Shown here: piece after piece, positions 1 to 64,000 of the stretch | How the letters are laid out: the number at the start of each line of letters is the position of its first letter | How positions within the stretch are numbered: the stretch's first letter is position 1 | DNA from: Nanobdellota archaeon | GTDB lineage: Archaea; Nanobdellota; Nanobdellia; Pacearchaeales; GW2011-AR1 | DNA length: 64,000 nt | Assembly (NCBI GenBank): GCA_013329055.1 | Contig: DUKY01000020.1 | Coordinates: 54,989-118,988 of the forward strand | Reading direction: 5' to 3' | The notes under the pieces: generated by a model | Database searches by the model: none | What the model was told of the DNA's origin: nothing | Seen by the model: the letters and a program-made list of their open reading frames with translations, nothing else | Made by a program: the position numbers and the translations under genes

Positions 1-1
1 A

Positions 2-232
2 ATGTTTTTTAAGATTAGAAAAATAATTAATTCTGCTGAATATTATCCGGAGAGTGCTAAAAAAGATGCAGAGAAATTGTTTACTTCATTTTTTAAGATG
101 ATGATTAGCATGGGTTCTGATGATGAAAAAAGGGGTAGTGAAGGAGATTTTTCTGACGATAAAATAGATGAAGAGAGTAACGAGCCTTGGAAAGAAAAGG
201 AATCTGTTACCGGTGAATCTATAAGAAATTAA
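2..232 (+). CDS. hypothetical protein, C-terminal fragment (5' end outside the window), acidic tail
   Basis: The ORF is open to the window edge. No recognisable motif. Confidence 0.3.
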   Translation: MFFKIRKIINSAEYYPESAKKDAEKLFTSFFKMMISMGSDDEKRGSEGDFSDDKIDEESNEPWKEKESVTGESIRN

Positions 233-271
233 TATGAAAGATTTTATATATTATAGTTAATTAAATTAATT

Positions 272-415
272 ATGTATATTATTGGTTTGGCATTATTAAC
301 TTTTATTGTTACATTAATTTTAACTTTAATTGTGTTAGAACTTTTTGAAGAAAAGTTTGCTTCTAGATTTATTTTAAATAAAAGGAACCCCTTGGTTCCT
401 TCAGAAAATTTGTAG
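272..415 (+). CDS. small (47 aa) single-TM protein, below the ORF-track cutoff
   Basis: I translated it by hand as MYIIGLALLTFIVTLILTLIVLELFEEKFASRFILNKRNPLVPSENL. A TATA-like ttttatatatt lies about 25 nt upstream. The last ~11 codons run into the repeat that starts at 383. Confidence 0.3.
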   Translation: MYIIGLALLTFIVTLILTLIVLELFEEKFASRFILNKRNPLVPSENL

Positions 416-675
416 AATTAAATTTTCTGGAACTTCAAAAGGCGATACTTTTGAAGTCTTTAACCCTCTCGAAGCATTGAAGGGTGATATCTTTTAAGTC
501 TAAAATTGTTTTTAAGATTTAACTATTCCCCTGAATTTTTTTACTTGAATTTTAATGCCCCACTCTCCCCAAATTATTATAAATAATAATTTGCCTTTTA
601 GTTGTTAAATCTTAATTATTAAAAACAATTTTTGAATTTTCTTGAAGTTTTAGAAAATTTGTAGAATTAATTATT
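383..675. repeat. composite intergenic hairpin-repeat block (gaacc/ggttc hairpin, two short hairpins, and a family-A element at 502-632)
   Basis: The arms aaaattgtttttaagatttaac (502-523) and gttaaatcttaattattaaaaacaatttt (604-632) are complementary. The inner hairpin is caaattattat-aaa-taataatttg. A 19-nt direct repeat agaaaatttgtagaattaa occurs at 403-421 and 652-670. The same modules recur at 4.6, 7.7-8.3, 12.2, 31.7-32.0 and 36.2-36.8 kb. Confidence 0.85.
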
Positions 676-679
676 TTTA

Positions 680-1282
680 TTATTCTTTTCGTTTATAACT
701 GATTATTGTAAGTCCATTGTTTTGTTGAACTTCCATGCTTAGTGGATCATAAGTTTTTATTAAATCAGGGAAATAAAATTCGTTACTAAACAATTGGTCA
801 ATTCCTTTTCTTTGAGGCACTACTTCTGATTCAAAAATATCGCCTTTTGTTGATAGGACTAAATATGCTTGGTTCCCTTTATAACTTATAGGAGTATAAA
901 AAATACGTGAATTTTTTTCATCTCTTCCGCCTTGGGTAAAATTTTTGTTTAAAAATTTGATTCCTCTAAATTGAAGAATTAAATTAAAATTTTCTTTGTT
1001 GTCAGAATCATAAATATCTGTTATGCATTCTATTTTTGGTTCATATTGAATTTTTGGTGCAGTAGTTTTTTTAGGTTTAGGTTTTTGATATTGATGTTGG
1101 GAAATATCCCATGAATCTTCATCATCTTTTTTTATTTTTCCTACTCCAAATCCTTGTCTTCTTTCTGAACTTTGTCTTCCTAGTGAGATATGTGTTAGAT
1201 TATTATCAAGCAATTTTCCAAGTAATTTATTTTTTCTTCTTCCTGTTGAGGTGATAGGGGGAATACTTCTAATATGTGACAT
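680..1282 (-). CDS. hypothetical protein
   Basis: 200-aa ORF with no recognisable motif. Confidence 0.5.
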   Translation of the reverse strand: MSHIRSIPPITSTGRRKNKLLGKLLDNNLTHISLGRQSSERRQGFGVGKIKKDDEDSWDISQHQYQKPKPKKTTAPKIQYEPKIECITDIYDSDNKENFNLILQFRGIKFLNKNFTQGGRDEKNSRIFYTPISYKGNQAYLVLSTKGDIFESEVVPQRKGIDQLFSNEFYFPDLIKTYDPLSMEVQQNNGLTIISYKRKE

Positions 1283-1481
1283 TTTGGTTTTTTAATATTT
1301 TTAATTATATTTTTCATAGAATAATTTGATTTATAAAACTTTATAAAAGACATCCGTTGGTTTCCTTTCAGAAAATTTTTTGAATGTTTTGTTCAAATCT
1401 TATTTTTTATTGGCAAATCAAAAATTTTGGTATCGCTTTAATTAAACTATCCTGTTGATGTTTTACAAGCGATTAATAGAA

Positions 1482-2153
1482 TTACTTTTTTACCCCAAAA
1501 GCATGACCAACGTCAACGTTCCAGTAGCCATCGACACGAAGCCTTCTGCCTCCGAAACTCCAGTAATCGTACAAGGCAGATATTCTGGTAATCTCAGTAA
1601 GATTAGAATCAACAAATTCAAGACTCCGAACTTTTGGATTTCTTTTGTATTTTGAAGCTAAATAAGCGATTTTATCTGCTCCAACTTCTCCATATCTTGC
1701 AATAATGTAAGGATTCTTAGCTAATGCATAAGTTGATTGTTCACCAACTGCATAGCCAAAAGGAACAAATTTTACACTTGGATCGTTTTTCTTTAGTCTT
1801 TCAGTCAAAGCTTTTCTATCCATTACTAATCTTCCGTTTTTTATTGTAGGATTAGCTTCAACAATGACTCCATTGTGAACTTCTTTTCCTGCATGTTTAG
1901 GGAGATATAAGTTTCCGTTAAATTCCACTAACCAAAAATCATTTAAAATTTTTAGAATTTCAGCTTCAAATTCTCCTTTTGGATTTTGTAAAGCATCGTA
2001 AACTAATGAAGCTGTTTGAGCTGAAGTTGGTCTTTGTAACCCATCTGCGTCTATTTGCTGAGCAAGACTTCCATAAGTTCCTATAAATGAAGGATGCTGA
2101 AAAGTAATTTTTCCTTTTTCATGAGGGATTCTAGTTTCATGTATTGCTTCCAT
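1482..2153 (-). CDS. hypothetical protein
   Basis: 223-aa ORF with non-low-complexity composition. The antisense ORF 1455..1655 is judged spurious. Confidence 0.6.
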   Translation of the reverse strand: MEAIHETRIPHEKGKITFQHPSFIGTYGSLAQQIDADGLQRPTSAQTASLVYDALQNPKGEFEAEILKILNDFWLVEFNGNLYLPKHAGKEVHNGVIVEANPTIKNGRLVMDRKALTERLKKNDPSVKFVPFGYAVGEQSTYALAKNPYIIARYGEVGADKIAYLASKYKRNPKVRSLEFVDSNLTEITRISALYDYWSFGGRRLRVDGYWNVDVGHAFGVKK

Positions 2154-2276
2154 GTTTTTTTCACAAATTTAAACTTTATAAAACTTTCTATATTGTTACT
2201 ACTAAATAATTAATTATAATTCTTCTTTATTTGTTCTATTTTCTCAAATTGTCGTCTATAATATAAGATATAAAAA

Positions 2277-2316
2277 TTAAAAAAGAAATAATGCCGTGTA
2301 AAGAATCTCACACGGC
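2277..2316 (-). terminator. intrinsic-terminator-like hairpin followed by a T-rich run, downstream of the 2335..2814 gene
   Basis: A GC-rich 7-bp stem pairs gccgtgt (2293-2299) with acacggc (2310-2316). On the minus strand it is followed by attatttctttttt, just downstream of the stop codon at 2335. Confidence 0.45.
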
Positions 2317-2334
2317 GTTAAATTAAAAATAAAA

Positions 2335-2814
2335 TTAAAGTTTAAGCCTTTTCTTTCTATCTTTGAAAGCTACAAATCCTATTGCTGTCAAATATAATAC
2401 TAATCCAATTTTTGGGATAATCATTGATAGACTAAACCATCCCGGATATTTTCTTTTTTCAAATACTCTCCAATAAGAGATTATTAGTAATACAAAAAGA
2501 GCAATCCAACCAACAATTGGTAATAGATATAAGAAAACCCATGCCCAATGAAAACCTCCTAGTTGCAATCTTAATGCTGTACTTGCAAAAGGTATCCATG
2601 ATAACCAAGGATGTTTATGTTTTAATTTTCGGGCAATAACCATCCATGAGAATGAATGGTAAACATATAGGCTTATTAATAAAAATATTATTGTGATGAT
2701 TCCTAAAGCTATTAATCCTCCGATTATCCCGCCAATCATAATATCTGTTAGGGGGTTATCAATTATAACTTGTGTATTATCAGCAATAACTTTTCCTACT
2801 ATTTCAAATGCCAT
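2335..2814 (-). CDS. integral membrane protein (about 4 TM segments)
   Basis: Several long hydrophobic stretches, for example IIGGLIALGIITIIFLLISLYVY and WVFLYLLPIVGWIALFVLLII. Confidence 0.6.
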   Translation of the reverse strand: MAFEIVGKVIADNTQVIIDNPLTDIMIGGIIGGLIALGIITIIFLLISLYVYHSFSWMVIARKLKHKHPWLSWIPFASTALRLQLGGFHWAWVFLYLLPIVGWIALFVLLIISYWRVFEKRKYPGWFSLSMIIPKIGLVLYLTAIGFVAFKDRKKRLKL

Positions 2815-2904
2815 TAATTATCAAACCTCCTTTCATAATTATAATATGTTTTTAGGGTTTATAAGAATTAAGTTTAACCTATTAGCTTTGAATTTTAATA
2901 AAAA

Positions 2905-4554
2905 TTAATTTTTTGCAATTCTTATTGCTACAATTACAATAACAATAACCAGGATTATATTAAGTAAGATAATTGCCCATAATACCCAGTTTATTTTGCC
3001 AGTAATTGATTTCATTTGATCAACAAATCCTTTATCAGCTTCTTTAATTAAAACTGATACTGGTTGTTGTGAAATTAATTGGTTATTTGATAAAATTTCA
3101 AGATTAAACATTTGATCTCCAAATGCTTCTTTGTTTACATCGAATGTTATTAATACTTCTTTAACTTCGCCTTTATTTAATGTGAATGTATTTTGATCTA
3201 TGCTTGCACTTGATGCCCATGCAGTATATCCTGCTGTATTTAATGTATATGTTGTTGATTCTTCACCAGTATTTGCAATTATTGCTTTAATTATTAATTC
3301 TTCTCCTGCTTTTCCATCAGATACTAAACTTGCTGAAACTGTTACTTTTGCATCTGCTTTACAAACTCCAGTTACTTCAATATTTGTGCTGAATTCTGCT
3401 TCGTCATCTCCAAAATTATTTTGATAAACATCTTGGTCTTCATCATAAACAAACATTGTAATTTGATAAGTTTTTTGTTCCATTTCTTTAGTTGTTTCTA
3501 ATGTTACTTCAATTTTTTCAGAATCAAATGCGTCAATACTTCCAACAATTACTTCTTGTGCAATTCCTAATTCTTTATTATAGAAATATACTGATACATC
3601 ATCCTGGTCTTCATCACCAATGTTCCATACTTCTGCGATAATTGTGATTTTCTCGTCACATAACATTGTTTCTGGTGCTTGAATATTGTAAAGGATTACA
3701 AAATTTTCTTCAATTACGATTTCAATATCTTCTTGAGTTGTGTAAGTACATGTATCATCATTATCAAATTCTGCGTCTTCTGCATTTGCCCAAAGGTATA
3801 ATACATATTCTCCTTCTTCTAATTCGTCAATATTGTCATCTAATTTGATTGTTACTATTACTGTTTCTTCATCGCCGTCTTTAAGTTTAAATTTGCTTTC
3901 ATCTCCGTCAACATACCATTCATTTGTTGCTTTATTATATAATCCCCATGATAATTTAATGTCTCTGATATCATCATTTCCGTTGTTTTCAATTTGAACT
4001 TCTACTTGAATTTCATCCATTGGCAACCATTCAGTGTCTTCTCCAAATCCTTTTACTGTTATGTCGTCAATTTTAACTTTTAGGTTATTTCCTAAGTTTG
4101 TTTTTGCAATACAACTTGTAATTTCTTCAGGTTGAATTGGGTTTGTTACTGTTAATGTGATTGGTAAAGTATCAGTTACTGTTAGATTTGTGTTAGAATT
4201 ATTTGCTGTTACTATTAAAGTACCTGTATAATTTTGTGCTGTTGTTCCTTCCGGAACATTGATGGTTAATGTTATTAGTGAACTTTTATTTGTTTGATCT
4301 AATGAAGTAATTGTTCCATTAATATTATTTGATGTTAATGAACCTAATGATAATGGTGTGTTAAATGAGATATTTGTTAAATCTCCTTCATTAGTTTCAT
4401 TTAATTTGAATGTAACTGTTGCAGTGTTTCCTGAAACAATAGATTGTGTTGCACCTGTTACATCTGTAAATTCAATTGATGCAGATGTGAAACTTATACA
4501 TAGAATTAATACTAAGATGCTTGCACTTACAAAATTTAAGATTTTGTTATTCAT
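2905..4554 (-). CDS. secreted surface protein with CARDB/Ig-like repeats and a C-terminal TM anchor
   Basis: It has an N-terminal signal-like segment (ILNFVSASILVLILCISFTSA). It has T/N-rich beta-type regions and CARDB-like segments (VWNIGDEDQDDVSVYFYN, VQIENNGNDDIRDIKLSW). The C-terminal helix is WVLWAIILLNIILVIVIVIVAI. Confidence 0.7.
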   Translation of the reverse strand: MNNKILNFVSASILVLILCISFTSASIEFTDVTGATQSIVSGNTATVTFKLNETNEGDLTNISFNTPLSLGSLTSNNINGTITSLDQTNKSSLITLTINVPEGTTAQNYTGTLIVTANNSNTNLTVTDTLPITLTVTNPIQPEEITSCIAKTNLGNNLKVKIDDITVKGFGEDTEWLPMDEIQVEVQIENNGNDDIRDIKLSWGLYNKATNEWYVDGDESKFKLKDGDEETVIVTIKLDDNIDELEEGEYVLYLWANAEDAEFDNDDTCTYTTQEDIEIVIEENFVILYNIQAPETMLCDEKITIIAEVWNIGDEDQDDVSVYFYNKELGIAQEVIVGSIDAFDSEKIEVTLETTKEMEQKTYQITMFVYDEDQDVYQNNFGDDEAEFSTNIEVTGVCKADAKVTVSASLVSDGKAGEELIIKAIIANTGEESTTYTLNTAGYTAWASSASIDQNTFTLNKGEVKEVLITFDVNKEAFGDQMFNLEILSNNQLISQQPVSVLIKEADKGFVDQMKSITGKINWVLWAIILLNIILVIVIVIVAIRIAKN

Positions 4555-4612
4555 TATGTCATTCTGTAATTACAACGATTTATAAACATTTCGGTTTGAT
4601 GAAATGGAGATT

Positions 4613-4766
4613 AAAATGAACCCTTGGTTTCTTTTTGAAAAAGTGTTTTAAAGATTTTAACAAATCCCCTTTTTAATCTTGAATTTTTCCCACATCCCCC
4701 AAATTATTACTAAAGTAATAATTTGCCTTTAAGCAGTTAAAATCTTAATTATTAAAAACAATTTTT
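4613..4766. repeat. A-run/gaacc-ggttc hairpin/T-run followed by a family-A hairpin element
   Basis: The hairpin is aaaatgaacccttggtttcttttt. The arms are gaaaaagtgttttaaagattttaac and gttaaaatcttaattattaaaaacaattttt. The inner hairpin is caaattattac-taaa-gtaataatttg. Confidence 0.8.
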
Positions 4767-4859
4767 GAAACTTGAATGGTTAATCCTATTCCTATTATTA
4801 ATATGTAAAATTAATTTGTTATTTCTTTTATTCCTTTCTTTTAATCTAAATATAAAAAA

Positions 4860-4869
4860 CTTTAAATAT
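4860..4869 (+). promoter_or_regulatory. TATA-box-like element upstream of the MNT/HEPN pair
   Basis: ctttaaatat lies about 20 nt upstream of the ATG at 4883. The same A/T-box spacing recurs at many genes in this window. Confidence 0.4.
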
Positions 4870-4882
4870 CTATGGTTCATAA

Positions 4883-5449
4883 ATGAAACATATGGTTCAA
4901 AATAAAAACATAGAATTTGAAATAGTATTAATGTTAATTAATCGGAAGTCTCATTTAAGAGAAATTGCAAGATTAATTAATGAACCTCATTCAACAGTTT
5001 TAAGAAAAATTAATCAACTTGTCAAAGATTCTATTCTTGATTATAAAACTGAAGGAAAAAATAAAAGCTTTTTTATTAAAAGAAATATTAAAGCTAGAAA
5101 TTATGTTCATCTCTCTGAAATCTATAAATTAAATAAGTTATTAGATAAGTCTCCTCAAATGTCAATCATCTTAGAGGATGTTAAGAATAATTTTTCTAAA
5201 GGAATGATAATTTTGTTTGGAAGTTATGCTAAAGGGAATGAAACAAAGAATAGCGATATTGATATTTACTTAGAGACCAATGATAATAAAATTAAAAATA
5301 AAATAAAGGAATTAAATTCAAAATTAAGTATTAAGATTGGGGAATTTGATTTGAATTCATTATTAATCAAAGAAATTATTAAAAATCATGTTATTATTAG
5401 AGGTGTAGAGGATTATTATGAAAAAAATAAAATTTTTGAAACATCTTAA
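4883..5449 (+). CDS. minimal nucleotidyltransferase (MNT-type antitoxin-like) with an N-terminal wHTH
   Basis: GSYAKGNETKNSDIDIYL matches the GS-x9-11-DxD pol-beta-type NTase motif. The N-terminus is wHTH-like (LREIARLINEPHSTVLRKINQLV). The gene overlaps the downstream HEPN gene by 32 nt. Confidence 0.75.
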   Translation: MKHMVQNKNIEFEIVLMLINRKSHLREIARLINEPHSTVLRKINQLVKDSILDYKTEGKNKSFFIKRNIKARNYVHLSEIYKLNKLLDKSPQMSIILEDVKNNFSKGMIILFGSYAKGNETKNSDIDIYLETNDNKIKNKIKELNSKLSIKIGEFDLNSLLIKEIIKNHVIIRGVEDYYEKNKIFETS

Positions 5450-5909
5450 CAAATCAGAAAAATTAAAGATTGTTGAGGTTTCTGAAAGTATGAAAGATTC
5501 TTATTTAGAAAAAGCAAAAAATTGTTTGAAAGCTTCAAAAATTCTTTTGAAAAATGAGCTTTATGAAAATTCTGTCTCCGAGAGTTATTATTGTATTTAT
5601 AATTCATTACTTGCTTTATTATTTAAAATTGGAATTAAATGTGAAAATCATTCTGCATCAATTATTATTTTTGAAAAATTATTTGCAGATAATGAATTGG
5701 TTAAAATCCTTTTATGGGCAAAAGAAGAAAGAATTGATAAACAATATTATGTTGAGACTCAACAGGTAATAAAAGTTACAAAAAAGTCATGTGAAGAGAT
5801 GATTGAAAAAGCAGAAGATATTTTATTAAAATTAAGAGTTATAATTGATGGATTAAATAATGAGAAAGTAAATCAGATCCGAAATTCTTTTGAGAAATTG
5901 TTAAATTAA
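5418..5909 (+). CDS. HEPN-domain protein (partner of the MNT)
   Basis: It is all-helical, with SESYYCIYNSLLALLFKIGIKCENH and EERIDKQYY, as in PF05168-type HEPN. It overlaps the MNT gene. I did not see a canonical Rx4-6H motif. Confidence 0.65.
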   Translation: MKKIKFLKHLNKSEKLKIVEVSESMKDSYLEKAKNCLKASKILLKNELYENSVSESYYCIYNSLLALLFKIGIKCENHSASIIIFEKLFADNELVKILLWAKEERIDKQYYVETQQVIKVTKKSCEEMIEKAEDILLKLRVIIDGLNNEKVNQIRNSFEKLLN

Positions 5910-7609
5910 ACCTTCTTTTCAATCTCTTTTTTTATTTGAGAAATAAAATCTTCTATTTTTAATTGAACTATTTCCTTTTCGTCTCTTTTTTTGATTGCTA
6001 TAACTTTATTTTCCTGCTCTTTTTCTCCTATTGTTACTAAATAATTGAATCTTTGAATCTGTGCTTCTCGTGCTTTTTTTCCTATTGATTCATTTCTGTC
6101 ATCAAGTTCTACCATGAATCCTTGTTCAAATAATTTGTTGTATATCTCTTTTGCATATTCTTTAACTTCGTCATTCATTGTCATAATTTTAATTTGGTTT
6201 GGTGAAAGCCATAATGGGAATTTTCCATTTAAGTGTTCAGTTAGTATTCCTAGGAATCTTTCAATTGCTCCGTAAATTACCCTATGAAGCATTATTGGTC
6301 TTTTGATTTCTCCTTTTTCGTCGGTGTATTCCAGTTCAAATCTTTGTGGTAATGCCATGTCAAGTTGAATTGTTGAGCATTGCCATGTTCTATTTAATGA
6401 ATCTTTTAAATGGAAATCAATTTTTGGTCCATAAAATGCTCCGTCTCCTGCATTAATTTGATATTTTATTTTTTTCTTTTTTAGAATATTTTCTAATGCT
6501 TCTTCTGCTTTGTCCCATAATTTTTCGTCACCGATTCTTTTTTCCGGTCTTGTTGAAAGCTCTATATGGTCAAATTTTAAATTAAATGTATTGAAAATTT
6601 TATTGATTAATTCTATTATTTTTTCAACTTCATTTTCTAATTGTTTTTCTGTACAAAAAATGTGTGCATCATCTTGTGTAAATTGGATTACTCTAAATAA
6701 TCCTGATAGTGTTCCTGAAAGTTCTACTCTATGAACTATTCCTAATTCTCCTACTCGCATAGGTAAGTCTTTGTATGATTTTGGGGAAGTTTTGTAAACT
6801 AGCATTCCTCCTGGGCAATTCATTGGTTTAACTAAAAAGTCTCTATTTTCATAAATTGTTTTAAAATTGTTTTCAGAATATTTTGTCCAGTGTCCTGAAA
6901 TTTCCCAAAGTTTTCTGTCAAGTATTTGTGGTGTTGAAATTTCTGTGTAATCTTTTCTATGAAGTTCTCTCCAGAGTTCTATTAATTTATTTTTTAGATG
7001 CAGTCCTTTATGATGCCAGAAAACCATTCCAGGTGCTGTTTCATTAAAGCTCCAAAGGTCTAGTTTTCTTCCGATTATTCTATGGTCATTATCTTTTAAT
7101 TTTGATGTGTCTAATTTTGATTTTGAAATTTCTTTTAAGAGCCTTTTTCTTTCTTCTTCTGTGATGTCTTCTTCTTCGTGACCTTTAATTACTATTTCTC
7201 TTGAGAGTTCACTTAATGGGTGACCTTTGACTTTTAATTCAAATGTTTTGTAATATCCAAAAGGAGAATGTGATACATTATATTTTTCTTTTTGCAATTT
7301 TTTTTGTGATTCTTCTAAAATCTTTATTGCATTTGTTGGTTTTCCTAAATTATTTGATAAATGTGCATATGGATAAAGGACTATGTTTTTTGCTCCAACT
7401 TGTTCTGCGATTTTTTTTATTTCTTGAGTATATTTTTCAATTGCTTCAGGGATATTTGTGTCATTTTTTTCTATTGCTGTTAATATTACCAGTGCTTCTT
7501 TTACTTCGTGTTCTTTTAATTCTTCTTCGGATAAATCTTCAATTGATTTTAATGCTTTTTTTTGTGCTTGCCATTTAATATAATCAGTATGTAATGATAA
7601 AATCTTCAT
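5906..7609 (-). CDS. thrS: threonyl-tRNA synthetase, archaeal type with N-terminal editing-like domain
   Basis: Motifs present are HRVELSGTLSGLFRVIQFTQDDAHIFC, GDGAFYGPKIDFHL and RPIMLHRVIYGAIERF, and there is a C-terminal anticodon-binding region. Confidence 0.92.
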   Translation of the reverse strand: MKILSLHTDYIKWQAQKKALKSIEDLSEEELKEHEVKEALVILTAIEKNDTNIPEAIEKYTQEIKKIAEQVGAKNIVLYPYAHLSNNLGKPTNAIKILEESQKKLQKEKYNVSHSPFGYYKTFELKVKGHPLSELSREIVIKGHEEEDITEEERKRLLKEISKSKLDTSKLKDNDHRIIGRKLDLWSFNETAPGMVFWHHKGLHLKNKLIELWRELHRKDYTEISTPQILDRKLWEISGHWTKYSENNFKTIYENRDFLVKPMNCPGGMLVYKTSPKSYKDLPMRVGELGIVHRVELSGTLSGLFRVIQFTQDDAHIFCTEKQLENEVEKIIELINKIFNTFNLKFDHIELSTRPEKRIGDEKLWDKAEEALENILKKKKIKYQINAGDGAFYGPKIDFHLKDSLNRTWQCSTIQLDMALPQRFELEYTDEKGEIKRPIMLHRVIYGAIERFLGILTEHLNGKFPLWLSPNQIKIMTMNDEVKEYAKEIYNKLFEQGFMVELDDRNESIGKKAREAQIQRFNYLVTIGEKEQENKVIAIKKRDEKEIVQLKIEDFISQIKKEIEKKV

Positions 7610-7654
7610 ATGGTGCTTAAGCTTAAGAGGTTTTTAAAATTAATTGATAATTTT

Positions 7655-8300
7655 TTTTAAAAAGTGTGTTAAAGATTTTAACTATTCCCCTGAATTTTTT
7701 TGTTGAAAAAGTGTGTCAAAGATTTTAACAAATCCCCTTTTTAATCTTGAATTTTTCCCACATTCTCATAACCTCGCACGAAACTTTGTGGATTATTGTT
7801 TCTACCACGAAGTTATTCGCCCCAAAATCATTATTAATGATTTGCCTTTAAGCTATAGAGAATTATAAAATAATTCTCTAAAAAGTAAACTAAACCAACG
7901 TTAATTCAATTAGTTTACTTTGTTAAAATCTTATTATTAAACACACTTTTTTATTTTTTTACTTGAATTTAATGCCCCCCTTCTTCTCGTAACCTCGCAC
8001 GAAACTTTGTGGATGAAAAAAGCATACAAAGATTTTAACAAATCCCCTTTTTAATCTTGAATTTTTCCCACATCCCCCAAATCATTATTAAAATAATGAT
8101 TTGCCTTTAAGCAGTTAAAATCTTATTGTTGGTATGCTTTTTTTATTGTTTCTACCACGAAGTTATTCGCCCCCATTATTCCTAAAGTAATAATTTACCT
8201 TTAAGTTATATTAAAATCTTATTATTAAACACACTTTTTTATTTCTTTACTTGAATTTAATGCCTCCCCTTCTCGTAACCTCGCACGAAACTTTATTGAT
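7655..8300. repeat. about 650 bp block of nested family-A hairpin elements (at least three elements, one inside another)
   Basis: The outer arms are aaaaagtgtgtt... (7659) and ...aaacacactttttt (8240). An inner element has arms at 7706-7729 and 7921-7952. A third element (8015-8143) interrupts the module that is intact at 7781-7822. Confidence 0.85.
8015..8143. mobile_element. MITE-like hairpin element inserted into the loop of another repeat module
   Basis: The intact sequence is aaactttgtggat|tattgtttctaccacgaagttattcgcccc at 7781-7824. The same flanks occur at 8002-8014 and 8144-8170, separated by a ~129-bp element with complementary ends gaaaaaagcatac...gtatgctttttt. Confidence 0.7.
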
Positions 8301-8364
8301 ATAAAAGTATTTGAAAAATCTCAATTATTAATTACTCTTTTATTATAATTAATCTTATAAATAA

Positions 8365-9144
8365 ATGACTCTTGTATTTTTAATGGTAGAACCTAAAATC
8401 ATTGAATTAAAGGTTAATGGAAAATATTTAACTCTTGTTGGTTCTAATCATGGTAAATTTAGTGGTTCAAAATGCGGGGAATCAGATTTTTTAAAAAGAA
8501 AATATTTTTATGAAGGGTTGATTGATGAATCTGATATTGTTGTTTTAGAACAACCTGTTGGAGGGGAGTTTTATGAAGATATTTCTTTTTTTGCAAAGTT
8601 AGGTTTGATTGCATATGATTCTAATAAAGAAGTTTATGTTATTGATCCAAATAATGTTCCAGCAAATAATCTTCAAAAATTTTTATGTGAACATTTTGAA
8701 AAAGATGGAAAATTACCCTTAGAAATACATGAAGGTTTTACCGGTAAGATTTCATATGAAAGATACAAAAAAGATCATCCTTTTGAAGGGTATATTGATT
8801 ATTTAAATAATATCGGAGAATTTTATTTTAAAATTGCTCATGGTATCAATGATTGGAGAAATGTTGTTATTGCTAAAGGATTAGTTGAAAAAATATCTCA
8901 ACTTTCTGTAGAGAATATTGTTGCTATTCATGGTGCACAGCATACTCGACCTATTGCGTTTTATATTAATAATCCTGAATTAAGACAACAAAAATTTGAG
9001 GGATATAAACGTTTTAATGAAGTTGGTAGGCAAGGGATAAAAAAGTTTACTCCTGTTTTTGATATTAACAATATGGATAAATGTATCTGGAAAAGAGAAT
9101 TAATTTTGCCTGATGCTCATACCATTGTTGTTAAGAGGATTTAA
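8365..9144 (+). CDS. hypothetical protein, possibly TraB/GumN-like
   Basis: The N-terminal LTLVGSNHG and C-terminal VAIHGAQHTRPI resemble the two GxxH motifs of the TraB/PrgY/GumN family. The resemblance is weak and judged by eye only. Confidence 0.35.
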   Translation: MTLVFLMVEPKIIELKVNGKYLTLVGSNHGKFSGSKCGESDFLKRKYFYEGLIDESDIVVLEQPVGGEFYEDISFFAKLGLIAYDSNKEVYVIDPNNVPANNLQKFLCEHFEKDGKLPLEIHEGFTGKISYERYKKDHPFEGYIDYLNNIGEFYFKIAHGINDWRNVVIAKGLVEKISQLSVENIVAIHGAQHTRPIAFYINNPELRQQKFEGYKRFNEVGRQGIKKFTPVFDINNMDKCIWKRELILPDAHTIVVKRI

Positions 9145-9149
9145 TTAAA

Positions 9150-9533
9150 ATGAAAATTCCAGAAAAATTATCTCAAAAAAATATTGAGAAATTGTGTTCA
9201 CTTGTGAATGCTGTTCAGATAAATATAGAACCGATTTTGTATGGGGAAAGAATGAATAATTATGGTCAGATGGTTCAGGAGGAATGTATGGCTTCAATTG
9301 AGGGAAATATTTACGAACCTCCAGAAAATTTTAAGGTAGCTCTGTCTTATAATTGGGATAATATGCCTCAAACATTAGTTCATGAATGTACTCATATAAT
9401 GTTTCCTTATATTGATGATAGTGTTTATTTAACTGATATTGATAAATTAGAAATTCTTTTTTGGAATGAACCATTAGTGCGAAAAGTCGCAAGAGAAAGA
9501 TTAATTGATGTATTAGGTAAACATAAATTGTAA
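9150..9533 (+). CDS. hypothetical protein with an HExxH motif (putative small metallopeptidase-like)
   Basis: The motif is LVHECTHIMF. It lies 5 nt downstream of the previous gene. Confidence 0.4.
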   Translation: MKIPEKLSQKNIEKLCSLVNAVQINIEPILYGERMNNYGQMVQEECMASIEGNIYEPPENFKVALSYNWDNMPQTLVHECTHIMFPYIDDSVYLTDIDKLEILFWNEPLVRKVARERLIDVLGKHKL

Positions 9534-9557
9534 TTATTTTAAAGTAATAAAATTAGT

Positions 9558-9570
9558 AAATTTTATAAAG
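9558..9570 (+). promoter_or_regulatory. TATA-box-like element upstream of the SLT gene
   Basis: aaattttataaag is centred about 27 nt upstream of the ATG at 9591. Confidence 0.4.
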
Positions 9571-9590
9571 GCTTATTTCTGAAAATACAA

Positions 9591-10127
9591 ATGCAAAATT
9601 TTTTATTAAATAGAAGAGATTTTTTGAAGCTCTCTGGTTTGACTGGATTAGCCTTAGCTGGAGATTTGATTATCCCGGATTTAGGTTTTGCAAAACCGAA
9701 TAAACATTTAAGAAAAAAATTAAGCCCTTGTCTTGATAATTTATCTGAAAAAATTATTTTTCTTGAATCAAGTTGGGATCCTTCAGCTTATCGTGCAGAT
9801 ACAAATGCAACGGGTTTAATGGGTGTAACTCCTATTGTTTTAAGAGAATGGAATGAAATTAGAGGTAAAAAAACTCAAAGTCATACCTCTTCTGATTTGT
9901 TTAATCCTATAATTAATGTAAAAATTGGTAGTTGGTATTTGCATGATAGGATTGGGAAAGTTTACATTCCTTGCTATGATTTAAAAAATACTCCTGAAAA
10001 TATGCTTGCTTGTTATAATGCCGGGCCAGTTAAGATTGCTAAACTTGGAATAACAGATGCTGTAGAAGATTTTAAAAAACTTCCCTCTCAAACTAGGGAA
10101 TATATTAAGAAATATTGGGGGTTATAA
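9591..10127 (+). CDS. lytic transglycosylase (SLT domain) with a twin-arginine signal peptide
   Basis: The N-terminus NRRDFLKLSGLTGLALAG is a Tat motif. ESSWDPSAYRADTNATGLMGVTP matches the SLT catalytic E-S ... GLMQ pattern, and YNAGP is also present. Confidence 0.75.
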   Translation: MQNFLLNRRDFLKLSGLTGLALAGDLIIPDLGFAKPNKHLRKKLSPCLDNLSEKIIFLESSWDPSAYRADTNATGLMGVTPIVLREWNEIRGKKTQSHTSSDLFNPIINVKIGSWYLHDRIGKVYIPCYDLKNTPENMLACYNAGPVKIAKLGITDAVEDFKKLPSQTREYIKKYWGL

Positions 10128-10168
10128 ATTTAGAAATATTTAAATAGTTACTATATAGGGGTGATATT

Positions 10169-10465
10169 ATGAAAAATTTAAAGAATTTATTCGTTACAGG
10201 GTTGATTTTAGAGATGTTAAGTTTACCAAAGGTTGTTGTTTCTCCGGTGCAAAATGTAAATTTAGATAGAGAAATTTTTACTGATAAGTCTACTAGTGGT
10301 ATACTTTATGTTAATCAAAATAATAATGGGAGATATGATTTAGTAAATGATAGAAAATCTATTTTATTTCATGGTTATTCATCGGATAATAAAAATATTG
10401 TATTAAATAATTTAGTTAAAAGATTTCCTGAAGGATTTAATTTAACTATTCAAGAAAAAAATTAA
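10169..10465 (+). CDS. small hypothetical protein with a hydrophobic N-terminus
   Basis: 98-aa ORF. A TATA-like atatttaaata and a ggggtga lie upstream. Confidence 0.4.
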   Translation: MKNLKNLFVTGLILEMLSLPKVVVSPVQNVNLDREIFTDKSTSGILYVNQNNNGRYDLVNDRKSILFHGYSSDNKNIVLNNLVKRFPEGFNLTIQEKN

Positions 10466-10469
10466 TCAA

Positions 10470-10961
10470 ATGGATTCAAAATATATTTCTTTGTTTGAAG
10501 ATTCTTTACTTCCTACGCAAGATTATTTAGAGGATTATAAATTATTTAATGTTTTTTATTCTTTTTTTCATAATAAGGAAAAGAATCTTCCGATTGTTCC
10601 TATAAGAGAACATCCTTCAAGAGAGGATAAATATTTAGTTCTTGATGGACATCATAGAATAACTATTGCAGGTTTATTTAATAAAGAGATTAATTGTTTT
10701 GTTGCTCAATCAAAATATGATTTAATGGATGAGGAAGAGGAAAATCCGGGGGATAATTTTTATTTTGGAGGAAATCCTTTTAATAATATCTTTAGCAGAT
10801 GGAATGATGTTTTATACTTTGAATCTCTTTTGGATGTTCCTAAAACTTTTAAGGATTTAAGATTTCAATATAGTTTTTTAAAAAATGTTGATATAGCAAA
10901 AGATTATTTTAAAGCAAGAGGTTTTGATTTAGAAAAGAGAGTTAATTTAAGTGATAATTAA
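10470..10961 (+). CDS. ParB/sulfiredoxin-fold (ParB-like nuclease domain) protein
   Basis: YLVLDGHHRITIAG matches the ParB N-terminal-domain DGxHR motif. Confidence 0.55.
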   Translation: MDSKYISLFEDSLLPTQDYLEDYKLFNVFYSFFHNKEKNLPIVPIREHPSREDKYLVLDGHHRITIAGLFNKEINCFVAQSKYDLMDEEEENPGDNFYFGGNPFNNIFSRWNDVLYFESLLDVPKTFKDLRFQYSFLKNVDIAKDYFKARGFDLEKRVNLSDN

Positions 10962-12085
10962 ATTTTATAAATAAATTTATCAATATCTTTTTGCGTGATT
11001 TTGCTTCTTCTTTCCTGATGTTTTGTTAAATAATTATTTATTTTATCAATTAAAATTTGTTTTAATTCTCCTGATAACAATTTTCCTGATTTGTAATCAT
11101 CATGTATTTGTTTTAATTTTTCGTCGTTTTCTTCTAAATAGATTAACCATTGGTATGCTACATCTATGTCCGGATTTCCTCCGAATTTTCGATGTTCTTC
11201 AATTGTGTCTCTTCCTCCGCTAAATGCGTATTTGTTTATTTTATTTTTTACAACTTTCGGTGAATCTGTCATTAAAATTGCTTTTTCGTGATCTGTCGAT
11301 GACATTTTTTCATCAATGCCTGTTATTGCAGGCATCATTTTTGCATGCATTATTGCCGGTTTTTGATGACCTAATTTTTCTATGACATCTCTGGAAATTC
11401 TAAAGTGCGGGTCCTGGTCAAATCCCAACGGGATTAAGCATGGTTTATTTGTTTTATTTAATACATTAGGTAAAAATACCGGTACTGTTTGCATTGCTGT
11501 ATAAAATATGCTTCCGATATTATTTGAATCTGTAAATCCAAATGCTGCTTTAATTGTTGAAAAAGTTATTTTTTTTGCAACTTTAATTGCCTCGGGATAC
11601 ATTATCCCTGCGTGTTTTGTATCAATTAAAAAGTGTGTTTTTTTCGGATCAAAATCCATCGCAATTACGTCAAGCATATTTTCATAGGTCCACTTTTGAA
11701 TTTCTTCATATGATTTATCTTTATATAAAAATTTTTCATCGTCTGTAAATTGAAACCATAATTCTACGTCAAATGTTTCCTGTAGCCATTTTACAAATTC
11801 CCAAATTCCAATTACATGTCCAAGATGTACTGGTCCGGATGGTCCACAACCAGTGTAAAGAAAGAACTTATTTCCTTTTTCATATTCATCTAATGCCCAT
11901 TTTAAATCCCGATGAGCAAAATATATTTCTCTTCTTAAATAATGAGAATCTTTTTTTGTAATTTCTTTTATTTTATTTAGAATTTTTGAATCTAATCTTT
12001 TTATCCCAAATTGTTCTATTAATTTATTGTAATCTACTGTTCCTTTTACTTCATAAGGGGTTACTTTGAACTCTTTTTCATTCAT
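10958..12085 (-). CDS. trpS: tryptophanyl-tRNA synthetase (archaeal/eukaryotic type)
   Basis: GCGPSGPVHLGHVIG is the HIGH region, QFTDDEKFLY is present, and EKMSSTD is the KMSKS-like motif. Confidence 0.88.
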   Translation of the reverse strand: MNEKEFKVTPYEVKGTVDYNKLIEQFGIKRLDSKILNKIKEITKKDSHYLRREIYFAHRDLKWALDEYEKGNKFFLYTGCGPSGPVHLGHVIGIWEFVKWLQETFDVELWFQFTDDEKFLYKDKSYEEIQKWTYENMLDVIAMDFDPKKTHFLIDTKHAGIMYPEAIKVAKKITFSTIKAAFGFTDSNNIGSIFYTAMQTVPVFLPNVLNKTNKPCLIPLGFDQDPHFRISRDVIEKLGHQKPAIMHAKMMPAITGIDEKMSSTDHEKAILMTDSPKVVKNKINKYAFSGGRDTIEEHRKFGGNPDIDVAYQWLIYLEENDEKLKQIHDDYKSGKLLSGELKQILIDKINNYLTKHQERRSKITQKDIDKFIYKI

Positions 12086-12130
12086 AATCTAATAGAGGAG
12101 TAAAGGTCTTTTAAATATTTTCTAAGAATT

Positions 12131-12363
12131 GGTTCTGTCCAGAATTAAGTTTTTTTGATTTTAGGATTCCCCCTTCAATGAAAGACCCCTCGGTTCTCTT
12201 AGAAAATTGTTTTTAAGATTTAACTATTCCCCTGAATTTTTTTGTTTGAATCTTTATCCCCACATCCCCCTCATTATTGCAAAGCAATAATTCGCCTTTA
12301 AGTTGTTAAATCTTAATTGTTAAAAACAATTTTTTAATTTCCTCAAAGTTTGGAAGGGGTATC
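12131..12363. repeat. composite repeat insertion (left half of family B plus a family-A element at 12201-12335) flanked by an 11-bp direct repeat
   Basis: ttctaagaatt occurs at 12120-12130 and 12364-12374. The B-type left arm is ggttctgtccagaattaagtttttttgattttag. The A-type arms are agaaaattgtttttaagatttaac and gttaaatcttaattgttaaaaacaatttttt. Confidence 0.75.
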
Positions 12364-12372
12364 TTCTAAGAA

Positions 12373-14571
12373 TTAATTCTTTTTATCTAAAACATATAAA
12401 CAAATTTCTCTTGCATCTTCTTTCCGATAATTAAATTTTTTTTGCAGATTTTCAAGTAAAAATCCGACATCCCTTTTAATTTTATCATCGTATTTTTCAA
12501 AACTTTTTTGACCATATTCTTTTAATGCATTTCTAAAATTTTCATTTTTTAAATACGGGAGTAATGCACTTTTTTTTAAATTTTCTGAATAAATTGCAAA
12601 TAAATCTCTATATTGGTCTGTTTCTGTTATCTTTTTTTCTTCTACTAACATTTCCTGCGGTAATGTTTGTGTTGCAAAATCTTTATGCATTTGAATCCTA
12701 AATTTTTTGTATCCTAATTCTTTTAACTCTGGTTTTTCCGGTAAAAACATTCCTCCCGCATCAGCAATTACTCTTTCAATGCCCTGGAAAAATGGTTCAC
12801 CAATTACAATTTCATCCCCTGTATAAATACATTTAATTGTTTGTTCTTTTGGTGAATAATTTATTGCAAATAAATAATTTTGAATTGTTTTACTTATTTC
12901 TTCATCATTATATCGATATAAACATTCTTGAACTTCTTCCAGAACTTTATAATCATAACTTTTTTTAACTGCTGTTAAAACTTCTGCAGATATATCTGCT
13001 TTCTCTTCGATTTCTGTATAACTTGGTTTCATTATCCCTTCAAAAAATTCCTGAACCATCTCCATTGTGAAACATTTTCTATCTTTTGATTGGTAAGTTG
13101 ACATAAAATTTCTTAATTCTTTAATTGATGTTCTTCCGGAAAGACCATCAAAACCTTCTGATTCTGATTCTCCTAATACTTTTTCTTTTACTTCTCTTGT
13201 AAAATTATTTTTATCTTCTTTACTTAGCCAATCCGGAATTTTTCCCCCATAAATTTCCATCTTTAATAACAGCATATCTTTATCTGTATAATTCGCATAT
13301 CTTTCCGGACTGTTTATCCATTTTTTTAAGGGTTCAGATTTAATATTTAACCTCGATGAAACAACAATCTTTGCAAAATTTTCTAATACCCCTGGTAAAA
13401 ATTGCTGTTCAATTTGTTCTCCAAATTCACTCTTATAAATTTGAATTTCTGTTTGAGGCACTAATACATATGGAATTTTTCTAACGACAATTCTGTCTCT
13501 GAACGCTTTATCTTTTTCAAATGCATCTTTATCTTCCGGATTTGTTAATCCGATAAATAGAGAAGAAATTTTTTCTTCTAATTCTTCAGCTCGTTCGACA
13601 GAGTCGCTGACAACACTATGAAGACCTAATAATCTTTTTTGATTTTCTCCTTTAATGTCCATTAAAGCATAAATCCCGTTATTTGTTCTTGCTAATTGAG
13701 GGTATTTATATAGCACTGCATCACTGCTTCCAAAAATTTTATTTAATTGTTCCTGTAAATATTTATCCAATTCTATTTGATTTTTTATCGGGTCTTTTGG
13801 GTTCCATACGCTTATTCCCTGCCCTTTTCGTCGATCAAATTTAAATCTTTTTGCCCGAATCATATTTAAAATTTTTTCCGGTTCTAAATCTTTTTGTGTA
13901 AGCTGAGAATAAACTGATGTGCAAATTGTGCAAGGATCTTTTTCAAATATCCATCTATATTCTTTATCTTCGAATAATTGTTTTTTGAATTTTTCATCAT
14001 GGATTAATTCTTCTAAAAGTTGTTTTCTGTGTTTTTTTTGTATTTGGATTATTGGATGATCATGATGCGGGCATGGAATATTTAGTTCTGTTTGATTTTT
14101 TTCTTTTGAATTTAATTCGTGAAGATTTAATCTCCATAATGTTTCATATGTAATTCCTTCTTCTGTTAAAGCATATTCTTCAAATTTTGTAATAAAATTT
14201 GTTAAAAATGTACTTTTACCGCTCCCTTTTGGTCCTTCAAAAAGATAAATTGAATTACTTGTCGAGTTATCTTTTAGCCCTTCTATTAATTTAATGAACT
14301 TTTTTGAAAAAAATTTATCTGCAAAAAAAGGTCTTTGAGTATTTTTTTCAAGTAAATTTGAAAGGTCATATGCTGTGCTTTTAGGTTCTCCGGGATATTC
14401 TTCAATTCCTTCAGGGATAAAATAATAAACCATATCTCTGGTTAATTGAAATATATTTCTTAAAAATTTTTTTGGTTCTTTTTCAGTTTTTTGCAAAAAT
14501 TCATCTAATGAAATTGAATGTTCTACTGTTTCATTTCTTAAATTTGCAATTAGATTTTGTTTACTTTTCAT
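12373..14571 (-). CDS. PrkA-like AAA+ protein (second, divergent PrkA paralogue)
   Basis: The Walker A motif is FEGPKGSGKSTF. It is a large helical protein whose start overlaps the stop of spoVR by 4 nt. Confidence 0.65.
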   Translation of the reverse strand: MKSKQNLIANLRNETVEHSISLDEFLQKTEKEPKKFLRNIFQLTRDMVYYFIPEGIEEYPGEPKSTAYDLSNLLEKNTQRPFFADKFFSKKFIKLIEGLKDNSTSNSIYLFEGPKGSGKSTFLTNFITKFEEYALTEEGITYETLWRLNLHELNSKEKNQTELNIPCPHHDHPIIQIQKKHRKQLLEELIHDEKFKKQLFEDKEYRWIFEKDPCTICTSVYSQLTQKDLEPEKILNMIRAKRFKFDRRKGQGISVWNPKDPIKNQIELDKYLQEQLNKIFGSSDAVLYKYPQLARTNNGIYALMDIKGENQKRLLGLHSVVSDSVERAEELEEKISSLFIGLTNPEDKDAFEKDKAFRDRIVVRKIPYVLVPQTEIQIYKSEFGEQIEQQFLPGVLENFAKIVVSSRLNIKSEPLKKWINSPERYANYTDKDMLLLKMEIYGGKIPDWLSKEDKNNFTREVKEKVLGESESEGFDGLSGRTSIKELRNFMSTYQSKDRKCFTMEMVQEFFEGIMKPSYTEIEEKADISAEVLTAVKKSYDYKVLEEVQECLYRYNDEEISKTIQNYLFAINYSPKEQTIKCIYTGDEIVIGEPFFQGIERVIADAGGMFLPEKPELKELGYKKFRIQMHKDFATQTLPQEMLVEEKKITETDQYRDLFAIYSENLKKSALLPYLKNENFRNALKEYGQKSFEKYDDKIKRDVGFLLENLQKKFNYRKEDAREICLYVLDKKN

Positions 14572-16181
14572 TTTTGTGCTTCTATAAGTCTTTTTCTTAT
14601 TTTTTTATCTTTCATTTTATATCTGACCTGATTATTCATTGTGAATTGACCTTGATCATTTTGTCCCATAATTACTTCTGTTGTATCTAATAAAACTGCA
14701 TTTCCCCAAATATGTTCTATTCCAATCATAGTGTTTGGAATAAATTGTGTGATTAATGGTTTACCTTCAAAATGGTGTTTAAGATATAATGATTCTTCAT
14801 TTGTTTTTTTTAGATTAACTGTAATATGTGGCGGATCAGGTAAAATTCCGATGAGCATTTTTTTATAATCTTCTGCTTTTCTGCTTTTAATGTAATATTC
14901 CATTTTTCTTTCTTGTTGATTGATTCTTTGACCAATAACATATAGTTTATGTTTATCCATAAAATCTTGATCTACAAATCTATTAATTAATTCAAAATCT
15001 GAAAATTCTTTTCGTAATTTAAATATCATCTCTTTGCCTTTTCCGGTTTTAAGGTCGTATTTTTCCCTTGTTTCTGTATCTTTTATTTTTTCAAAATCAT
15101 AAGTTAATTTTCCTTTATCTGCAAGTTCTTCAACATATTGAATTAATCTTAATCCGATTGCATAAGGATTTATTCTACCTTTTGTTAATGCTGTGACTCC
15201 TGCATTTAATTTTGCATAATCAATTTCACGACTTCTGACTATTTCGTCATTTCTAAATAATTCGTCATGCCAATAACTTGCCCATCCTTCGTTCATGATT
15301 TTTGTTCTCATTTGAGGTGCAAAATATAATCCTGCTTCTCTTACAATTGTTATTATCTCTTTCATCCATTCATTTTCTTTTTTTCTTAATTTTGGAGAAT
15401 TATGTAAAATATATTCTAACACGTCGTTATGTTTTTTTGGTTTTTCTTCGTTTTGATATCTTTTAAATTGCTCTTCAAATTCCGGAAAATTATTTTTAAC
15501 ATCTGCAAAAAATAATGAATCAATTAATTCCGGGTTTTGGTCTAATATTTTATTATATTTCTCTAGTTCATCAGATTGTTTTGAAGGTCTGATACTTTCT
15601 TCTTTTAAAAAGATATTAAAATAAAAATCTACTTTTGGAGGCAATTTTATTTCATTTGGAAAATTTGCCTTGTTTAAATCTTCATGAAACCCTACGATAT
15701 TATCTAATCCTCTTGCTGCTTCAATCACATAATCCACCCATCTGCCATGTTTACTTCTTAATCTTTCTATTGCTCTTTTATTTGCAAGTGATTGACCGAC
15801 AAAATCATCGTTCCATGTCTGGCGAAATAAAGCATTGTTTTGAAAAAAATCTATGTGGCCTAAAACATGATAAAAAATCATTGTGTTCATCCAATCTGTA
15901 TTATTATCGTTATAAAATGACATTGCAGGTCTTGAATTAATTACTGTTTCATATGCATTATGCGGGCTTATTTGGTATTCTCCTTCTCCGTGCAAAACGT
16001 GTATATCCTGAATCCAATAATCATACATTGTCGGGATAAATACCTTTGGTGATAATTCAATCATATCTCTGTTAGTTACATTATATTCCAATGTATGGGG
16101 ATCGAATTTTAATCCTGCGTTTTTAGCTTTTTCTTTGCATCTTTCCATTATTTGTTTTGCGTTTATGTCTATTAATTCCAT
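14568..16181 (-). CDS. spoVR: SpoVR family protein
   Basis: Motifs include MNEGWASYWH and YHVLGHIDFFQNN. Its length is typical of the SpoVR/YcgB family. Confidence 0.85.
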   Translation of the reverse strand: MELIDINAKQIMERCKEKAKNAGLKFDPHTLEYNVTNRDMIELSPKVFIPTMYDYWIQDIHVLHGEGEYQISPHNAYETVINSRPAMSFYNDNNTDWMNTMIFYHVLGHIDFFQNNALFRQTWNDDFVGQSLANKRAIERLRSKHGRWVDYVIEAARGLDNIVGFHEDLNKANFPNEIKLPPKVDFYFNIFLKEESIRPSKQSDELEKYNKILDQNPELIDSLFFADVKNNFPEFEEQFKRYQNEEKPKKHNDVLEYILHNSPKLRKKENEWMKEIITIVREAGLYFAPQMRTKIMNEGWASYWHDELFRNDEIVRSREIDYAKLNAGVTALTKGRINPYAIGLRLIQYVEELADKGKLTYDFEKIKDTETREKYDLKTGKGKEMIFKLRKEFSDFELINRFVDQDFMDKHKLYVIGQRINQQERKMEYYIKSRKAEDYKKMLIGILPDPPHITVNLKKTNEESLYLKHHFEGKPLITQFIPNTMIGIEHIWGNAVLLDTTEVIMGQNDQGQFTMNNQVRYKMKDKKIRKRLIEAQK

Positions 16182-17479
16182 TATTCTGATATAATTTGTT
16201 TTAATCCTTTTATTATTTCTTCTTCGTTAGCAGTATCTGCCATCATTGAGTAAAGTCTTAAGTGATCTTTTTCCTGTTCTAATAATCCTGATTTTTTGAA
16301 ATATTGTTCTACAAATGTATCTCCTAATTTTGTTCCTCCGGTATTTTGTGCAATTGTGATTCCTATTCTGTTTGAGTATGCAAGCATATTTCCGACTTCT
16401 TTGATTGTTTCTTTTCCTGTCTGATCCCAGTCATCTCCGTCTGTTCCATGGAATACATAAATATTATAATCCCTTGCTAAATTTTCTTCTTCAACAATTT
16501 TATTGACTAATTTAAATGCACTTGATACTTTTGTTCCGCCTGCTGTTGAAATGGTATAATATTTATGGAAATTTTCAACTTCTTTTGCATCTGTATCATG
16601 AACTATAAATCTTGTTTTTACATTTTTTTGATATTGATATGTTAACCATGCATAAATCATTAAATGTTGATTTACAATTACGTCTGTGGGTTTGCCTTGC
16701 ATTGAACCAGAATAATCCCTTAAGAAAAAGACTAATGCCTGCGATTCATATTCGACTTCTCTGGATAAAACTCTGTATATTTTATCTTTTGGATCAACAA
16801 TTAATTTATTGGGGTCAATTTTGCCTTTTGGATTTATTTTTTTTAATCCAAGATTTGTTTCAATTATTTTTCTTAATGTTCTTTTTTTGTCTAAAAATTG
16901 TCCTGTTCTGGAGTTTATATCTGTAAGATCATATTTGAATTTTGTTAATGATGGTTTTGTGCCTTTATCTTTTAAATGTGGTAATTCAAATTTTTCAGTT
17001 AAGATTTTTCCCAGTTCATAAGTACTTGATTCTAATTCATGTTCGCTTCCTTCTCCATCTCCTCCTTCTCCGGATTCTCCTTCTTCTCCATGTTGGTCAA
17101 GGGGTTTTTCTCCGATTACATCTCCTTCTTCGCCTTCGCCACTTCCTCCCATTCCGTCTTCATTTTGAGGTTGTCCATGATAAAATTTTTCTTCAAAAAC
17201 ATTTGGGATAATTACTACTTTACCATTTTTGCCAGGTTTTGCAATTTTATCCATTCTAATTTTTTTTGGAAATCCGTCTTTTTCCCGTTGTTCATCTCTT
17301 TTTAACAAATCTTCCATTGTTTGTATTTGCATTACCGGAGAAGTATTTCTTTGTAATAATATTTCAAAATCGCTAAAATAATTTTTGTTTGGTTTTATAA
17401 AATTTGGTAAATAATGTTCTTGAGAATTTATTTTTTCTTTATCTATAATTTCTTGTTGTACAATTTGAGTTCTTTTCAT
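16181..17479 (-). CDS. yeaH: DUF444/YeaH family protein (vWA-like)
   Basis: Motifs are FFLRDYSGSMQGKP (MIDAS-like DxSGS) and HGTDGDDWD, plus an acidic G/E-rich linker. The stop and start overlap with spoVR (ATGA-type junction at 16181). Confidence 0.85.
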   Translation of the reverse strand: MKRTQIVQQEIIDKEKINSQEHYLPNFIKPNKNYFSDFEILLQRNTSPVMQIQTMEDLLKRDEQREKDGFPKKIRMDKIAKPGKNGKVVIIPNVFEEKFYHGQPQNEDGMGGSGEGEEGDVIGEKPLDQHGEEGESGEGGDGEGSEHELESSTYELGKILTEKFELPHLKDKGTKPSLTKFKYDLTDINSRTGQFLDKKRTLRKIIETNLGLKKINPKGKIDPNKLIVDPKDKIYRVLSREVEYESQALVFFLRDYSGSMQGKPTDVIVNQHLMIYAWLTYQYQKNVKTRFIVHDTDAKEVENFHKYYTISTAGGTKVSSAFKLVNKIVEEENLARDYNIYVFHGTDGDDWDQTGKETIKEVGNMLAYSNRIGITIAQNTGGTKLGDTFVEQYFKKSGLLEQEKDHLRLYSMMADTANEEEIIKGLKQIISE

Positions 17480-17595
17480 TTTGGTTTATTTTTCGCAGTT
17501 TGATTGCGACCAAAAGGAAAGCCAGAGGGATTTTCATTTTAAAGAAAATTTCTCTTTATTTAATGTTAAAATTATATTTATTCTTTAAATCAAAA

Positions 17596-19671
17596 TTATG
17601 CTTTTGGTCCTCGAGCATTTTCTGCAAAATATTGTATTGTTTTATCTGCACAAGTTGGGCAATATCCTAATTTATTTAACATTGTTTCTATCATTCTTGT
17701 TCTGACTTTTGCATTTTCTTCGTTTGTTCTATTTGCTAATGCTCCTACTAAACTTGATTCTGTTCCGATATCTGATTCAAATCTTGTATCTGTAATTGCC
17801 TTTACAAGTGTTGTGTTATCCATAAAATCATATTTTGGATCAGTTTGCATTCTTTGAGCATATGTTTTTAATATTGTACTTCTAAAACTTGCACTTTGTT
17901 CTTTTGATTTTAATCCAATTCTTCCTTCAATTGAATTAATCCATCTTTCATCAACTTTAATTTTTTCAATTTTTCCGGTTTGTGGATCTTTATAACTTAA
18001 CATTTTATCTTTTGGAAGATTGTCTCCTGATAATGCGACAACCATATTTACATAATTTCTTACTTCTTTTACAATTGCTTCTGGCTCATCCATATATGCA
18101 TCAAAAATTCTTTGTTTAACTTGGTTCAAATAAAGTGTTTCTGCAGTTTTAATATCTTCTAAATATTTAGTTCTTCTTCCTGAATCTGTTACATAATCTA
18201 AAATTACTCTTTCTAATGATCCAAAAACATCTCCTGCAAATATACATTTTCCCTCTTGTGTTTTAGGGCTTTTTGTTAAAATTGATTTTGCTCTTTCTAA
18301 ATTTCTATGAGTAAAACCAGATTGTCCAAATCGTTTTGTGACATCCGGACTTGTGCTTAAATCATCTATTAATTCTGTTAAAGTTTTAAGACTTTTTTCT
18401 CCAGCTACTTCCCCTGCTGCTAAATTCATTATCTCTTGCGAGGTTAATTTATCTGATTTTGGTAATCTTGTTAATACTCCTCCAACTGATAGTGCATAAT
18501 TAGTCAATGGATCAACATGCAAATTATCTCCTCCAAATGTTGTTAGTTTTTCTTTATTTCCTATGACATATGCTGTTAATTTTTTTTGTAATTTGTAATC
18601 AGTATTATGTCCGACGAAACATGTATCACATCTATCTAAAATTGGTGCTTCTTCTGCTGCTTCCTGGAATTTTGCAAATTCTGCATTATTTGATGTTCCA
18701 ATAATAAATGTGTCCATTGGCCATTTAAATCCGTCAATTTCTATTGTTCGATTTTGAATTAATCCTAAATAAAGTTTAATTAAATCTGCTTTATTTTTGA
18801 AAAATTCGTCGGGAGAATGGATTCCTCCCCCTGCTGTTCTTGATAAAGCTCCTCTTCGTAAATCAAATCTGTATGGATTATTTGAATCTTCTAAATGAAG
18901 TAATCTTGTAATTGCTTCATCTCCTAAAAGGTCTACTGCTGAAGAAGTAATTTTATCTTTTGCAGGATATTTTCCTGTTAAGATTCCTCTTGTTGGACTA
19001 ATTGGAACTTTTACTATTTCTATATATTCCTGCATTATTTTATTTAAATCCTCTTCTGTATGTTCTTTAATTTTTTCTAAAATATATTCACTGCATGCTC
19101 CCAAGGGTCTGTAATTTTTAAAAAATGATTCTATTTGTATATTATTAAATCCTAATTGTCCTAAAAATTCTTTACTTGCATTTTTATCATTTTTTAAATT
19201 CATTGCAAAAATCATTGGATCTTCATAAGTCTGGGATTCAATTTCTTTGATGTCTCCGAAACCTGCAATATTTTCTAAACCTTTAAATTTGAATGTGTAT
19301 CTTTCATTACCCGGCATTGCAATAAAATTTCTGTATGTCTTAAATAAATAATCTACTAAATAAGTTTTACCATTTCCCGGCTCTCCTACTAAAATAAATG
19401 CTCTTTCTCTTGCGGATCCTCCGTCGGCACCATCTTTAATAAATCCAACCAGTTGATTTAATTCATCGTACATTCCGACAAGCGGTTTTTCACCTTTTCG
19501 AAATATATTAAAATCATAAGTTGTTTTTCCGTTAACATTAATTTTTGTGAATGCATTTTCTCCATCAAGAATCATACGAGAAATAGATTCAAAAGCGTTT
19601 TCAAAACGTCTTTTACCCTCTTTAACTTCTGTCAAGTGAGTTATTAAACTCGCTTCACCTCTCATCACCAT
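17596..19671 (-). CDS. prkA: PrkA family serine protein kinase (AAA+ N-terminal domain)
   Basis: The Walker A motif is VGEPGNGKTYLV. Other matches are IGTSNNAEF and LDRCDTCFV, and the length is about 690 aa as in PrkA/YeaG. Confidence 0.88.
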   Translation of the reverse strand: MVMRGEASLITHLTEVKEGKRRFENAFESISRMILDGENAFTKINVNGKTTYDFNIFRKGEKPLVGMYDELNQLVGFIKDGADGGSARERAFILVGEPGNGKTYLVDYLFKTYRNFIAMPGNERYTFKFKGLENIAGFGDIKEIESQTYEDPMIFAMNLKNDKNASKEFLGQLGFNNIQIESFFKNYRPLGACSEYILEKIKEHTEEDLNKIMQEYIEIVKVPISPTRGILTGKYPAKDKITSSAVDLLGDEAITRLLHLEDSNNPYRFDLRRGALSRTAGGGIHSPDEFFKNKADLIKLYLGLIQNRTIEIDGFKWPMDTFIIGTSNNAEFAKFQEAAEEAPILDRCDTCFVGHNTDYKLQKKLTAYVIGNKEKLTTFGGDNLHVDPLTNYALSVGGVLTRLPKSDKLTSQEIMNLAAGEVAGEKSLKTLTELIDDLSTSPDVTKRFGQSGFTHRNLERAKSILTKSPKTQEGKCIFAGDVFGSLERVILDYVTDSGRRTKYLEDIKTAETLYLNQVKQRIFDAYMDEPEAIVKEVRNYVNMVVALSGDNLPKDKMLSYKDPQTGKIEKIKVDERWINSIEGRIGLKSKEQSASFRSTILKTYAQRMQTDPKYDFMDNTTLVKAITDTRFESDIGTESSLVGALANRTNEENAKVRTRMIETMLNKLGYCPTCADKTIQYFAENARGPKA

Positions 19672-19760
19672 ATTATTTCATATGTTCTATTCTTTATAAA
19701 TATATGTCTTCAAAAATATTCATTTAGATTCTTGTATTTAATTTTTTTTATTTTCTACAA

Positions 19761-19772
19761 ATATTTATAAAT
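19761..19772 (+). promoter_or_regulatory. TATA-box-like element
   Basis: atatttataaat is centred about 29 nt upstream of the ATG at 19795, which implies a leaderless or near-leaderless mRNA. Confidence 0.45.
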
Positions 19773-19794
19773 CTCAATTACCTGTTTAATAAAA

Positions 19795-21786
19795 ATGAGG
19801 AATATAATAGCACTAATAATCTTTGGAATAATTTTGGCTTCTTTAGCTTCAGCTGAAATTTTAATTGTTGAACAACCTAATGAGATTTATAATTTGGGTG
19901 ATACAATTAATTTGAATTTTAAAGTTGTGACATTAGAAGATTTAAGTAATTTTTTTAATATGAATTTTGTTTGTAATGGAAAGAAAACAAAAATCCCTCA
20001 GGAATATTTAACCTTAAAAAGCGGTGAAGAAATCGGAATTGAAATGACACTTCCTTTAATTAAAGAGTTTAAATCTTCCGGTTCTTGCAATATTCAATCT
20101 GGTTTAGGTGAAGTATTAACTAATGATTTTAAAGTATCAACTTTAATTGATGTTGAACTTTTAGAGGAGAAATCAGATTTTATCCCCGGTGAAAATTTAA
20201 TTATTAATGGTGAAGCAAAAAAAGAAAATGGCGGTTTAGTTGAAGGATTTGTTGAAGCAAAGATTGGTTTTGATTCTGAAGAGATTCTACTTTCAGAGAT
20301 TGTTAGTAACGGATATTTTACTATCAGTTATCCTTTACCTGAAAAAACTAAAGCCGATGAATATACTGTGAGTATTAAGGTTTATGAAAAAGATGAGGAA
20401 GATGTTATTACTAATAATGGTCTTATGAGTTATAATATTAAGATTTTGCAAGTTCCGACTAATTTAGAGATTGTTTCTGAAAATGTTAATGTGATGCCAG
20501 GAACCAGTTTTAAAATTAAAGGTATTTTGCATGATCAAACCGGTGAAAAAATTTCATCTTCTGTTGTTTTTTCTGTTATTAATGATAAGGGTATTTTAGT
20601 TGAAGAAAAAGAGTTGTCAACAGATGAATTTTTTGAATATTTTATAATCCCTAATGAATCTGTTGCTATATGGAATGTTGAAGTTGTTTCTGAAATGATT
20701 ATGCAAAAAATAAATGTAATTATTTTGGAAAATAAAAATGTTAAAACTGAATTAATTAATAAAACTCTTTTTATCGAGAATATTGGTAATGTTTTTTATA
20801 ATGATTCGGTTATTGTTAAAATTGGCAATGATTCTGTAACTGTTCCTGTAGGTTTAGCTGTTGGTGGGGTTGAGAAATATGTTTTAACTGCTCCAAATGG
20901 CGAGTATCAAGTTGAGATTATTGCTGACGGTGAAAGTAGTTTAATTCACGGAGTTATACTTACCGGCAGAGCTATTGATGTTAAGGATCCTTCATCTATG
21001 GCACTTGAATTTGTTTCTTATCCTATTGTATGGGGTTTTATTATTGTGATTTTACTTTTTGTTGCATTTATTATCTTTAAAAAAGGTTACAAAAAAACTT
21101 TCTTTGGTTACATTACTTCAAAGAAAAAAGAAACTGTTTCAAAAGAAAAGGATATTAAAGAAAAGACTTTTGTGGCTTCGAAAAATAAGGCTGAATTATC
21201 TTTATCTATTGAAGGTGATAAGCAAGATGTAGATTTAGTTTGCTTAAAATTAAAAAACTTTGAAGAATTTAGAGATAAAACCAGTGGTGTTGAACAAGTA
21301 TTGCAAAATATTAATGAATTTGCTTATAGTAAAAAAGCAGTAACTTATGAAAATCAGGATTATTTATTTTTCCTTCTTATTCCAAGAAAAACTAAAACAT
21401 TTAAGAATGAAAAGGCTACATTAGAAATATCTCAATATATTATTAATTCATTAAGTCATCATAACAAATTTTTTAAACAAAAAGTTGACTTTGGTGTTTC
21501 TTTAAATTATGGTCCAATGATTATTAAAGAAGATGATGATAAATTTATGTTTATGGGTCTTGGCGACTTAATGTCTGTTGCTAAAAAGATTTCTTCTTTA
21601 TCTCATGGTGAAGTTTTAGTTAGTCCAACTATGAATAGTAGAATTATGAGCACTGCTAAAACTGATAAAGCTGAAGAAGGTAAAGTTGTATTTTATAAAC
21701 TTAGAGAAATCAAAGATAATGATCAGCATAAAAAATTCTTAAAGGGTTTTGCTGAAAGAATGGATAAGGATAAAAATAAAAAATAA
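19795..21786 (+). CDS. membrane receptor-like protein: signal peptide, extracellular Ig-like repeats, one TM, and a cytoplasmic degenerate class-III cyclase-homology-like domain
   Basis: The signal is IIALIIFGIILASLASA and the TM is VWGFIIVILLFVAFIIF. The C-terminal region VDLVCLKLKNFEEF...FGVSLNYGPMII...GLGDLMSVAKKISSLSHGEVLVSPTM follows the class III cyclase pattern, but the metal-binding Asp positions are replaced. Confidence 0.55.
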   Translation: MRNIIALIIFGIILASLASAEILIVEQPNEIYNLGDTINLNFKVVTLEDLSNFFNMNFVCNGKKTKIPQEYLTLKSGEEIGIEMTLPLIKEFKSSGSCNIQSGLGEVLTNDFKVSTLIDVELLEEKSDFIPGENLIINGEAKKENGGLVEGFVEAKIGFDSEEILLSEIVSNGYFTISYPLPEKTKADEYTVSIKVYEKDEEDVITNNGLMSYNIKILQVPTNLEIVSENVNVMPGTSFKIKGILHDQTGEKISSSVVFSVINDKGILVEEKELSTDEFFEYFIIPNESVAIWNVEVVSEMIMQKINVIILENKNVKTELINKTLFIENIGNVFYNDSVIVKIGNDSVTVPVGLAVGGVEKYVLTAPNGEYQVEIIADGESSLIHGVILTGRAIDVKDPSSMALEFVSYPIVWGFIIVILLFVAFIIFKKGYKKTFFGYITSKKKETVSKEKDIKEKTFVASKNKAELSLSIEGDKQDVDLVCLKLKNFEEFRDKTSGVEQVLQNINEFAYSKKAVTYENQDYLFFLLIPRKTKTFKNEKATLEISQYIINSLSHHNKFFKQKVDFGVSLNYGPMIIKEDDDKFMFMGLGDLMSVAKKISSLSHGEVLVSPTMNSRIMSTAKTDKAEEGKVVFYKLREIKDNDQHKKFLKGFAERMDKDKNKK

Positions 21787-22365
21787 TTATTTTCTAATTA
21801 TCTTTTTATTTTTTATTAAACTAATGATTGTTGAAGGTTTATTGTCTATTGTTCCGTCGTTGATAATATAATCTGCTTTGCTTAGTATTTCTTTATTTAT
21901 ATTTTTTAAATTAGTCATGTGTTTTTCTCCTGTAATATTTACACTTGTTGTTACAAAGATTATATTTATTTTTGATAATTCTTGGCTAAACCAATTATTT
22001 GGTATTCTTATTCCGATATTTTTTCTTTCTGGTATAAGTAATTTAAGAGGATATTTTGCTTTTAGTTTTTGATTTGGGTTTAAAATAAATGTAAATTTTC
22101 CTGGCAATTTGTTTAATTCTTTTTTGAATTGTTTATTATATTCTGTGTTTTCATTAATCCATTTAATTGACGGTACAATTATAGAAAATGGTTTTTTATC
22201 TCTTTGTTTAATTTCTCTTAATTTCTTTATTGATTCCTCGTTTTTTGCATCACATCCAATGCCATAAATAGTATCTGTTGGGTAGATGAAAATTTTTCCA
22301 TTTTTTATTTCTTTGATGTAAAATTCTTTATTTTGTAAAAATTCTTGTTTATTTATTATTTTCAT
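21787..22365 (-). CDS. tsaC: L-threonylcarbamoyladenylate synthase (YrdC/Sua5 domain)
   Basis: The motifs are IYPTDTIYGIGCDA and KQRDKKPFSIIV. It is a single-domain protein of 192 aa. Confidence 0.82.
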   Translation of the reverse strand: MKIINKQEFLQNKEFYIKEIKNGKIFIYPTDTIYGIGCDAKNEESIKKLREIKQRDKKPFSIIVPSIKWINENTEYNKQFKKELNKLPGKFTFILNPNQKLKAKYPLKLLIPERKNIGIRIPNNWFSQELSKINIIFVTTSVNITGEKHMTNLKNINKEILSKADYIINDGTIDNKPSTIISLIKNKKIIRK

Positions 22366-22372
22366 TTTAAAC

Positions 22373-22506
22373 GGCTCTTTTCGGAATTAAGTTTTTTTGA
22401 TTTTAGGATTCCCACTTCTAGTTCAAGCTAAAGCTTGAAGACCCGCCCTTAATGAATACCTGAATTGCCAATATGTTAGCTAAAATCAAAAACTCTAAAC
22501 AGAGCC
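22373..22506. repeat. family-B MITE-like element
   Basis: The arms are ggctcttttcggaattaagtttttttgattttag and ctaaaatcaaaaactctaaacagagcc. The central palindrome is ttcaagct-aa-agcttgaa. The element ends 3 nt from the stop codon at 22510. Confidence 0.8.
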
Positions 22507-22509
22507 ATT

Positions 22510-23436
22510 TTAAACTTTAAATTTTTCAAATTCTTCTCTGTTCTCTAAATCTTTATCCCGATAAGCAATTATTAATTTTTTTGCGAGTTTTTTATCTTGT
22601 TTTTGGTCATATACTACTGTTGGCCCTGAAATTTCTTCATCTACTAAAATATTCCATTTTATTTTTTTAGCAATTTCTTCTATGAAGATGTTTTCTTTGT
22701 GGTCTCTTCCTACAAATATTAAGCCATTATTTTTAAACATTCGTCCTCGTTTTAAAAAAAGTGTTTCTTCATATTTTGGATTTTTATAATCAAACAAGCA
22801 TTTTACTTTTTTAGCATAATCTTTTTCACAAAGCAAGCATCCTCCTGCGGGAGTGGGATATTTAATTTTATATTTTTTGGCAAGTTCTATTTGTTCTATT
22901 CTTTGTCTTCCATGTAAAGATAATAATTTTTCTCTATTGACTAAACCATTTTTTTCATATTCTGTTTCAGGCAATAATTTTGCAGATAATGGTCTTAATA
23001 TTTTATTTTGGAGTCCTGCTTTTTTTTCATCAAATAATAAAATTTCTTTCATTTGCGACATTGGTCTTTGTCCGATTACTTCGCCTGTTGCTATTACTTC
23101 TATTTTTAGTTTTTTGGCTTCTTTTTTTGCCTGTTTAAATATAAATATTTTGCAATCTTTGCATGGATTTAATGCTTTTCCCCTTCCATATTTTGGATTT
23201 TTTGTTAATTCTAAATATTCTTTAAATTTTTGTCCTTTTGTTGCATCGATTATATGCAGATAATATCCTTGTGTTTGTGCAAAGTTTATTATGCAGGGTA
23301 TATCATTACAGCATCCTCCTCCAAAAGGTAATTTGACAAAAACTAAATGGATTTCAAATCCTTGCTTTTCAAGTAATTTTGCGGTTAATCTGCTGTCTAA
23401 TCCTCCGGAGAATAATACTATTGCTTTTTTAATCAT
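22510..23436 (-). CDS. PP-loop ATP pyrophosphatase, ThiI/MnmA-like tRNA thiolation enzyme
   Basis: The PP-loop is VLFSGGLDS. Also present are NPCKDCKIF and ATGEVIGQRPMSQ. Confidence 0.65.
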   Translation of the reverse strand: MIKKAIVLFSGGLDSRLTAKLLEKQGFEIHLVFVKLPFGGGCCNDIPCIINFAQTQGYYLHIIDATKGQKFKEYLELTKNPKYGRGKALNPCKDCKIFIFKQAKKEAKKLKIEVIATGEVIGQRPMSQMKEILLFDEKKAGLQNKILRPLSAKLLPETEYEKNGLVNREKLLSLHGRQRIEQIELAKKYKIKYPTPAGGCLLCEKDYAKKVKCLFDYKNPKYEETLFLKRGRMFKNNGLIFVGRDHKENIFIEEIAKKIKWNILVDEEISGPTVVYDQKQDKKLAKKLIIAYRDKDLENREEFEKFKV

Positions 23437-23677
23437 GGCAATTAAATAGCAAAATTGATTTTTAATGGTGTTGGTTTAAAAATTTAAGATTGTTTCATTT
23501 AACATTATTATTATTATTATTAACCGAAGTTTCACAAAGTGAAATTTGGATAAAATCTGCAAGGTTTCGGAACCGTTAAATTTCTGTTATGTCTGTAGAA
23601 ACTTGTTTCAACCAATGGTTAGTGCAATGATCGGCAAAGCCGAAATCCAGAGTTATTAAGTTGCGTTAAGAAAAAAA

Positions 23678-23959
23678 TTACAAATCAGAAATCCCTTTAT
23701 CAAGATAATATTCTTTAAATCTTTTTCCTGATAAATCGTACAAGCATAAAACTCTTTTCTCTGTAATAAATATCCCATAACCTTTTGGTGGAGTTCCAGC
23801 TAATGCAAAAAAATAGCAATCAGAGTTTTTGTTCTTATCAGGAGTTAAGACAATTAATTCTCGATCTATTTTTGCTCCTCCATAAGTTTTATTATAATGA
23901 TCTATAAGAATATTTTTGATCTCTTCTTTTGTTATTTTTCCAGAAGTTTTATTATCCAT
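23678..23959 (-). CDS. hypothetical protein
   Basis: 93-aa ORF with no motif. Confidence 0.4.
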   Translation of the reverse strand: MDNKTSGKITKEEIKNILIDHYNKTYGGAKIDRELIVLTPDKNKNSDCYFFALAGTPPKGYGIFITEKRVLCLYDLSGKRFKEYYLDKGISDL

Positions 23960-24056
23960 CTATTAGAATATAATCTAATCCCTTAAATATTTATCTAATT
24001 TTTTTTAGCAACTTAATAATTAGACCTAACATCATTTAAATAGACAAAATCTAATC

Positions 24057-24440
24057 TTATCTTGTTTTTGTATAGCAAAAGAATTCTGAAGAATAATCTT
24101 CAATATCGCTGACTTCTTCAAACATATTAATTCTGTTAGTTTTTAGGCTATTACCATTAAAATACAAAATCTTGTCTAATGCAGTTCGAAAGATTCTTGT
24201 TTCTTTAGGATAATTTTTTTGGATAGTTTTGGCACTTGATAGAGTTCTTGCAACCCATATTCCCCCTCTACCTTTTTCACCATATTCTATTTGATCTGGT
24301 TCATAATACCATTTGTTTATTGAATATTGTACAATATTAGGATTTTTATGCATTCCCAGAGATTTCAGATCTTTTGTGACAACTTTATACCCTAAACTAT
24401 ATACTTTGCCATCAAGAATTATAGAATTAATTTTTATCAT
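24057..24440 (-). CDS. hypothetical protein
   Basis: 127-aa ORF with no confident motif. Confidence 0.4.
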   Translation of the reverse strand: MIKINSIILDGKVYSLGYKVVTKDLKSLGMHKNPNIVQYSINKWYYEPDQIEYGEKGRGGIWVARTLSSAKTIQKNYPKETRIFRTALDKILYFNGNSLKTNRINMFEEVSDIEDYSSEFFCYTKTR

Positions 24441-24717
24441 AAATGATTAAGTTAGTGAAGAATTTTTTTGAGATTGAAATTTGATAAGGGTAAGGGAGTG
24501 ATTTGTGATTTAGTGAGATAGAATAAGTTTTTTTTATTTCGTCTATCGCGTGGCGACTTTGAAAAGCGGGTTAAAAAAGAATTATTTATAATTGTATAAA
24601 ATATTTTTTTCATTTTAATAATTCATTATCTCTTTTATATAGAAATTCCCTTTTTATAATTTTCGTTTTTGGAATTTTGAGTTAAATTTAGGTTTTATAG
24701 AATCCTTTCGTAAAAGA

Positions 24718-24728
24718 TTATTTAAATA
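24718..24728 (+). promoter_or_regulatory. TATA-box-like element
   Basis: ttatttaaata is centred about 26 nt upstream of the ATG at 24749. Confidence 0.45.
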
Positions 24729-24748
24729 AAAATTTCATATTTTCTATT

Positions 24749-25102
24749 ATGAAAAAAGAGTGGATGATTCTTGGGTTTGTCTTAATAATTGTGATTTTTG
24801 CAGGGTTTTATTTCTTTAAAAATCCTAATGTTGTGAAAGAAATTCCTTCAGGGGATTATAATATTGAGATTAATAATTTTGCTTTTGCTCCTCAAGAATT
24901 GATAGTTAAAGTAGGAAGTACTGTTGTTTGGAATAATAAAGATTCTGTAAAGCATACTGTTACTTCTGATAGTGGAACTGAATTAGGTTCAGAATTATTA
25001 GGAAATGGTGAGAGTTATTCTCATACTTTTAACAATGTTGGAACTTTTGAATATCATTGTACTCCTCATCCTTCAATGACTGGGAAAATTATTGTTGAAT
25101 AA
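24749..25102 (+). CDS. membrane-anchored type-1 (blue) copper protein, plastocyanin/amicyanin-like
   Basis: It has an N-terminal TM segment. The copper ligands are H in KHTVTSD and C, H, M in YHCTPHPSMTGKIIV. Confidence 0.85.
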   Translation: MKKEWMILGFVLIIVIFAGFYFFKNPNVVKEIPSGDYNIEINNFAFAPQELIVKVGSTVVWNNKDSVKHTVTSDSGTELGSELLGNGESYSHTFNNVGTFEYHCTPHPSMTGKIIVE

Positions 25103-25507
25103 TTATTTAAAAAATTTAGAGATTTCTAAACCAATATAAAACACAAGAGAATGAAATAACCACCAAAAGTATGGCGATAATGTTAAACCTAAGATTACAA
25201 ATGGTGGTGCATTATATCTTGCTGAAATTCCTAATAATTGAATAAATCCTGAATAAGATGTCATTAAATAAGAAAAAGATATCCATGTTCCTGCAAAGAT
25301 TGCAAATAAAGCTTTTTTGTAGTGTTCTTTATTATCAAAAATTGTGAACCAAATAAATGCTAATAATGTTGCATTTCCAAATTTTAAAATATAGTAATAA
25401 TTTGATTCTCCTACTCCGTGAATATGCATTAAGAAATCTGCAAACCAGAAAATTGCAACAACTAAGATTATGTTATATATAATCTTCTTTGTTATTTTTA
25501 TTTTCAT
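25103..25507 (-). CDS. integral membrane protein
   Basis: About four hydrophobic helices; no motif. Confidence 0.5.
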   Translation of the reverse strand: MKIKITKKIIYNIILVVAIFWFADFLMHIHGVGESNYYYILKFGNATLLAFIWFTIFDNKEHYKKALFAIFAGTWISFSYLMTSYSGFIQLLGISARYNAPPFVILGLTLSPYFWWLFHSLVFYIGLEISKFFK

Positions 25508-25552
25508 TCAATTTAATCGGTTTATATGTTTAAATATTATGATACAAATAGA

Positions 25553-25957
25553 TTATTCAATGTATATTTCAAAAAATTGAGTAAATTTTTTCCCTTTTTC
25601 TTTTGCATCTTTTATAGATATTGCATAATTTTTCCCTGAGTCTTTTAGTTCTTTTGGTTCAATGAATAACCATCCTTCCCGATTAAATCTTAATGCTATT
25701 ACCGGTGTTAGTTTAAATATCTCTGAAAATGTTAGGAATCTGCTTATTTGGTCTTTTGAGATATAAATTGTTTGTTTTTTGCTGGATTTGACTTCAATGC
25801 AGAATTTTTTATCTTCTTTTCCTGCAATTAAATCACAATCTGCATTTTCCATTGTTCCACTTCCTGCAACTCTTACGACTCTGTAAATTCCGGTTTCAAT
25901 GAATTTTTGGAAAAGTTCTCTTTCTGTTTTTGAGCCTTTGGCTTTATTTTTTGGCAT
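25553..25957 (-). CDS. hjc: Holliday junction resolvase Hjc
   Basis: The pattern KGSKTERELFQKF...VRVAGSG...DLIAGK...CIEVKSSK matches the Hjc nuclease core (E...D...E-x-K). Confidence 0.85.
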   Translation of the reverse strand: MPKNKAKGSKTERELFQKFIETGIYRVVRVAGSGTMENADCDLIAGKEDKKFCIEVKSSKKQTIYISKDQISRFLTFSEIFKLTPVIALRFNREGWLFIEPKELKDSGKNYAISIKDAKEKGKKFTQFFEIYIE

Positions 25958-25985
25958 GATTGATTTTTCTTAAATTTAATTCTTT

Positions 25986-26326
25986 ATGGCATTCAAGGAA
26001 CCAAGGGGTTCACATTCCATGTGGCATTACAGGAGGCTCCGAAAGTTTACACGAGTTTTCATGATAGCCCTTGATACGAGTGTGGACTTGAGTAGAAAGT
26101 TTACACGAGTTCTCATGATAGCCCCTGATACGAGTGGGTTTGAGTTTAGAGATGCCCCCGTTCCGCAAAGTTTGAGGACGAAGTTATTGAACAGCGACAA
26201 ACATTTTAAATGAATAACGACTTTTCAATGACTGAGCCAGCTTAAAAACTTCAAAAGTATCGTCTTTTGAATGTCCCAGAAAATTTAATTCTACAAATTT
26301 TCTGAGGAAACCAGCGGGTGTCTTTT
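25986..26326 (-). repeat. family-C ~340-bp structured repeat, copy 1 (reverse complement of copy 2 at 44669-45010)
   Basis: The reverse complement begins aaaagacacccgctggtttcctcagaaaattt..., directly abutting the stop of the 26325..26510 gene. About 170 nt are near-identical to copy 2, followed by two tandem units built on gtgtaaactttctactcaagtccacac. Confidence 0.85.
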
Positions 26327-26510
26327 ACAAATCTCTTGCTTGAATTGTTCTTCTGTTATTTGCTTTTGCTCGTTTTATGGCATCTCTTAATATTTCTTCT
26401 ACTTTTCTTTCAAGTGCCATTCCTACTTCTTCTGCAACGCTTGATACTGTATTTTCCTTATCCAGTTCTTTGATTGCTTTTTTGATGTTGCTTTTTACAA
26501 TTAAACTCAT
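26325..26510 (-). CDS. histone-fold-like small DNA-binding protein
   Basis: 61 aa. AEEVGMALERKVEEILRDAIKRAKANNRRTIQARDL resembles the alpha2-L2-alpha3 region of archaeal histones and DUF1931. Confidence 0.55.
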   Translation of the reverse strand: MSLIVKSNIKKAIKELDKENTVSSVAEEVGMALERKVEEILRDAIKRAKANNRRTIQARDL

Positions 26511-26511
26511 T

Positions 26512-26766
26512 TTAACCTCCTAAAATAAATGTTTTAATTACTATGAATCCGTCAACGATTGATCCTAAAATTCCGATTTCTAATATGGTTAAACTTATCC
26601 ATTCTGGTTTTTTATTTTTTTTTAGCATATAAATTCCAAGTCCGATTAAATATAAAAACATAACGAATCCAAATATATCAAAAAATTCCGGGGAGTTTCC
26701 TTGATAAATTAATAAAATTGTTAAAATTATTGCAAATATTCCTACTGCGATTATCACCTTTTTCAT
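26512..26766 (-). CDS. small membrane protein (3 TM)
   Basis: The ORF is hydrophobic and lies 1 nt upstream of the histone-fold gene. Confidence 0.45.
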   Translation of the reverse strand: MKKVIIAVGIFAIILTILLIYQGNSPEFFDIFGFVMFLYLIGLGIYMLKKNKKPEWISLTILEIGILGSIVDGFIVIKTFILGG

Positions 26767-26773
26767 TTAATAT

Positions 26774-28246
26774 TTATTTCTTCTTTGTTTCTTTTTTATT
26801 TAACACTTCGGGTTTCATCAATGGGAAAATAACACATTCTCTTAATGGTTTATTCATTAATATTCCGAATAATCTTTCTGAAACTCCAAACCCGCATGTT
26901 GGTGGCATTCCATGTTTTAATGCTTCAATAAATTCTTTGTCATGTTCCTGAGCTTCTGTGTCTCCTGCATTCTTTAACTTCATTTGTTCTTCAAATCTTT
27001 TTTCCTGATCAAATGGATCGTTAAGTTCTGAATAACCTTTTCCAACCTCTGTTCCTGCAATGATTACCTGAAATTCCTGAACTTTTTCAGGATTATCTGT
27101 CTCTCTTTTAGCAAGTGGTTCAATGCCAACAGGATGACCAACTAAAAAACCAGGTCCTGCAATTTTTTTTCTGCAATATTTCCATAAACTATCAACAAGT
27201 TTCCATCGTCCTGCATTTTTTTCACACTCCAGATTTAATTCTTTAATTTTTTTAAGCATATCTTCTACGCTTGCAGAGAAGATATTAATTCCTGTATATT
27301 TTTTGACTGTTTCTTCATAGTCATATAACTCCCATTTATTGTTTAAATCAAATTCATAATCTCCAGACTTAAATTTTGTTGTTCCAAATACCTCTTTGGC
27401 GATTTTTTTGTACATCTCTTGGATTAATTTCATTCCGTCTTTGTAATCTGCATATGCCCAATAAAATTCCATCTGTGTGTAATCCTGCAAGTGTTCAGCA
27501 TCCATTCCTTCATTTCTAAATTGTCGTCCGATTTCAAATGTTTTATCAAGTCCTGCAACCATTAATTTTTTTTGCCAAAGTTCTCCCATTGATATTCTTA
27601 AATAAACATCTGTGTCAAGTGCATTATGATGTGTTTTAAATGGTGTAGCTGTTGCTCCTCCGGCACTTGTTTCTAATATTGGTGTTTCAACTTCTAAAAA
27701 TCCTTTTTCAATAAGTAATGTTCGAATGATATTCCAGAATTTTTGTTTTTTGATAAACATTTCTTTTACTTCCGGATTCATTAAAATGTCTAAATATCTT
27801 TTTCTTAATTTTTCTTCTTCGTCCTGAATTCCATGGAATTTTTCTGGTAATGGTAAAATTGATTTTGTTATGAGTTTTATGTCTTCTACTAAAATTGAAA
27901 TTTGGTCTGTTTTTGTTTTGAAAACTTTTCCGTCAACTTGTATAAAATCTCCTGAGTCAATATATTTTTTCATGAATTGTTTGACTTCTTCTTTTGTTTC
28001 TCCTGTTTGGAAAACTAATTGAATCTCTCCTGTTCCATCTTTTAAATTTGCAAATCCTATTTGGCCAAAATCTCTTTTGGTCATTACTCTTCCGGCTGTT
28101 TTTATTGTTGTTCCAATTTTTGAGTTTAAGCATTCAAGGCATGTTTGTTTTTTATCAACTTTTGAAGGATAAGTTTCAATTCCTTGTTCTTGCAATTCTT
28201 TTAGTTTCTTTAATCTTTCATCTATTATTTGTTGTTCTCTTCCCAT
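26774..28246 (-). CDS. lysS: lysyl-tRNA synthetase, class II
   Basis: It has an N-terminal OB fold. Motifs are GFLEVETPIL, GGATATPFKTHHNALD, FEIGRQFRNEGMD and GMPPTCGFGVSERL. Confidence 0.92.
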   Translation of the reverse strand: MGREQQIIDERLKKLKELQEQGIETYPSKVDKKQTCLECLNSKIGTTIKTAGRVMTKRDFGQIGFANLKDGTGEIQLVFQTGETKEEVKQFMKKYIDSGDFIQVDGKVFKTKTDQISILVEDIKLITKSILPLPEKFHGIQDEEEKLRKRYLDILMNPEVKEMFIKKQKFWNIIRTLLIEKGFLEVETPILETSAGGATATPFKTHHNALDTDVYLRISMGELWQKKLMVAGLDKTFEIGRQFRNEGMDAEHLQDYTQMEFYWAYADYKDGMKLIQEMYKKIAKEVFGTTKFKSGDYEFDLNNKWELYDYEETVKKYTGINIFSASVEDMLKKIKELNLECEKNAGRWKLVDSLWKYCRKKIAGPGFLVGHPVGIEPLAKRETDNPEKVQEFQVIIAGTEVGKGYSELNDPFDQEKRFEEQMKLKNAGDTEAQEHDKEFIEALKHGMPPTCGFGVSERLFGILMNKPLRECVIFPLMKPEVLNKKETKKK

Positions 28247-28277
28247 GTTGAATAAAAAAGAAATTGTGTTTAAATAA

Positions 28278-28697
28278 TTATTTATTGTTTTTATACCCTG
28301 AATTATCCAGTTCTTGGTTTAATAATTCGTCTGCGAGTTGTTGGTATTTGTCCCATCTGCTTACGTGTTTATATTCTACAACTTTGAAATTTTCCTGTAA
28401 TTTTTGGACTTTTAAAAATAATTCCATTAATTTTGGGTTTTTTACTTTATATTCTCCTAATAATTGTTTTACTACTAATTCAGAATCTAATATGCAGGTT
28501 ATTTTGTCTTGAGTAAATTGTGAGCCTAATTCTAATGCTTTGATTAATCCTTCATATTCGGCGATATTGTTTGTTACATAGTTCCCAACTATTGAGCTAT
28601 GTTTTGTTAAAATTTTATCTTCGTCTCTAACGATTACTCCTATTGCTCCTGGTCCGGGGTTTCCTCTTGCTCCTCCATCAGAATTTGTGTAAATCAT
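28278..28697 (-). CDS. rnhA: ribonuclease HI
   Basis: Motifs are YTNSDGGARGNPGPGAIGVIV, NNIAEYEGLIKALE and ILDSELVVKQL (DED... catalytic pattern). Confidence 0.85.
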   Translation of the reverse strand: MIYTNSDGGARGNPGPGAIGVIVRDEDKILTKHSSIVGNYVTNNIAEYEGLIKALELGSQFTQDKITCILDSELVVKQLLGEYKVKNPKLMELFLKVQKLQENFKVVEYKHVSRWDKYQQLADELLNQELDNSGYKNNK

Positions 28698-28858
28698 GGC
28701 TTAAAAAATTTAAAGAATTATATAAATCTTAGTTTGTTTTTTTAAGTGGTGAAATAGTTTAAAAATGTAAAATTTTGAATTAAGGATAACTAAGAGAGTG
28801 AAAAAATTGATTCTTTTAATGCATATATGCTTAAATAATAGAATGCCAAGATTATTTT

Positions 28859-29257
28859 ATGGCAGAGCATTTGGACTATATACAAAATGCAATCAATCGT
28901 ATGGCAAATAATTCTTTTTTAATTAAAGGTTGGGCTATAACCTTCATATCGTTACTATTTATTCTTTCTGTAAAAGAGTCAAATATTTGGTATTTGATTT
29001 TAACATTTTTACCTCTATTCTGTTTTTGGGGATTAGATGCTTACTATTTAAGACAGGAAAAGTTATTTAGAAAATTATATGACCTTGTAAGAAAAGGCAA
29101 AGTAAAAGAACCATTTACAATGAACACCAAACCATTAAGAAAATATGTTCCAAGTTGGTTTGTGACTTTATTTAATTCAACAATTGTAGGATTATATTTC
29201 ACAATAATATTATTAAACTTGATTCTTATCTTGCTTTTATCATGGGGGATCATATAA
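28859..29257 (+). CDS. small 3-TM membrane protein (first gene of the TIR-like cassette)
   Basis: The hydrophobic helices are WAITFISLLFILSV, WYLILTFLPLFCFWGL and IVGLYFTIILLNLILILLLSW. A TATA-like gcttaaataata lies about 25 nt upstream. The stop codon overlaps the next start (TAATG). Confidence 0.6.
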   Translation: MAEHLDYIQNAINRMANNSFLIKGWAITFISLLFILSVKESNIWYLILTFLPLFCFWGLDAYYLRQEKLFRKLYDLVRKGKVKEPFTMNTKPLRKYVPSWFVTLFNSTIVGLYFTIILLNLILILLLSWGII

Positions 29258-29745
29258 TGGTAAGGAGAGTATTTTTTAGTTTTCATTTTGATAACGATGT
29301 TATGAGAGTTCAATTAGTAAGAAATATGGGTGCCTTAGAGGGTAATGAACCTATATCTGTGAATGATTGGGAAACGGTAAAGAGGGGAGAAGAACCATCT
29401 ATTAAGAGGTGGATTGAAAATACTATGAAAGATTGTGATTGTATTATTGTTTTAATTGGTTCAGAAACTGCAAACCGACCTTGGGTTGATTATGAGATTA
29501 GAAAAGCTTGGGAAATGAAGAAAGGAATTTTAGGGATATATATACATAACTTACCATGTCCAAGAACAGGAAAAAGTCACAAAGGACTAAACCCTTTTGA
29601 CAAAATATTTTTTACAGATGGAACTCCCTTATCTTCAAAAATAAAATGTTATGACCCAAATCCTTTAGATGCTTATAACGATATAAAAACTGGAATTCAG
29701 AGAATTGTTGAATTAGCAATACAAGAAGCAAAGCAAAGAAATTAG
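29257..29745 (+). CDS. TIR-like domain protein (DUF1863 / MTH538-type)
   Basis: RVFFSFHFDND is the beta1 motif, and CDCIIVLIGSETANRPWVDYEIRKAWE contains the conserved W-x-x-E. The ATG at 29257 overlaps the upstream TAA. The ORF track offers 29242 as an alternative start. Confidence 0.7.
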   Translation: MVRRVFFSFHFDNDVMRVQLVRNMGALEGNEPISVNDWETVKRGEEPSIKRWIENTMKDCDCIIVLIGSETANRPWVDYEIRKAWEMKKGILGIYIHNLPCPRTGKSHKGLNPFDKIFFTDGTPLSSKIKCYDPNPLDAYNDIKTGIQRIVELAIQEAKQRN

Positions 29746-29779
29746 ATATTTTTATTAAGTTTGCCTTAGTCAGTTTTTT

Positions 29780-30382
29780 ATGATAAGTTTTGATAGTATC
29801 TACGAAAATATTATTGCAGAAATAGTTGTATTCTTATTATCTCTTTTCCTATCAAAATTTTTGCCTACTTTGTTTAATAAAGAAGAAAATATAAATAAAG
29901 ACAAGGTATTTGATATGTTGAAATTAGTTATTTTTTTAACATCTATTTCAATCCTTAATTTAATATTAAATATCAGTTTTTGGGATAAACAAGAATTAAC
30001 TGTCCTATTCACTCTGCTCTCTATAGGATTTGGAATATCTTTGGTTTATGTTTATAATAATCAATGTCCTGCGTGTAAAAGGTTTATTAAAGCAAAGAAA
30101 AGAATTGATGAGAAAATTATTAAAGAATTTATTAAAGAAATCCCATATCAACCAATGAAAGTTTGGAAATATTCTAATGGAAAGATTAAGAAAAAAGAAC
30201 CATTTGGTGATAAAAAAACAAGGACTGAAAAATGGCAAACTAAGCAAGAATTTTATGAGTGTAATCATTGCAAACACCAATGGGATTCGGGGCATGTTGA
30301 TACCCCCGTATTTATAGAAAATGAATCTCACAAGGTAATAAGCACAAATGAAAAAGATCCAGATGAACCATCAATTTATTAG
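29780..30382 (+). CDS. membrane protein (about 3 TM) with a C-terminal CxxC...CxxC zinc-ribbon
   Basis: The TM stretches are IIAEIVVFLLSLFLSKFL, LVIFLTSISILNLILNI and LFTLLSIGFGISLVYVY. The zinc-ribbon cysteines are in CPACKRF...CNHCKHQW. It lies 34 nt downstream of the TIR-like gene. Confidence 0.5.
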   Translation: MISFDSIYENIIAEIVVFLLSLFLSKFLPTLFNKEENINKDKVFDMLKLVIFLTSISILNLILNISFWDKQELTVLFTLLSIGFGISLVYVYNNQCPACKRFIKAKKRIDEKIIKEFIKEIPYQPMKVWKYSNGKIKKKEPFGDKKTRTEKWQTKQEFYECNHCKHQWDSGHVDTPVFIENESHKVISTNEKDPDEPSIY

Positions 30383-30487
30383 TGTTGTCGGTTAAAAATA
30401 ACCCCCCATGCTTATAAGTTATTTTTCGGGCTAAGTCAATTAGTAAACAAAAAAGTTTTATAAATAATATTTTTATTGTGTTTTTTA

Positions 30488-31252
30488 ATGAAAAATAAAA
30501 AAATCGATAAGACTTTAGAATTTGCTATAATTGCTGAAGAAATTTATAGGAATCAACAGGGGGTTGATTTAGGTGAAGTACATTATTGTTTTGAGGGTTT
30601 ATATGGTATGAAAGGAGAATCTGGGATGGTTTTACCTTCAAAAGAAGTATTGGAATCTGTTCTTAAAAGAGATTGGTTTTCTTTGAAAGATAAAATCTTT
30701 TATACTTCACAAGGGGATGAAGTTATAAGTAAGAATGATAGTTTTATGCAAAAACCTGTGATGTTTTTGCCATGGAATGATCATGGAAAAGTTGTTGTTG
30801 TGCATGAATTGTCTCATGTTGGTTTTATGAAATTATGGCATTTTAATTATACTCTTGATGAAAGAGATGAGGGTTATAATGCTTTGAAAATTCATATTAC
30901 TCTTGATGAGGGTGTTGGGATGAAAATACCTGAATTAGAAGTTTTTAGCAAATATTATTCTAATGAAGAAATGCAAGAGGTTAGGGATACTCAATTGGAA
31001 TATAATGAAAGTAATGAATCATCTTATTTTATTGGTTCTTTAAATGCATGGAAAAATAATATTGGTGATAAATCTGGTAGAATTGATTTTAATAATGGTG
31101 TATGCTTTTATTATGTTGGTAATAATTTTATCCAAAATGTTTGGCAAGAAAAAGATACTTTGGCATCAATAGTTACTCGGCTTAGAGATAATACTCCGAG
31201 TGAAGATGAAATTTTAAATCCTGAGAAATATTTAGTAAGATTAAAAATTTAA
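30488..31252 (+). CDS. hypothetical protein with an HExxH motif (putative metallopeptidase-like)
   Basis: The motif is VVVHELSHVGF. I prefer the ATG at 30488 to the TTG at 30476 because ttttataaata is centred about 28 nt upstream of 30488. Confidence 0.45.
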   Translation: MKNKKIDKTLEFAIIAEEIYRNQQGVDLGEVHYCFEGLYGMKGESGMVLPSKEVLESVLKRDWFSLKDKIFYTSQGDEVISKNDSFMQKPVMFLPWNDHGKVVVVHELSHVGFMKLWHFNYTLDERDEGYNALKIHITLDEGVGMKIPELEVFSKYYSNEEMQEVRDTQLEYNESNESSYFIGSLNAWKNNIGDKSGRIDFNNGVCFYYVGNNFIQNVWQEKDTLASIVTRLRDNTPSEDEILNPEKYLVRLKI

Positions 31253-31524
31253 AAGTGTAAAATTTTGAAATTTTTGACGTCTTGATATTTTTCTGGTTTT
31301 ATTTCAATATTCCTTATTTGAGCGTGTTTTGGTCCTTTTTGGCATAATTCAATCATTTTGTTTACGTCATTTGCATCTCCTTCTGCGAATATTTCAATTC
31401 TTCCGTCTTCTAAGTTTCGTGTAAATCCTTTTATGTTTAATCTTTCAGCTTGTTCTTTTATAAAATCTCTAAAAAAAACTCCCTGAACTGTTCCTGTTAT
31501 ATATATTCTTACTGATTTTTTCAT
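31249..31524 (-). CDS. acyP: acylphosphatase
   Basis: The motif is VRIYITGTVQGVFFRDFIKEQAERLNIKGFTRNLEDGRIEIFAEG, and the protein is 91 aa. Confidence 0.85.
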   Translation of the reverse strand: MKKSVRIYITGTVQGVFFRDFIKEQAERLNIKGFTRNLEDGRIEIFAEGDANDVNKMIELCQKGPKHAQIRNIEIKPEKYQDVKNFKILHF

Positions 31525-31685
31525 TTTTTAAATTAAAATTAAAATTTATATTGGTAAACCCTCTTATTTAATGGAAAGAATGTTGCTTTATTATCTTTTG
31601 GGTTTGATGTCATTAAAATCTTCTGATAAATCTACTTTTTTCAAACTTCTTCAAATTATGGAATGGTGATATCTTGTTGAGTTTT

Positions 31686-32050
31686 GAAATTGTTTTTAAG
31701 ATTTAACTAAAAAGAACCCTCTGGTTCTTTTTGAATCTCCTCAAAATATTGAAAGGTGGCATCTCTTTGAGCCTTTGTGGATGCCACGTGGAAATCCCTG
31801 AATTTCTTTGTTTGAATCTTAATGCCCCACATTCTCGTAACCTCGCACGAAACTTTGTGGGTTATCGTTTCTACCACGAAGTTACTCGCCCCAAAATTAT
31901 TAAAATAATAATTTGCCTTTAGGTCGTTAAAATCTTATTGTTGGTATGCTTTTTTTTATAGTTTCTATTATGAATTTAATTGCCTTTTGTACAATTATTA
32001 AAGTATAATTTGTATTAAGCAATTAAAATCTATTGTTAGTATGCTTTTTT
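31686..32050. repeat. composite family-A repeat block with an inserted hairpin module and two tandem right arms
   Basis: The left arm is gaaattgtttttaagatttaac. The inserted modules are aaaaagaaccctctggttcttttt and gtggcatc...gatgccac. An intact cgcacgaaactttgtgg...ccacgaagtt module is present, and two ...attgttggtatgctttttt arms follow. Confidence 0.8.
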
Positions 32051-32103
32051 ATTAATAATTTTATCACCAAAAAGATAATAAATACCTATTTTTTGATAAT
32101 TTT

Positions 32104-32973
32104 ATGAAACGTCGGATTGTTTTGATCGGGGTTCCTAGTAATCTTGGTGTTGATATTTCCGGTAGTAATTTTGGTCCTGATAAAATAAGGCAATTTTTAA
32201 TTCCTGAATTAGAAAAAAATAATATTAATTTTGTTGATTTAGGTAATCTTTTTGTTCCTGAAAAAAATTTTTTAGGTGATTCTAATGAAAAGTTAAAAAA
32301 TTTAATTTCTATACAAAGAGTTTATCGGAATTTTTCAAGATTGCCTGAAAATTTTTTTGAAAAACCTAATTTCCCGATAATTCTTGGCGGGGACCATAGT
32401 ATTATTTTTGGGCATATTAAAGAATTAACTAAGAAAAAAAATGCGGGGTTAATTTGGTTAGATGCTCATGGTGATTTTAATGATGAATCTACAACTGTTA
32501 CCGGAAATATTCATGGTATGGTTTTAGGTGCTATTGCCGGAAATTCCTTAAAAAAATATTTTGATGTTGATAAGTCTTTGATTAAAGAAAAAAATATTTC
32601 AATTTTAGGGGCAAGAGATTTAGATTTGAATGAAATTTTTTTATTGAAAAATTCAGATGTTATGGTTATTTCTACTGAAAAATTAAAAGAAAATAAAATG
32701 GAGTATATTTCAAAAGCTATTAATCGTGCTAATGATGAAACGAGTGGTTATCATGTTAGTTTTGATCTTGATCTTGTTGATCCTCTTGATGCTCCGGGTG
32801 TTTCTGTTCCTGTGAATGAAGGTATTTCTAAGGAAGAATTTTCAAATATTGTTGATTTAATTGATACTGATAAATTATTGTCTGTTGATTTTGTTGAGTT
32901 AAATCCTTTAAATGATATTGATGATAAGACTGCTAAGTTGATTGTGGATTCTATTTTGAAGTTGTGTAAGTGA
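32104..32973 (+). CDS. arginase-family ureohydrolase (arginase/agmatinase)
   Basis: The Mn-binding motifs are GGDHSI, WLDAHGDFND, TGNIHGM and SFDLDLVDP. Confidence 0.82.
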   Translation: MKRRIVLIGVPSNLGVDISGSNFGPDKIRQFLIPELEKNNINFVDLGNLFVPEKNFLGDSNEKLKNLISIQRVYRNFSRLPENFFEKPNFPIILGGDHSIIFGHIKELTKKKNAGLIWLDAHGDFNDESTTVTGNIHGMVLGAIAGNSLKKYFDVDKSLIKEKNISILGARDLDLNEIFLLKNSDVMVISTEKLKENKMEYISKAINRANDETSGYHVSFDLDLVDPLDAPGVSVPVNEGISKEEFSNIVDLIDTDKLLSVDFVELNPLNDIDDKTAKLIVDSILKLCK

Positions 32974-33303
32974 ATTTTGTTTCTTTTTGGCTAAAATCTA
33001 CAATTTGATTTCTTATGTAGCGCCCACTACATGGCGAAATAAAATTATAACATTTTATCTCAAAAATAATTCAAAATTTTTTGGGGTTTTGAAATGTCTT
33101 CTTTACTAACTTTTTATATTTTATTTTTGAGGAGAATTTTTTTGGGGGTGGTCGGGGGTTTAAGGCTTCCCAGTAATTGAGTTGAAAATCGGGATTAAGA
33201 GAAGTTGTTTAAGTTCGGAGTGTAGCGTGGCTTGAGTTTAAAAAAGGGTGATTATATCAAGTTCTTTGTTTCTTTTTAGATACATATGTATCTATATTGA
33301 TAC

Positions 33304-33319
33304 GAGGGGAACACTCACG
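33304..33319. repeat. left copy of the inverted repeat bracketing the higher-GC island
   Basis: gaggggaacactcacg here; the reverse complement of 35460-35474 is gggggcacactcacg. Confidence 0.5.
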
Positions 33320-33385
33320 TAAATAAGTGAAGTATGAGCTCTTAACTTTTGTTGAATTCAATAAACATCATGTTGTTAAAAAGCA

Positions 33386-34597
33386 TTACTTCATATGTGC
33401 CAAAATATCGCCAAAGATTAAATTCTGCTGTGCTCTATATTTCCTCACTGCAAGGCCGATGGTCTGCTCGTTCGAGAAGGCTTTATTCATCCTTTTTCCC
33501 TCACTGTTAGTGCCGAATCCGGCATAGTATGCCCATGTTCCGGTGTCCATGAACGCCTGCGGCCAACAGCAGTAATCGGTCCTGTTCATTGGCGATTTGA
33601 TTATCAAGTCCCCGCAAGAAAAGCCTGACATGAACAGTGCGGGTGCACCATTTTCTCTTGCGAACTCAAGGTACTCGTCAATAGTAGACCAGTAAGGCTG
33701 AGTATGTTTTGCTGATAGGAACGCTGGACCGCCAAGCCTTTCAAGCTGTTGTTTACCAATGATGCTCAGGGACATATCTCTTCCGGTGGTATCATCCCCG
33801 TGGATGCTGAAGTGCATAGCGAGGTGCTTCTTTTTCAGCTTATCGGTAACCTTCTGGTATTCGGTGTTATAGACATATTCCTGCGGCATGTCATAACCGA
33901 GACCCTCCTTCGGGTCCGCAAGACCTATGTACTTTCCATTTTCACTTCCCTCGTAGTCAGTTAAGTGAAGGGCAGTTCTGGGATACTTCTTCATGTAACT
34001 TTCAAAGTTGTTGTGGTAGTCTGTGTAGGTCTCCATCGTCTTGAGGATGAAGCTAACCTTTTCAGGATCAGTATAGGCGAATGGTGGCATTATTGATGAG
34101 ATTGCTATGTCACTGCACCTGCAACAGCCACAGTCCTCGTCCACACACTCCATTTTCCAGTATATTGCCGCAAGGCTTTCCCAGTTTGTTGCATTGACCC
34201 CGCTTGCTGTCGGCAGGTCATCTCCTATCAGGATTATATAGGCAACATTGTCATCCATGTATAAATCATCAACGAATTTGTCTAATTCATCTATTGTCTT
34301 CCCTGGAAACTTTTTCAGCCCTGCATTCTCGATGTTTAGGTCCTTCTTTACAGATGTGAAATATTTCGAAACCGATGAAGCGACATCATCAGTATCATAA
34401 ATTCCGCCTTTTGAAACAATAATTGTCACTCTATCCTTTTCCACATTCACAGAACAATAGCAGGGATGCTCTGGAGATACAATGGAAGTAATCCAACATA
34501 CAGTGAAGCTTGCTTGTGAGAAAACCAGCATTATGGTTATAACGATGATTATGGCAACCCAAAATTTTTTTCTTTTGAGCAATTCTGGGATTTTCAT
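33386..34597 (-). CDS. membrane-anchored clan-CD (caspase/gingipain-fold)-like cysteine peptidase
   Basis: It has an N-terminal TM. A candidate His-Cys dyad follows hydrophobic strands: LAMHFSIHGDD and ALFMSGFSCGDL, about 60 residues apart. The fold assignment was made by eye. Confidence 0.45.
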   Translation of the reverse strand: MKIPELLKRKKFWVAIIIVITIMLVFSQASFTVCWITSIVSPEHPCYCSVNVEKDRVTIIVSKGGIYDTDDVASSVSKYFTSVKKDLNIENAGLKKFPGKTIDELDKFVDDLYMDDNVAYIILIGDDLPTASGVNATNWESLAAIYWKMECVDEDCGCCRCSDIAISSIMPPFAYTDPEKVSFILKTMETYTDYHNNFESYMKKYPRTALHLTDYEGSENGKYIGLADPKEGLGYDMPQEYVYNTEYQKVTDKLKKKHLAMHFSIHGDDTTGRDMSLSIIGKQQLERLGGPAFLSAKHTQPYWSTIDEYLEFARENGAPALFMSGFSCGDLIIKSPMNRTDYCCWPQAFMDTGTWAYYAGFGTNSEGKRMNKAFSNEQTIGLAVRKYRAQQNLIFGDILAHMK

Positions 34598-35397
34598 GTT
34601 TTAGTCCCTATTTTCATATCTGCGACAGTATCACGACATGTTTCCTTAATTTTAGGGATTTCAATCATTTCGCAGATAGATTCATCTCCTTTCATTGAGG
34701 CAACTTCTGAATAGCAAGATGCCCGAATTTCTATATCTAGAATTTCTCTGCATATCTGAGGGTCAAGCTTGTTCCATGCAATATATCTATAACAGTGGTC
34801 CTTGTAAGATTCAATGGAAATTTTGTTGCATATTGAAGTGTCGTTTTCTATATTTGCGATCTTGCTATAGCACCAGTCTCTCGGATAGACATTTTCGATT
34901 TCATTACAGATGAACATATGCTTGCGTGAAATGTTAATAGGGAATTTTATCTCGCCTAAGACAATGTCTAAGAAGTATACCTCTATGCTGTGACCAACCA
35001 TACCCTTAGTTTCTGAGTCATATTTTTCATACTGGAATTTTGCCCGTAATTCTGGATTTCGTAACTTTTCATAGACTGTAGGATCCTCGGGAGCTGCTGC
35101 AATCACCGCTTTCATACATTCACTGATGCGGTAATCACTAGGCATTCCGCTTACGCAAAGAACAGGATCATGTCTTGCTACAGCAATTTCTTGCTGACAG
35201 GATGCTCTTTCATAGGGATTTTGAATCTGCATGCATGCAGGATTCACAGTTTCCCAAGCGGACTTGGAACAGGTTATTGATGTGGAACATTGGATACGGT
35301 AAATCAATGTCGGCATATTATAAATAAATATAATAATAACAACCAGAATTATTAAAAAAATAATCCAAAAGATATTTTTTGGATATTTATTTGTCAT
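34594..35397 (-). CDS. membrane-anchored cysteine-rich repeat protein
   Basis: It has an N-terminal TM (IFWIIFLIILVVIIIFIY). C-x(n)-C spacings repeat (DPVLCV...ISECM, DTSICNKI...DHCYRYIA, DPQICREI...ASCYSEVA, DESICEMI...ETCRD). It overlaps the downstream gene by 4 nt. Confidence 0.55.
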   Translation of the reverse strand: MTNKYPKNIFWIIFLIILVVIIIFIYNMPTLIYRIQCSTSITCSKSAWETVNPACMQIQNPYERASCQQEIAVARHDPVLCVSGMPSDYRISECMKAVIAAAPEDPTVYEKLRNPELRAKFQYEKYDSETKGMVGHSIEVYFLDIVLGEIKFPINISRKHMFICNEIENVYPRDWCYSKIANIENDTSICNKISIESYKDHCYRYIAWNKLDPQICREILDIEIRASCYSEVASMKGDESICEMIEIPKIKETCRDTVADMKIGTKT

Positions 35398-35459
35398 TAT
35401 CCAGATTACAGTTTAACAAGTTTATTAATATTACTATCCCTTCTTGAGTGTAGTTCAAT

Positions 35460-35474
35460 CGTGAGTGTGCCCCC
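35460..35474. repeat. right copy of the inverted repeat bracketing the higher-GC island
   Basis: cgtgagtgtgccccc; see the feature at 33304-33319. Confidence 0.5.
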
Positions 35475-35535
35475 ATAGTCATAATTGCGTATAACATCAA
35501 TTAAATAAACAAAATTATCCAGAAATATTTTAATT

Positions 35536-36120
35536 TTAAATCCCTCGATTATCTAATTCATTGTTTACAACTGCTACAACTTGTGAAGCAAAATACATTT
35601 TGGGTCCAATTGAAATGGGTGTTAAAGATTTTTTTAATCTCTTTAATTCTTTTCTTGGGAATCCTTCATGGTCTCCGATAATGAATGCACATTCTTTTTG
35701 TATTTTTGCTTCTCTTAAAGATTCTCCGCCTTTTTCTAAGATAAAACATTCAACATCTTTATCCAATAATTCTTCTATAACGTGTAAGAAACTTTTTTTT
35801 TCTATGAAACATCCGGGCAAAACTTCTGTTTTTTCTCCGGCTTTATATTTGTATAATATTCTTTTTATAAGATTTCCGACATCTTTTTTTGATATTTCAA
35901 GTTCTGGTGTTACTCTAATTTCTATATGTTTTGGTGGGTCTGGCATTCCATAAAATATAAAGTGGAAGTTTACATCCTCTCTAAATCCGTGTGACAAGAA
36001 TACTCCTTGTATAAATGAGTGAATTGCAATATCCATCCTTCCTGCTTTCATTAAATTTCCATCAGAAAGTGCTTTTCCGCTTGTAACTGCACTATTTGAA
36101 AAATATATTATATGACGCAT
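35536..36120 (-). CDS. trmY: tRNA (pseudouridine54-N1)-methyltransferase TrmY (SPOUT, DUF358)
   Basis: MRHIIYFSN...GRMDIAIHSFIQGVFLSHGFREDVNFHFIFYGMPDPPKHIEI matches the TrmY family pattern. Confidence 0.78.
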   Translation of the reverse strand: MRHIIYFSNSAVTSGKALSDGNLMKAGRMDIAIHSFIQGVFLSHGFREDVNFHFIFYGMPDPPKHIEIRVTPELEISKKDVGNLIKRILYKYKAGEKTEVLPGCFIEKKSFLHVIEELLDKDVECFILEKGGESLREAKIQKECAFIIGDHEGFPRKELKRLKKSLTPISIGPKMYFASQVVAVVNNELDNRGI

Positions 36121-36152
36121 ATTTTATTAAATAAAATTTTACTTATAAACAT

Positions 36153-36186
36153 TGTTTATCCTGTTTATCCTGTTTATCCTGTTTTT
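36153..36186. repeat. 9-bp tandem repeat (tgtttatcc, about 3.5 copies) in the trmY upstream region
   Basis: Read directly from the sequence: tgtttatcctgtttatcctgtttatcctgttttt. Confidence 0.8.
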
Positions 36187-36212
36187 ATTTTCTATTGAAT
36201 TTGAATTTTCAT

Positions 36213-36768
36213 AAAGAATACAAGATTTTAACAAATCCCCTTTTTTCTTTGTTTGAATTTTATTCCCCACATTCTCATAACCTCGCACGAAACTTTGTGT
36301 AGGTAAAAAAGCGTATGAAAATTTGATTTTTGAGATTCCCACTTCAAGTTCAAGCTAAAGCTTGAAGACCCGCCCTTAAAAATATTTGAATTTCCAATAA
36401 GCTAATCAAAAATTAAATTTTTATTATTAAACACACTTTTTTATTTCTTTGCTTGAATTTTAATCTCCCACATTCCCCAAATTATTACAAAAGTAATAAT
36501 TTGCCTTTAAGCTATAGAAAAAATAATATTTTTTCTAAAAAGTAAACTAAACCAACGTTAATTCAATTAGTTTACTTCGTTAAAATCTTATTGTTGGTAT
36601 GCTTTTTTTATTATTTGCGAAGTTACTCTACTCCTTGTGAAAACTTGCTTTAAATCAAGAAAAAATTTTGATTTATTGGCAATTTTCAAAGTTACTCGCC
36701 CCTTTATTGCTTTGCAATATCTCACCTTTAAGTTTCATTAAAATCTTATTGTTGGTATGCTTTTTTTA
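36213..36768. repeat. about 550 bp mosaic of family-A modules with a nested family-B copy (36321-36414)
   Basis: It contains ...cgcacgaaactttgtg interrupted by other modules, and the B core cccacttcaagttcaagctaaagcttgaagacccgccc. The two-hairpin module tagagaa.../agtaaacta...tagtttact matches 7855-7921. Two ...attgttggtatgcttttttt arms are present. Confidence 0.8.
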
Positions 36769-36826
36769 CTTTTAAGAAGTTTGGGAATTGAATAAAAAAA
36801 TTTTAATGGGTCATTTTTATCAAAAG

Positions 36827-36837
36827 ATATTTAAATG
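36827..36837 (+). promoter_or_regulatory. TATA-box-like element
   Basis: atatttaaatg is centred about 26 nt upstream of the ATG at 36858. Confidence 0.45.
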
Positions 36838-36857
36838 AATTTTATTAAGATATCATT

Positions 36858-37613
36858 ATGAAAATGAAATTTGGTGCAATTTTTAGTTTTTTACTAACGA
36901 TATTAGTTTTATCTGTCGTTACTGCTTCAATGATAATTCCAGTTAATGATCGGGCAAAGGAAAATTCCCCTGCTCCATCAAAGTCACCAGTTATTGGAGA
37001 AAATTGGAATTTAGAAAGAGTAGATTTTATTCATTATGCAAAACCTGATAGTATTGGAAAACCAACAAAGGCTAATACTTGTTATAAGTTAATGGGTGTA
37101 AAATGGAAATCTTTACCTGTAAATTATATAATTAATCCAACAAATCAAGATGGTTTGTCTTATGATTTTGTTGTAAACACTATCAGTAGTTCTGCAGAAA
37201 ATTGGGATAGTCAGACTTCATCAGAATTATTTAATAATAATTATGTTGTTGATTATAATTCTCAATATGGTGTTCAGGATTATAAAAATTCTATTGTTTT
37301 TGGAAATTATCCCGAGGGTAATGTTATAGGTGTTACTTCTGTATGGTATACCCGAGTTGGAAAAGAAATTGTAGAATTTGATATGTTATTGAATGATAAT
37401 TATCAATGGGGTGATGCAACTGTTGATTCTTCTTTAATGGATTTAGAAAATATTATGACTCATGAATTAGGTCATTCTGTTGGTTTAGCTGATATTTATA
37501 CTGATAGTTGTTCAAGCGTTACAATGTATGGTTATTCTAATTATGGGGATATTGAAAAAAGAAGTTTAGAGAATCCGGATATTTTAGGTTTACAAAGTAT
37601 GTATGGAATATAA
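36858..37613 (+). CDS. secreted matrixin-like (M10) zinc metalloprotease
   Basis: The signal/TM is FGAIFSFLLTILVLSVVTA. The zinc motif is HELGHSVGLAD, followed by the Met-turn-like SVTMYGY. Confidence 0.8.
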   Translation: MKMKFGAIFSFLLTILVLSVVTASMIIPVNDRAKENSPAPSKSPVIGENWNLERVDFIHYAKPDSIGKPTKANTCYKLMGVKWKSLPVNYIINPTNQDGLSYDFVVNTISSSAENWDSQTSSELFNNNYVVDYNSQYGVQDYKNSIVFGNYPEGNVIGVTSVWYTRVGKEIVEFDMLLNDNYQWGDATVDSSLMDLENIMTHELGHSVGLADIYTDSCSSVTMYGYSNYGDIEKRSLENPDILGLQSMYGI

Positions 37614-37616
37614 AAA

Positions 37617-37931
37617 TTATTTTTTTTCCCATCTATCTTTATCTCTTCCATAACACTTATTCATTTTCTTTTCCCAGGCTTTATCTAAATCGATGTTATG
37701 AGAATTTGCCATACAAATCATTGCAAAGATAACGTCTGTAATTTCCTCTCCAATCTCTGCAGTATCTTCTTTTGATTTTTTGATTCGTGGTCCATATCTA
37801 TTATTTATCTCTCTTGAAAGTTCCCCTAATTCTTCAACTGCTTGTGCAATAATTGCTAATGGTGGGAAATATCCAATTTTATATTGTGAAATCCATTCAT
37901 CAACTTGTTTTTGAATATCTTTAAGTGTCAT
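37617..37931 (-). CDS. MazG-like nucleotide pyrophosphohydrolase
   Basis: The motifs are AVEELGELSREI and EIGEEITDVIFAMICMAN (EExxE/D metal motifs); 104 aa. Confidence 0.78.
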   Translation of the reverse strand: MTLKDIQKQVDEWISQYKIGYFPPLAIIAQAVEELGELSREINNRYGPRIKKSKEDTAEIGEEITDVIFAMICMANSHNIDLDKAWEKKMNKCYGRDKDRWEKK

Positions 37932-37966
37932 ACTTAAGAAAAATAATTTTGCTTTATTAAATGTTT

Positions 37967-39316
37967 TTAAACAAGACCTTGATCTATCATTGCATCAGCA
38001 ACTTTAGTAAATCCTGCAATATTTGCTCCGGCAACGTAATTATTTGAATATCCGTATTGTTTTGAAGCATCTAAACATGTTTTATGAATATTTTTCATGA
38101 TATCTTTTAGACGTCTGTCAACTTCATTTTTATCCCATGAAAGTCGCATGCTATTTTGACTCATCTCAAGTCCTGAAACACTAACTCCTCCGGCATTTGC
38201 TGCTTTTCCTGGTCCGTATAAAAGATTATTATCTAAGAAAATTTTAACTGCTTCAGGAGTTGAAGGCATATTTGCTCCTTCACTTACTAATTGAACTTTA
38301 TTTTTAATTAAATTTAATGCATCCTGTTCATTAATTTCATTTTGTGTAGCACTTGGAAATGCACAATCTGCCTTATGATCCCATAATGGATTATAAGTTT
38401 CGTTTTCTTTTTTTTGTGTAAATGTTGCATTAGGATATTTTGTTGCATATTCGCTGATTCTTCCTCTTTTAACATTTTTTAATTCTTTTATAAATTGAAG
38501 TTTTTCTTTATTAATTCCTTCTGGGTCATAGATATATCCTGAAGAATCAGAAACTGTAATAACTTTTCCTTTAAGTTCAATTATTTTTTCAATAGTAAAC
38601 TGTGCTACATTTCCTGATCCGGAAACTAAACAAGTTTTATCTTCTAATGTTTCTTTTTTTGTATTTAGCATTTCAGAAGCAAAATAAACATTACCATAAC
38701 CTGTTGCTTCTGGTCTAATAAGGCTTCCTCCCCATTTTAATCCCTTGCCTGTAAAAACCCCGGTAAATTCATTATTTAGTTTTTTATACATTCCAAAAAG
38801 ATAACCAATTTCTCTTGCTCCAACTCCAATATCTCCTGCAGGTACATCTGTGTCTGCTCCGATGTGTCGATATAATTCACTCATAAAACTTTGACAGAAT
38901 CTCATAACTTCTCTATCTGATTTTCCTTTTGGATCAAAATCTGATCCTCCTTTTCCTCCTCCCATTGGCAATGTTGTTAAAGCATTTTTGAATACTTGTT
39001 CAAAAGCAAGAAATTTTAATATACTTAGATTCACTGACGGATGGAATCGCAAACCTCCTTTGTAAGGACCGATTGCACTATTCATTTGGATTCTATATCC
39101 TCTGTTTATCTGAATTTCTCCTTGATCATCAATCCATGGAACTCTAAATTGTATAGTCCTTTCCGGTTCAATCATTCTTTCTAATATTTTTTGAGAGGTG
39201 TAAATTGGATTTTTTGCAATTACTGGTTTAATGCTTTCAACTACTTCAAAAACTGCCTGATGAAACTCTTTTTCATTCGGGTCTCTTATTTTAATGTAAT
39301 CAATAATTGAATTCAT
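37967..39316 (-). CDS. gdhA: glutamate dehydrogenase (NADP-type hexameric family)
   Basis: KGGLRFHPSVNLSILKFLAFEQVFKNALTTLPMGGGKGGSDFDPKGKS is nearly identical to the bacterial GdhA signature. The GSGNVAQ Rossmann motif is present. Confidence 0.93.
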   Translation of the reverse strand: MNSIIDYIKIRDPNEKEFHQAVFEVVESIKPVIAKNPIYTSQKILERMIEPERTIQFRVPWIDDQGEIQINRGYRIQMNSAIGPYKGGLRFHPSVNLSILKFLAFEQVFKNALTTLPMGGGKGGSDFDPKGKSDREVMRFCQSFMSELYRHIGADTDVPAGDIGVGAREIGYLFGMYKKLNNEFTGVFTGKGLKWGGSLIRPEATGYGNVYFASEMLNTKKETLEDKTCLVSGSGNVAQFTIEKIIELKGKVITVSDSSGYIYDPEGINKEKLQFIKELKNVKRGRISEYATKYPNATFTQKKENETYNPLWDHKADCAFPSATQNEINEQDALNLIKNKVQLVSEGANMPSTPEAVKIFLDNNLLYGPGKAANAGGVSVSGLEMSQNSMRLSWDKNEVDRRLKDIMKNIHKTCLDASKQYGYSNNYVAGANIAGFTKVADAMIDQGLV

Positions 39317-39494
39317 TTTAATTTTTTTAAACTATTTAGAATTATTTGTGTAATAAATAAAGTATTACTCATCTTAATATTTTTTATATCCTTTAACTTT
39401 ATAAAGATTATTGTGAATTATTCTATTGGTTGTATCATTATTATTTTTTTAATCACATAATAATCTTTATATTAATTGGATTCATTAATTTAAA

Positions 39495-40400
39495 ATGAAG
39501 AATTTAATTAATAGAATTAAAAGACAATTTTCTTCTCAATTACTTAGGAAAGAACATATCTCTTATCTTTTAGGATGGAACAAATTACTTGGGAATAAAA
39601 AAAAGGTATTGTATAATGCAATGGGGCCTGATTTAAGTACTGTTCTATTATTTGCAAATCCCACTGAGATAATTGGTGTTGATCCAAAAGGTTTTTTTAG
39701 AGATACAGAAGAGTATGTTTTGAAATTTTGGGATTTTATTGATATTAAACCAATTGTTAAGTCAGGAGATTCTTGGTATCATTCTGAAAAAAATATTGCC
39801 AAGTCTTACAAACCTACTGAAGAAGAATTATATTTTTTTAAAGAAGATTTAAACTTTAGAAAAAATTATGGATATTGGGATATTACTCATATTCGACGAT
39901 GGGATCTTGATCGTTTATTGATGATTGAATTTAAAAAATTAAATGTTGATCCTGATTCGATTAAGTTTAATTCAAATCCTTTTCAAATTTCATTTGAGTG
40001 GGCATATCCAAAAGAGAAAGCAAAAGAAAGAAAATTAATTTATCTTCCAGGAACACTTGATAAAGTTTTTGATGGAATCAAAGAGATTGATTGTTATTAT
40101 CAAAAGTCATTGCCGAATCCAAGTGATACTTTAACATATTTAAATTTAGTATTGCCGAATCTTTCTTCAAAAAGTGTTGTGGCTTTAGGTTATATTTTAA
40201 ATGATCGTCCTTATGGATGGAAAAATAATGAGCAATTTTCCCAAGATGTGAAAAAATTATTAGGGGATAGATTCTATTATGAGGAAGGAAATAAAAAATT
40301 AAATAATTTAATTGATAAAATTCCCGATGACGTTAATGATCCTTACAATCAATATGGTATGAAATTACATATTTTTAGAAGTAACTATGTAGAATTATAA
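39495..40400 (+). CDS. hypothetical protein
   Basis: 301-aa ORF with a TATA-like ctttatatta about 27 nt upstream. A possible Rossmann-like VLYNAMGPD...IIGVD is too weak to call. Confidence 0.5.
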   Translation: MKNLINRIKRQFSSQLLRKEHISYLLGWNKLLGNKKKVLYNAMGPDLSTVLLFANPTEIIGVDPKGFFRDTEEYVLKFWDFIDIKPIVKSGDSWYHSEKNIAKSYKPTEEELYFFKEDLNFRKNYGYWDITHIRRWDLDRLLMIEFKKLNVDPDSIKFNSNPFQISFEWAYPKEKAKERKLIYLPGTLDKVFDGIKEIDCYYQKSLPNPSDTLTYLNLVLPNLSSKSVVALGYILNDRPYGWKNNEQFSQDVKKLLGDRFYYEEGNKKLNNLIDKIPDDVNDPYNQYGMKLHIFRSNYVEL

Positions 40401-40407
40401 ATAATTT

Positions 40408-41298
40408 TTATCCTCTTATTGGTTGCATTACAAATTCACCTTTTGCAAAAATAGATTCGTTATTGATTATTTTATAAATTCCGATAAAACGTTTTTTGCA
40501 AAAAACTGTGACTTTTTCTCCATTCTTAAAATTTTGTTCTTCAATTAAGTCGTCATATTTTATTGGCTTACCTGTTAAAATATTTTTTTCACTTGTTGAT
40601 TTTATTTTTATTGTTGGATATAACTCTGTGATTATTTCCCCTGGGATAATCATTTCTCGTAATAATTTTTCATTTCCTTGTTTATATTCTTCGATTGCTT
40701 TTTCTAAATCATATAATTTTATTGCCGGATATTTTGAATCATTTTCTGAAAATATTCCTGCTTTTGTTCTTCTTAATTCCAGCATATGTGCTCCGATGTT
40801 TAATTCTTTTCCAAGATCATCAATTAATTTTCTAATGTAAGTTCCTCCTTGGCATTCAACAGAAAATAAGAAATCTTTTCCATTTTTTTCCAATAGATCA
40901 AACTTTATAATTTCTCTTTGCCGTTCCTGTCTTTTGACTCTTGATTTTAACGGTGGAATTTGATTTATCTTTCCTAAAAATTTTTTTTGGATTTCTTTTT
41001 GAATTTCTTCTAATGAAATATCTTCATGAAGTCGCATAATTCCAACATAAGTTTTATTTTCTCCTAAAAAATAACCTGTTAATTTGCAGGCTCTGTTTAA
41101 TGCTATTGGTAAAACTCCTGTAACTTTTGGGTCTAGTGTTCCGAAATGCGAAGTTTTTCTTAAATTTAAATTTCGTCTTACAAATGCTGAAATGTTGAAA
41201 GATGTTGGTCCTGATGATTTGTCAACATTTATTATTCCGAATTCTAAAAGTTCTTGAATGGATTTAGTTTCTTTAATTTCTTCCAGATTAATATTCAT
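40408..41298 (-). CDS. cbf5: H/ACA RNP pseudouridine synthase Cbf5 (TruB family with PUA domain)
   Basis: HFGTLDPKVTGVLPIAL contains the catalytic Asp motif. GGTYIRKLIDDLG is present, and the C-terminus is PUA-like. Confidence 0.9.
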   Translation of the reverse strand: MNINLEEIKETKSIQELLEFGIINVDKSSGPTSFNISAFVRRNLNLRKTSHFGTLDPKVTGVLPIALNRACKLTGYFLGENKTYVGIMRLHEDISLEEIQKEIQKKFLGKINQIPPLKSRVKRQERQREIIKFDLLEKNGKDFLFSVECQGGTYIRKLIDDLGKELNIGAHMLELRRTKAGIFSENDSKYPAIKLYDLEKAIEEYKQGNEKLLREMIIPGEIITELYPTIKIKSTSEKNILTGKPIKYDDLIEEQNFKNGEKVTVFCKKRFIGIYKIINNESIFAKGEFVMQPIRG

Positions 41299-41311
41299 AG
41301 AATTATGGGGT

Positions 41312-42130
41312 TTAATCGCTTTTAAATAGTTTCTCTAAAGAAGATGTAGGGGTGCTAAATTTTACATAAATTATTGTATCATCTTCATTATGTGATACAC
41401 TTAATCCAATATATGTTTTATCTGTTTTATTTATCTCTGTTTTTGTCCATCTTTTGAATCTATCCCTAAATTCTTTTGAGTATTTTGGTTTTTGTTCTTG
41501 AATTTTCTCCGAAGGATTATTTGTTTTTTCCGGAAAGATATAATTTAAACTTAGTTCTGTTGTTTTTTGTTCCGGTTGCCAAAGGATTTTACTTTCAAAA
41601 TTTTGTCCATATTTTGCTTCAATTCTTGCTCCAATATTATAACCCCATGAATTGTCTTTTCTATCTAAATCCGGTGAAAGTGATACTTTCCATTTTTCAT
41701 CTCCATGATATTTTTTACCTGGAGCATAAAATTCGATACTTCCGTCTTTTTTTCCAATTATTTCTGTTCTTGTCCAGGGTTTTATTTCTTCGTCGTACCA
41801 ATTTATTATATTTTGTATAAATGGTGTTTCTTCAAATGCACTTCCTAATGATTCAAGAAGATCATAAGAAAATTGATCCCTTTGATAATTATGTACGTCT
41901 CTTTTTGTTCCGTCAATATACCATTTGTAGTTATCTTCGCATTTGTAGGGGGTATTTAGTGCTTCTTCTTCTGTACAAGAATCCATTCCATATAATTCTT
42001 TTTTTTCTGTAACTGATTCTTCTAAAGCATCAAAATAATCTTCTGCTAATTTTGTTTGAAAATTTTCTGCATAAGAATGATTTATTGGTAGAAATGTAAG
42101 CATTGCAGTTAATGCAATTTTTTTAATCAT
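41312..42130 (-). CDS. secreted hypothetical protein
   Basis: The N-terminal signal is IALTAMLTFLPINHSYA. No motif. Confidence 0.5.
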   Translation of the reverse strand: MIKKIALTAMLTFLPINHSYAENFQTKLAEDYFDALEESVTEKKELYGMDSCTEEEALNTPYKCEDNYKWYIDGTKRDVHNYQRDQFSYDLLESLGSAFEETPFIQNIINWYDEEIKPWTRTEIIGKKDGSIEFYAPGKKYHGDEKWKVSLSPDLDRKDNSWGYNIGARIEAKYGQNFESKILWQPEQKTTELSLNYIFPEKTNNPSEKIQEQKPKYSKEFRDRFKRWTKTEINKTDKTYIGLSVSHNEDDTIIYVKFSTPTSSLEKLFKSD

Positions 42131-42179
42131 TAAAAAGATAGATTTAGCTAGTTTAAAAGGATTTAGATTTGTCTTTTAT

Positions 42180-42839
42180 TTATTCTATTTGATTTGTGCT
42201 TTCAATTTTTCCTTTTTGTTCTTCTGTTAACATTTTTGCTGTATGTTTCTTTTCTTTTGCTTCCATTTTCATTTCTTTTTGAGCGAATTCTTCCATTGAT
42301 TTGTTTTTTTCTCCTTCAATTATTTCTTTTTCAGTATTTTCTTCTTCTGGAATTTCTTTTTTTGTTGATTTTGTTTTTTGTTTTGCTTCTGCAATTTTTT
42401 CTCTTTTTTCTAATCTTGCTATTTTGAATTTATATTTATCTGATAATTCTGCTAATTCTACTTTTACAATGTCTCCAATTTTAGTTGCTTTAACTTTAAT
42501 TTTGTGTGGCGGACTTCTTATTCCTCTAAACCAAACTGCTTCATTTAGAATTTTATCAATTTTGATTTTTTCCAAGTCTCTGTTTTGAACTCTCATGTGT
42601 CTTGCGATGAATTCTTTTATTGTTTTTACTGCTTTATTTGTTTTTTTGTATCTTGGAACTGATCTGCATTTTTCTCTTAATGGAATAATATATATTCTTT
42701 CTAATTCCGGTGTTTCTTTTGCAACTGGTTTAGTTTTTAGGGGGGTTGTTTTTGGTTTATCTTCTATCTTTGTCTCTTGTTTTGAGATTTTTTCTTCTGT
42801 GATTTTTTTTTCAGTTTTTTCTTTTGCCATTTTATCCAA
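42180..42839 (-). CDS. rpl31e: ribosomal protein eL31 with long K/E-rich N- and C-terminal extensions
   Basis: The core is ERIYIIPLREKCRSVPRYKKTNKAVKTIKEFIARHM...LNEAVWFRGIRSPPHKIKVKA. The flanking sequence is lysine/glutamate-rich low complexity. Confidence 0.85.
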   Translation of the reverse strand: MDKMAKEKTEKKITEEKISKQETKIEDKPKTTPLKTKPVAKETPELERIYIIPLREKCRSVPRYKKTNKAVKTIKEFIARHMRVQNRDLEKIKIDKILNEAVWFRGIRSPPHKIKVKATKIGDIVKVELAELSDKYKFKIARLEKREKIAEAKQKTKSTKKEIPEEENTEKEIIEGEKNKSMEEFAQKEMKMEAKEKKHTAKMLTEEQKGKIESTNQIE

Positions 42840-43035
42840 AGTGTGATTTTCTCATTTTTCGAGGGCTAATCTTTAATTTAGTTCTTCTCCATGATCTTTT
42901 TGTTCTTGTCATAGCTGATGGGTGAATTTTTTTTCCGATTCCGAATTTTTTTATTACTGCCCAAATTGGTGCCCATTTAGTTTGTCGAGCTTTTACTGCT
43001 AACTTTTCTTTTTTTTGTTTGTTTTTGATTGGCAT
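42832..43035 (-). CDS. rpl39e: ribosomal protein eL39
   Basis: The motif is KARQTKWAPIWAVIKKFG...HPSAMTRTKRSWRRTKLKI. Confidence 0.85.
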   Translation of the reverse strand: MPIKNKQKKEKLAVKARQTKWAPIWAVIKKFGIGKKIHPSAMTRTKRSWRRTKLKISPRKMRKSHFG

Positions 43036-43036
43036 T

Positions 43037-43456
43037 TTATATACTCTCCAAAAATATTTTACCTTTTGCTGTTAATTGTCTTCCTGGTCTTTTGCTTTTT
43101 ACCCCTCTAACATCTTTTGCAATTTCAGTAAGACCTGCTAAGTCAGATTGTTGTAAAATTGTTCTTATTATTTTTCCACTTGCTTTTCTGAATTCTTCCG
43201 GTTTAAATCCTCTGTTTTTTTTACTTCCGTATTTTGTTCTTAATCGACTTACTCCAACAATTTTTCTTTTGTAAATTTGTCTTAAGATACTTGCTGTTCT
43301 TTTATACCAGAAATCTTCGTCTTCAATTGGTCGTGATTTTGATGGACCTGATTTTACGAAACTTGCCCAAACTGGTGCTTTAAATTCCGGAATTTGTTTT
43401 AAGCTTTCAGCTAATTTTAAGTTATATGTTTGAGCATCTAATTTGTTTATTGTCAT
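43037..43456 (-). CDS. rps19e: ribosomal protein eS19
   Basis: The motifs are PVWASFVKSGPSKSRPIEDEDFWYKRTASILRQIY and RTKYGSKKNRGFKPEEF. Confidence 0.9.
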   Translation of the reverse strand: MTINKLDAQTYNLKLAESLKQIPEFKAPVWASFVKSGPSKSRPIEDEDFWYKRTASILRQIYKRKIVGVSRLRTKYGSKKNRGFKPEEFRKASGKIIRTILQQSDLAGLTEIAKDVRGVKSKRPGRQLTAKGKIFLESI

Positions 43457-43628
43457 TTGATTTAGCCACTCTTTACAGAGTTAGATCAGCTTTTGGCTGT
43501 TTAGCTAAGGTTAGTGTGTAATTTGGATTTATAAAAGTATCGAATTTAATTTGGAAAGTTTTAAAAAAACTTTTTTATTATATTATTTATTGAATTGGAA
43601 TAATTTCCATTTCAGGAGAAATGAAAAT

Positions 43629-43964
43629 ATGAAAAAGAGTAGCTGGTCAACAATAATTATTGTTTTTGGAATTTTAATTATTTCTGTTTTTATTTTGTAT
43701 AGACCTACTATAGAGACTCCTGAAGAAATTGCAAAATGTATCGGAAGAGAATCTTTGATTTATACTCAGTTAGGTTGTCATGCTTGTTTAATTCAGGAAG
43801 AGATGTTTGGTGATTCTTATAAATATTTGAATAAAATTGATTGTTTTTATGAACGTGAAAAATGTTTAGATATTGGTGCTACGCCTACTTGGATTATTAA
43901 TGGGCAACGGTATGAAGGGGTTCATAGTATTGAAGAATTACAAAATTTAACGGGGTGTGAATAA
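43629..43964 (+). CDS. membrane-anchored thioredoxin-like protein (CxxC)
   Basis: The TM is WSTIIIVFGILIISVFILY. GCHACLIQEEMFG...CFYEREKCLDIGATPTWIING resembles the Trx-like domain associated with VKOR/DsbD systems. I prefer the ATG at 43629 to the TTG at 43551. Confidence 0.6.
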   Translation: MKKSSWSTIIIVFGILIISVFILYRPTIETPEEIAKCIGRESLIYTQLGCHACLIQEEMFGDSYKYLNKIDCFYEREKCLDIGATPTWIINGQRYEGVHSIEELQNLTGCE

Positions 43965-44668
43965 TGATTGATTTAAGTGAATTTTTTAGAATTACTGGTT
44001 TGGCTTTGGCAGATTCTATTAATCCTTGTGCTATTGCTGTTTTAACAATGATTTTAATGTCTATTTTAATTAAAAATCCCGGAAAAAAAGAAAAAGTTCT
44101 TTACGCTGGTTTAAGTTTTATTTTGGCTGTTTATGTTGGATATTTATTTTATGGAATTATTATTGTTCAATTTTTTAAATCGTTTGCTGAAGTTTTAAGA
44201 GATAATTCCGGTTTTGTTTTTAATGGTCTTGCAATTTTTTCTATGATTATCGGGGCATTAAATATCAAGGATTATTTTTTATATAAAAAAGGCGGTATTG
44301 CTACAGAAATGCCGATTTTTTTACGTCCAAAAGTTAAAAAGATTATCGACGGTATTACCTCTCCGTTTGGTGCATTTTTTACCGGATTTTTGATTACTTT
44401 ATTTTTATTGCCGTGTACAATTGGTCCGTATATAGTTGCTTCAGGTTTATTAGCTGATAAGATTTTTTTAATTGCAATTTTTTGGTTATTATATTATAAT
44501 TTGGTTTTTGTTTTACCAATGCTGATTATTGTTGGTATTATTTATTTTGGATTTGTAAAAGTTGACGAAGTTTCCGGCTGGAAAGAAAGTAATATTCGAT
44601 TGTTGCATTTAATTGCCGGTATTTTATTATTTGTCGTCGGATTTTCGTTGTTGATTGGGTGGCTATAA
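43964..44668 (+). CDS. ccdA: CcdA/DsbD-family thiol-disulfide electron transporter
   Basis: It has six TM-like helices and the two conserved Cys-Pro motifs, DSINPCAIAVL and LLPCTIGPY. Start and stop overlap with the upstream Trx-like gene. Confidence 0.78.
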   Translation: MIDLSEFFRITGLALADSINPCAIAVLTMILMSILIKNPGKKEKVLYAGLSFILAVYVGYLFYGIIIVQFFKSFAEVLRDNSGFVFNGLAIFSMIIGALNIKDYFLYKKGGIATEMPIFLRPKVKKIIDGITSPFGAFFTGFLITLFLLPCTIGPYIVASGLLADKIFLIAIFWLLYYNLVFVLPMLIIVGIIYFGFVKVDEVSGWKESNIRLLHLIAGILLFVVGFSLLIGWL

Positions 44669-45010
44669 TAAAAGACACCCGCTGGTTTCCTCAGAAAATT
44701 TGAAAAATGAAATTTTCTGGGACTATCAAAAGACGATACTTTTGAAGTTTTTGAGCTGGCTCAGTCATTGAAAAGTCGTTATTCATTTAAAATGTTTGTC
44801 GCTGTTCAATAACTTCGTCCTCAAACTTTGCGGAGCGGTGGCATCTTTACTCAAGCCCACACTTGCGACTTTTAAAATTTGCTTTCAGAATATTATGCAA
44901 GTGTAAACTTTCTACTCAAGTCCACACTTACAGCTTTTATCTTTACCTTCGGGATTAATGTAAGTGTAAACTTTCGACCTCCTTGTAATGCCACATGAAG
45001 TATTGAATGG
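44669..45010 (+). repeat. family-C ~340-bp structured repeat, copy 2
   Basis: It starts immediately after the ccdA stop codon (taataaaagacacccgctgg...). It contains the hairpins cagaaaattt...aaattttctg and tcaaaag-acgata-cttttga, and two units cacacttgc...gcaagtgt and cacacttac...gtaagtgt. The closing stem gtggcat...atgccac is present. Confidence 0.85.
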
Positions 45011-45042
45011 TGATTTTTTAAACGAGATATCCCTAGAAGTAG

Positions 45043-45249
45043 TTAAAATGAAATTTTATTATTATTAAATTCATATCTTGTTCGATTTCTGCAAAAATTG
45101 CAACAATTAGAATATTCTAAACAAATACTTTCGCATTCTCTGTCTAGTTCTCTGTTTGTGCAAAGAAAAATATCTTGTTTTTCTGCCTGATCATATCTAA
45201 TAAAGACTTCTTTATTAGGGTGATATTGTCTGCATCTTAATTCTGACAT
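45043..45249 (-). CDS. small cysteine-rich hypothetical protein
   Basis: 68 aa with 9 Cys (CESICLEYSNCCNFC). Confidence 0.4.
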   Translation of the reverse strand: MSELRCRQYHPNKEVFIRYDQAEKQDIFLCTNRELDRECESICLEYSNCCNFCRNRTRYEFNNNKISF

Positions 45250-45331
45250 TTTTATAATAAAATTAATCTATTTATATATCTTATTCTATTTTTGGATAAG
45301 TATTTAAATGTTGTTTTTTTATGTTTTTATT

Positions 45332-45652
45332 ATGAAAGAATACAAAGTAACTGGTGTAATTGACTTGAATAAACCTTCTGAACAAATTTTTTTTGGGGTT
45401 GTAAAAGGTCTTGAAGGGAAATTTAATGGGAAAATTAGTTTTAGTAATTGTTCTGGGTGTTCTGGTTGTAATGGTGAATCTGAAAAATTGGAAATGGCTG
45501 TATATAGTAAATCATTAAGTATTGTTTATACTTCTCCTGATGCTTTTTTAGGTCATTTTGAAAAATTTGACCGAGAAGAAGGAAAACACGGCATTGTTGG
45601 TGAGTATTCCAATAAAAGGATGTATTTGAATGTTGCGGAATTAGTTAAATAA
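45332..45652 (+). CDS. hypothetical protein (paralogue of 45684..46028)
   Basis: It shares the EGKF(N/S)GKI motif with the next gene and has a CSGCSGC stretch. I prefer the ATG at 45332 because gtatttaaat is centred about 27 nt upstream. Confidence 0.45.
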   Translation: MKEYKVTGVIDLNKPSEQIFFGVVKGLEGKFNGKISFSNCSGCSGCNGESEKLEMAVYSKSLSIVYTSPDAFLGHFEKFDREEGKHGIVGEYSNKRMYLNVAELVK

Positions 45653-45683
45653 TATTTAAATAGTTGTAAATCTTGAGTTTTTT

Positions 45684-46028
45684 ATGGTTATATGTAGATT
45701 GACAAAAGTTTTATTGGAAAATGGAAGACCAATGGATAAAGATTTTTCTGAAATTTTTGAAGTTAGTGACGAAGGTAAATTTTCAGGAAAAATTTTTAAG
45801 TATCAACCTTTTTGCAAAGGTGAAATTAGGGGAAAATTTGATTTAACTAAAGGAATTTTGTCTTTGAATTATCTTTTTAATGGTACAAGCATTGGACAAA
45901 TTTATAGCTTAGAGCGACAATTTTGTTTACCTTGTAATCGTGAGACTATTTTTGGTCATTATTTTGATAAAAAGAGAGAAGTTTTATTCCAAATTGAAGA
46001 TTGTGATAAATGTGACAAGTGTGATTAA
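45684..46028 (+). CDS. hypothetical protein, Cys-rich C-terminus
   Basis: The motifs are DEGKFSGKI and CDKCDKCD. A TATA-like aatatttaaata is centred about 27 nt upstream. Confidence 0.45.
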   Translation: MVICRLTKVLLENGRPMDKDFSEIFEVSDEGKFSGKIFKYQPFCKGEIRGKFDLTKGILSLNYLFNGTSIGQIYSLERQFCLPCNRETIFGHYFDKKREVLFQIEDCDKCDKCD

Positions 46029-46046
46029 GTATTAAAAATTCTATTT

Positions 46047-46322
46047 ACTTGATTTCTAAAAACTCTACTCGTTTCCAGAGCAGTTTATTAATCTTTTACA
46101 TTACTTCTGTTCTAAAAACTCTACTTGTTCCAGAGCAGTTTATGAATTTATTAATTTTTTATATTACTCCTGCTCTAAAAACTCTACTCGTTTTCAGAAC
46201 AGTTTTATTTTATTTTTTAATTTTTTAATTTTTTAAATTACTCCTGCTCTAAAAACTCTACTCGTTTCCAGAGCAGTTTATGAATTTATTAATTTTTTAA
46301 ATTACTCCTGCTCTAAAAACTC
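46047..46322. repeat. tandem array (4 full and 1 partial units of about 55-75 bp), each unit carrying the hairpin ctgctct-N19-agagcag
   Basis: The unit tactcctgctctaaaaactctactcgtttccagagcagttta is repeated. The linkers are short, AT-rich and partly identical to one another. The last partial unit merges with the 3' end of the Dph2 fragment. Confidence 0.85.
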
Positions 46323-46609
46323 GGCATCATCTCTGAATGTCCAAATTGAATTGTTAAATCAATTTGTTTTTGAATTTTTCCTGGTAAAATTGGTGTGTCG
46401 CAAGCTCCAAAACAGCTTTCAATCCAAATTAAAAATTCCGCATCTGTTTTTTCTTCTAAATAGTCAACTATTGCTGTTGCATATTGTTTTAGTCCATCCG
46501 GAAATTGGAGCAAAATTAATTTTGCATTTGATTTTTTTATTTGTTCAATTATTTTGTTTAATTCTAAGTCATATTGTTTTTCTATATCTGATATTGTATA
46601 TTTTTGCAT
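46313..46609 (-). pseudogene. dph2: Dph2 (diphthamide synthesis radical-SAM enzyme), N-terminal ~98 aa only; truncated or split
   Basis: AKLILLQFPDGLKQYATAIVDYLEE...CFGACD...IQFGHSEM matches the first third of archaeal Dph2 (about 340 aa). The ORF stops right after the GHS motif, at the tandem repeat. Confidence 0.65.
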
Positions 46610-46761
46610 TTTAAAATAAGCTTTTAAAGAATTATATATTTATTGGTTAAATTATGTTCTAATTTTTAAAATTCTTTATTGGAAAAAATAATTTATCCCA
46701 TTGTTTAAAATTTTACCCCGATTCTCAAATAGCCTTTAAGAATTAACTTTAAAATATTTAT

Positions 46762-46821
46762 ATTGGAGAGGGATAATTAGGCATGTTAATCCCTGCCTTT
46801 CTCATCTTGTCCCTCTCCAAT
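46762..46821. other. 12-bp perfect inverted repeat enclosing a 36-nt relatively GC-rich loop (candidate small RNA or regulatory hairpin)
   Basis: attggagaggga (46762-46773) pairs with tccctctccaat (46810-46821). The inner stem is aggca...tgcct. Confidence 0.35.
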
Positions 46822-46868
46822 TAAAAGATTAGGTGAGATGATAAGTTTTCAATTTAAAATTAGAATCT

Positions 46869-47387
46869 TTAACCCTTACTTTTTCTGTTTGGTTTGTTTA
46901 TCTCGAACCATTTGCTGATTTCTTGAATTATTTCTGATGTTATTCTTGGGTCTTGAAGTTCGTAAAATTCTTGAGGAGTTATTATTTTATAATATCCTTT
47001 TCCATATGTATTAACTTCTTTAAGATTGCCATATTGAAATTTTTCCCTTGTTGTAATACAAGTGTCTTCTCTACATCTTCCCCAATTATTATTATTTTCT
47101 GTTGGAAAATTGTCTAGTTGCCATTTCCAATTTCCACATTCATAAATTTGCATTAATGTGTCATAACTTTCCTGAGTTGGAGTATTAATTGCTGTTTTTT
47201 CTAATTCTTTTAAAATTAAAATTGGTCTGCCATTTTCGTTTCTTTCTAAAAGAGGTTTTATTTGGTTTGAACCCATATATTGATTTAGGTCTCCAAATAA
47301 ATTCATTCTTTGAATTTTTGTTTCTTCTAATTTTTTCATCATCTTTTCATGTGGAAGAATTATCATTGATTTGTTGAGGGTTATCAT
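46869..47387 (-). CDS. MITLNKSM-family orphan protein, paralogue 1 of 6
   Basis: 172 aa. It shares the N-terminus MITLNKSMIILPHEKMMKKLEE, the core YDTLMQIYECGNWKW, and the C-terminus ITPQEFYELQDPRITSEIIQEISKWFEINKPNRKSKG. Confidence 0.7.
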   Translation of the reverse strand: MITLNKSMIILPHEKMMKKLEETKIQRMNLFGDLNQYMGSNQIKPLLERNENGRPILILKELEKTAINTPTQESYDTLMQIYECGNWKWQLDNFPTENNNNWGRCREDTCITTREKFQYGNLKEVNTYGKGYYKIITPQEFYELQDPRITSEIIQEISKWFEINKPNRKSKG

Positions 47388-47388
47388 T

Positions 47389-47901
47389 TTATCCTTTACT
47401 TTTTCTGTTTGGTTTGTTTATCTCGAACCATTTGCTGATTTCTTGAATTATTTCTGATGTTATTCTTGGGTCTTGAAGTTCATAAAACTCTTGAGGAGTT
47501 ATTATTTTATAATTTCCGTATTCGTTAACTTCTTTAAGATCTCCATATTGAAATTTATTATATGCTTGAACACAAGTTATTTTTCCATAGCATTCCCAAG
47601 CATTAAATTCTGTTGGTAAAATTATGTCTTCAACCCATTTTCTATCACCACATTCGTAAATTTGCATTAATGTGTCATAATTTTCTTGAGTGGGAGTATG
47701 AATTACTGTCCTTTCTAATTCTTTTAATTCTAAAATTGGTCTTCCATTTTCATCTTTTGTAAGATTAGAATTTGTTGAGTCAGATCCCATATATTGATTA
47801 AGGTTTCCAAATAAATTAATTCTTTTAATTCTTGTATCTTCTAATTTTTTCATCATCTTTTCATGTGGAAGAATTATCATTGATTTGTTTAATGTTATCA
47901 T
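47389..47901 (-). CDS. MITLNKSM-family orphan protein, paralogue 2 of 6
   Basis: 170 aa. Its stop lies 1 nt before the start of paralogue 1. An ~85-nt stretch at the 3' end is identical to paralogue 1. Confidence 0.7.
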   Translation of the reverse strand: MITLNKSMIILPHEKMMKKLEDTRIKRINLFGNLNQYMGSDSTNSNLTKDENGRPILELKELERTVIHTPTQENYDTLMQIYECGDRKWVEDIILPTEFNAWECYGKITCVQAYNKFQYGDLKEVNEYGNYKIITPQEFYELQDPRITSEIIQEISKWFEINKPNRKSKG

Positions 47902-48021
47902 TTTAATTTTATCTTTAATCTGAAGTTTATAAACTTTTGTTTTAGATGTAACTATCTAGTGGTAAACTATTTTATTCTAGAATTATTTTTATCTTTGGAT
48001 TATTAAATAAGAAATTTAGAA

Positions 48022-49641
48022 TTATCTGCTTTTAATAAATTCTTTTAGTAAATTAACAATGTTGTTTTTTTTATTTGGTAAAAAGGAGATTGATCCGGCA
48101 TTTTTATGTCCTCCTCCTTCAACGAATGTTTCCGGGAGTTTTTTATCAATGAATTTAATTAATTCATGAACAGAAAAATTAGCTTCGTCTGTTGCTCTCA
48201 TAGTAATTGCAGTATTCATAATTCCTGCAGTTACAACAGCTGTTTCGCCGGTTCTTTTTTGGTATTCATCATGTACTAATCCAGTTGCTCTGCCTGGTTT
48301 AGGGAAAAAACCAAATCCGGGAAAAGTTTCTTCAATTTCAATACTTTGTAAAATAACATTACCCATTTTTTCTTGTTTTGCATTACTCATTCCAATTGCT
48401 AAACCTTTTTTATCCATCTTTTTAATATACGGTGCCATTAATTGGACTAATTCTTTTTGTTTGTTTCTTGGTTCTCCAAATAAAACTTCTATGTATTCCC
48501 GAACTTCCATAAATCGAATTTTTGAAGAAACATATTCTATAACTAAAGCAATATCTGAAAGCAGTTCTTTTGTGTATCCTTCTTTTTCTGCAATTTTTAA
48601 ATAATCATTCATTGTTTTAGGATTACTTAATTCAATTCTGTCTGCAAAACCAGACATTGCCGGGATTTGATTTATATTTTTTACATTTGGATTAATGAAT
48701 CTTGCAAGTTCAGAACAAAGCATTCCTGCAGAAAAATGTGAACCGTCTTCTCCGACTAAAAAAGGATTTATATGCGTTAAAACTTCTCTTGAAATAACAT
48801 CCTGATCAAATTTGTGATGATCCACAATTATAAAATCTGATCCGTGAACTTTTCCTTGTTGGATTGCCATTAAATCTTCCTGTGTTGAACCGTTATCTGC
48901 AATAATTATCAGTGGCATTTTATTTGAAAATCTTGCAACATTTCTTAATGATTGTGCAGTGTCTCTTATCGAGTCATCAATTTCATAAAATGGTGCAGCA
49001 CATGGGGCTCTTGTGAAAAACTCCCAACGGGATTTTTCAGAACCATGCTGTTCTTCTATTAATGGCAAGATTGCTCTTTCTAAAGAAAATCCTGAACTAT
49101 ATCCATCTGTATCATTATGATGTCTTACGATTATTGGTCTATCTTGTATTATCGCGAGTTTAATTTCTGTTGCAGCTTTAATAAATGAATCTTTAAGTTT
49201 ATTTAGAATTGGACTTTCTACAAGAAATTTTGGCGGAATAACTTTGGCTCTTTCTCTTTCAATGTTTTCAATAGATTTGATAAAATCTTTTTCTTCAGAA
49301 GGATTTAATTTATTAATTTTTATTATATTTCCTTCTGTTTCTCCCTGAAATTCTTCGATTTTAATAAATGTTTTAATAGAATCTCCTTCTGTTAATTCAG
49401 GATATGCTCGTTGTCCTGCACCGACAAAACCTTTTAAAGAAAGGCTTCCTGTTCCGTCAGAAATAACGAATACAGTTGGACCTCCTGTTTGTGCAATACG
49501 ATTTATTTTTCCGAATATAAATACAGTATTTTTTGAATTTTTTTTAATATCTTTTATAAATGATTTTTCCAGTTTTTCTTCTCTTTCTTGTGTTTTTACT
49601 GGTCTTTTAAAATCTTTATTCTTTTTAGAAAAATTATTCAT
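48022..49641 (-). CDS. recJ: archaeal RecJ/Cdc45-like DHH phosphoesterase (GAN-like) with an N-terminal OB-fold region
   Basis: The DHH motifs are VRHHNDTDGYSSG, IIADNGS and IVDHHKF. The DHHA1 motif is GGGHKNAGS. Confidence 0.82.
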   Translation of the reverse strand: MNNFSKKNKDFKRPVKTQEREEKLEKSFIKDIKKNSKNTVFIFGKINRIAQTGGPTVFVISDGTGSLSLKGFVGAGQRAYPELTEGDSIKTFIKIEEFQGETEGNIIKINKLNPSEEKDFIKSIENIERERAKVIPPKFLVESPILNKLKDSFIKAATEIKLAIIQDRPIIVRHHNDTDGYSSGFSLERAILPLIEEQHGSEKSRWEFFTRAPCAAPFYEIDDSIRDTAQSLRNVARFSNKMPLIIIADNGSTQEDLMAIQQGKVHGSDFIIVDHHKFDQDVISREVLTHINPFLVGEDGSHFSAGMLCSELARFINPNVKNINQIPAMSGFADRIELSNPKTMNDYLKIAEKEGYTKELLSDIALVIEYVSSKIRFMEVREYIEVLFGEPRNKQKELVQLMAPYIKKMDKKGLAIGMSNAKQEKMGNVILQSIEIEETFPGFGFFPKPGRATGLVHDEYQKRTGETAVVTAGIMNTAITMRATDEANFSVHELIKFIDKKLPETFVEGGGHKNAGSISFLPNKKNNIVNLLKEFIKSR

Positions 49642-49685
49642 TTATAGTTGAATCTTTACTTGGTTATAAAATTTGCGGTTGTTGA

Positions 49686-49818
49686 GGCTCTGTCCAGAAT
49701 TAAGTTTTTTTGATTTTAGAATTCCCACTTCTAGTTCAAGCTAAAGCTTGAAGACCCGCCCTTAATGAATATCTGAATTGCCAAAAGTTAGCTAAAATCA
49801 AAAACTTTGGACAGAGCC
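49686..49818. repeat. family-B MITE-like element overlapping the 3' end of the glycosyltransferase gene
   Basis: The arms are ggctctgtccagaattaagtttttttgattttag and ctaaaatcaaaaactttggacagagcc. The core is cccacttctagttcaagctaaagcttgaagacccgccc. Confidence 0.85.
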
Positions 49819-50573
49819 GGTTGTTGATTAAAGAACTTTTTTATTCTTAAATCATAAGTAATTTCAAGGTATATTCTTGTTATAATCTCTTTTATAGATA
49901 GTTTAATTGGTTTTTGAGTCTTATTATTCCTTATTCTATATTGTAAATTTACATTTAAATCCGGACAAAATTTTAATTTTCCGATTTGTTCAAGTTTTTT
50001 GGATAGAAAAAAATCATCTTTTGCATGAGTAATATTTTCCTGTTTTCTTAATTTTTCAAGACCTTCATATCCTTTAACTGATATAAATGCAGATCTTCGA
50101 AATGCACTATTTCCTCCTCCTAGGCAATATAAGTTACTTAATAATTTTAAATAATAAATTGAGATATAAAAAAAATTAAAAATTTTTCCTTTATTTCTGA
50201 ATCTTGATTTTCCTCCAATTCCAACAATTTTTTGGTCCTTAAAATTTTTAATTATCACAGAAACCCAATTTTTATCTGCAAATGCATCAGCGTCGAGTGA
50301 GCCGATTATTGTTCCTTTTGATTTTTTTATCCCGAAATCTCTTGCATTTGTTTGGTTTCCTTTTGGATAGTAAAATAATTTAAAATTTATCTCTTTTTCT
50401 TTGAATTTTTTTTCGAATTTTTTTGCGATTTCTTTAGTATTGTCTGTACTTCCATTATCGACTATTATAATTTCATATGGTTTTTTTGTTTGATTCAGGA
50501 GAGAGGTTAGGCAATTTTTGATATTTTGCTTTTCATTTAATGTGGGAATAATTATGCTTAATTTTTCTTCCAT
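49788..50573 (-). CDS. family-2 glycosyltransferase
   Basis: The motifs are LSIIIPTLNE, EIIIVDNGSTDNT and GSLDADAF. The last ~10 codons (..PALSKVFDFS*) are encoded by the family-B repeat. Confidence 0.8.
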   Translation of the reverse strand: MEEKLSIIIPTLNEKQNIKNCLTSLLNQTKKPYEIIIVDNGSTDNTKEIAKKFEKKFKEKEINFKLFYYPKGNQTNARDFGIKKSKGTIIGSLDADAFADKNWVSVIIKNFKDQKIVGIGGKSRFRNKGKIFNFFYISIYYLKLLSNLYCLGGGNSAFRRSAFISVKGYEGLEKLRKQENITHAKDDFFLSKKLEQIGKLKFCPDLNVNLQYRIRNNKTQKPIKLSIKEIITRIYLEITYDLRIKKFFNQQPALSKVFDFS

Positions 50574-50657
50574 CTTTAAATATTAGGCAATTTAATTTAA
50601 AAATGATTGCAAATTAATTTAAGTTATATTTTTAAATTAAATTATCTTTTTTTATTC

Positions 50658-51251
50658 ATGTTTTTAGAAAGTATTTTACCTTTTATTGGTCAATATGGAA
50701 AGAGTATTTCTTTTCTTGGAGGTTTTATAACCGGAGAAAGTGTAATAATTACTCTTGCTTTTTTATCTGCTCAGGGTTTTTTGCCTTTATGGTATGTGCT
50801 TGTTTTTTGTACTATTGGTATGTATTTATCTGATTTTATTCCTTTTACAATTGGAAGATTTAAATTTTTTAGAAATTTTTTAGAAAAAGAAAAATATGTC
50901 AGGCAAGTTGAAAAAATTGAATATCATTTGCAAAAATATACAAAAAATAATCTTTTTTTAATTTTATTTTATACTAAAATTATTTATGGAGCGAGTATTC
51001 CTGCATTGGTTTATCTTGGTGCAAAAAAAACATCTTATTCTAAATTTTCGTATTATAATTTATTTGTTGAGTTAATCTTTGTTCCTTTTGTTGTTTTAAT
51101 TGGTTGGCTTACCGGTAAAGGTTTTAGTTTTCTTGCTAAGATTTTTGAAAATCTAAGAATTGCTATTTTGTTCTTAATACTTGTTATTATTATTTTATAC
51201 TTTATTAGAAAATGGGAAAGTCAAAGATTGATAAAAAAGCAAAAACTATAA
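50658..51251 (+). CDS. DedA/SNARE-associated-like membrane protein
   Basis: It is a multi-TM protein with GGFITGESVIITLAFLSAQG. I prefer the ATG at 50658 to the TTG at 50607. Confidence 0.5.
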   Translation: MFLESILPFIGQYGKSISFLGGFITGESVIITLAFLSAQGFLPLWYVLVFCTIGMYLSDFIPFTIGRFKFFRNFLEKEKYVRQVEKIEYHLQKYTKNNLFLILFYTKIIYGASIPALVYLGAKKTSYSKFSYYNLFVELIFVPFVVLIGWLTGKGFSFLAKIFENLRIAILFLILVIIILYFIRKWESQRLIKKQKL

Positions 51252-51991
51252 ACCTAAAAGGAAATTCAAAAAAAGAATTTTTTCTTTTGCATGGTTTTAC
51301 AGGAAGTCCTACTGATTTTAATCATCTTGGAGAATATCTTAATAAGCGATTTGATGCAAATGTAAGAATTATAAGATTAAAAGGTCATGGGGAAAAAATA
51401 GAAAATCTTAGTAATTTTGAATATAATGATCTTTTTTTGCAGGCTGAGAATGAATTAAAAAAAGACTTAAAAAAAGGAAGAGAAATAATTGTTGGAGGAA
51501 TTAGTCTAGGTAGTTTTATTGCATTACAGCTTTCAACAAAATATCCTGTTAAAGGGATTATAAATATTTCAATTCCTTATAAATATAAATTCTTAATTTC
51601 AATTGTTGCTTTTTTTGAACCTTTTATTAAAAAAAAGCATTGGAAAAAGGTAATGCCTAAATATCAAAAAGATTTGCGAAAAGATGCTTTTTATTATGAT
51701 GCCAGTCTTTTTGGTTTTAGATATATCAAAGAGGGTAAATCTGAATTAGATAAAATTTTGAATAAGGTTAATGCTCCTTGTTTAATCATTCATGTTGCTA
51801 AAGAAAAAATTTTTCATCCTGATAGTGCAAAAATTATTCTAAATAAAATTAATTCTAAAATTGTTGAGTTTGATTTATTTAAATCTCCTGAGGGTTCAAG
51901 TCATAATCCTTTTTATTCTAAAAATCATAGTCAATTATACGATATTATTGGTAATTTTGTTGAAAAAAATAATTTATTTAGTAAATCTTAA
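51212..51991 (+). CDS. alpha/beta-hydrolase carboxylesterase
   Basis: FFLLHGFTGSPTDF and the nucleophile elbow GGISLGS are present, with a late His in SSHNPF. Confidence 0.72.
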   Translation: MGKSKIDKKAKTINLKGNSKKEFFLLHGFTGSPTDFNHLGEYLNKRFDANVRIIRLKGHGEKIENLSNFEYNDLFLQAENELKKDLKKGREIIVGGISLGSFIALQLSTKYPVKGIINISIPYKYKFLISIVAFFEPFIKKKHWKKVMPKYQKDLRKDAFYYDASLFGFRYIKEGKSELDKILNKVNAPCLIIHVAKEKIFHPDSAKIILNKINSKIVEFDLFKSPEGSSHNPFYSKNHSQLYDIIGNFVEKNNLFSKS

Positions 51992-52503
51992 TATTTAATT
52001 CCTTTGCTTCTTCTATCTGGTTTATTTGTTTCAAACCATTTATTTATTTCTTCTATCGTCATATCTCTTATTTGCGGGTCTTGAATATCATAAAATTCTT
52101 GGGGCGTTCTGATCAAAGATTTTTCTACAAATCTTTGTATTTCCCCATATCTAAATCCTTCAAATGCACCAATACATGTATTTTCTTTATATGTTGTCCA
52201 AGCATTATATCTTGTGGGAATATCTCCATCCTGCCATTCCCAATTACCACATTCGTAAATTTGCATTAAGATATCATATTCATATTGTGTGAAAACATTA
52301 ATATATGTATCTTGTAATGATTTTAAATTTAAAATTGGCCTTCCCTCTTCATCTCTTCTTAAATCTGACTTTTTTAAAGATTTTTTTCCCATGAATCCAT
52401 CCATTTCTCTAAGCTTAAATGGTCCATTTTTCTTTCTTTCTTCTGCTTTCTTAATAATTTCATCATGCGGTAGAATTATCATTGATTTGTTTAATGTTAT
52501 CAT
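51988..52503 (-). CDS. MITLNKSM-family orphan protein, paralogue 3 of 6 (most divergent N-terminal half)
   Basis: 171 aa with MITLNKSMIILPHDE..., YDILMQIYECGNWEW and INKWFETNKPDRRSKG. Its 3' end overlaps the convergent esterase gene by 4 nt. Confidence 0.65.
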   Translation of the reverse strand: MITLNKSMIILPHDEIIKKAEERKKNGPFKLREMDGFMGKKSLKKSDLRRDEEGRPILNLKSLQDTYINVFTQYEYDILMQIYECGNWEWQDGDIPTRYNAWTTYKENTCIGAFEGFRYGEIQRFVEKSLIRTPQEFYDIQDPQIRDMTIEEINKWFETNKPDRRSKGIKY

Positions 52504-52513
52504 TTTTTATTAA

Positions 52514-52990
52514 TTAGAAATCGAATTTAAACCATTGATTTATTTCTTCTATCATTGAATTTGTAACACCTTCAATATCATAAAACTCTTTTGATTGTAT
52601 TATTTTGTAATTTATACTTTCATAAAATTCTATACTTGAAAATCCTACTTTGCCCTGTACACTTATGCATGTTTTTTTTCCATACATCTCCCAAAAGCTA
52701 CGTGTTGTTGGTTTATTTTCACTTTCCCATTTCCAATCTGCACATTCACAAACTCTCATTAAATCCCAATATTCTTTTTTGCTTATTGTTTGCACTACTG
52801 TTTTATCTAAAGGGGTTAAATATAAACTTGGTCTTCCATTTTTATCTCTCTTAAAATTAGCATTTATATTTGATCCCATATATTTATTAAGGTCTTTACA
52901 TAAAAGCATTCTTTGAACTCTTGTTTGTTCTAATTTTTTTATCATTTCTTCATGAGGGATAATTATCATTGATTTGTTTAATGTTATCAT
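52514..52990 (-). CDS. MITLNKSM-family orphan protein, paralogue 4 of 6 (lacks the basic C-terminal tail)
   Basis: 158 aa with MITLNKSMIIIPHEE..., YWDLMRVCECADWKW and EEINQWFKFDF. Confidence 0.65.
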   Translation of the reverse strand: MITLNKSMIIIPHEEMIKKLEQTRVQRMLLCKDLNKYMGSNINANFKRDKNGRPSLYLTPLDKTVVQTISKKEYWDLMRVCECADWKWESENKPTTRSFWEMYGKKTCISVQGKVGFSSIEFYESINYKIIQSKEFYDIEGVTNSMIEEINQWFKFDF

Positions 52991-52991
52991 T

Positions 52992-53495
52992 TTATCCTTT
53001 GCTTTTTCTGTTTGGTTTATTTATTTCAAATAATTGATTTATCTCTTTAATCATTTTTTGCGTTATTTCTGGTTTTTGAAATTCGCAAAATTCTTGCAAA
53101 GTTAATATCTTCCAATTCTTTTGAATATAAAATTCTTTGTTTCCACATCTAAATCCGTTTTTTATTGGTATGCATGTTTTTTGTTTATAACCTTTCCAAA
53201 AATTATGTTCTGTTGGGTTATTATCTGGCCATTCCCATTTTCCAATTTCATAGATTTGCATTAATGTGTCATAATTTTCCTGAGTTGGAATATGGACTGC
53301 TGTATTTTCTAATTCTGTTAAAATTAAAGTTGGTCTTCCATATTCTCCTTTTGCAAGATTAGAATTTGTTGAATTATATCCCATATATTGATTCAGGTTT
53401 TTGAATAAATGCATTCTTTGTATTCTTGTTTCTTCTAATTTTTTTATCATTTCTTCTTGTGGAAGAATTGTCATTGATTTGTTTAATGTGATCAT
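52992..53495 (-). CDS. MITLNKSM-family orphan protein, paralogue 5 of 6
   Basis: 167 aa. Here the core Cys is replaced (QIYEIGKWEW). The C-terminus is EINKPNRKSKG. Confidence 0.65.
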   Translation of the reverse strand: MITLNKSMTILPQEEMIKKLEETRIQRMHLFKNLNQYMGYNSTNSNLAKGEYGRPTLILTELENTAVHIPTQENYDTLMQIYEIGKWEWPDNNPTEHNFWKGYKQKTCIPIKNGFRCGNKEFYIQKNWKILTLQEFCEFQKPEITQKMIKEINQLFEINKPNRKSKG

Positions 53496-53496
53496 T

Positions 53497-54009
53497 TTAT
53501 CCTTTGCTTTCTCTATTTGGTTTGTTTATCTCGAACCATTCATTTATCTCTTGGATGATTTCTTGTGTTATTTCTGGTTCTTGAAGTTCGTAAAATTCTT
53601 TAGGGGTTATTATTTTCAAATTAAAATTTTGTGCATGTTTAAATGCAAAACTATATATAAAATTTTTTTTTGCGGTTATATTCATGTTGTTTTCTTGATT
53701 GTTTTTCCAAGCATTAAATTCTGTAGGTAATTTTTCAGAATACCATTTCCAGCTTCCACATTCATAAAGTTGCATTAGTGTGTCATAAATTTTTTGATTT
53801 TGTATTTGTATGACCATTCCATCTAATTGTTTTAAATCTAAAATTGGTTTTCCATTTTCATTTCTTTTTAAATTATAATTTATTTGATTGGTTCCAATAT
53901 ATTGGTTAAGGTCTTTACATAGAAGCATTCTTTGTATTCTTGTTTGTTTTAATTTTTCTATCATTTCATCATGCGGTAGAATTATCATTGATTTGTTTAA
54001 TGTTATCAT
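53497..54009 (-). CDS. MITLNKSM-family orphan protein, paralogue 6 of 6
   Basis: 170 aa with YDTLMQLYECGSWKW and EWFEINKPNRESKG. Its stop lies 1 nt before the start of paralogue 5. Confidence 0.65.
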   Translation of the reverse strand: MITLNKSMIILPHDEMIEKLKQTRIQRMLLCKDLNQYIGTNQINYNLKRNENGKPILDLKQLDGMVIQIQNQKIYDTLMQLYECGSWKWYSEKLPTEFNAWKNNQENNMNITAKKNFIYSFAFKHAQNFNLKIITPKEFYELQEPEITQEIIQEINEWFEINKPNRESKG

Positions 54010-54124
54010 TGGTATTATTTTTAGATTTAAAATTTATAAACTTTTGGTTCAATGTTACTATTTAGTGACAAATGATAATTCTTAAAATAGTTTAAAAAAT
54101 ATTTTTATATTTGAAGAATTACTT

Positions 54125-54871
54125 TTAGCGTAAATAAAATCTGGAATCTAATATTTCCTGTAAAGAATATTTTCTTGTATTTAATGTGCTATCTCTTGTT
54201 GGTAATATTCCCATAAGACGACTACCTCCATCATCAAGATCGTCTGCTCCGTTGACATATGATTCATTGCCGAGTCTTCCAAGATACCATGCTCTTATTT
54301 CCGGAGTTTTTCCTTTGCAAGAACCGAGAATAATGCTCATTGGTGTTTCATGACCGTATTTTTTTTCACTTTCATCGTAAATAAAATCTGTATAATCATT
54401 GAGCAGGGCTTGATCTCTTGCTAAAATTCTCCAAAGAGGGTCACTTTTAACATCTTCTTTTGATTTAAAATCTATTGTTCTTTCAAGTTTGTGATTTTTA
54501 AATTCAATAACATTTGATTGTTTTTTTAATTGTTCATAAATTGCAAATGCTTCATCTTTATTTTCACTTAATAATAATGCACCATTGTATAATTTTTTAG
54601 TATCTTGGGAGATTTTTATTAACATTTCTGAATCTAAATCAATTAAGATATTTTGTGTTTCCGGATGATAGATAACTGCATCGCAGGTGTCATAGTTACT
54701 TAGCCAAGCATTTTTTATAGCTTCCGGACCATTTTTATAGTTGAGTCTGATTTGCATGAATTGTGAAATATTTCCCGGGATTCTTCCTTCTGCTCTTAGC
54801 TTAGGCATTGTTTTTATGTATTTGCCTGAAAATTCTTTATATGTTTCTGGTGTTTCATTAAGTTTTGCCAT
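54125..54871 (-). CDS. hypothetical protein heading the second paralogue array
   Basis: 248-aa ORF with no motif recognised. It lies 115 nt upstream of paralogue 6 on the same strand. Confidence 0.55.
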   Translation of the reverse strand: MAKLNETPETYKEFSGKYIKTMPKLRAEGRIPGNISQFMQIRLNYKNGPEAIKNAWLSNYDTCDAVIYHPETQNILIDLDSEMLIKISQDTKKLYNGALLLSENKDEAFAIYEQLKKQSNVIEFKNHKLERTIDFKSKEDVKSDPLWRILARDQALLNDYTDFIYDESEKKYGHETPMSIILGSCKGKTPEIRAWYLGRLGNESYVNGADDLDDGGSRLMGILPTRDSTLNTRKYSLQEILDSRFYLR

Positions 54872-55010
54872 AATTCAACAATTAAAAATGGGTTTATAAT
54901 CTTTATTGAGATAAATAATAATTAAAGTTTTTCAAGTAAAGATTTGACTTTGTCCCTTCTCAAGAAGCAAATGATAAAGAATAAAAACGAACAAAAGCTT
55001 AAGAGAATTA

Positions 55011-56753
55011 ATGGAAAATCAAATCAGACAGCCAATCGTAACGGTCTGCGGACATGTAGACCACGGAAAAACATCTATTTTAGATTGTCTTAGAAGTTCA
55101 TGTGTTCAGGAAGGCGAGGCTGGTGGAATTACACAAAAAATTTCTTTTACTTCTTATCCTATGAATCAGTTAAAAGCTGCTTGTCCTTTAATTGGGAAAT
55201 CAGGGATTAAACTTAATATTCCCGGTTTTTTGTTAATTGATACTCCTGGTCATGCGGCGTTCACAAATTTAAGAAAACGTGGCGGGAGTTTAGCTGATTT
55301 GGCTGTTTTGGTTATCGATATTAATGACGGTATAAAACCTCAAACTGCTGAGGTTATTAAAATTTTAAAAATGAATCATACGCCTTTTATTATTGCTTTA
55401 AATAAAATTGATAATATTTCCGGATGGAGAAATAGCGATAAGGATTTGAGATCGGCGATTGAATCTCAACAGGAAAATGTTAAGCAGGTTTTTGATGAAA
55501 GGTATATGACTTTGATTGGTGCGTTAAATAATTATGGGTTTGATGCGGATTTATATTATAATATTGATGATTTTACTAAACAGGTTGCTTTGGTTCCATG
55601 TTCGGCTATTACAAAACAGGGTATTCCTGAATTAATTATGATGCTTTGCGGGTTAAGTCAGAGATATTTAACTGAAAAATTGAAATTACATAAAGATGCA
55701 AAAGGTGTTATGCTTGAAATTAAAAAAGAAAAGTCAACTAACTATATTGAGGCGATTTTGTATGATGGTGAATTATCAAGGCAAGATGAAATTGCTGTTG
55801 CGAGTTTTGATGGTGAGCCGATTATTACCAAGATAAGAATTTTGGAAGAAATTTTACCGTTGTGTTCAAAATTTATTCCGAAAGATAAAGTTCAAGCTTC
55901 AACGGGGATTCGGATGCAATTAATTGAAAAAGAAAATATTTTACCTGGAATGCCGTTTGTTCTTTACAAAAATAATTTAAATGAAATTAAAGAAATTTTT
56001 AAGAAAGAAATTTCTGAAAATATTAAAACTGAAAAATATGGTATTATTGCTAAGGCTGATTCTTTAGGTAGTTTAGAAGCATTGTTGGTTTTGTTGGGTG
56101 AAAAAAATATTCCTGTTGTTAAGGCTGGTATTGGCAGTATTAATAAATCAGATGTAATTTCTGCAAAAGCTAATTTGGAGATTAATGAGCTTAATGCAAT
56201 TATCATTGGGTTTAATGTTGATCTTGAAGAGGATGCTAAGGAAATTTTGCAGAAAAATATTAAGGTTTTAACGAATGATGTTGTTTATCGTTTAATTGAT
56301 GATTTGGTTGATTATCGAAAAGAAAAAATGAATGAAATTGAGAAAAGGCGTTTAATGTCTCTTGCAACAATTTGCAAGTTAAGGGTTTTACCTCAATATG
56401 TTTTTAGAAATACTAAACCTGCAATTTTTGGTGTTAGGGTTGAGGGGGGAAAATTAACGTCTGATTTAGCTTTGATTAATAGTTCTGAAGAAAAAGTCGG
56501 GCGAGTGAAAAATATTGAGTCTGAAGGTAAATCTGTTAGTGAAGCTAATGAAAATTTAGAAGTTGCGATTTCTATTCCTGGTGTTAATTTTGAGCGACAG
56601 TTAAAGGATGTTGATTTTCTTTATACTGATATTGGTGAATCGCAGTTTAGAAATTTTAAGAAAAATAAGGATCTTTTAAGTGAGAATGAAAAGAAGATTT
56701 TAATGGAGATTGCTGATATTAAGAGAAAAAAACGTGTTGATTGGGGGGCGTGA
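55011..56753 (+). CDS. infB: translation initiation factor aIF5B (IF-2 family GTPase)
   Basis: The GTPase motifs are G1 GHVDHGKTS, G3 DTPGH and G4 NKID. The domain II-IV length is typical of aIF5B. Confidence 0.92.
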   Translation: MENQIRQPIVTVCGHVDHGKTSILDCLRSSCVQEGEAGGITQKISFTSYPMNQLKAACPLIGKSGIKLNIPGFLLIDTPGHAAFTNLRKRGGSLADLAVLVIDINDGIKPQTAEVIKILKMNHTPFIIALNKIDNISGWRNSDKDLRSAIESQQENVKQVFDERYMTLIGALNNYGFDADLYYNIDDFTKQVALVPCSAITKQGIPELIMMLCGLSQRYLTEKLKLHKDAKGVMLEIKKEKSTNYIEAILYDGELSRQDEIAVASFDGEPIITKIRILEEILPLCSKFIPKDKVQASTGIRMQLIEKENILPGMPFVLYKNNLNEIKEIFKKEISENIKTEKYGIIAKADSLGSLEALLVLLGEKNIPVVKAGIGSINKSDVISAKANLEINELNAIIIGFNVDLEEDAKEILQKNIKVLTNDVVYRLIDDLVDYRKEKMNEIEKRRLMSLATICKLRVLPQYVFRNTKPAIFGVRVEGGKLTSDLALINSSEEKVGRVKNIESEGKSVSEANENLEVAISIPGVNFERQLKDVDFLYTDIGESQFRNFKKNKDLLSENEKKILMEIADIKRKKRVDWGA

Positions 56754-56777
56754 AAAAAGGAAACCCTTGGTTCCCTC
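56754..56777 (+). terminator. A-run followed by the ggaaacc/ggttcc hairpin immediately after the infB stop codon (terminator-like; same module that begins the repeat families)
   Basis: The sequence is tga-aaaaaaggaaacccttggttccct. The same module occurs at 383, 4613, 31709 and 44669, and as the reverse complement at 26000 and 26311. Confidence 0.35.
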
Positions 56778-56813
56778 AGAAAATCTTATAAGTAATTATT
56801 TGAATTCTTTTTT

Positions 56814-57350
56814 ATGACAAATGTTGAATTTTATGGCAAGAATGTTAATTTAGATAAAACCGGGATTGTTTTAGTTGATATGCAGTATTCATATTTAAAA
56901 GAATATTCTTTGAAAGATGTTTTTTTTATGCGTGAAGCTCAAAAAGATATTTTACAGATTGCTGTGGATAAAAATTATCCTCTTGGAGTATTAGAATCTA
57001 TTTGGGATAAAAGAACTGATTCTGAATTGAGGGATTTAATAAATAATGTTCAAAGAAAAAAATATTTTAAAAAAGAAAAAATGGATGGTTTTTCAAATGA
57101 AAAACTTTATCCTTGGCTAAAAAAAATGAATTTGGAAACTTTGTGTTTTATGGGGATACATACGAATCAATGTGTTTTAGAAACTGCTAAATCTGCTAAG
57201 GATTATGGCTTTCATATTATTCTCGCAAGACAGTTAACGAAGGGTATTGCTTCTTCTAAAAATTTTTTTAAATCAATTAATTGGTTTAGATATAATGGGG
57301 TTTATACTAAAAATTATAAAGAAATTGTTGAGTTGTTAAATAAAAAATAA
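56814..57350 (+). CDS. isochorismatase-family cysteine hydrolase
   Basis: GIVLVDMQYSY carries the Asp, and CFMGIHTNQCVLETAKSA carries the catalytic Cys. Confidence 0.72.
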   Translation: MTNVEFYGKNVNLDKTGIVLVDMQYSYLKEYSLKDVFFMREAQKDILQIAVDKNYPLGVLESIWDKRTDSELRDLINNVQRKKYFKKEKMDGFSNEKLYPWLKKMNLETLCFMGIHTNQCVLETAKSAKDYGFHIILARQLTKGIASSKNFFKSINWFRYNGVYTKNYKEIVELLNKK

Positions 57351-57380
57351 TAAAAATTTTGATTAACAGATTATTAAAAA

Positions 57381-57662
57381 TTAATAATCTGGTAATTCAG
57401 ATTCATCAGATTCAGATTCTTCTGGTTCTTGCGGAGCCACTTGTGTTGGCTTGATGTCATCTTTAGAGATTGAATTAATCATCTCTTTGAATTTTGGAAA
57501 GTCAGTTGCCGGGATTCTTACTCCTGCTTTTGTAAATCCTGTGTATCTTTCACTTGTTACAAATTCTCTTATTGTAAGTCCTCGTTGACCACCAAAATCA
57601 TCAAGTCGTATTACGATATCTGACCTGTCATTTTTAGTAATTCTTCCGATGTCTTTTTCCAT
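57381..57662 (-). CDS. PC4-like ssDNA-binding protein with an acidic tail
   Basis: DIVIRLDDFGGQRGLTIREFVTSERYTGFTKAGVRIP follows the PC4/YdbC-like beta-sheet pattern. The C-terminus is EESESDESE. Confidence 0.6.
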   Translation of the reverse strand: MEKDIGRITKNDRSDIVIRLDDFGGQRGLTIREFVTSERYTGFTKAGVRIPATDFPKFKEMINSISKDDIKPTQVAPQEPEESESDESELPDY

Positions 57663-57722
57663 GTTTGTTTAAAATCAAAATCTATTTTTAAATATTATGT
57701 AGAAAATGGGATAAAATTTTTC

Positions 57723-57824
57723 GGCTTTGTCCTGAATTAAGTTTTTTTGATTGTTAGGATCCCCACCCTTAATTAATACTTGAATTGCCAAAAGTTAGCT
57801 AAAATCAAAAACTTTGGACAAAGT
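57723..57824. repeat. family-B MITE-like element, short form lacking the central palindrome
   Basis: The arms are ggctttgtcctgaattaagtttttttgattgttag and ctaaaatcaaaaactttggacaaag. Confidence 0.75.
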
Positions 57825-57869
57825 TAAATTATTCGTTAAATTAATAAATTATTCTTCATACATTATTTT

Positions 57870-58115
57870 ATGTTAGAAAAAACTGTTGAAGAGGATAAAA
57901 AAATTAGGGGGATTTTAAAAAAATTTTCTAAGAATAAGAATGATTTTAAAGAAAAATATCCTGAAGATTTTGGTACTCTTAAAAAATTAGGTTATGTTAT
58001 TGAAATGTATAACTATAATCGAATGCCGGATTATTCTCTGTCTATTAAAGGATATAATTTAATTTATAATCTTTCTAAAAAATCTAATTGCAATCGTCCA
58101 ATTTTAATTCGATGA
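57870..58115 (+). CDS. hypothetical protein
   Basis: 81-aa ORF with a TATA-like ttaataaatt about 26 nt upstream. Confidence 0.4.
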   Translation: MLEKTVEEDKKIRGILKKFSKNKNDFKEKYPEDFGTLKKLGYVIEMYNYNRMPDYSLSIKGYNLIYNLSKKSNCNRPILIR

Positions 58116-58156
58116 TTTTTCAAAAGATTTATATGTATTAAGATCATTAATTATTT

Positions 58157-58453
58157 ATGGCAGATGGTTGTGAATACAGAAATAGTTGTCCAAAATATCT
58201 TGGGGTATATGATAATAGTCCTATGACTTCTAAAAATCAAAAAGATTTATGTGATAATGCTTCAAAAAAAATACTTGAGGCTGGAAATTATTGTTCGGAT
58301 TATGATTATATTACTGCATTTAGTGATTTAGTATTTGATTCTATTAAGCAAGCTACTAAAAACCTTTCTCATAATTTATGTGAGGCTGAAGGATGTTTAA
58401 GGGAAATTCATAAGCGAAAGGTACTTCTACACAATAGTAACATTTATAAATAA
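58157..58453 (+). CDS. small Cys-containing hypothetical protein (paralogue of the next gene)
   Basis: The N-terminus is DGCEYRNSCPKYLGVYDNSPMTSKNQKDLCDNA; the next gene has DIGCKYKSVCSTYKGKFDCTPLYSKNFRNTCDKA. A TATA-like agatttatatg is centred about 27 nt upstream. Confidence 0.5.
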   Translation: MADGCEYRNSCPKYLGVYDNSPMTSKNQKDLCDNASKKILEAGNYCSDYDYITAFSDLVFDSIKQATKNLSHNLCEAEGCLREIHKRKVLLHNSNIYK

Positions 58454-58473
58454 TGTTTTTTATAATTTTATTT

Positions 58474-58695
58474 ATGACAGATATTGGTTGTAAATATAAA
58501 AGTGTATGCAGTACTTATAAAGGTAAGTTTGACTGTACCCCTTTATATTCAAAAAATTTTAGAAATACCTGTGATAAAGCTAATGATATTGATGTACTTT
58601 GTCCTATGTATGGCTTGTATGAACAAATTGATTCTTTAAATGGAGCAAATAAATCTCTTTTGCAATTATTGAATATTTCTGAAGAAAAAATATAA
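58474..58695 (+). CDS. small Cys-containing hypothetical protein (paralogue of the previous gene)
   Basis: I prefer the ATG at 58474 because atttataaata (58442-58452) is centred about 27 nt upstream. The ORF track starts at 58453. Confidence 0.5.
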   Translation: MTDIGCKYKSVCSTYKGKFDCTPLYSKNFRNTCDKANDIDVLCPMYGLYEQIDSLNGANKSLLQLLNISEEKI

Positions 58696-58719
58696 TTTTT
58701 ATTTCTGATTAATTACTTC

Positions 58720-59265
58720 TTAAATTATACTCGCTCTGATTATTTTGACTTCTTTTAATGGTTTATCATTTGCATCTGTTTGTACTTCTGCAATTTTATC
58801 TACAACATCCATTCCTTCAGTCACTATTCCGAAAGTTGGATGTTTTCCATCAAGAAAATTATTATCTACTAAATTAATAAAAAATTGGCTTCCTCCGGTA
58901 TTTTTTGATCCTGTATTTGCCATTGATATTGTTCCTCGATTATTTTTATTCCCACTTTTGTGTGTAAATTCATCTTCAATAGTATATCCTGGTCCTCCCA
59001 TTCCTGTGCCTGTTGGGTCTCCTCCCTGAATCATAAATCCGTCGATAATTCTATGAAAAATGACTTTATCATAAAATCCTTCTTTAACTAATTTTTCAAA
59101 ATTTCCTGCTGTAAGTGGCATATCTGTATAAAGTGTTATTACAATATTTCCCATATTTGTTTCAAGTAATACTTTTGTTGGTTTTGTCATTTTATATGTT
59201 GCTCCGATTATTCCAATTATTGCGACACAAATTAAAATCGCTGTTAATAATTTTATTTTGTGCAT
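58720..59265 (-). CDS. cyclophilin-type peptidyl-prolyl cis-trans isomerase, N-terminally membrane-anchored
   Basis: The motifs are GFYDKVIFHRIIDGFMIQGGDPTGTG, SMANTG and GSQFFI. The N-terminal TM is LLTAILICVAIIGIIGA. Confidence 0.88.
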   Translation of the reverse strand: MHKIKLLTAILICVAIIGIIGATYKMTKPTKVLLETNMGNIVITLYTDMPLTAGNFEKLVKEGFYDKVIFHRIIDGFMIQGGDPTGTGMGGPGYTIEDEFTHKSGNKNNRGTISMANTGSKNTGGSQFFINLVDNNFLDGKHPTFGIVTEGMDVVDKIAEVQTDANDKPLKEVKIIRASII

Positions 59266-59316
59266 TAATTATCTAACTATTTTTTATTTTTAAAGTTTAT
59301 TAATCTTTTTGGATAA

Positions 59317-60675
59317 TTATCTTCTTGCTCTGTTATAATTTGGTCTATTATTATATCTTCTTCCAGATTCATTTCTCTGTTCTGAATCGTTTCCTCTTGA
59401 GTCTCTTCTTTGTCCTGAATTACTTCCTCTTGAGAAATTTCTTCCTGAACTTCTTCTTTGACCTGAATTGTTCCCTCTTGAGAAATTTCTTCCTGAACTT
59501 CTTCTTTGACCTGAATCATTTCCTCTTCCATGATCTCTTCTTCCAGTATCCATCTCTATTCTTATTGTTTTAAATTCCGGTGTTTCTTCATGTTCTATTT
59601 TTAATGATTTGTCTTCACTTATTTTATTAAAATTTTCATAATCTCTATTTGCTACAATATTAATTGCTTTACCCTCTTTACCTGCTCTTGCTGTTCTTCC
59701 AATTCTATGGACATATTCTTTGCTGTCTTTTGGTAAATCGTAATTATATATATGGCTTACACTGTTAATATCCAGTCCTCTTGCTGCGACGTCGGTACAA
59801 ACAAGGATGCTTGTTCCTTTTGCATGGAATTCTTCTAAAATTTTTGTTCTTTTATTTTGTGCTAGTCCTCCATGGATTGCTTGTGCGTTGATATTGATTT
59901 TTTGCAAGTTTTGAACTAAGAAATCTACATTTCTTCTTGTTGAGCAGAAAATCATTACTAAATCTGATTTTTCTTTTTCAAGTAAATGCACTAGTAATGA
60001 AAATTTTTCGTAAGGTTGCACGTCGTAATATACTTGTTTTAATTTTGAACTGTCAACATATGATTTAACTGAGATTTCTTTTGCATTTCTTGTATATTGT
60101 TTTGCGAGATAATCTAAGTCTGATGAAATTGTTGCTGAAAATAACATTGTTTGTCTTTCTGTTGGACATTGTGTGATTATTCTATCTACGTCTTTAAGAA
60201 ATCCCATGTCTAGCATTCTATCGACTTCATCTAAGACTAAAATTTTTATATTGTCTAAATCTAATGTTCTTCTTTTCATGTGATCTAGAATTCTTCCTGG
60301 GGTTCCGACGATTATATCTGCCTGCGGGATGTTTCTTATCTGTGCGTTTATATCTACTCCGCCGTAAATTGCGTATGTTCTTAATCTTTTATTATGCGAG
60401 AATTTTTTTATTGCTGATGCTACTTGGTCTGCTAATTCTCTTGTTGGTGTTAAGACTAATGCCTGAACATTTTTGTTTGGGTTTATATTTTGGACTATTG
60501 CTGAGGCAAATGCTAAGGTTTTTCCGCTTCCTGTTGATGAACCTCCGATTATATCCTGTTTAGCTAATGCTAACGGGATTGCTTGCTCTTGTATTTCTGA
60601 GGGTTCGCTAAATCCTTCTTGTTCTATTATTTCTAAGAGATCATTACTTAACCCTAGTTCTTTGAATGTTTTCAT
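59317..60675 (-). CDS. DEAD-box RNA helicase (motif II DEVD) with a repetitive R/G/S/N-rich C-terminal tail
   Basis: The Q motif is GFSEPSEIQ. Other motifs are SSTGSGKTLAF, LDEVDRML, SAT and HRIGRTARAG. The tail carries a GRNFSRG(N/S)NSGQRR repeat. Confidence 0.9.
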   Translation of the reverse strand: MKTFKELGLSNDLLEIIEQEGFSEPSEIQEQAIPLALAKQDIIGGSSTGSGKTLAFASAIVQNINPNKNVQALVLTPTRELADQVASAIKKFSHNKRLRTYAIYGGVDINAQIRNIPQADIIVGTPGRILDHMKRRTLDLDNIKILVLDEVDRMLDMGFLKDVDRIITQCPTERQTMLFSATISSDLDYLAKQYTRNAKEISVKSYVDSSKLKQVYYDVQPYEKFSLLVHLLEKEKSDLVMIFCSTRRNVDFLVQNLQKININAQAIHGGLAQNKRTKILEEFHAKGTSILVCTDVAARGLDINSVSHIYNYDLPKDSKEYVHRIGRTARAGKEGKAINIVANRDYENFNKISEDKSLKIEHEETPEFKTIRIEMDTGRRDHGRGNDSGQRRSSGRNFSRGNNSGQRRSSGRNFSRGSNSGQRRDSRGNDSEQRNESGRRYNNRPNYNRARR

Positions 60676-60935
60676 TTTGAATTTATTTATGAATAATTTT
60701 TAAAATTGATTCATTTTTTTAATTAATAATTTGTCAAGAATTGTTTCTTGAAATTTAAGTCTTGCGAGACATTAATCTCAAGACTTATCACATTAGTAAT
60801 ATTATTTGATGATATCTTCGGTTTATAAACTGTTTGTTTTTGGAGAGGTTTATTTGAAAAGTAAAAGATAACTGAAATATGTAGTTCTTAAGTTTTTTAT
60901 GTTAGGTCCATTAAGATATGAAACTAAAATAAAAG

Positions 60936-61202
60936 ATGTGCCTTTACAATGGATGTTCCGCTTTGAGTTATATTACCCCGATTTACCTCAATTTCCAATT
61001 ACTTATGTTCATAAAATATTCAGAACAAAAAGAAATTTGGCATGAAACTTACAGATTCCGTGTGCTTGTTGAAGGAATATTTTCTGCACTTAAGAGAAAG
61101 CATCTAAACTATTTACGTTCCAAAAAAGAGATTGCTCTTCATGTTGAGCTTTTGCTAAAGGTACTGGTATACAATTTGACAATAATTGGGAAGTATTCCT
61201 AA
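60936..61202 (+). pseudogene. C-terminal remnant of an IS4/IS5-type DDE transposase
   Basis: YRFRVLVEGIFSALKRKHLNYLRSKKEIALHVELLLKVLVYNL matches the Y-x2-R-x3-E-x6-K region of IS4/IS5 transposases. No intact N-terminal part is present. Confidence 0.55.
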
Positions 61203-61449
61203 TTAATGGTTTTCCTTCTTTAACTAATTCTATTCCGTCTGGAGTTCTTGCATACCAAGTTTCAGCAGAAATAGTATTCCCCACAACAATAGCACCACTT
61301 ACAGAGATATGACCATGTTCCATCTTATCCTCCCTCTCTCCAAAATAGATTTCTCTCATCCAAGGTTTGCATTTGGGATAGTGTATTGAAACAAATTTTG
61401 AACCTATCTTAACTCTTTTAGCCATACTATTCGGATAGTTTTCGGGCAT
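61090..61449 (-). CDS. hypothetical protein whose 3' third runs antisense through the IS remnant (probably truncated or fused by the insertion)
   Basis: The ORF continues past 61202 into transposase-remnant sequence. The N-terminal ~82 aa lie outside the remnant. Confidence 0.35.
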   Translation of the reverse strand: MPENYPNSMAKRVKIGSKFVSIHYPKCKPWMREIYFGEREDKMEHGHISVSGAIVVGNTISAETWYARTPDGIELVKEGKPLIRNTSQLLSNCIPVPLAKAQHEEQSLFWNVNSLDAFS

Positions 61450-61638
61450 TAATTACTTTTCGGACTGTGTTGTTTTTGAGAATTTAACAAAAGCCTTGAA
61501 TTATTTATTTGTATTTAAATACTCGACGGGTAAATTTTACAGGTAAAATTTTAGGGTAGAATATTTAAATATAAGGTTCATTATATTAATAATGAATATT
61601 GAATCATACTTTATTTTTTGTCGAGGTGGTAACTTTAA

Positions 61639-61767
61639 ATGTTAGGAAATACTTATATCTTGATTTTAATAGCGATTTTTTCAATAATCGCGGGGAATTC
61701 AGAAAAAATTGCTGAATCCTTAATAATAGGATTCTTGTTAGTATTATTTATTGTATATAAAGAATAA
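61639..61767 (+). CDS. small (42 aa) two-TM protein, below the ORF-track cutoff
   Basis: I translated it by hand as MLGNTYILILIAIFSIIAGNSEKIAESLIIGFLLVLFIVYKE. A gaggtgg lies about 10 nt upstream. Confidence 0.3.
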   Translation: MLGNTYILILIAIFSIIAGNSEKIAESLIIGFLLVLFIVYKE

Positions 61768-61797
61768 ATTTTAAGAACAATCAATTTTTTTAGAATT

Positions 61798-62403
61798 TTA
61801 TCGTCCTTCTCTTTCTTTTAATTTTTTCATTAAATAATAAGCTCCACCAAACACAATTACTCCTGGGATAAATGTAATTCCTGCAAATCCTACTGATGTT
61901 GCAATTATTCCTGCTCCGATGGTTCCTATTGTTCCAACTCCGACTCCTTCAAGAATATGGCTTATTTCAGAAACTTTTTTTTCAATACCTTTTTCTAAGG
62001 TATCAATTTGCATAATTATTTTTCCTTCTTTAAGGACTCTAATCTTTCTGTCTTCTTCAGATAAAATAAATGATACTGTATCTTTGTGTATCGAAGCACT
62101 TAATCCTGCTGAATGTCTTGTTCCAAAATTTTTTAAAACTTTATTCGCATGAATTTTTACTCCGTATGCAATCATGTCACCTTTTTTGTTCATTATGACT
62201 GCTCCATCCATTAATGCTAAAGATTCAAGTAATTTTGGATTTTTAAGAATATTAAAACTTGGAACTGTTTGTTCAACTAATGGTTTATATTTTAAACTTT
62301 GATTATCTGTAACAATTATTAAAGCACCTTCGCCTCTTTTTGAGATTTTTAAACAAACTTTAATTATTTCTTCGTCTAATCCTTCACTAAAACTTTTTGG
62401 CAT
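61798..62403 (-). CDS. diadenylate cyclase (DAC domain) with a C-terminal glycine-rich TM hairpin
   Basis: GEGALIIV, MDGAVIMNKKG and GTRHSAGLSASIHKDTVSFILSEEDRKIRV match the DGA and RHR-type DAC motifs, here as RHS. The C-terminus is GVGVGTIGTIGAGIIATSVGFAGITFIPGVIVFGGAYYL. Confidence 0.72.
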   Translation of the reverse strand: MPKSFSEGLDEEIIKVCLKISKRGEGALIIVTDNQSLKYKPLVEQTVPSFNILKNPKLLESLALMDGAVIMNKKGDMIAYGVKIHANKVLKNFGTRHSAGLSASIHKDTVSFILSEEDRKIRVLKEGKIIMQIDTLEKGIEKKVSEISHILEGVGVGTIGTIGAGIIATSVGFAGITFIPGVIVFGGAYYLMKKLKEREGR

Positions 62404-62615
62404 ATTAATATATATATTAATGTACTTAATAAATTTTGCGGGTGATATGTTCAGCTTATGATTCTTCAGAATTTTTTTGCTATTAAGTTTTATTTATTTG
62501 GTTGATGTAATTGAAAAAATCTAAAAATAGAAGAATTGAAACAAATTATTTTTTTCTGTTTTGAAGATATTATCGGCGTTATCAAATTCTGCTTTAGGGG
62601 TTCCACTTACAATTC

Positions 62616-62924
62616 TTATTTTTCAATCAGAATTAACAGAAATGAAGTATTCTCTTTTGCTTTTAATGAATGAATTGCGTTTTCTTTCATATGAATAAAA
62701 ACTCCTTTTAACATTTCTATATCCTTTCCATGAAGATTAAAAATTCCTTTTCCTTGAACAACATATAAAATTCCTTGTTTTGTTGAAGTGTGTTCTGATA
62801 TTTTAGTCCCAGAAGCCATACAAAATAATGTGCAGTCAATCTTATCATTTTTGAAAATTTCTTTACTTAAAACTCCTTGTTTAGGATATTCAATCATTTC
62901 TAAAATTTGTTTTTCATAATTCAT
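62616..62924 (-). CDS. cupin-domain protein
   Basis: 102 aa with a beta-barrel pattern, GTKISEHTS...ILYVVQGKG...IHSL. Confidence 0.6.
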   Translation of the reverse strand: MNYEKQILEMIEYPKQGVLSKEIFKNDKIDCTLFCMASGTKISEHTSTKQGILYVVQGKGIFNLHGKDIEMLKGVFIHMKENAIHSLKAKENTSFLLILIEK

Positions 62925-63463
62925 TTTTTTGTCATCTCTTTCGCAAATTTTTCAAACCTTTCAACTTCTTTTTTCTTAGCAAAATTTATTTTATTAAATT
63001 TTTCAAGCATTGTTTTTTGAACTTTTTTACTTAATGCTTCATCAGCCATAGGATACAGGATATTATTTTCCTTGAATATATGTTCTCTGATTAATCGAAT
63101 ATAGTTCCTTGCACCTTCAATTAATTTATTTTTATCTTTTTCATTCATTCCGGATTCCATCATTTTGACATTTTTCCTCCCTTCATCATGTTCAAACAAC
63201 ATTTGTTCTACCGGATTACAATGTACTAATCCTTCTTCTGCACATTTATTAAACTCTTTGAATAAAATATTTTCTTCTTTTGCATGGTGAAATTTGTCTG
63301 CATAGTTTCTGATAAAATCAATAATCTTTGCGAAAAAAGTTGCGTTAATATTTTTATTTTTTAATTGAGTAATTTCCAATTCTAAAGCATCAACGACTTT
63401 TAAGATATATTCATGTTCTTTTGATAATATTTCTGAAGTTTCTGAGTTGGTTTTCATTGGCAT
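62921..63463 (-). CDS. hemerythrin-like (HHE cation-binding) domain protein
   Basis: The motifs are EHEYILK, DKFHHAKEENILF, FEHDEGR and HIFKENNILYP. Confidence 0.7.
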   Translation of the reverse strand: MPMKTNSETSEILSKEHEYILKVVDALELEITQLKNKNINATFFAKIIDFIRNYADKFHHAKEENILFKEFNKCAEEGLVHCNPVEQMLFEHDEGRKNVKMMESGMNEKDKNKLIEGARNYIRLIREHIFKENNILYPMADEALSKKVQKTMLEKFNKINFAKKKEVERFEKFAKEMTKK

Positions 63464-63774
63464 TTTTTTCTTTTACAGACTTTACAATATTTTTTAACAT
63501 GTTTTTCTACAATATTTAATAGGGGGATAATAGTATCTTTATTCAATGAATAAATTCTTTTTCTACCATTATTTTGAACTTCAATAAAACCGCATTCTAA
63601 TAATGATTTTAGGGCATGTGAAACTTTACTTCTTTCTTGGTTAAGTTGTTTTGATAATTCTGTTACACTTAGTGGCTTCTCTTTTAGCTTTGTTATAATA
63701 TCGACTTTTAATTTAGTTCCAAGAGTTTCGAAAAATAAATAACATTTGTTTTCCATATGTGAATTATAATTCAC
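63454..63774 (-). CDS. ArsR/SmtB-family wHTH transcriptional regulator with a C-terminal Cys cluster
   Basis: LKVDIITKLKEKPLSVTELSKQLNQERSKVSHALKSLLECGFI is the wHTH. The C-terminus is CKVCKRKKC. It overlaps the hemerythrin gene by 10 nt. Confidence 0.75.
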   Translation of the reverse strand: MNYNSHMENKCYLFFETLGTKLKVDIITKLKEKPLSVTELSKQLNQERSKVSHALKSLLECGFIEVQNNGRKRIYSLNKDTIIPLLNIVEKHVKKYCKVCKRKKCQ

Positions 63775-63931
63775 GTATATTTATAAATCTTATGGAATCA
63801 ATTCTTCTAAAAAATCTGCTGGGGTTTTTTTGGATAAATTTAATCTGTTATTATCACAAAGTAACAACAAAAACAAAACATTTAAATAGTTCTTATTGTT
63901 AACAATATCATAAAAAATTTATATTTGAAAA

Positions 63932-64000
63932 ATGAAAAACAAAATCGTTTCAACATTGGCTGGAATTTTATTAGCTGGAAGTGTAGCTGGTTGTGTGACA
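63932..64000 (+). CDS. putative lipoprotein/secreted protein, N-terminal fragment (continues beyond the window)
   Basis: MKNKIVSTLAGILLAGSVAGCVT has a lipobox-like AGC. Confidence 0.35.
   Translation, partial: MKNKIVSTLAGILLAGSVAGCVT

Follow-up and report, generated by a model that had tools for sequence, protein, structure and literature searches.

Hairpin repeats of a DPANN archaeon that keep their base pairing while their sequence changes, nest in one another and lie in one orientation

The window, meaning the whole stretch of 64,000 nt (64 kb) that was analysed, is C18:54989-118988 of a 1.19-Mb, 26-contig assembly with 28% G+C. The host organism is a DPANN archaeon (Nanoarchaeia), and the completeness of the assembly is given as 85%. 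Among the genes of the window is one for a threonyl-tRNA synthetase with the archaea-specific editing domain. A tRNA scan of the window found nothing. The window also holds six loci of a structured repeat, here called family A, whose positions and parts are collected in Table 1. A 19-nt direct repeat, AGAAAATTTGTAGAATTAA, is present at 403-421 and again at 650-668, bracketing the block that contains the leftmost copy. An initial annotation of this DNA had quoted the arms, cores and hairpins of these elements, and the quoted sequences lie at the quoted places to within 1-2 nt. The four inner hairpins, the T-G pair in the stem aactttgtgg/ccacgaagtt and the mixed-arm copy at 31.7-32.05 kb that it described are likewise all present.

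Family A is a long interrupted hairpin that consists of an outer helix, an inner helix and a loop. The outer helix is built from an A-run, a variable word of 6-8 nt and a T-run, and the inner helix from AAGATTT(T)AAC and GTTAAA(A)TCTT. Read along the written strand, a copy begins with G and the A-run, followed by the variable word and then AAGATTT(T)AAC. The loop carries conserved C-rich motifs (TATTCCCCTGAA or AAATCCCC, then CTTGAATTTT and CCCACATCCCC) and, 3' of them, a small variable hairpin, after which come GCCTTTAAG and GTTAAA(A)TCTT. The 3' end is made up of an unpaired 6-7-nt spacer (AATTRTT), the complement of the word and the T-run, and the junction between outer and inner helix is a fixed, one-sided bulge of 6-7 nt. 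Optional modules can be found at fixed points of the loop: the hairpin aactttgtgg...ccacgaagtt, and two further hairpins 5' of the right core. When short copies were folded and compared with their own shuffles, z values of -3.3 to -5.4 were obtained on the + strand. All three arm pairs quoted by the initial annotation enclose the core (A)AGATTT(T)AAC ... GTTAAA(A)TCTT.

Table 1. Family-A loci of the window, with the parts of composite and nested loci (window coordinates)
Feature	Position	Strand	Details
Short family-A copy, flavour 1 (word TTGTTT)	502..632	+	arms aaaattgttttt (502-513) / aaaaacaatttt (621-632); hairpin AAATTATTA/TAATAATTT; model score 127.7 bits
Short family-A copy, unlike arms	4637..4768	+	left GTGTTT, right AAACAA; one G/T mismatch; adjoins a nucleotidyltransferase-HEPN gene pair
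Nested cluster	7659..8240	+	outer flavour-2 copy, arms aaaaagtgtgt(c/t) (7659-7670) / aaacacactttttt (8227-8240)
Long flavour-2 copy of the nested cluster	7706-7952		in the loop of the outer copy; arms aaaaagtgtgt(c/t) (7706-7717) / aaacacactttttt (7939-7952)
Flavour-3 copy of the nested cluster	8015-8143		inside the loop of the aactttgtgg/ccacgaagtt hairpin of the outer copy; arms aaaaaagcatac (8016-8027) / gtatgctttttt (8132-8143)
Partial unit	8241-8306		directly 3' of the nested cluster
Short family-A copy, flavour 1	12201..12335	+	arms aaaattgttttt (12203-12214) / aaaaacaatttt (12322-12333); hairpin ATTATTGC/GCAATAAT; 131.9 bits
Composite	31686..32050	+	flavour-1 left arm and core (31686-31707), broken by another repeat family (31708-31797)
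Remainder of a long copy in the composite			flavour-3 right arm at ~31937-31956
Second partial unit in the composite			flavour-3 right arm at ~32030-32050
Decayed nested cluster	36210..36770	+	degenerate left arm and core (36213-36232)
GCGTAT-arm copy of the decayed cluster	36306-36442		interior replaced by another repeat family
Long copy of the decayed cluster	36443-36609		two extra hairpins; flavour-3 right arm
Further partial unit of the decayed cluster	to ~36767		flavour-3 right arm

BLAST and motif scans of the genome gave about 28 core-bearing family-A loci, several of which are clusters. They are confined to contigs C18, C19, C21, C13 and C14, and all are intergenic. The spacers that hold them are divergent in 11 cases, tandem in 12 and convergent in 5. 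A role as terminator, one of the functions that had been suggested, or as promoter was rejected because copies occupy every kind of intergenic context.

The orientation of these loci is strict. On C18, C19 and C21 every core-bearing locus is on the + strand, and on C13 and C14 every one is on the - strand. Co-orientation also holds for all loci with several pattern matches. Genes flanking the copies are found in every orientation and do not account for this. Nucleotide skew, taken at third codon positions and averaged over genes of both strands, follows the same division of contigs: GC skew is +0.27, +0.33 and +0.31 on C18, C19 and C21 as against -0.26 and -0.19 on C13 and C14, and AT skew is -0.21, -0.22 and -0.28 as against +0.26 and +0.25. 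Strong skew occurs in exactly the five contigs with family A, its sign agreeing with the orientation of the element (28 of 28 loci), and the other contigs of at least 19 kb have an absolute AT skew of 0.112 or less. By the usual convention, G exceeds C and T exceeds A on the leading strand. On that convention, we infer that the written (+) strand of family A is the lagging-strand template.

The left arm of a copy and the reverse complement of its right arm are near-identical in 34 pairs, with 21-25 Watson-Crick positions out of about 24, the constant bulge aside. At least three arm flavours that stay complementary had been proposed; this holds, and the number can be raised to at least seven matched words (TTGTTT, TTATTT, ATGTGT, GTGTGT, GCGTAT, GCATAC and TTTGT), joined by one-step intermediates. 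The words GCGTGT, GTGTAT, GCATAT, GCTTAT and GTATAC are seen in single arms or as wobble intermediates, giving the one-step chain GTGTGT - GCGTGT - GCGTAT - GCATAT - GCATAC, plus GTATAC. Flavour 2 is connected to flavour 3 by a chain of single transitions, each of them matched on the opposite side where the partner is known. Paired changes also occur in the inner helix: a T/A insertion, a change of C:G to T:A, and one of G:C to A:T for which two copies have the G.T intermediate.

These changes were counted over the outer and inner helices of 32 copies, 21 of them distinct and chimeras included, and compared with 500 shuffles. To set the register, each left arm was matched to the reverse-complemented right arm of the same copy; a plain MAFFT alignment of whole copies was left out of the arm counts, as the paired T/A indel of the core shifts the arm register. 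In this pairing-guided register, and against shuffles that, like those for all the helix counts, ignore the relatedness of copies, 95.2% of cells pair (88.4 +/- 0.8 in shuffles), double-sided change affects 7 of the 20 pairs, the number of double-changed cells is 33 (12.1 +/- 2.5; 0/500) and the covariation score is 0.220 (0.094; 0/500), part of the inner-helix signal being the one paired T/A insertion. Sliding the partner columns by 1-3 positions reduces pairing to 26-51%. The small internal hairpin, which exists as at least 9 different stems, gave a similar result in 17 distinct stems aligned from their conserved 3' flank, again in a pairing-guided register: 5 of 10 pairs change on both sides, with 21 double-changed cells against 6.0 +/- 1.9 in shuffles (0/500), which bears out the suggestion that this hairpin covaries as well. 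The aactttgtgg/ccacgaagtt stem has no double-sided change, and uncompensated variants of it are present. Its T-G pair had been described as a G-U wobble in a plus-strand transcript alone, but it does not fix the strand: G.T and A.C intermediates both occur in family-A helices, about equally often.

Base pairing itself is under constraint in family A, because the variable positions change on both arms, where a protein-binding site would be fixed or independently variable. The initial annotation had called this selection on structure and the element a folded nucleic acid, and pairing is indeed kept despite sequence change, in three helices and in other genera. The arm word, the core type (3 or 4 T), the loop type and the hairpin type are combined in many ways among copies. 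Three unrelated parent elements with no common interior, the alternative that had been set against selection on structure, are ruled out by these shared, reassorted interiors and by the one-step intermediates observed. Between one copy on C21 and its orthologue, the entire interior, hairpin included, has been swapped with arms and cores unchanged, and inter-copy conversion therefore also spreads hairpin versions. Mismatched arms occur in 5 of about 34 copies. The caution that not every copy is a clean hairpin is thus correct as to their existence, but these copies form no separate class and are mostly deletions between repeated hairpin modules of nested clusters, as exemplified by C19:24779 and C19:35496, which have left-3/right-2 arms. 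The possibility that the arms are pre-existing target hairpins entered by a core unit was also considered and rejected. No empty arm-word hairpin was found in the genome or at related loci, and arm words without a core are scattered chance matches. The copy at C21:6865 is an exception in having unrelated but partly complementary flanks, and it is common to three populations.

A BLAST search of 39 further species from the family and order of the host gave no family-A match. A covariance model built on the inner helix and the small hairpin revealed divergent copies in other genomes of the taxonomic family, 7 out of 299, which places family A in 8 of 191 genera, the source genome counted. This patchy distribution is that of a mobile element. 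The distant relatives keep the unpaired motifs CCCC, TTGAATTTT, CCCACAYTCCCC and CGCCTTTAAG. Their inner helices read GGGTTTTCAC/GTGAAAACCC, AGGTTTTTAC/GTAAAAACCT or GGATTTTAAC/GTTAAAATCC, and their outer arms are different yet complementary (GAGTGTGTCTAATAAAT/ATTTATTAACACACTC, GGAGCGTGT/ACACGCTC, GCGTGTCT/AGACACGC and TATGCAA/TTGCATA). In these copies the counterpart of the right-side spacer has a pairing partner on the left side, which is also where the bulge is found. When 44 copies, taken from three populations and from seven other genera, were aligned by fitting to the covariance model, 94.6% of cells pair (80.3 +/- 0.8 in shuffles) and 16 of 20 pairs change on both sides (9.9 +/- 1.2; 0/500). 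The fold of family A is kept across genus-level divergence. Its helices have been shown to be free in sequence provided that they pair, with the unpaired motifs and the bulge retained.

Evidence of mobility comes from two related populations, drawn from genome and metagenome collections, whose genes are 94-96% identical to those of the source genome. The JGI metagenome contigs Ga0208953, Ga0209000 and Ga0208957 match the source genome at 100% identity. Orthologous sites are filled differently among the sister populations. For instance, a repeat block of ~290 nt around the leftmost copy of the window is missing from the ~96% identical population, and the unlike-arm copy, together with a flanking small hairpin, is missing at the orthologous site of a sister genome. 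The site of the nested cluster at 7659 holds a single copy in a sister genome, with arm word GCGTAT and an A:T core pair, and the slot at 12201, between a GC hairpin and CTCCTCRAAG, is occupied in one sister population by an unrelated module of ~60 nt. One population has a 575-nt composite of other repeats and a flavour-1 copy with a nested flavour-3 copy; in the source genome the corresponding site is cleanly empty, and no more than 3 bp are duplicated there. The identity of copies at unlinked sites reaches 97.7%, between the second flavour-1 copy of the window and C19:79400.

Insertion sites are themselves often repeats. Flavour-3 copies are found recurrently in the loop of another copy's optional hairpin, flavour-2 copies in the T-rich part of the loop of another family-A copy, and flavour-1 copies directly 3' of the T-run of a small GC hairpin from another repeat family, which is also present inside a family-A copy. 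The left flanks of copies are T-rich without a common motif, and no conserved 4-5-nt target was seen. At 32 copies of the source lineage no consistent target duplication was found and long ones were not seen; direct repeats of 7-10 bp are present at 3 of 10 distant copies. Three rearrangement breakpoints lie exactly 3' of the bulge or spacer, and beside one copy an MNT-HEPN gene pair in one population has as its counterpart a different pair, a retropepsin-like gene and a DUF5678 gene, in another.

A search for an enzyme that could move family A gave no match to Y1_Tnp (PF01797), the TnpB zinc ribbon, rve or DDE_3 in the 85%-complete source genome. DDE_Tnp_1 gave one sub-threshold, IS5-like C-terminal remnant, at 60936-61202 of the window, and the single tyrosine recombinase of the genome is a fragment on another contig. 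No gene enclosed by a left and right arm pair of family A was found in the genome. Y1_Tnp is present in 94 of 300 genomes of the taxonomic family. Of the 7 other genomes with family A, 5 have it, compared with 89 of the remaining 292 (one-sided Fisher p = 0.034), a weak association with p = 0.066 once the source genome is counted. In related genomes, no family-A motif was found beside tnpA. The first candidate for the mover is a Y1 (HUH) transposase that the incomplete assembly lacks, and it is no more than a candidate.

Several explanations can be offered for these observations. The one we favour, and to which we would give about an even chance, is that family A is a small, protein-less, non-autonomous REPIN/IS200-like element that moves as hairpin-folded single-stranded DNA. 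The fold would be a substrate in single-stranded DNA, recognised by an enzyme acting in trans. The written strand, as lagging-strand template, would be exposed during replication, and the element could then be cut and pasted as a hairpin at the fork, as in IS200/IS605 elements and REPINs. If only copies with paired arms are recopied, arm complementarity would be maintained. Movement at the fork is favoured because copies are mobile, leave no regular duplication and lie one way, and because of the REPIN parallel; among the functions first suggested, that of a transposition intermediate is also the best fit to the nesting, presence/absence and co-orientation of copies. A protein may read the single-stranded substrate through its loops, which fits the conserved unpaired motifs and bulge. 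Against this count the lack of a transposase gene in the assembly and the 7-10-bp repeats at three of the ten distant copies, which would fit a staggered cut. Alternatively, and more tentatively, family A could be the substrate of an undescribed, fork-coupled single-stranded DNA transposition system of DPANN archaea. The enzyme of such a system would recognise the three-helix hairpin by its conserved C-rich loops and bulge, whatever the sequence of the helices. This enzyme might not be a recognisable Y1, TnpB or DDE protein, or might be supplied by the host or by another replicon, and the same logic may underlie many other one-way, nested hairpin repeats of these small genomes. An ordinary MITE moved in duplex form by a DDE transposase, with the arms as terminal inverted repeats bound by the same protein, would account for inverted termini of 24-30 nt, for the direct repeats at three distant copies and for the IS5-like remnant in the window. 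Arm positions that change jointly in at least seven ways within one genome are not what is expected of a protein site, however, and the small internal hairpin obeys the same pairing rule without being terminal. With no consistent target duplication in the source lineage, a clean empty site of 3 bp or less, no transposase gene with family-A ends in the genome and a one-way orientation that is unexpected for duplex cut-and-paste, we consider such a MITE quite unlikely.

The fold could also work in RNA, with copies acting as dispersed small structured RNAs or cis-acting modules and their spread through the genome being secondary; for example, C-rich loops could pair with G-rich sites, or the hairpin could signal termination or processing. 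Helices that covary around unpaired motifs conserved from genus to genus are the classic signature of a functional RNA, G.T intermediates occur on the + strand in core and hairpin, and the T-runs at both ends would stop archaeal RNA polymerase. Highly expressed genes are, moreover, known to be co-oriented with replication, as family A would be by its skew. However, a housekeeping RNA would not be missing from 292 of 299 related genomes, as family A is, and copies nest, decay, vary between sister populations and have no fixed position relative to genes. A.C intermediates, which wobble only on the - strand, are about as frequent as G.T, the 28/28 strand bias exceeds that of the surrounding protein genes, and an Rfam scan of the 64-kb window gave no covariance-model match at the gathering threshold. 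A role in RNA is, on balance, unlikely. Complementarity might instead be kept without selection, through DNA-level correction of quasi-palindromes, by template switching in replication or by arm-to-arm conversion in a hairpin or cruciform; new versions of arms and hairpins would then be spread from copy to copy by gene conversion. Stems are mostly perfect, compensation extends to transversions as well as transitions, modules occur in new combinations from copy to copy, and the C21 copy and its orthologue have the same arms despite the swapped interior. Yet copying of arm on arm would erase the bulge, which is constant, like the unpaired motifs, across flavours and genera; single-step mismatch and wobble intermediates exist, and the arms are 80-250 nt apart. 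Correction of this kind would also require a folded single strand and so modifies the single-stranded DNA reading without replacing it. As a full explanation it is very unlikely, although together with inter-copy conversion it may help to keep stems perfect. Finally, the copies could be structure-specific recombination sites like the attC sites of integrons, or hairpin sites of some other sort used by a tyrosine recombinase, and serve to exchange neighbouring cassettes. The inner helix has the form RYYYAAC ... GTTRRRY (ATTTAAC / GTTAAAT), the bulge is one-sided and the orientation uniform, two different two-gene cassettes (MNT-HEPN, or retropepsin-like and DUF5678) are found beside a copy, the three rearrangement breakpoints fall exactly after the bulge, and integrons are present in Nanoarchaeota (PMC9668308). 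Set against this, the extra pairing is outside the R-like boxes and not inside as in attC L boxes, copies stand singly between housekeeping genes with no cassette arrays, the sole tyrosine-recombinase match is a fragment on another contig, and a 6-nt core match is weak evidence at 28% G+C. Sites of this kind are extremely unlikely.

Whichever enzyme is involved, family A offers unusually clean evidence for a fold as an inherited trait, which can be followed within one genome, from one sister population to another and across genera. Although the genomes of DPANN archaea are very small, the intergenic space of the source genome is given over to layered hairpin repeats. The strict orientation relative to skew points to replication-coupled single-strand mobility in Archaea, where it has hardly been studied. 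Conserved loops and helices of any paired sequence define a testable substrate with which the enzyme can be sought. The repeats are, in addition, hot spots at which toxin-antitoxin-like cassettes and contig joins differ between populations, and this matters for the evolution of DPANN genomes as well as for their assembly.

Among known systems, REPINs and their RAYT transposases offer a close parallel. REPIN hairpins show compensatory changes (PMC3116915), as do the stems of family A. Like REPINs, family A is short, protein-less and intergenic, and its two inverted arms make one long single-strand hairpin; like REPINs and BIMEs, it builds mosaic and nested clusters without a consistent target duplication. 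The proposed mechanism, in which a single-stranded hairpin is handled at the replication fork, is shared. The hosts differ, being bacteria for REPINs and an archaeon for family A. REPINs have a cognate RAYT/Y1 transposase, usually flanked by the repeats, and none was found in the 85%-complete family-A assembly. REP arms are conserved 16-mers, whereas in family A no part varies more than the arm words, and it is the loop motifs and bulge that are conserved. The family-A loop is large (~70-250 nt) with optional hairpin modules, and its orientation is strictly one-way.

IS200/IS605 elements and their miniature derivatives, such as the PATEs of Haloquadratum, are recognised through the structure of one-strand hairpins, as is proposed for family A. 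They make no target duplication; in family A there is none that is consistent in the source lineage, with 7-10-bp repeats at 3 of 10 distant copies. For IS200/IS605, the active strand is on the lagging-strand template (PMC5027513), and the orientation of family A would be tied to the same template if its direction of replication is as the skew suggests. Y1 transposases are, in addition, common in the taxonomic family. In contrast to family A, whose ends pair with each other, IS200/IS605 elements have two independent subterminal hairpins and guide tetranucleotides. No conserved 4-5-nt target was seen at family-A copies, which also have no sequence link to elements that bear tnpA in related genomes.

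Integron attC sites resemble family A in being recognised by fold and not by sequence, in strand choice by unpaired bases and in orientation relative to replication, and RYYYAAC/GTTRRRY-like boxes can be found in family A. They differ in that family A has reversed box geometry, no arrays and no integrase, and its copies insert into one another. With DDE MITEs, family A shares terminal inverted repeats; the fixed-length duplication and the coding partner of such elements were not found. The palindromic MITE-like repeats of bacteria (Correia/NEMIS, ERIC, RUP, BOX and the Rickettsia palindromic elements) are similar in size, inverted ends, modularity, lineage-specific expansion and intergenic position, but where the mechanics are known, such repeats insert in either orientation and generate short target duplications. 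To our knowledge, none has been reported with arm words that are hypervariable and still paired. Family A is an archaeal and apparently undescribed variant of the REPIN/MITE kind.

A junction within one repeat family differs in content between populations. The second repeat family consists of a GC hairpin (GAACCnnnnGGTTC) and a T-run, followed by GAATYTCCTCAAA...TTGAAAGGKGKYATC, and the junction 3' of the T-run is a slot. In the genome under study this slot holds family A, the mobile hairpin repeat, whereas in a sister population (contig L083) it holds an unrelated module of ~60 nt. A 19-nt direct repeat, AGAAAATTTGTAGAATTAA, lies at 403-421 and 650-668 and brackets the entire repeat block that includes the 502-632 copy of family A; a composite insertion may have left it as a long target duplication, or else it is a piece of a larger unit.

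In the family-A copy at 36.3 kb, the interior has been swapped for one copy of the third repeat family. The optional module, an extra hairpin at a fixed point in some family-A loops, is also found alone: contigs without family A carry it in either orientation. Its stem contains no double-sided changes.

Coordinates of repeats, arrays and genes in the window
Feature	Position	Strand	Remarks
Second repeat family	385-500, 633-672, 12176-12200 with 12336-12375, 31708-31797
Third repeat family (GGYTCTKTCCRGAATTAAGTTTTTTTGATTTTAGRATTCCCACTTCTAGTTCAAGCTAAAGCTTGAAGACCCGCCC...)	12131-12176, 22373-22471, 36321-36398, 49686-49784, 57723-57768
Optional module (CTCGTAACCTCGCACGAAACTTTGTGG...TTTCTACCACGAAGTTACTCG)	7757-7830		also on many contigs (C7, C11, C15, C17, C23, C26)
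Nucleotidyltransferase-HEPN pair	4883-5909		adjoins the family-A copy at 4637
Tandem array	46020-46343		five units of 56-74 nt
Tandem paralogous genes, ~170 aa	46868-47933 and 51996-54136		two arrays
IS4/IS5-type DDE transposase, C-terminal remnant	60936-61202	+	PF01609, 21.6 bits, under cut-off

Genes beside family A also differ in the sister genome, where a retropepsin-like aspartyl protease and DUF5678 pair, on the opposite strand, replaces the nucleotidyltransferase-HEPN pair (L055, 1931-2562). At the 7.7-8.3 kb site, an additional PrkA-C-like gene in the sister genome abuts the right core of its family-A copy. In contig L011 of a sister MAG (at 3810-3951), a family-A copy bridges sites matching positions 10906 and 35481 of contig C19, which are 25 kb apart in the genome under study. 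Either direct copies recombined and produced a real deletion, or the join is an assembly chimera formed at the repeat. The transposase remnant lacks family-A-like ends.

Third-position skew independent of gene strand is strong only in C13, C14, C18, C19 and C21, the five contigs carrying family A, where absolute values at third codon positions are 0.19-0.33 for GC and 0.21-0.28 for AT; among the remaining contigs 19 kb or longer, absolute AT skew does not exceed 0.112. This contig-limited skew might stem from two replication regimes or replicons, or from a bin in which two genomes are mixed.

Tandem duplication is seen in genes and in shorter units. The ~170-aa paralogues number eight copies with 60-96% DNA identity, and a metagenome contig extending the end of C19 (L078, 6747-9266) carries, beyond that end, at least eight tandem copies with a period of ~294 bp that are 83-100% identical. 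In the array of short units, every unit contains a CTGCTCT...AGAGCAG hairpin; the array does not resemble a CRISPR, because the entire unit is repeated.

Follow-up and report, generated by a model that had tools for sequence, protein, structure and literature searches.

One-way, duplication-free nesting of intergenic hairpin repeats suggests a possible, hitherto undescribed archaeal analogue of bacterial REP/BIME mobile repeats

The ThrRS spacer at positions 7655-8300 of the window (the whole 64,000-nucleotide stretch of Nanobdellota DNA analysed here) contains hairpin repeats that lie one inside another. Did these repeats insert into each other as mobile elements, and if they did, what kind of element moves in this way? 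DPANN genomes are tiny and gene-dense, yet about 5% of the window (3.3 kb) and most of its longer spacers consist of modules of this repeat family.

The basic unit is about 130 bp in length (simple copies are 129-137 bp), lacks coding capacity and is bounded by arms of about 25-30 nt. The left arm (L) consists of G-A5/6, a 6-nt box and aaagattttaac, and the right arm (R) of gttaaaatctt, a bulge, a complementary box and T5/6. Together they fold the entire unit into a long hairpin, with a C-rich A module and an H hairpin between the arms. Optional modules (X, Y and Z) and an alternative core (F2) occupy fixed internal positions, and the general module grammar is L-A-(X)-H-(Y)-R, with T, W, Z and F2 modules in addition. 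By blastn-short module scans, 14 distinct simple copies and many composites were found in at least three populations and, as far as these scans reach, the family is limited to a few related groundwater and soil Nanoarchaeota. The spacer itself is composed of the following features.

7659-7682, + strand: left arm (L) of the outer element, aaaaag followed by box tgtgtt and aaagattttaac; pairs with the right arm at 8210-8240.
7683-7704, + strand: A1 half (tattcccctga) of the outer A module, then the left copy of an imperfect 11-nt direct repeat (atttttttgtt, 7694-7704).
7705-7952, + strand: complete inner element of 248 bp, with L at 7705-7729, A at 7730-7762, intact X at 7763-7823, H hairpin at 7824-7852, Y double hairpin at 7853-7920 and R at 7922-7952.
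7782-7814, + strand: intact X hairpin with loop attattgtttcta; the insertion point is 3' of the first two loop bases (at^tattg), and a T.G pair is conserved in the stem.
7953-7985, + strand: A2 half (atttttttacttgaatttaatgcccccc) of the outer A module and a linker.
7986-8014, + strand: X-left, the 5' half of a split X, ending in aactttgtggat.
8015-8143, + strand: 129-bp X-loop insert, with L at 8015-8039 (box gcatac), A at 8040-8072, H hairpin at 8078-8111 and R at 8114-8143 (box gtatgc).
8144-8173, + strand: X-right, the 3' half of the split X (tattgtttcta ccacgaagtt attcgcccc), 100% identical to 7793-7823.
8174-8240, + strand: outer element's H hairpin (8175-8205), then its right arm R (8210-8240, box acacac).
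8241-8297, + strand: partial extra copy of A2 and a truncated X-left, duplicating 7953-8014; insertion alone does not explain it.

The intact X 49-mer cgcacgaaactttgtggattattgtttctaccacgaagttattcgcccc is present at 7775-7823 with no mismatch and at 31844-31892 with three mismatches, where chance predicts no match. At 7986-8173 the same module is broken exactly between ggat and tattg: X-left ends at 8014, X-right starts with tattgtttctaccacgaagtt at 8144, and X neither loses nor gains a base around the 129-bp insert, at which no target duplication was found. The insert has ends, gaaaaaagcatac and gtatgctttttt, that are perfectly complementary over 12 nt, and its inner arms (aagattttaac and gttaaaatctt) also pair. 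The break lies inside the 13-nt loop of a hairpin whose stem, aactttgtgg (7782-7791) with ccacgaagtt (7805-7814), comprises nine Watson-Crick pairs and the conserved T.G pair. Folding 7986-8176 as single-stranded DNA gave the predicted nested hairpins at -27.6 kcal/mol (z = -5.25, equalled by none of 200 shuffles). An earlier note, made from the letters of this DNA, had described a module continuous at 7776-7824 and near 31.85 kb and split between ggat and tattg, in the loop of this hairpin, by an element of about 129 bp (8015-8143) with complementary ends. Each of these observations was reproduced, the first coordinates being one off, and the intact and interrupted copies of X, on whose alignment that reading depends, do align with an exact split.

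The same spacer holds a second level of nesting. Arms at 7705-7729 and 7922-7952 enclose the complete 248-bp element, which sits between the mutually complementary outer arms at 7659-7682 and 8210-8240, in agreement with the arms previously placed at 7706-7729 and 7921-7952 inside an outer pair at 7659 and 8240. The right copy of the imperfect 11-nt direct repeat, atttttttact, follows at 7953-7963, and the same layout of A1 half and 11-nt repeat was found in records L050, L029, L049, L027 and L037. A junction reported to recur at 8.23 and 36.43 kb, aaacacacttttttatttctttacttgaattt, was located at 7939, 8227 and 36429, each time with at most one mismatch, against an expectation of zero. The 755-bp spacer is not an assembly artefact, because four records from independent assemblies (L001, L005, L009 and L055) agree on it exactly and its module order is matched on contig L060 of archaeon GW2011_AR13. 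The earlier insertion reading of this spacer holds for the core nesting, but not every junction is a simple insertion. Recombination and duplication have shaped the cluster as well, as is shown by the recurrent junction of an R arm with atttctttacttgaat, by the partial copy at 8241-8297 and by the spacer's long allele, a tandem duplication of 310 bp between repeated segments.

Further copies in the window have the same modular build.

502-634, + strand: simple 133-bp member, La-At-H-Ra, with boxes ttgttt and aaacaa.
4620-4780, + strand: 161-nt unit of T hairpin, 131-bp L-A-H-R element and the 11-nt motif gaaacttgaat; also in L056, lacking at the orthologous site of L052.
12131-12370, + strand: F2 left-arm fragment, then T hairpin, La-At-H-Ra element and W module; in the L052 population T and W are separated by a different module, of 58 nt.
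22373-22506, + strand: complete element of family 2 (F2), bounded by inverted ends of its own (ggctct...agagcc).
31687-32051, + strand: composite of La, an 86-nt T-W insert at the L-A1 junction, At, intact X (31834-31892), H and Rc, then degenerate X-right, H and Rc.
36213-36766, + strand: composite of X-left (36274-36305), F2-core element, A2, H, Y, Rc, degenerate X-right with Z module, and Rc.
49686-49818, + strand: complete F2 element.
57723-57813, + strand: F2 element without its central core.

Comparison of orthologous spacers between populations that are 90-95% identical shows that such copies come and go. The ThrRS spacer is 381, 755, 1007 or 1065 bp long depending on the population. 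L041 differs from L037 by the pure insertion of a 184-bp composite; the flanks, which lack shared homology, are contiguous in L037, and there is no duplication. The 161-nt unit that fills 4620-4780 is absent from an otherwise conserved site in L052. A 640-bp nested cluster is present in L037 and missing from L041, and at one and the same locus X is intact in L045 and split in L044. For the inner element at 7705-7952, a 330-bp composite that is 91% identical was found in a different genome (L023/L041), where its neighbouring genes are unrelated and its position is not the orthologous one. Composites move as units. Most comparisons of empty and filled sites are not clean, and contigs break or turn chimeric at the repeats, the breaks at module spacers in assemblies of these organisms being due to rapid repeat turnover. 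The variant alleles in L006 and L013 are probably assembly chimeras rather than recombinants and were treated as such, since their divergent parts match the sequence of another population and both lie at contig ends. Because orthologous spacers differ between such close populations, the repeats are or were mobile; that they have been so recently or still are, and that they nest, we regard as very probable. The earlier note's picture of mobile Russian-doll repeats, one landing in the hairpin loop of another, is hence backed by data from beyond the window, and copies are not fixed at orthologous positions; fixation there would have been at odds with it.

It is extremely improbable that no transposition was involved and that old structural or regulatory sequences (terminators, protein-binding sites or RNA genes) were made into mosaics solely by homologous recombination, gene conversion and tandem duplication. 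The 310-bp duplication, hybrid elements with non-matching arms, recurring identical composite junctions and the contig breaks and chimeras at repeats would all fit this explanation, and remodelling of clusters by recombination between copies (tandem duplication and hybrid arms) has indeed been shown. However, recombination alone cannot split X at one nucleotide, without loss or gain, around different inserts, and it is contradicted by the 184-bp unit between contiguous unique flanks that lack homology and by the 161-nt unit at an otherwise conserved site.

The insertion point in X is used repeatedly. In related groundwater and soil Nanoarchaeota, X is broken at the identical nucleotide by at least three kinds of element, in constant orientation and with no target duplication, and elements with different cores use this nucleotide in at least three populations. 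Five clean X-loop junction pairs beyond the window bring the total to six, all at the same nucleotide and with inserts of differing content: an F2-core element in L022/L031, an A-H core in L036 (974) and L037/L051, and a different L subtype in L036 (2852) and L044 (6785). Neither these six pairs nor the 184-bp insertion into unique DNA showed a target duplication. Of 27 non-redundant L ends, about 11 immediately follow X-left, and 10 R ends immediately precede X-right. The defined integration points are the X hairpin loop (ggat^tattg), A1^A2 of the A module and the position just 3' of the T-run of the T hairpin. Entry of units at these points gives rise to the Russian-doll clusters. L ends are preceded by ggat, a T-run or tttgtt; these left flanks have no motif in common, nor does any conserved target of 4-5 nt precede all L ends. 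Direct repeats that could be target duplications are the imperfect 11-nt repeat, which lies on both sides of A1^A2 insertions only, and a perfect 16-nt repeat that borders the L056 cluster. Because box type tracks the target site (gcatac/gcgtat in X loops and gtgtgt at A1^A2), many of the insertions may be duplicates of a small number of ancestral composites and not separate events.

Within a contig, the main families also keep to a single direction. Every cluster (10 of 10) and every module (55 of 55) in the window is on the + strand, a polarity that continues for 10 kb leftward and about 7.5 kb rightward, and co-orientation is complete on other contigs (9/9, 7/7, 6/6 and 3/3). On any one contig, the L-R, X and F2 families have one orientation in common. 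No relation of element orientation to local gene direction was found, and proxies for the direction of replication conflict: the sense strand of the 23S rRNA is the top strand of the elements, but 69% of the window's coding sequence is on the other strand. Taken with the junctions described above, insertion in one polarity and without duplication is highly probable.

These properties are relevant to whether the elements are ordinary MITEs, that is, internally deleted derivatives of a DDE-transposase IS that are cut and pasted by way of their terminal inverted repeats of about 25-30 bp, with a preference for AT-rich loops. The typical size of about 130 bp and the clear inverted ends are as expected of MITEs, as are the 11-nt and 16-nt direct repeats. 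Correia elements of Neisseria, Nezha/Chunjie-type MITEs and SM1-SM4 of Sulfolobus, all classical MITEs of prokaryotes known to nest, are likewise small, non-coding, multi-copy and intergenic elements with inverted ends that are sometimes nested. They duplicate their target and insert both ways, however, and neither is seen here at clean sites. A DDE element with symmetric ends should enter in both directions, yet copies are co-oriented on each contig; covariation of the end boxes (see below) is not required of DDE binding sites; and neither a DDE gene nor a longer copy with the same ends was found in the sequence examined. A MITE origin is thus unlikely, although a Woesearchaea genome is reported to be rich in MITEs (PMC11602168). 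The same 2024 census, which ranks that genome among the most MITE-dense of archaea but gives no element anatomy, makes the earlier statement that no equivalent has been described in DPANN archaea only partly true.

Exact, oriented and duplication-free entry into a conserved hairpin would equally be expected of cassettes moved by a duplication-free site-specific recombinase. Such an enzyme could be a bridge-RNA-guided DEDD enzyme of the IS110/IS1111 type, a serine recombinase like that of IS607, or a tyrosine recombinase that works on folded hairpins as in integrons. REP hairpins are known targets of IS110-family elements (PMC1525189, PMC12288879), and the covarying arms recall the conservation of structure rather than sequence in attC sites. 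Against this, element ends and target have no common core sequence, copies are dispersed over more than 10 loci in 64 kb instead of forming a one-locus array beside an integrase, no such recombinase gene was seen in the sequence examined, and the model does not predict the chromosome-wide polarity of clusters in unique DNA. We consider this origin fairly unlikely.

The boxes at the two element ends covary. Complementary pairs of 6-nt L and R boxes occur in at least four variants, with 20 mismatches observed versus 44 ± 6.5 after shuffling (2 of 10,000 shuffles were as low), and the H stem also shows compensatory changes among copies. In a MAFFT/RNAalifold consensus of the 14 simple elements, indels misaligned the outer arms, so that just the inner helix and the H hairpin were retrieved; arm complementarity was therefore measured directly. 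One-way polarity, the covariation of the end boxes and the part of recombination in shaping the cluster (310-bp duplication allele and hybrid elements) are new here.

Some of these structural features would suit small structured RNAs ending in T-runs that were spread or kept through RNA, by retro-insertion or by selection as functional RNAs with optional domains. T.G pairs fit pairing (as G.U) on the + strand only, the CCCC boxes (three per unit) are invariant and located in unpaired regions, all copies have a single orientation, and every L-R unit is terminated by an oligo-T tract, which is an archaeal termination signal. Nevertheless, an Rfam search gave no meaningful match at the gathering score for the whole window or at E ≤ 10 for 7600-8400 (the best was RsaE with 20.8 bits versus a threshold of 79). 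No reverse transcriptase was seen; the sole RVT_3 match comes from an ORF batch that also gave an RNase H match, and it probably represents a protein of the RNase H type. The element ends are moreover symmetric as DNA, and the minus strand folds nearly as well (z = -4.12), making an RNA-level origin very unlikely. A tRNA scan of the window found none. A virus-borne origin is not supported either, because viral contigs contain no copy of X-left or of the L-A junction.

Several more specific readings of the inserts were tried and rejected. The X-loop insert is not a BHB intron, as on inspection its junction has single-stranded segments of 3 nt and 11 nt and not a 3-4-3 bulge-helix-bulge. A guide sequence as in IS608, in which the box would pair with or equal the target flank, was rejected for lack of consistent complementarity or identity in the X-loop and A1^A2 classes. 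In the case of integron attC sites, gatttaac and gttaaatc match RYYYAAC and GTTRRRY in just a single variant, and the boundaries of the inserts do not fall within the motifs.

What, then, moves the modules? No transposase domain and no Y1_Tnp match was found among the approximately 68 ORFs scanned directly (58 in the window and 10 from related loci), and Pfam annotations of genes 7-10 kb to each side of the window include no transposase; the sequence examined makes up a fraction of each genome. The earlier claim that the window has no transposase apart from a dead IS4/IS5 fragment is thus upheld as to the 58 window ORFs, but the fragment was not located. Head-to-tail R-L joints, as in circle junctions or tandem units, were absent from the sequence examined. 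We propose that folded single-stranded DNA of one strand would serve as the substrate of an enzyme encoded elsewhere, which would move the modules in trans. A HUH tyrosine transposase resembling those of IS200/IS605 or RAYT and active at replication forks may be responsible, and the spread of the modules would then resemble that proposed for REP/BIME/REPIN and PATE elements. A single-strand enzyme of the HUH type is a tentative assignment. The account as a whole, of mobile hairpin modules moved by a trans-acting single-stranded DNA enzyme, is the best explanation, and with its mechanism included it could equally well prove right or wrong.

Single-strand transposition of IS200/IS605 at the lagging-strand template involves orientation bias, hairpin dependence and no duplication (PMC6006769, PMC3333891). 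IS200/IS605 elements and the PATEs of archaea and cyanobacteria share with the elements described here the lack of target duplication, hairpin dependence, structure specific to the top strand, orientation bias and precise insertion beside a defined sequence. However, IS200/IS605 elements have different subterminal hairpins and no terminal inverted repeat, unlike the long terminal inverted repeats of the present units, whose ends are complementary over two helices, a point against an IS200/IS605-like step. They also recognize a fixed tetra- or pentanucleotide target, of which none is evident here, and a related autonomous copy was not found for these elements.

The analogy with REP/BIME and RAYT, which the earlier note had drawn, fits in behaviour. 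As in REP/BIME/REPIN, intergenic high-copy hairpin units and a few conserved linker motifs form mosaics of fixed grammar, and as in REPINs, each unit forms a long hairpin through its paired inverted arms. The 310-bp duplication allele is comparable to the model of BIME amplification (PMC3333891), in which units are amplified in tandem, and REP hairpins (PMC1525189), like those described here, are insertion targets for other mobile DNA. REP-homing ISs (IS1397/ISKpn1 of the IS3 family and IS621/ISPpu9 of the IS110 family) resemble the present elements in that they specifically enter an intergenic repeat hairpin, at its loop or stem and in a fixed orientation to it, but they are autonomous and gene-carrying, whereas here insert and target are both non-coding members of one repeat system. 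REP sequences are bacterial GC-rich palindromes of 20-40 bp with a GTAG/CGTC tag at the foot. The units in this archaeal host are of about 130 bp and AT-rich, start with G-A5/6 and a variable box, and have neither tag at the feet of arms or hairpins. Strict co-orientation of all copies is a feature of the present elements, unlike REP/BIME/REPIN. RAYT is the cognate enzyme of REP, its single-copy gene having the repeats on either side (REPtron), whereas no cognate of these modules was found in the ORFs scanned, and in archaea only IS200-type Y1 enzymes have been found, RAYTs or RAYT subclasses not being reported (PMC6006769). A bolder reading, which we consider possible though somewhat doubtful, is of an archaeal REP/BIME-RAYT analogue or of a replication-coupled system of single-strand integration not described before. 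On this reading, hairpin modules of at least eight kinds would home into each other's fixed positions (the hairpin loop, or the hairpin foot after the T-run) with chromosome-wide polarity and without target duplication, and covarying boxes would define sub-families with their own targets.

The fast turnover of the clusters, which differ between populations that are 90-95% identical, makes them useful strain markers, and their strict polarity could be a marker of the direction of replication in unculturable genomes. If a single-strand-specific enzyme does move these modules, the X hairpin and the L and R arms would provide a defined substrate with which to hunt for it, and the REP/BIME/REPIN type of long-lived, host-bound mobile repeat would extend to the Archaea.

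The repeat cluster at 7655-8300 occupies a 755-bp spacer between two divergent genes.

ThrRS gene: start 7609, minus strand; threonyl-tRNA synthetase, with the 259-aa ORF as its right-hand neighbour across the spacer
259-aa ORF: start 8365, plus strand; across the 755-bp spacer from ThrRS

The window DNA is archaeal (∼28% G+C) and its ThrRS contains the archaea-specific editing domain. An identical ThrRS protein, labelled 'Nanoarchaeota archaeon' by NCBI, was found on groundwater (Rifle aquifer) contigs, and archaeon GW2011_AR13 has, on one contig, a truncated copy that is at least 90% identical. Since the spacer has the same sequence in four independently assembled records, and its module order is repeated in a GW2011_AR13 contig (L060), an assembly artefact is ruled out. 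Beside ThrRS, a HEPN/nucleotidyltransferase (MNT-type toxin-antitoxin) pair (window 4883-5909) is replaced in the L052 population by DUF5678 and aspartic-protease-like genes (L052 7735-8366), and an AbiEii pair is inserted close to the 259-aa gene in loci L056/L057, which suggests that the surroundings of ThrRS are a small variable island.

Direct checking bore out all the sequence statements of an earlier note, which had described the cluster as nested hairpin repeats and claimed that they are or were mobile. The 49-nt hairpin module X is whole at 7775-7823, and a second whole copy (31844-31892) has three mismatches. At 7986-8173 X is interrupted by a 129-bp insert, with ggat ending at 8014, tattg beginning at 8144 and zero X bases lost or gained. 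The ends of the insert, gaaaaaagcatac and gtatgctttttt, are complementary, and a second helix (aagattttaac/gttaaaatctt) lies immediately inside them. The split follows the second base of the 13-nt loop formed by hairpin aactttgtgg/ccacgaagtt, and when folded as single-stranded DNA the region adopts the nested hairpins that had been expected (−27.6 kcal/mol, z=−5.25). Outer arms that match each other, at 7659-7682 (left) and 8210-8240 (right), enclose a complete element of 248 bp (7705-7952), and a 32-nt recurrent junction occurs three times versus zero expected by chance.

Comparison of all copies of the family, whose clusters total 3.3 kb (5.2% of the window), yielded a module grammar with the order L, A, optional X, H, optional Y and R.

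L (left) arm: G, A5-6, a 6-nt box, then aaagattttaac
A: C-rich, with halves A1 and A2
H: a hairpin, then gcctttaag
Y: optional, two hairpins
R (right) arm: gttaaaatctt, a 6-7-nt bulge, the complementary box, then T5-6
Z: located within X-right, the 3' half of X
F2: an alternative core, also found as complete elements with their own inverted ends
T hairpin: GC-rich, with a T-run
W and V: further modules of the family

H stems show compensatory changes from copy to copy, and the L and R boxes form at least four complementary pairs (ttgttt/aaacaa, gcatac/gtatgc, gtgtgt/acacac and gcgtat/atacgc). Box mismatches number 20, compared with 44±6.5 in controls that reassign right arms at random to left arms (2 of 10,000 shuffles as low), a statistic inflated by the kinship of sub-families. 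There are a few hybrids whose arms do not match (L039, L044). Either selection for pairing or a copying mechanism is required to produce four matched box variants. The C-runs CCCC, CCC and CCCC (in one copy, window 8043-8046, 8066-8068 and 8073-8077) are invariant in unpaired parts of all 14 simple elements aligned, despite the 28% G+C genome, and may be a protein recognition site or form an i-motif, or a G-quadruplex on the opposite strand.

The loop of X is a genuine, recurrent insertion site, as seen at the following loci.

L022/L031: X split at the same point by an F2-core element
L036 974 and L037/L051: X split at the same point by A-H-core elements with differing right arms
L036 2852 and L044 6785: X interrupted at the identical position by another L subtype, with gcgtat as box and gaaaattttaac as inner arm
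Window 36278, L027 1771 and L023: X split, messier

In every case the L arm adjoins X-left, the 5' half of X, so that the orientation of the insert is fixed, and in none is there a duplication. L ends lie directly after X-left in ∼11 of 27 non-redundant instances, and R ends directly before X-right in 10. Textbook nested dolls are present in L037/L051 and at L036 2675-3083, where an outer La...Ra pair with matched boxes encloses X and the X loop holds an inner L...R pair, also with matched boxes. A second preferred insertion point is the A1/A2 boundary (gtgtgt boxes in all six cases), where an 11-nt direct repeat, imperfect and of the form atttYtttRYt, borders the inserts; the T hairpin provides a third, immediately past its T-run (window 4636 and 12203), and T-W units are positioned at the L/A1 junction (window 31708, L044 and L036). 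Box type correlates with target site, and loci unrelated to one another share the same composites (window 7703-8035 and L023, for instance, have in common a 330-bp block with 91% identity); hence some apparent insertions are copies of older composites moving as units.

In keeping with the claimed mobility, copies do not all sit at fixed orthologous positions, and repeat content differs between populations whose flanking genes share 90-95% identity. X is intact in L045 and split in L044 at the same locus, and a 640-bp nested cluster of L037 stands against ∼45 bp of unrelated spacer in L041. Four forms of the ThrRS spacer are known.

755 bp: window
1065/1067 bp: window sequence with unit 7764-8073 in tandem duplicate
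381 bp: L056/L057, another module set with a 16-nt direct repeat around the cluster
1007 bp: L052-54, a single simple element that begins at the shared left boundary, together with unrelated DNA

The 1065/1067-bp form is the product of unequal recombination between two repeated 47-nt stretches. Recombination alone, without transposition, is contradicted by a 184-bp composite in L041 that lies exactly between sequences contiguous in L037, with neither duplication nor deletion, and by the 161-nt unit at 4620-4780 (T hairpin, L...R and gaaacttgaat), in place of which the orthologous L052 site has only ttcg. Insertion-type and recombination-type events thus both occur. Within repeats, metagenome contigs either end or carry on in the sequence of another population (contig ends of L006 and L013), and some chimeric joins in assemblies of these archaea stem from the repeats.

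The L-R, X, H and F2 modules of the window all lie on the plus strand (55 module hits in 10 clusters), as do its asymmetric motifs (8/8 and 3/3). Clusters on other contigs likewise have a single orientation (9/9, 7/7, 6/6 and 3/3), and the window's polarity, a new observation, persists beyond both its edges (10 kb on the left, ∼7.5 kb on the right) with no correspondence to local gene direction. Together with the missing target duplications, the polarity of the copies contradicts their being DDE MITEs. F2 elements (L059 16595-16716 and 20495-20590), ∼6-10 kb left of the window, flank a 23S rRNA gene (L059 16966-19785) on the same strand as the rRNA. The lone exception to the polarity, in L029, lies in a short segment that is bordered by direct repeats of a tRNA-Lys gene 3' end and is probably a remnant of an integrated element. 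At L029 1668-2262, the 3' end of the tRNA-Lys(ttt) gene recurs twice after the gene as a direct repeat (gaatcccgtcgaggtcata at 1905; gccgtcgaggtcata at 2247); one of the repeat-bounded segments carries the only inverted X copy seen, and the segments were probably left behind by elements that had integrated at the tRNA. Unlike the other families, T-hairpin composites are placed after the stop codon of the upstream gene, with one copy (26018-26327) inverted.

381-409, 44669-44700 and 56754-56785; inverted, 26300-26327: GC-rich hairpin and T-run (aaaGGAACCccttGGTTCCttt), directly 3' of stop codons and oriented with the upstream gene

This hairpin resembles a bacterial-type intrinsic terminator and belongs to a longer composite, 44669-44997 having 85% identity to the reverse complement of 26018-26327.

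Elsewhere in the window, G+C content reaches 34-36% at 32000-36000 (∼28% elsewhere); the adjacent ORFs 33386-34597 and 34594-35397 in this region have no Pfam match, and 108 nt (32973-33080) immediately 3' of the arginase gene are 86% identical to a stretch of L028. Two tandem paralogous arrays (46869-47901 and 51988-54009) encode ∼170-aa proteins with a period of ∼505-520 bp and copies 60-96% identical at the nucleotide level; Pfam gave no match for the single member scanned (46869-47387). Tandem ∼64-74-bp units at 46020-46371 each contain a hairpin (ctgctct...agagcag) and have similar AT-rich linkers; their resemblance to a CRISPR array is superficial, as the 'spacers' are not unique.

An exact 19-mer of X-left was found in only one archaeal GTDB species representative, 'Candidatus Nanoarchaeia archaeon SMAG_U8054' (seven matches; 185,579 species), and in 23 stretches of JGI groundwater contigs. 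Two isolated single matches in Pedobacter genomes approximate chance expectation, and viral contigs contain none. The genes flanking the SMAG loci have no orthologue within the window, so these copies occupy gene contexts not represented there.

MITE-like repeats in archaea, MITE nesting and insertion into repeat hairpins are each already known. A MITE census counted a Woesearchaea genome as MITE-dense (PMC11602168). Our literature search found no description in a DPANN archaeon of the full combination, and it is this that appears new: a multi-module grammar, mutual homing to fixed points, absence of duplication, strict polarity and covarying arm boxes.

Four properties stand out: integration is duplication-free, it depends on hairpins, structural features (the conserved T.G pairs) are specific to a single strand, and orientation is biased at chromosome scale. 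The same four together characterize Y1 HUH single-strand transposition of IS200/IS605 on the lagging-strand template (PMC6006769, PMC3333891), a mode that applies by extension to REP/BIME-RAYT systems. Membership in either group is weakened by the long inverted repeats at the ends, by the absence of a GTAG-type tag or fixed target tetranucleotide, and because no mobilising enzyme was found in 68 ORFs scanned directly or in Pfam annotations of flanking loci. Known archaeal Y1 enzymes are of IS200 type only (PMC6006769). A site-specific recombinase of IS110, IS607 or integron type is a rival explanation, as is an RNA-level role for the modules. On the analogy of the four properties with Y1 HUH transposition, and of the modular mosaic and tandem amplification of a unit with BIMEs, we favour a trans-acting enzyme specific for single-stranded DNA, which would move the modules.

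Follow-up and report, generated by a model that had tools for sequence, protein, structure and literature searches.

The window analysed here is a stretch of 64,000 nt (GC content 28.6%) from contig DUKY01000020.1. It belongs to the small genome of a DPANN-type archaeon, an uncultured organism known from a metagenome-assembled genome only. Among housekeeping genes (LysRS, RNase H, acylphosphatase and arginase) lies a group of four genes with the following features:

28753..28779, no strand: copy 1 of a direct repeat (att-like); its reverse complement reads FKILHF* and duplicates the 3' end of acyP
28822..28838, plus strand: promoter-like element CATATATGCTTAAATAA, which includes the TATA-like box TTAAATAA at 28831-28838
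28859..29257, plus strand: thsF (gene 1), 132 aa, three transmembrane helices (TM); predicted type V Thoeris effector, PADLOC PDC-M50A
29257..29745, plus strand: thsB (gene 2), 162-aa TIR-domain protein of the ThsB/DUF1863 type, predicted catalytic glutamate E80
29780..30382, plus strand: g3 (gene 3), 200 aa, three TM and a four-cysteine zinc ribbon
30488..31252, plus strand: g4, 254-aa orphan protein with a HELSH (HExxH) motif
31243..31269, no strand: copy 2 of the direct repeat, the true 3' end of acyP (last six codons and stop)
31249..31524, minus strand: acyP, acylphosphatase (Pfam, 7.8e-26)

The original prediction had grouped the first three genes (28829-30382) into one translationally coupled cassette behind a single TATA-like box, and had proposed it as an undescribed TIR-based defence module. 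The open reading frames and their TAATG overlap, the motifs of the TIR protein, the hydrophobic helices and the CPAC/CNHC pairs on which it was built are all present where it placed them, and its description of an islet among housekeeping genes holds, with rnhA and acyP as flanks. The TAA of thsF (29255-29257) and the ATG of thsB (29257-29259) have one base in common, and translation of the two genes is probably coupled through this TAATG. Independent gene calls on the source contig give the same start for thsB and the same 254-aa length for g4. Gene 3 lies downstream of thsB, after a gap of 34 nt.

The product of thsB contains RVFFSFHFDND and IIVLIGSETANRPWVDYEIRKA, and matches the Pfam family ThsB_TIR (PF08937) at 5e-25. 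ThsB_TIR and TIR_2 are its only Pfam matches, which leaves a bare TIR with no obvious additional sensor domain in Pfam. Among PADLOC models it matches ThsB (3.9e-67) and PDC-M50B (4.6e-56), and in the PDB it matches 8wcf (4e-54), an entry for which no paper was found, and B. cereus ThsB (6lhy/9b7d, about 5e-17). In the alignment to these structures NRPWVDYEI falls on NRRWVRYEI and WVDYE(80)I on WVRYEI, so that the catalytic glutamate is conserved as E80. The predicted DUF1863-type TIR similarity is therefore strong, and by homology gene 2 is a ThsB-type TIR protein with a catalytic glutamate. An identity as nucleoside 2-deoxyribosyltransferase (PF05014/PF15891) was rejected, given the two TIR families as sole matches and neighbourhoods that are variable and of a defence or mobile nature. 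The protein is 52-58% identical to its closest TIRs among those tabulated as "DUF2270 - Type V" partners (Table S1 of 10.64898/2025.12.03.692087), and 47% identical to related type XI TIRs, a type whose TIRs produced none of the known signal molecules (10.64898/2025.12.03.692087). ThsBs of the same kind (about 60% identity) are found in canonical SIR2-SLOG type I Thoeris loci of Parabacteroides, Chryseobacterium and Yersinia, which would fit a 3'cADPR-type signal for gene 2.

Type V Thoeris, consisting of ThsB and ThsF, was described in bacteria by Yirmiya et al. in December 2025 (bioRxiv 10.64898/2025.12.03.692087) and validated there in B. thuringiensis DAR 81934 and Bacillus sp. 1NLA3E. In a Pfam hmmscan of gene 1, neither PF10028 (DUF2270) nor DUF3278 gave anything above threshold; PF10028 weakly matches 8 of 59 members of the gene 1 family, with a best E of 7.2e-4 that is below the gathering score. 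For the validated B. thuringiensis effector, too, no Pfam hit is precomputed; profile-profile annotation is the probable source of the DUF2270 label in the preprint. Because the Pfam matches are sub-threshold, membership was judged via the neighbour of the validated ThsB itself. The DAR 81934 ThsB (Table S1/S2 of 10.64898/2025.12.03.692087) was retrieved by protein search at 100% identity (P0240), and the gene downstream of it codes for 141 aa. Gene 1 is 40% identical to this neighbour over its full length (E 4e-32), and hhalign pairs the two with a probability of 100% (E 1.3e-52); against PADLOC PDC-M50A it scores 4.7e-40. On this homology gene 1 is ThsF, the membrane effector partner of ThsB, and the role first proposed for it is upheld by its likeness to the effector of a validated system. 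Its hydrophobic stretches cover approximately residues 24-38, 43-59 and 108-130, and the AlphaFold2 monomer is all-helical (pLDDT 92). NCBIfam holds no model for it, and a Foldseek search of the predicted structure against the PDB returned nothing significant (best E 1.1). ThsF has been predicted by AF3 as a heptamer, a ring-shaped homo-oligomer with positively charged pockets between protomers (10.64898/2025.12.03.692087). Within the family R14, K23 and R71 are invariant, R65 is nearly so and R78 is invariant in the closer set, and these basic residues would fit such a charged pocket. The "3TM" effector category of the preprint's Table S1 was also considered as the class of gene 1, and was rejected as it goes with other TIR clusters and no link to this gene was found.

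Genes similar to thsF occur in at least 246 species genomes, and 80 species-level loci were examined for their neighbours. A TIR gene lies within 300 nt of thsF in 58 of these 80 loci, on the same strand in 57, with thsF first in 45 and thsB first in 12. At least 11 different TIR clades are found as partners. One-base overlap or direct abutment of the two genes is also seen at loci L001, L005, L006, L007 and L103. The distribution is patchy, covering archaea and more than 20 bacterial phyla, and includes Vibrio cholerae as well as plasmids of Terribacillus and Clostridium botulinum. The surroundings point to defence or mobile elements: an integrase (L001), an MmeI-type restriction-modification gene (L005), a MazEF-like pair (L006), ParE/Phd (V. 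cholerae) and Gabija, which adjoins the B. thuringiensis system. Seven viral contigs and phrog_19896 add to these contexts. The plasmid relatives of the B. thuringiensis ThsB vary in their company: the small effector stands beside the TIR in Terribacillus and C. botulinum, there is none in B. cereus and Priestia, and the Klebsiella relative is cut by an IS3 element. None of the genes flanking the islet in the window is common to any other thsF-thsB locus. Of the proposed trio, then, the pair of genes 1 and 2 is widespread, while gene 3 accompanies it in only 1 of the 80 species-level loci (L006).

The box TTAAATAA lies about 24 nt upstream of the thsF ATG, which implies a leaderless or very short-leader mRNA. 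Strings of the type TTWAWAWA are frequent in such AT-rich DNA (about one per 436 nt in the window). Nevertheless, the element CATATAT-N(1-3)-TTAAAWA keeps its position upstream of thsF in five of the six archaeal loci, whose genomic contexts differ: besides the window, it stands at the same distance before thsF in L103, L006, L007 and L005, which have unrelated flanks, and the sixth locus, L001, retains the TTAAAAA box alone. Owing to this conservation the promoter-like element can be taken as more than a chance occurrence, and thsF-thsB would be transcribed from a TATA box that the cassette itself carries. Gene 3 has a TATA-like box of its own (about -30 to -22) whose position is kept in four loci, which leaves the idea of a single box for all three genes unsupported.

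The two direct repeats (28753..28779 and 31243..31269) are identical at 24 of 27 positions, a level reached by none of 100 simulated 4-kb regions in a Markov model (maximum 23), and they bracket all four genes. This 27-nt duplication of the acyP 3' end suggests that g1-g4 form an inserted island of about 2.5 kb. The limits first drawn around three genes were accordingly too narrow, as g4 shares the repeat-bracketed segment. No integrase was found for the proposed island, and the window contains no tRNA or Rfam RNA as a possible integration target. A search with the exact AcyP protein for an empty rnhA-acyP site returned only islet-carrying contigs, and the GC content of the island is the same as that of its surroundings. 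The g4 protein has no match in Pfam, PADLOC, NCBIfam, PHROGs or the PDB, and none in viral contigs.

We are thus confident in reading genes 1 and 2 as a two-gene type V Thoeris system (thsF-thsB) on a horizontally acquired islet of about 2.5 kb that entered the genome of a DPANN-type archaeon at the acyP 3' end. This reading rests on the homology of the two proteins, on the repeated adjacency of their genes, on the conserved promoter and on the insertion signature.

The place of gene 3 is the point on which other readings fare best. Its product has three N-terminal hydrophobic helices followed by CPAC (residues 96-99) and CNHC (161-164), and the four cysteines (C96, C99, C161 and C164) are invariant among relatives. 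The single-sequence AlphaFold2 model is too poor to use (pLDDT 51.7). The protein could be an integral third component, either a second effector or a sensor/regulator, which would make this an archaeal variant with a logic unlike that of the two-gene type V system. Homologues of g3 do stand beside thsF-thsB in three DPANN lineages with non-syntenic flanks (the window, L006 and L103/L104), the only ones among all the loci retrieved. Since the g3 family counts just 26 cluster representatives among 1.84 billion, chance alone is an unlikely reason for such recurrent proximity. A metagenome scan for g3 gave one short contig. Moreover, 3 of 19 g3 relatives carry a C-terminal HNH domain, a nuclease domain typical of defence effectors. 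We nonetheless consider a third component unlikely. Beyond its rarity among the species-level thsF loci, g3 is missing from the bacterial and plasmid loci, and the closely related archaeal loci L001, L005 and L007 lack it too. Its place in the gene order shifts (after thsB in the window, ahead of thsF in L006 and L103/L104), and its box is its own. In L006 thsF is reached only after an 80-aa gene and about 490 nt, in L103 it is paired with a different and apparently truncated ThsB, and in L102 no thsF follows the g3 homologue within 337 nt; the validated bacterial systems, for their part, function as two genes. An extended form of the idea is just as doubtful: that in some DPANN archaea type V Thoeris gained g3 as a third component (second membrane effector or sensor/regulator), the set moving as a very small cassette without an integrase, whose insertion duplicates the 3' ends of genes, with the permuted order (g3-thsF-thsB against thsF-thsB-g3) reflecting a circular intermediate. 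Gene 3, a lineage-specific neighbour, probably forms a unit of its own or serves as an optional accessory; most likely it is an independent small membrane/zinc-ribbon gene travelling in the same islets and not a core component. The three-gene cassette of the original prediction thus reduces to the thsF-thsB pair.

In the validated type V systems infection leads the TIR protein to produce 3'cADPR, and supplied 3'cADPR is toxic only if the ThsF-containing operon is present; this holds for the B. thuringiensis system and less clearly for the one from 1NLA3E, and one of the two was not activated by added 3'cADPR (10.64898/2025.12.03.692087). By homology, ThsB, as a stand-alone TIR protein with E80, would sense viral infection and use NAD+ to make an isomer of cyclic ADP-ribose, of which 3'cADPR is the most probable. 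This signal would bind the small three-helix membrane protein ThsF, which would assemble as a ring-shaped homo-oligomer and may then breach or depolarise the membrane so that the infection is aborted. For this host, the nature of the signal, the formation of a pore and the antiviral effect are projected from the Bacillus systems. One could suppose instead that ThsB is itself the effector, depleting NAD+ as TIRs do in CBASS, Pycsar and pAgo, and that the membrane protein only anchors, regulates or neutralises it. Many bacterial TIR domains are indeed NADase effectors (10.64898/2025.12.03.692087), and gene 2 is a bare TIR. This is very improbable, however, as toxicity of the signal made by the validated homologues depends on the ThsF operon, ThsBs of the gene 2 type swap partners (SIR2-SLOG ThsA, a HIT hydrolase, ThsF) as expected of signal producers, and ThsF in turn is shared among many TIR clades.

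That the locus is a housekeeping or otherwise non-defence one native to the rnhA-acyP interval, such as an enzyme resembling nucleoside 2-deoxyribosyltransferase together with a membrane partner, is hardly credible: the nature of the flanks, the uniform GC content and a Nuc_deoxyrib_tr match in one thsF neighbour at another locus would agree with it, but the best families of gene 2 are ThsB_TIR and PADLOC ThsB, its relatives adjoin type I Thoeris, toxin-antitoxin genes, Gabija and integrases, no synteny of thsF-thsB with rnhA/acyP is seen in related archaea and no flank is shared elsewhere, the spread is patchy with about 60% identity between the archaeal ThsB and those of Vibrio or Yersinia, and the genes lie between att-like copies of the acyP 3' end.

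The type V reading places an intact and probably mobile system in a small-genome DPANN-type archaeon, and indicates that immunity by TIR signalling, with a minimal membrane effector, passes between bacteria and archaea with little sequence change. Given the identities of ThsB to its Vibrio/Yersinia counterparts and of ThsF to the Bacillus effector, archaeal ether-lipid membranes are presumably a possible target of ThsF. For annotation, it follows that thsF-thsB loci will appear as a "hypothetical 3-TM protein" next to a TIR gene, because Pfam and NCBIfam miss ThsF.

The absence of SIR2, SLOG and Macro domains, which the original prediction had emphasised in a defence module, is confirmed and agrees with type V Thoeris. 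Among known systems, the proposed logic resembles by analogy that of types II and VII Thoeris (TM-Macro ThsC, SLATT ThsH) and of the CBASS 2TM/4TM Cap effectors, where a nucleotide-derived signal acts on a membrane protein that oligomerises and causes the death or arrest of the cell. Unlike those effectors, ThsF has neither a Macro nor a SLATT domain, nor a fold match in the PDB; membership in type II or VII was rejected, with no Macro match and SLATT_6 in 1 of 22 gene 1 family members at E 0.11. With type I Thoeris the locus shares the ThsB clade, its roughly 60% identical counterparts standing beside SIR2-STALD ThsA, and probably the signal class. It differs in that the effector is a small membrane protein and not an NADase; none of the four islet proteins matches SIR2 or SLOG in Pfam, PADLOC or NCBIfam, and type I membership was rejected for want of a SIR2-SLOG/STALD ThsA. 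PDC-M50, in PADLOC-DB v2, is one of 145 bioinformatic phage defence candidates without a mechanism (Payne et al., bioRxiv 10.1101/2024.01.29.577857), and a literature search for "PDC-M50" found nothing. The adjacent genes match both of its models, PDC-M50A and PDC-M50B, and since the same pair matches type V Thoeris, PDC-M50 is apparently the entity that later received that name. For the same reason the module cannot be called undescribed, and no new kind of system is revealed. The closest likeness is to type V Thoeris itself: an operon of two genes, one for a TIR protein and one for a three-TM effector of about 130-140 aa, lacking SIR2, SLOG and Macro domains. In contrast to the validated Bacillus systems, the host is a DPANN-type archaeon. 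The order is thsF then thsB, with the TAATG overlap, where B. thuringiensis has thsB then thsF; the ThsB is short (162 aa) and of the DUF1863 type, where that of B. thuringiensis has 252 aa and belongs to a different TIR clade; and the islet carries two extra genes, g3 and g4. What is new is thus an archaeal member of a known system, type V Thoeris.

The four neighbouring genes considered here are arranged as follows.

28859..29257, + strand: gene 1 (thsF), 132 aa, three hydrophobic helices
29257..29745, + strand: gene 2 (thsB), 162 aa, carrying RVFFSFHFDND and NRPWVDYEIRKA
29780..30382, + strand: gene 3, 200 aa, starting 34 nt after gene 2, with CPAC and CNHC pairs
30488..31252, + strand: fourth gene (g4), 254 aa, an orphan ORF with a metalloprotease-like HELSH (HExxH) motif

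The ORFs, the overlap (the gene 1 stop, TAA, and the gene 2 start, ATG, have one base in common), the TIR motifs, the hydrophobic helices and the Cys pairs were all found as the original prediction described them. The same gene coordinates are given by independent calls on the source contig (DUFO01000008.1 of GCA_013331835.1, as well as in dozens of metagenome assemblies), in which g4 is also called. No match to g4 was found in Pfam, NCBIfam, PADLOC, PHROGs, the PDB or viral contigs, and its stop overlaps that of the convergent acylphosphatase gene acyP.

Judged by its sequence, gene 2 encodes a TIR protein of the ThsB type, which bears out its proposed TIR-like (DUF1863-type) nature. It matches Pfam ThsB_TIR (PF08937, 5e-25), the PADLOC ThsB models (3.9e-67) and the solved structures 8wcf (4e-54) and B. 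cereus ThsB (6lhy/9b7d, about 5e-17). Its NRPWVDYEI aligns on NRRWVRYEI of B. cereus ThsB, so that gene 2 retains the catalytic glutamate (E80). The closest bacterial relatives, including proteins from Vibrio, Yersinia, Parabacteroides and Chryseobacterium, are about 60% identical to this archaeal protein, a level of identity that indicates horizontal transfer. ThsBs of this type are also contained in SIR2-SLOG type I Thoeris loci of canonical form; a TIR that produces a signal would be expected to swap effectors in this way, and the signal of the gene 2 clade is therefore most probably of the 3'cADPR type.

Gene 1 matches PADLOC PDC-M50A (4.7e-40), while gene 2 additionally matches PDC-M50B (4.6e-56); PDC denotes the untested candidate systems of Payne et al. 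(bioRxiv 10.1101/2024.01.29.577857). Type V Thoeris has been defined as a TIR protein together with ThsF, a three-TM protein labelled DUF2270 (Yirmiya et al., December 2025 preprint, 10.64898/2025.12.03.692087). As Pfam PF10028 stays below threshold on both gene 1 and its family, homology to ThsF was compared directly. A protein search with the ThsB of B. thuringiensis DAR 81934, whose system is validated (sequence from Table S1 of 10.64898/2025.12.03.692087), returned a 100%-identical protein. The next gene on its contig, beside a Gabija system, codes for 141 aa and shares 40% identity with gene 1 along the full length (E 4e-32; 1.3e-52 with the gene 1 family profile). This neighbour fits ThsF, because the IMG gene numbers of TIR and effector are consecutive in Table S2 of the same preprint. 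The partners of "DUF2270 - Type V" in its Table S1 include TIRs 52–58% identical to gene 2. Gene 1 is accordingly assigned to ThsF by homology. Its AlphaFold2 model (pLDDT 92) is confident and consists of helices only, with a long helix at the N-terminus that continues as TM1; according to the model and the alignment, TM2 extends into an invariant FWGLDAYYLRQE(K/R)LFRKLY segment, followed by a C-terminal TM3. Structure comparison of the model found nothing similar among solved structures.

For the gene 1 family, 684 cluster matches were obtained, and at least 246 species-representative genomes carry it, from DPANN, Altiarchaeales and Methanosarcinales archaea to many bacterial phyla. A gene-2-like ThsB adjoins the gene 1 homologue in 52 of 85 loci. 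With 20 TIR seeds covering every Thoeris type, a TIR gene was found at most 300 nt from thsF in 58 of 80 species loci (46 downstream and 12 upstream; same strand in 57), spread over at least 11 clades. The neighbourhood conservation proposed as a check for the trio holds widely for genes 1 and 2. Among the remaining neighbours, Pfam recognises TIR_2, TIR, CAP12-TIR and SLOG proteins. The pair is also present on Terribacillus and C. botulinum plasmids. In Vibrio cholerae (L086, 3001-3929) the order is reversed, a ThsB with 63% identity to gene 2 preceding a 147-aa ThsF-family protein without annotation in Pfam or in its record; this pair adjoins a ParE/Phd pair and acetyltransferase cassettes, and the surroundings look like a gene-cassette array. 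At another archaeal locus (L103, 3798-4636, GCA_027036435.1), ThsF is 85% identical to gene 1 and ThsB just 40% identical to gene 2. The latter appears split (146 + 63 aa), with a DDE transposase fragment directly upstream, which suggests TIR swapping and decay inside one ThsF lineage. Seven viral contigs from IMG/VR (L105-L111) bear ThsF-like genes, with a match to phrog_19896 (PHROG, function unassigned) at 8.1e-32; type V Thoeris effectors are thus also carried by viruses or proviruses.

Gene 3 is outside the conserved core, and the proposed three-gene cassette does not hold in this respect. Among all fetched loci, it occurs only in the window, L006, L103/L104 and the short contig L102, and in the last no thsF follows it. 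Its homologue lies upstream of thsF in L006 and L103, as opposed to downstream of thsB in the window, and it has a TATA-like box of its own, conserved in position. Few loci, shifted order, own box and L102 together argue that it is no core component. Between it and thsF in L006 lies an 80-aa gene, and the gene pair after thsB there is MazEF-like. As gene 3 recurs beside thsF-thsB in three DPANN loci that are not syntenic, there is a modest chance that it is a lineage-specific accessory. Its family is very small (26 cluster representatives among 1.84 billion), with three TM helices and a four-Cys zinc ribbon (invariant Cys at 96, 99, 161 and 164). A C-terminal HNH nuclease domain is added in 3 of 19 aligned relatives. 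This observation concerns window 29780-30382 together with P0377, P0380 and P0384, and is a hint that the family is a small one of its own, with a role in defence or abortive infection.

Two further features accompany these genes.

28822-28838: thsF promoter-like element (L103 about 3761-3777; at the corresponding distance from thsF in L006, L007, L005 and L001)
28753-28779 and 31243-31269: direct repeat, 27 nt, 24/27 identical, bracketing genes 1-4

The element, CATATAT-N(1-3)-TTAAAWA at about -34 to -20 from thsF, is shared by five archaeal loci with unrelated flanks, and L001, a sixth, retains the TTAAAAA box alone. It is probably a BRE/TATA promoter travelling with the cassette, and supports a leaderless or near-leaderless mRNA. 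The repeat copy at 31243-31269 is formed by the last six codons and stop of acyP, and the other, reverse-complemented, likewise reads FKILHF*, both copies being the acyP C-terminus on the minus strand. A 24/27 match was reached in 0 of 100 simulated sequences. Such bracketing is the signature of an insertion of about 2.5 kb, and genes 1-4 look like an integrase-less islet inserted at the acyP 3' end, the repeat being an att-type duplication. The segment contains no integrase, and a search for an empty site found none; the GC content of the segment is not distinctive, and the whole 64-kb window has no tRNA gene (ARAGORN) or Rfam family at gathering score. Elsewhere in the window, GC rises to 0.42–0.49 (background about 0.28) at 33500-34500, over a 403-aa ORF (33386..34597, minus strand), which may be another foreign segment. 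At 25986-26213 (GC 0.38), ORFs overlap on both strands with the internal repeat KFTRVFMIALDTS / KFTRVLMIAPDTS, thus a DNA unit of about 60 nt is duplicated; tRNA, Rfam and tandem-repeat detection gave no call there.

For type V Thoeris, two Bacillus operons are reported to confer phage defence, 3'cADPR to be made upon infection and toxicity to be specific to this molecule, and the AF3 model of ThsF is homo-heptameric and channel-like with basic pockets (10.64898/2025.12.03.692087). By homology to these Bacillus systems, the archaeal ThsB would make a cADPR isomer, which would gate a ThsF pore. The original reading of a TIR protein with a membrane effector was right, gene 2 being of the ThsB type and gene 1 ThsF by homology; the system is not undescribed, as genes 1 and 2 are an archaeal member of what is already described under the name type V Thoeris and, in PADLOC, as PDC-M50.
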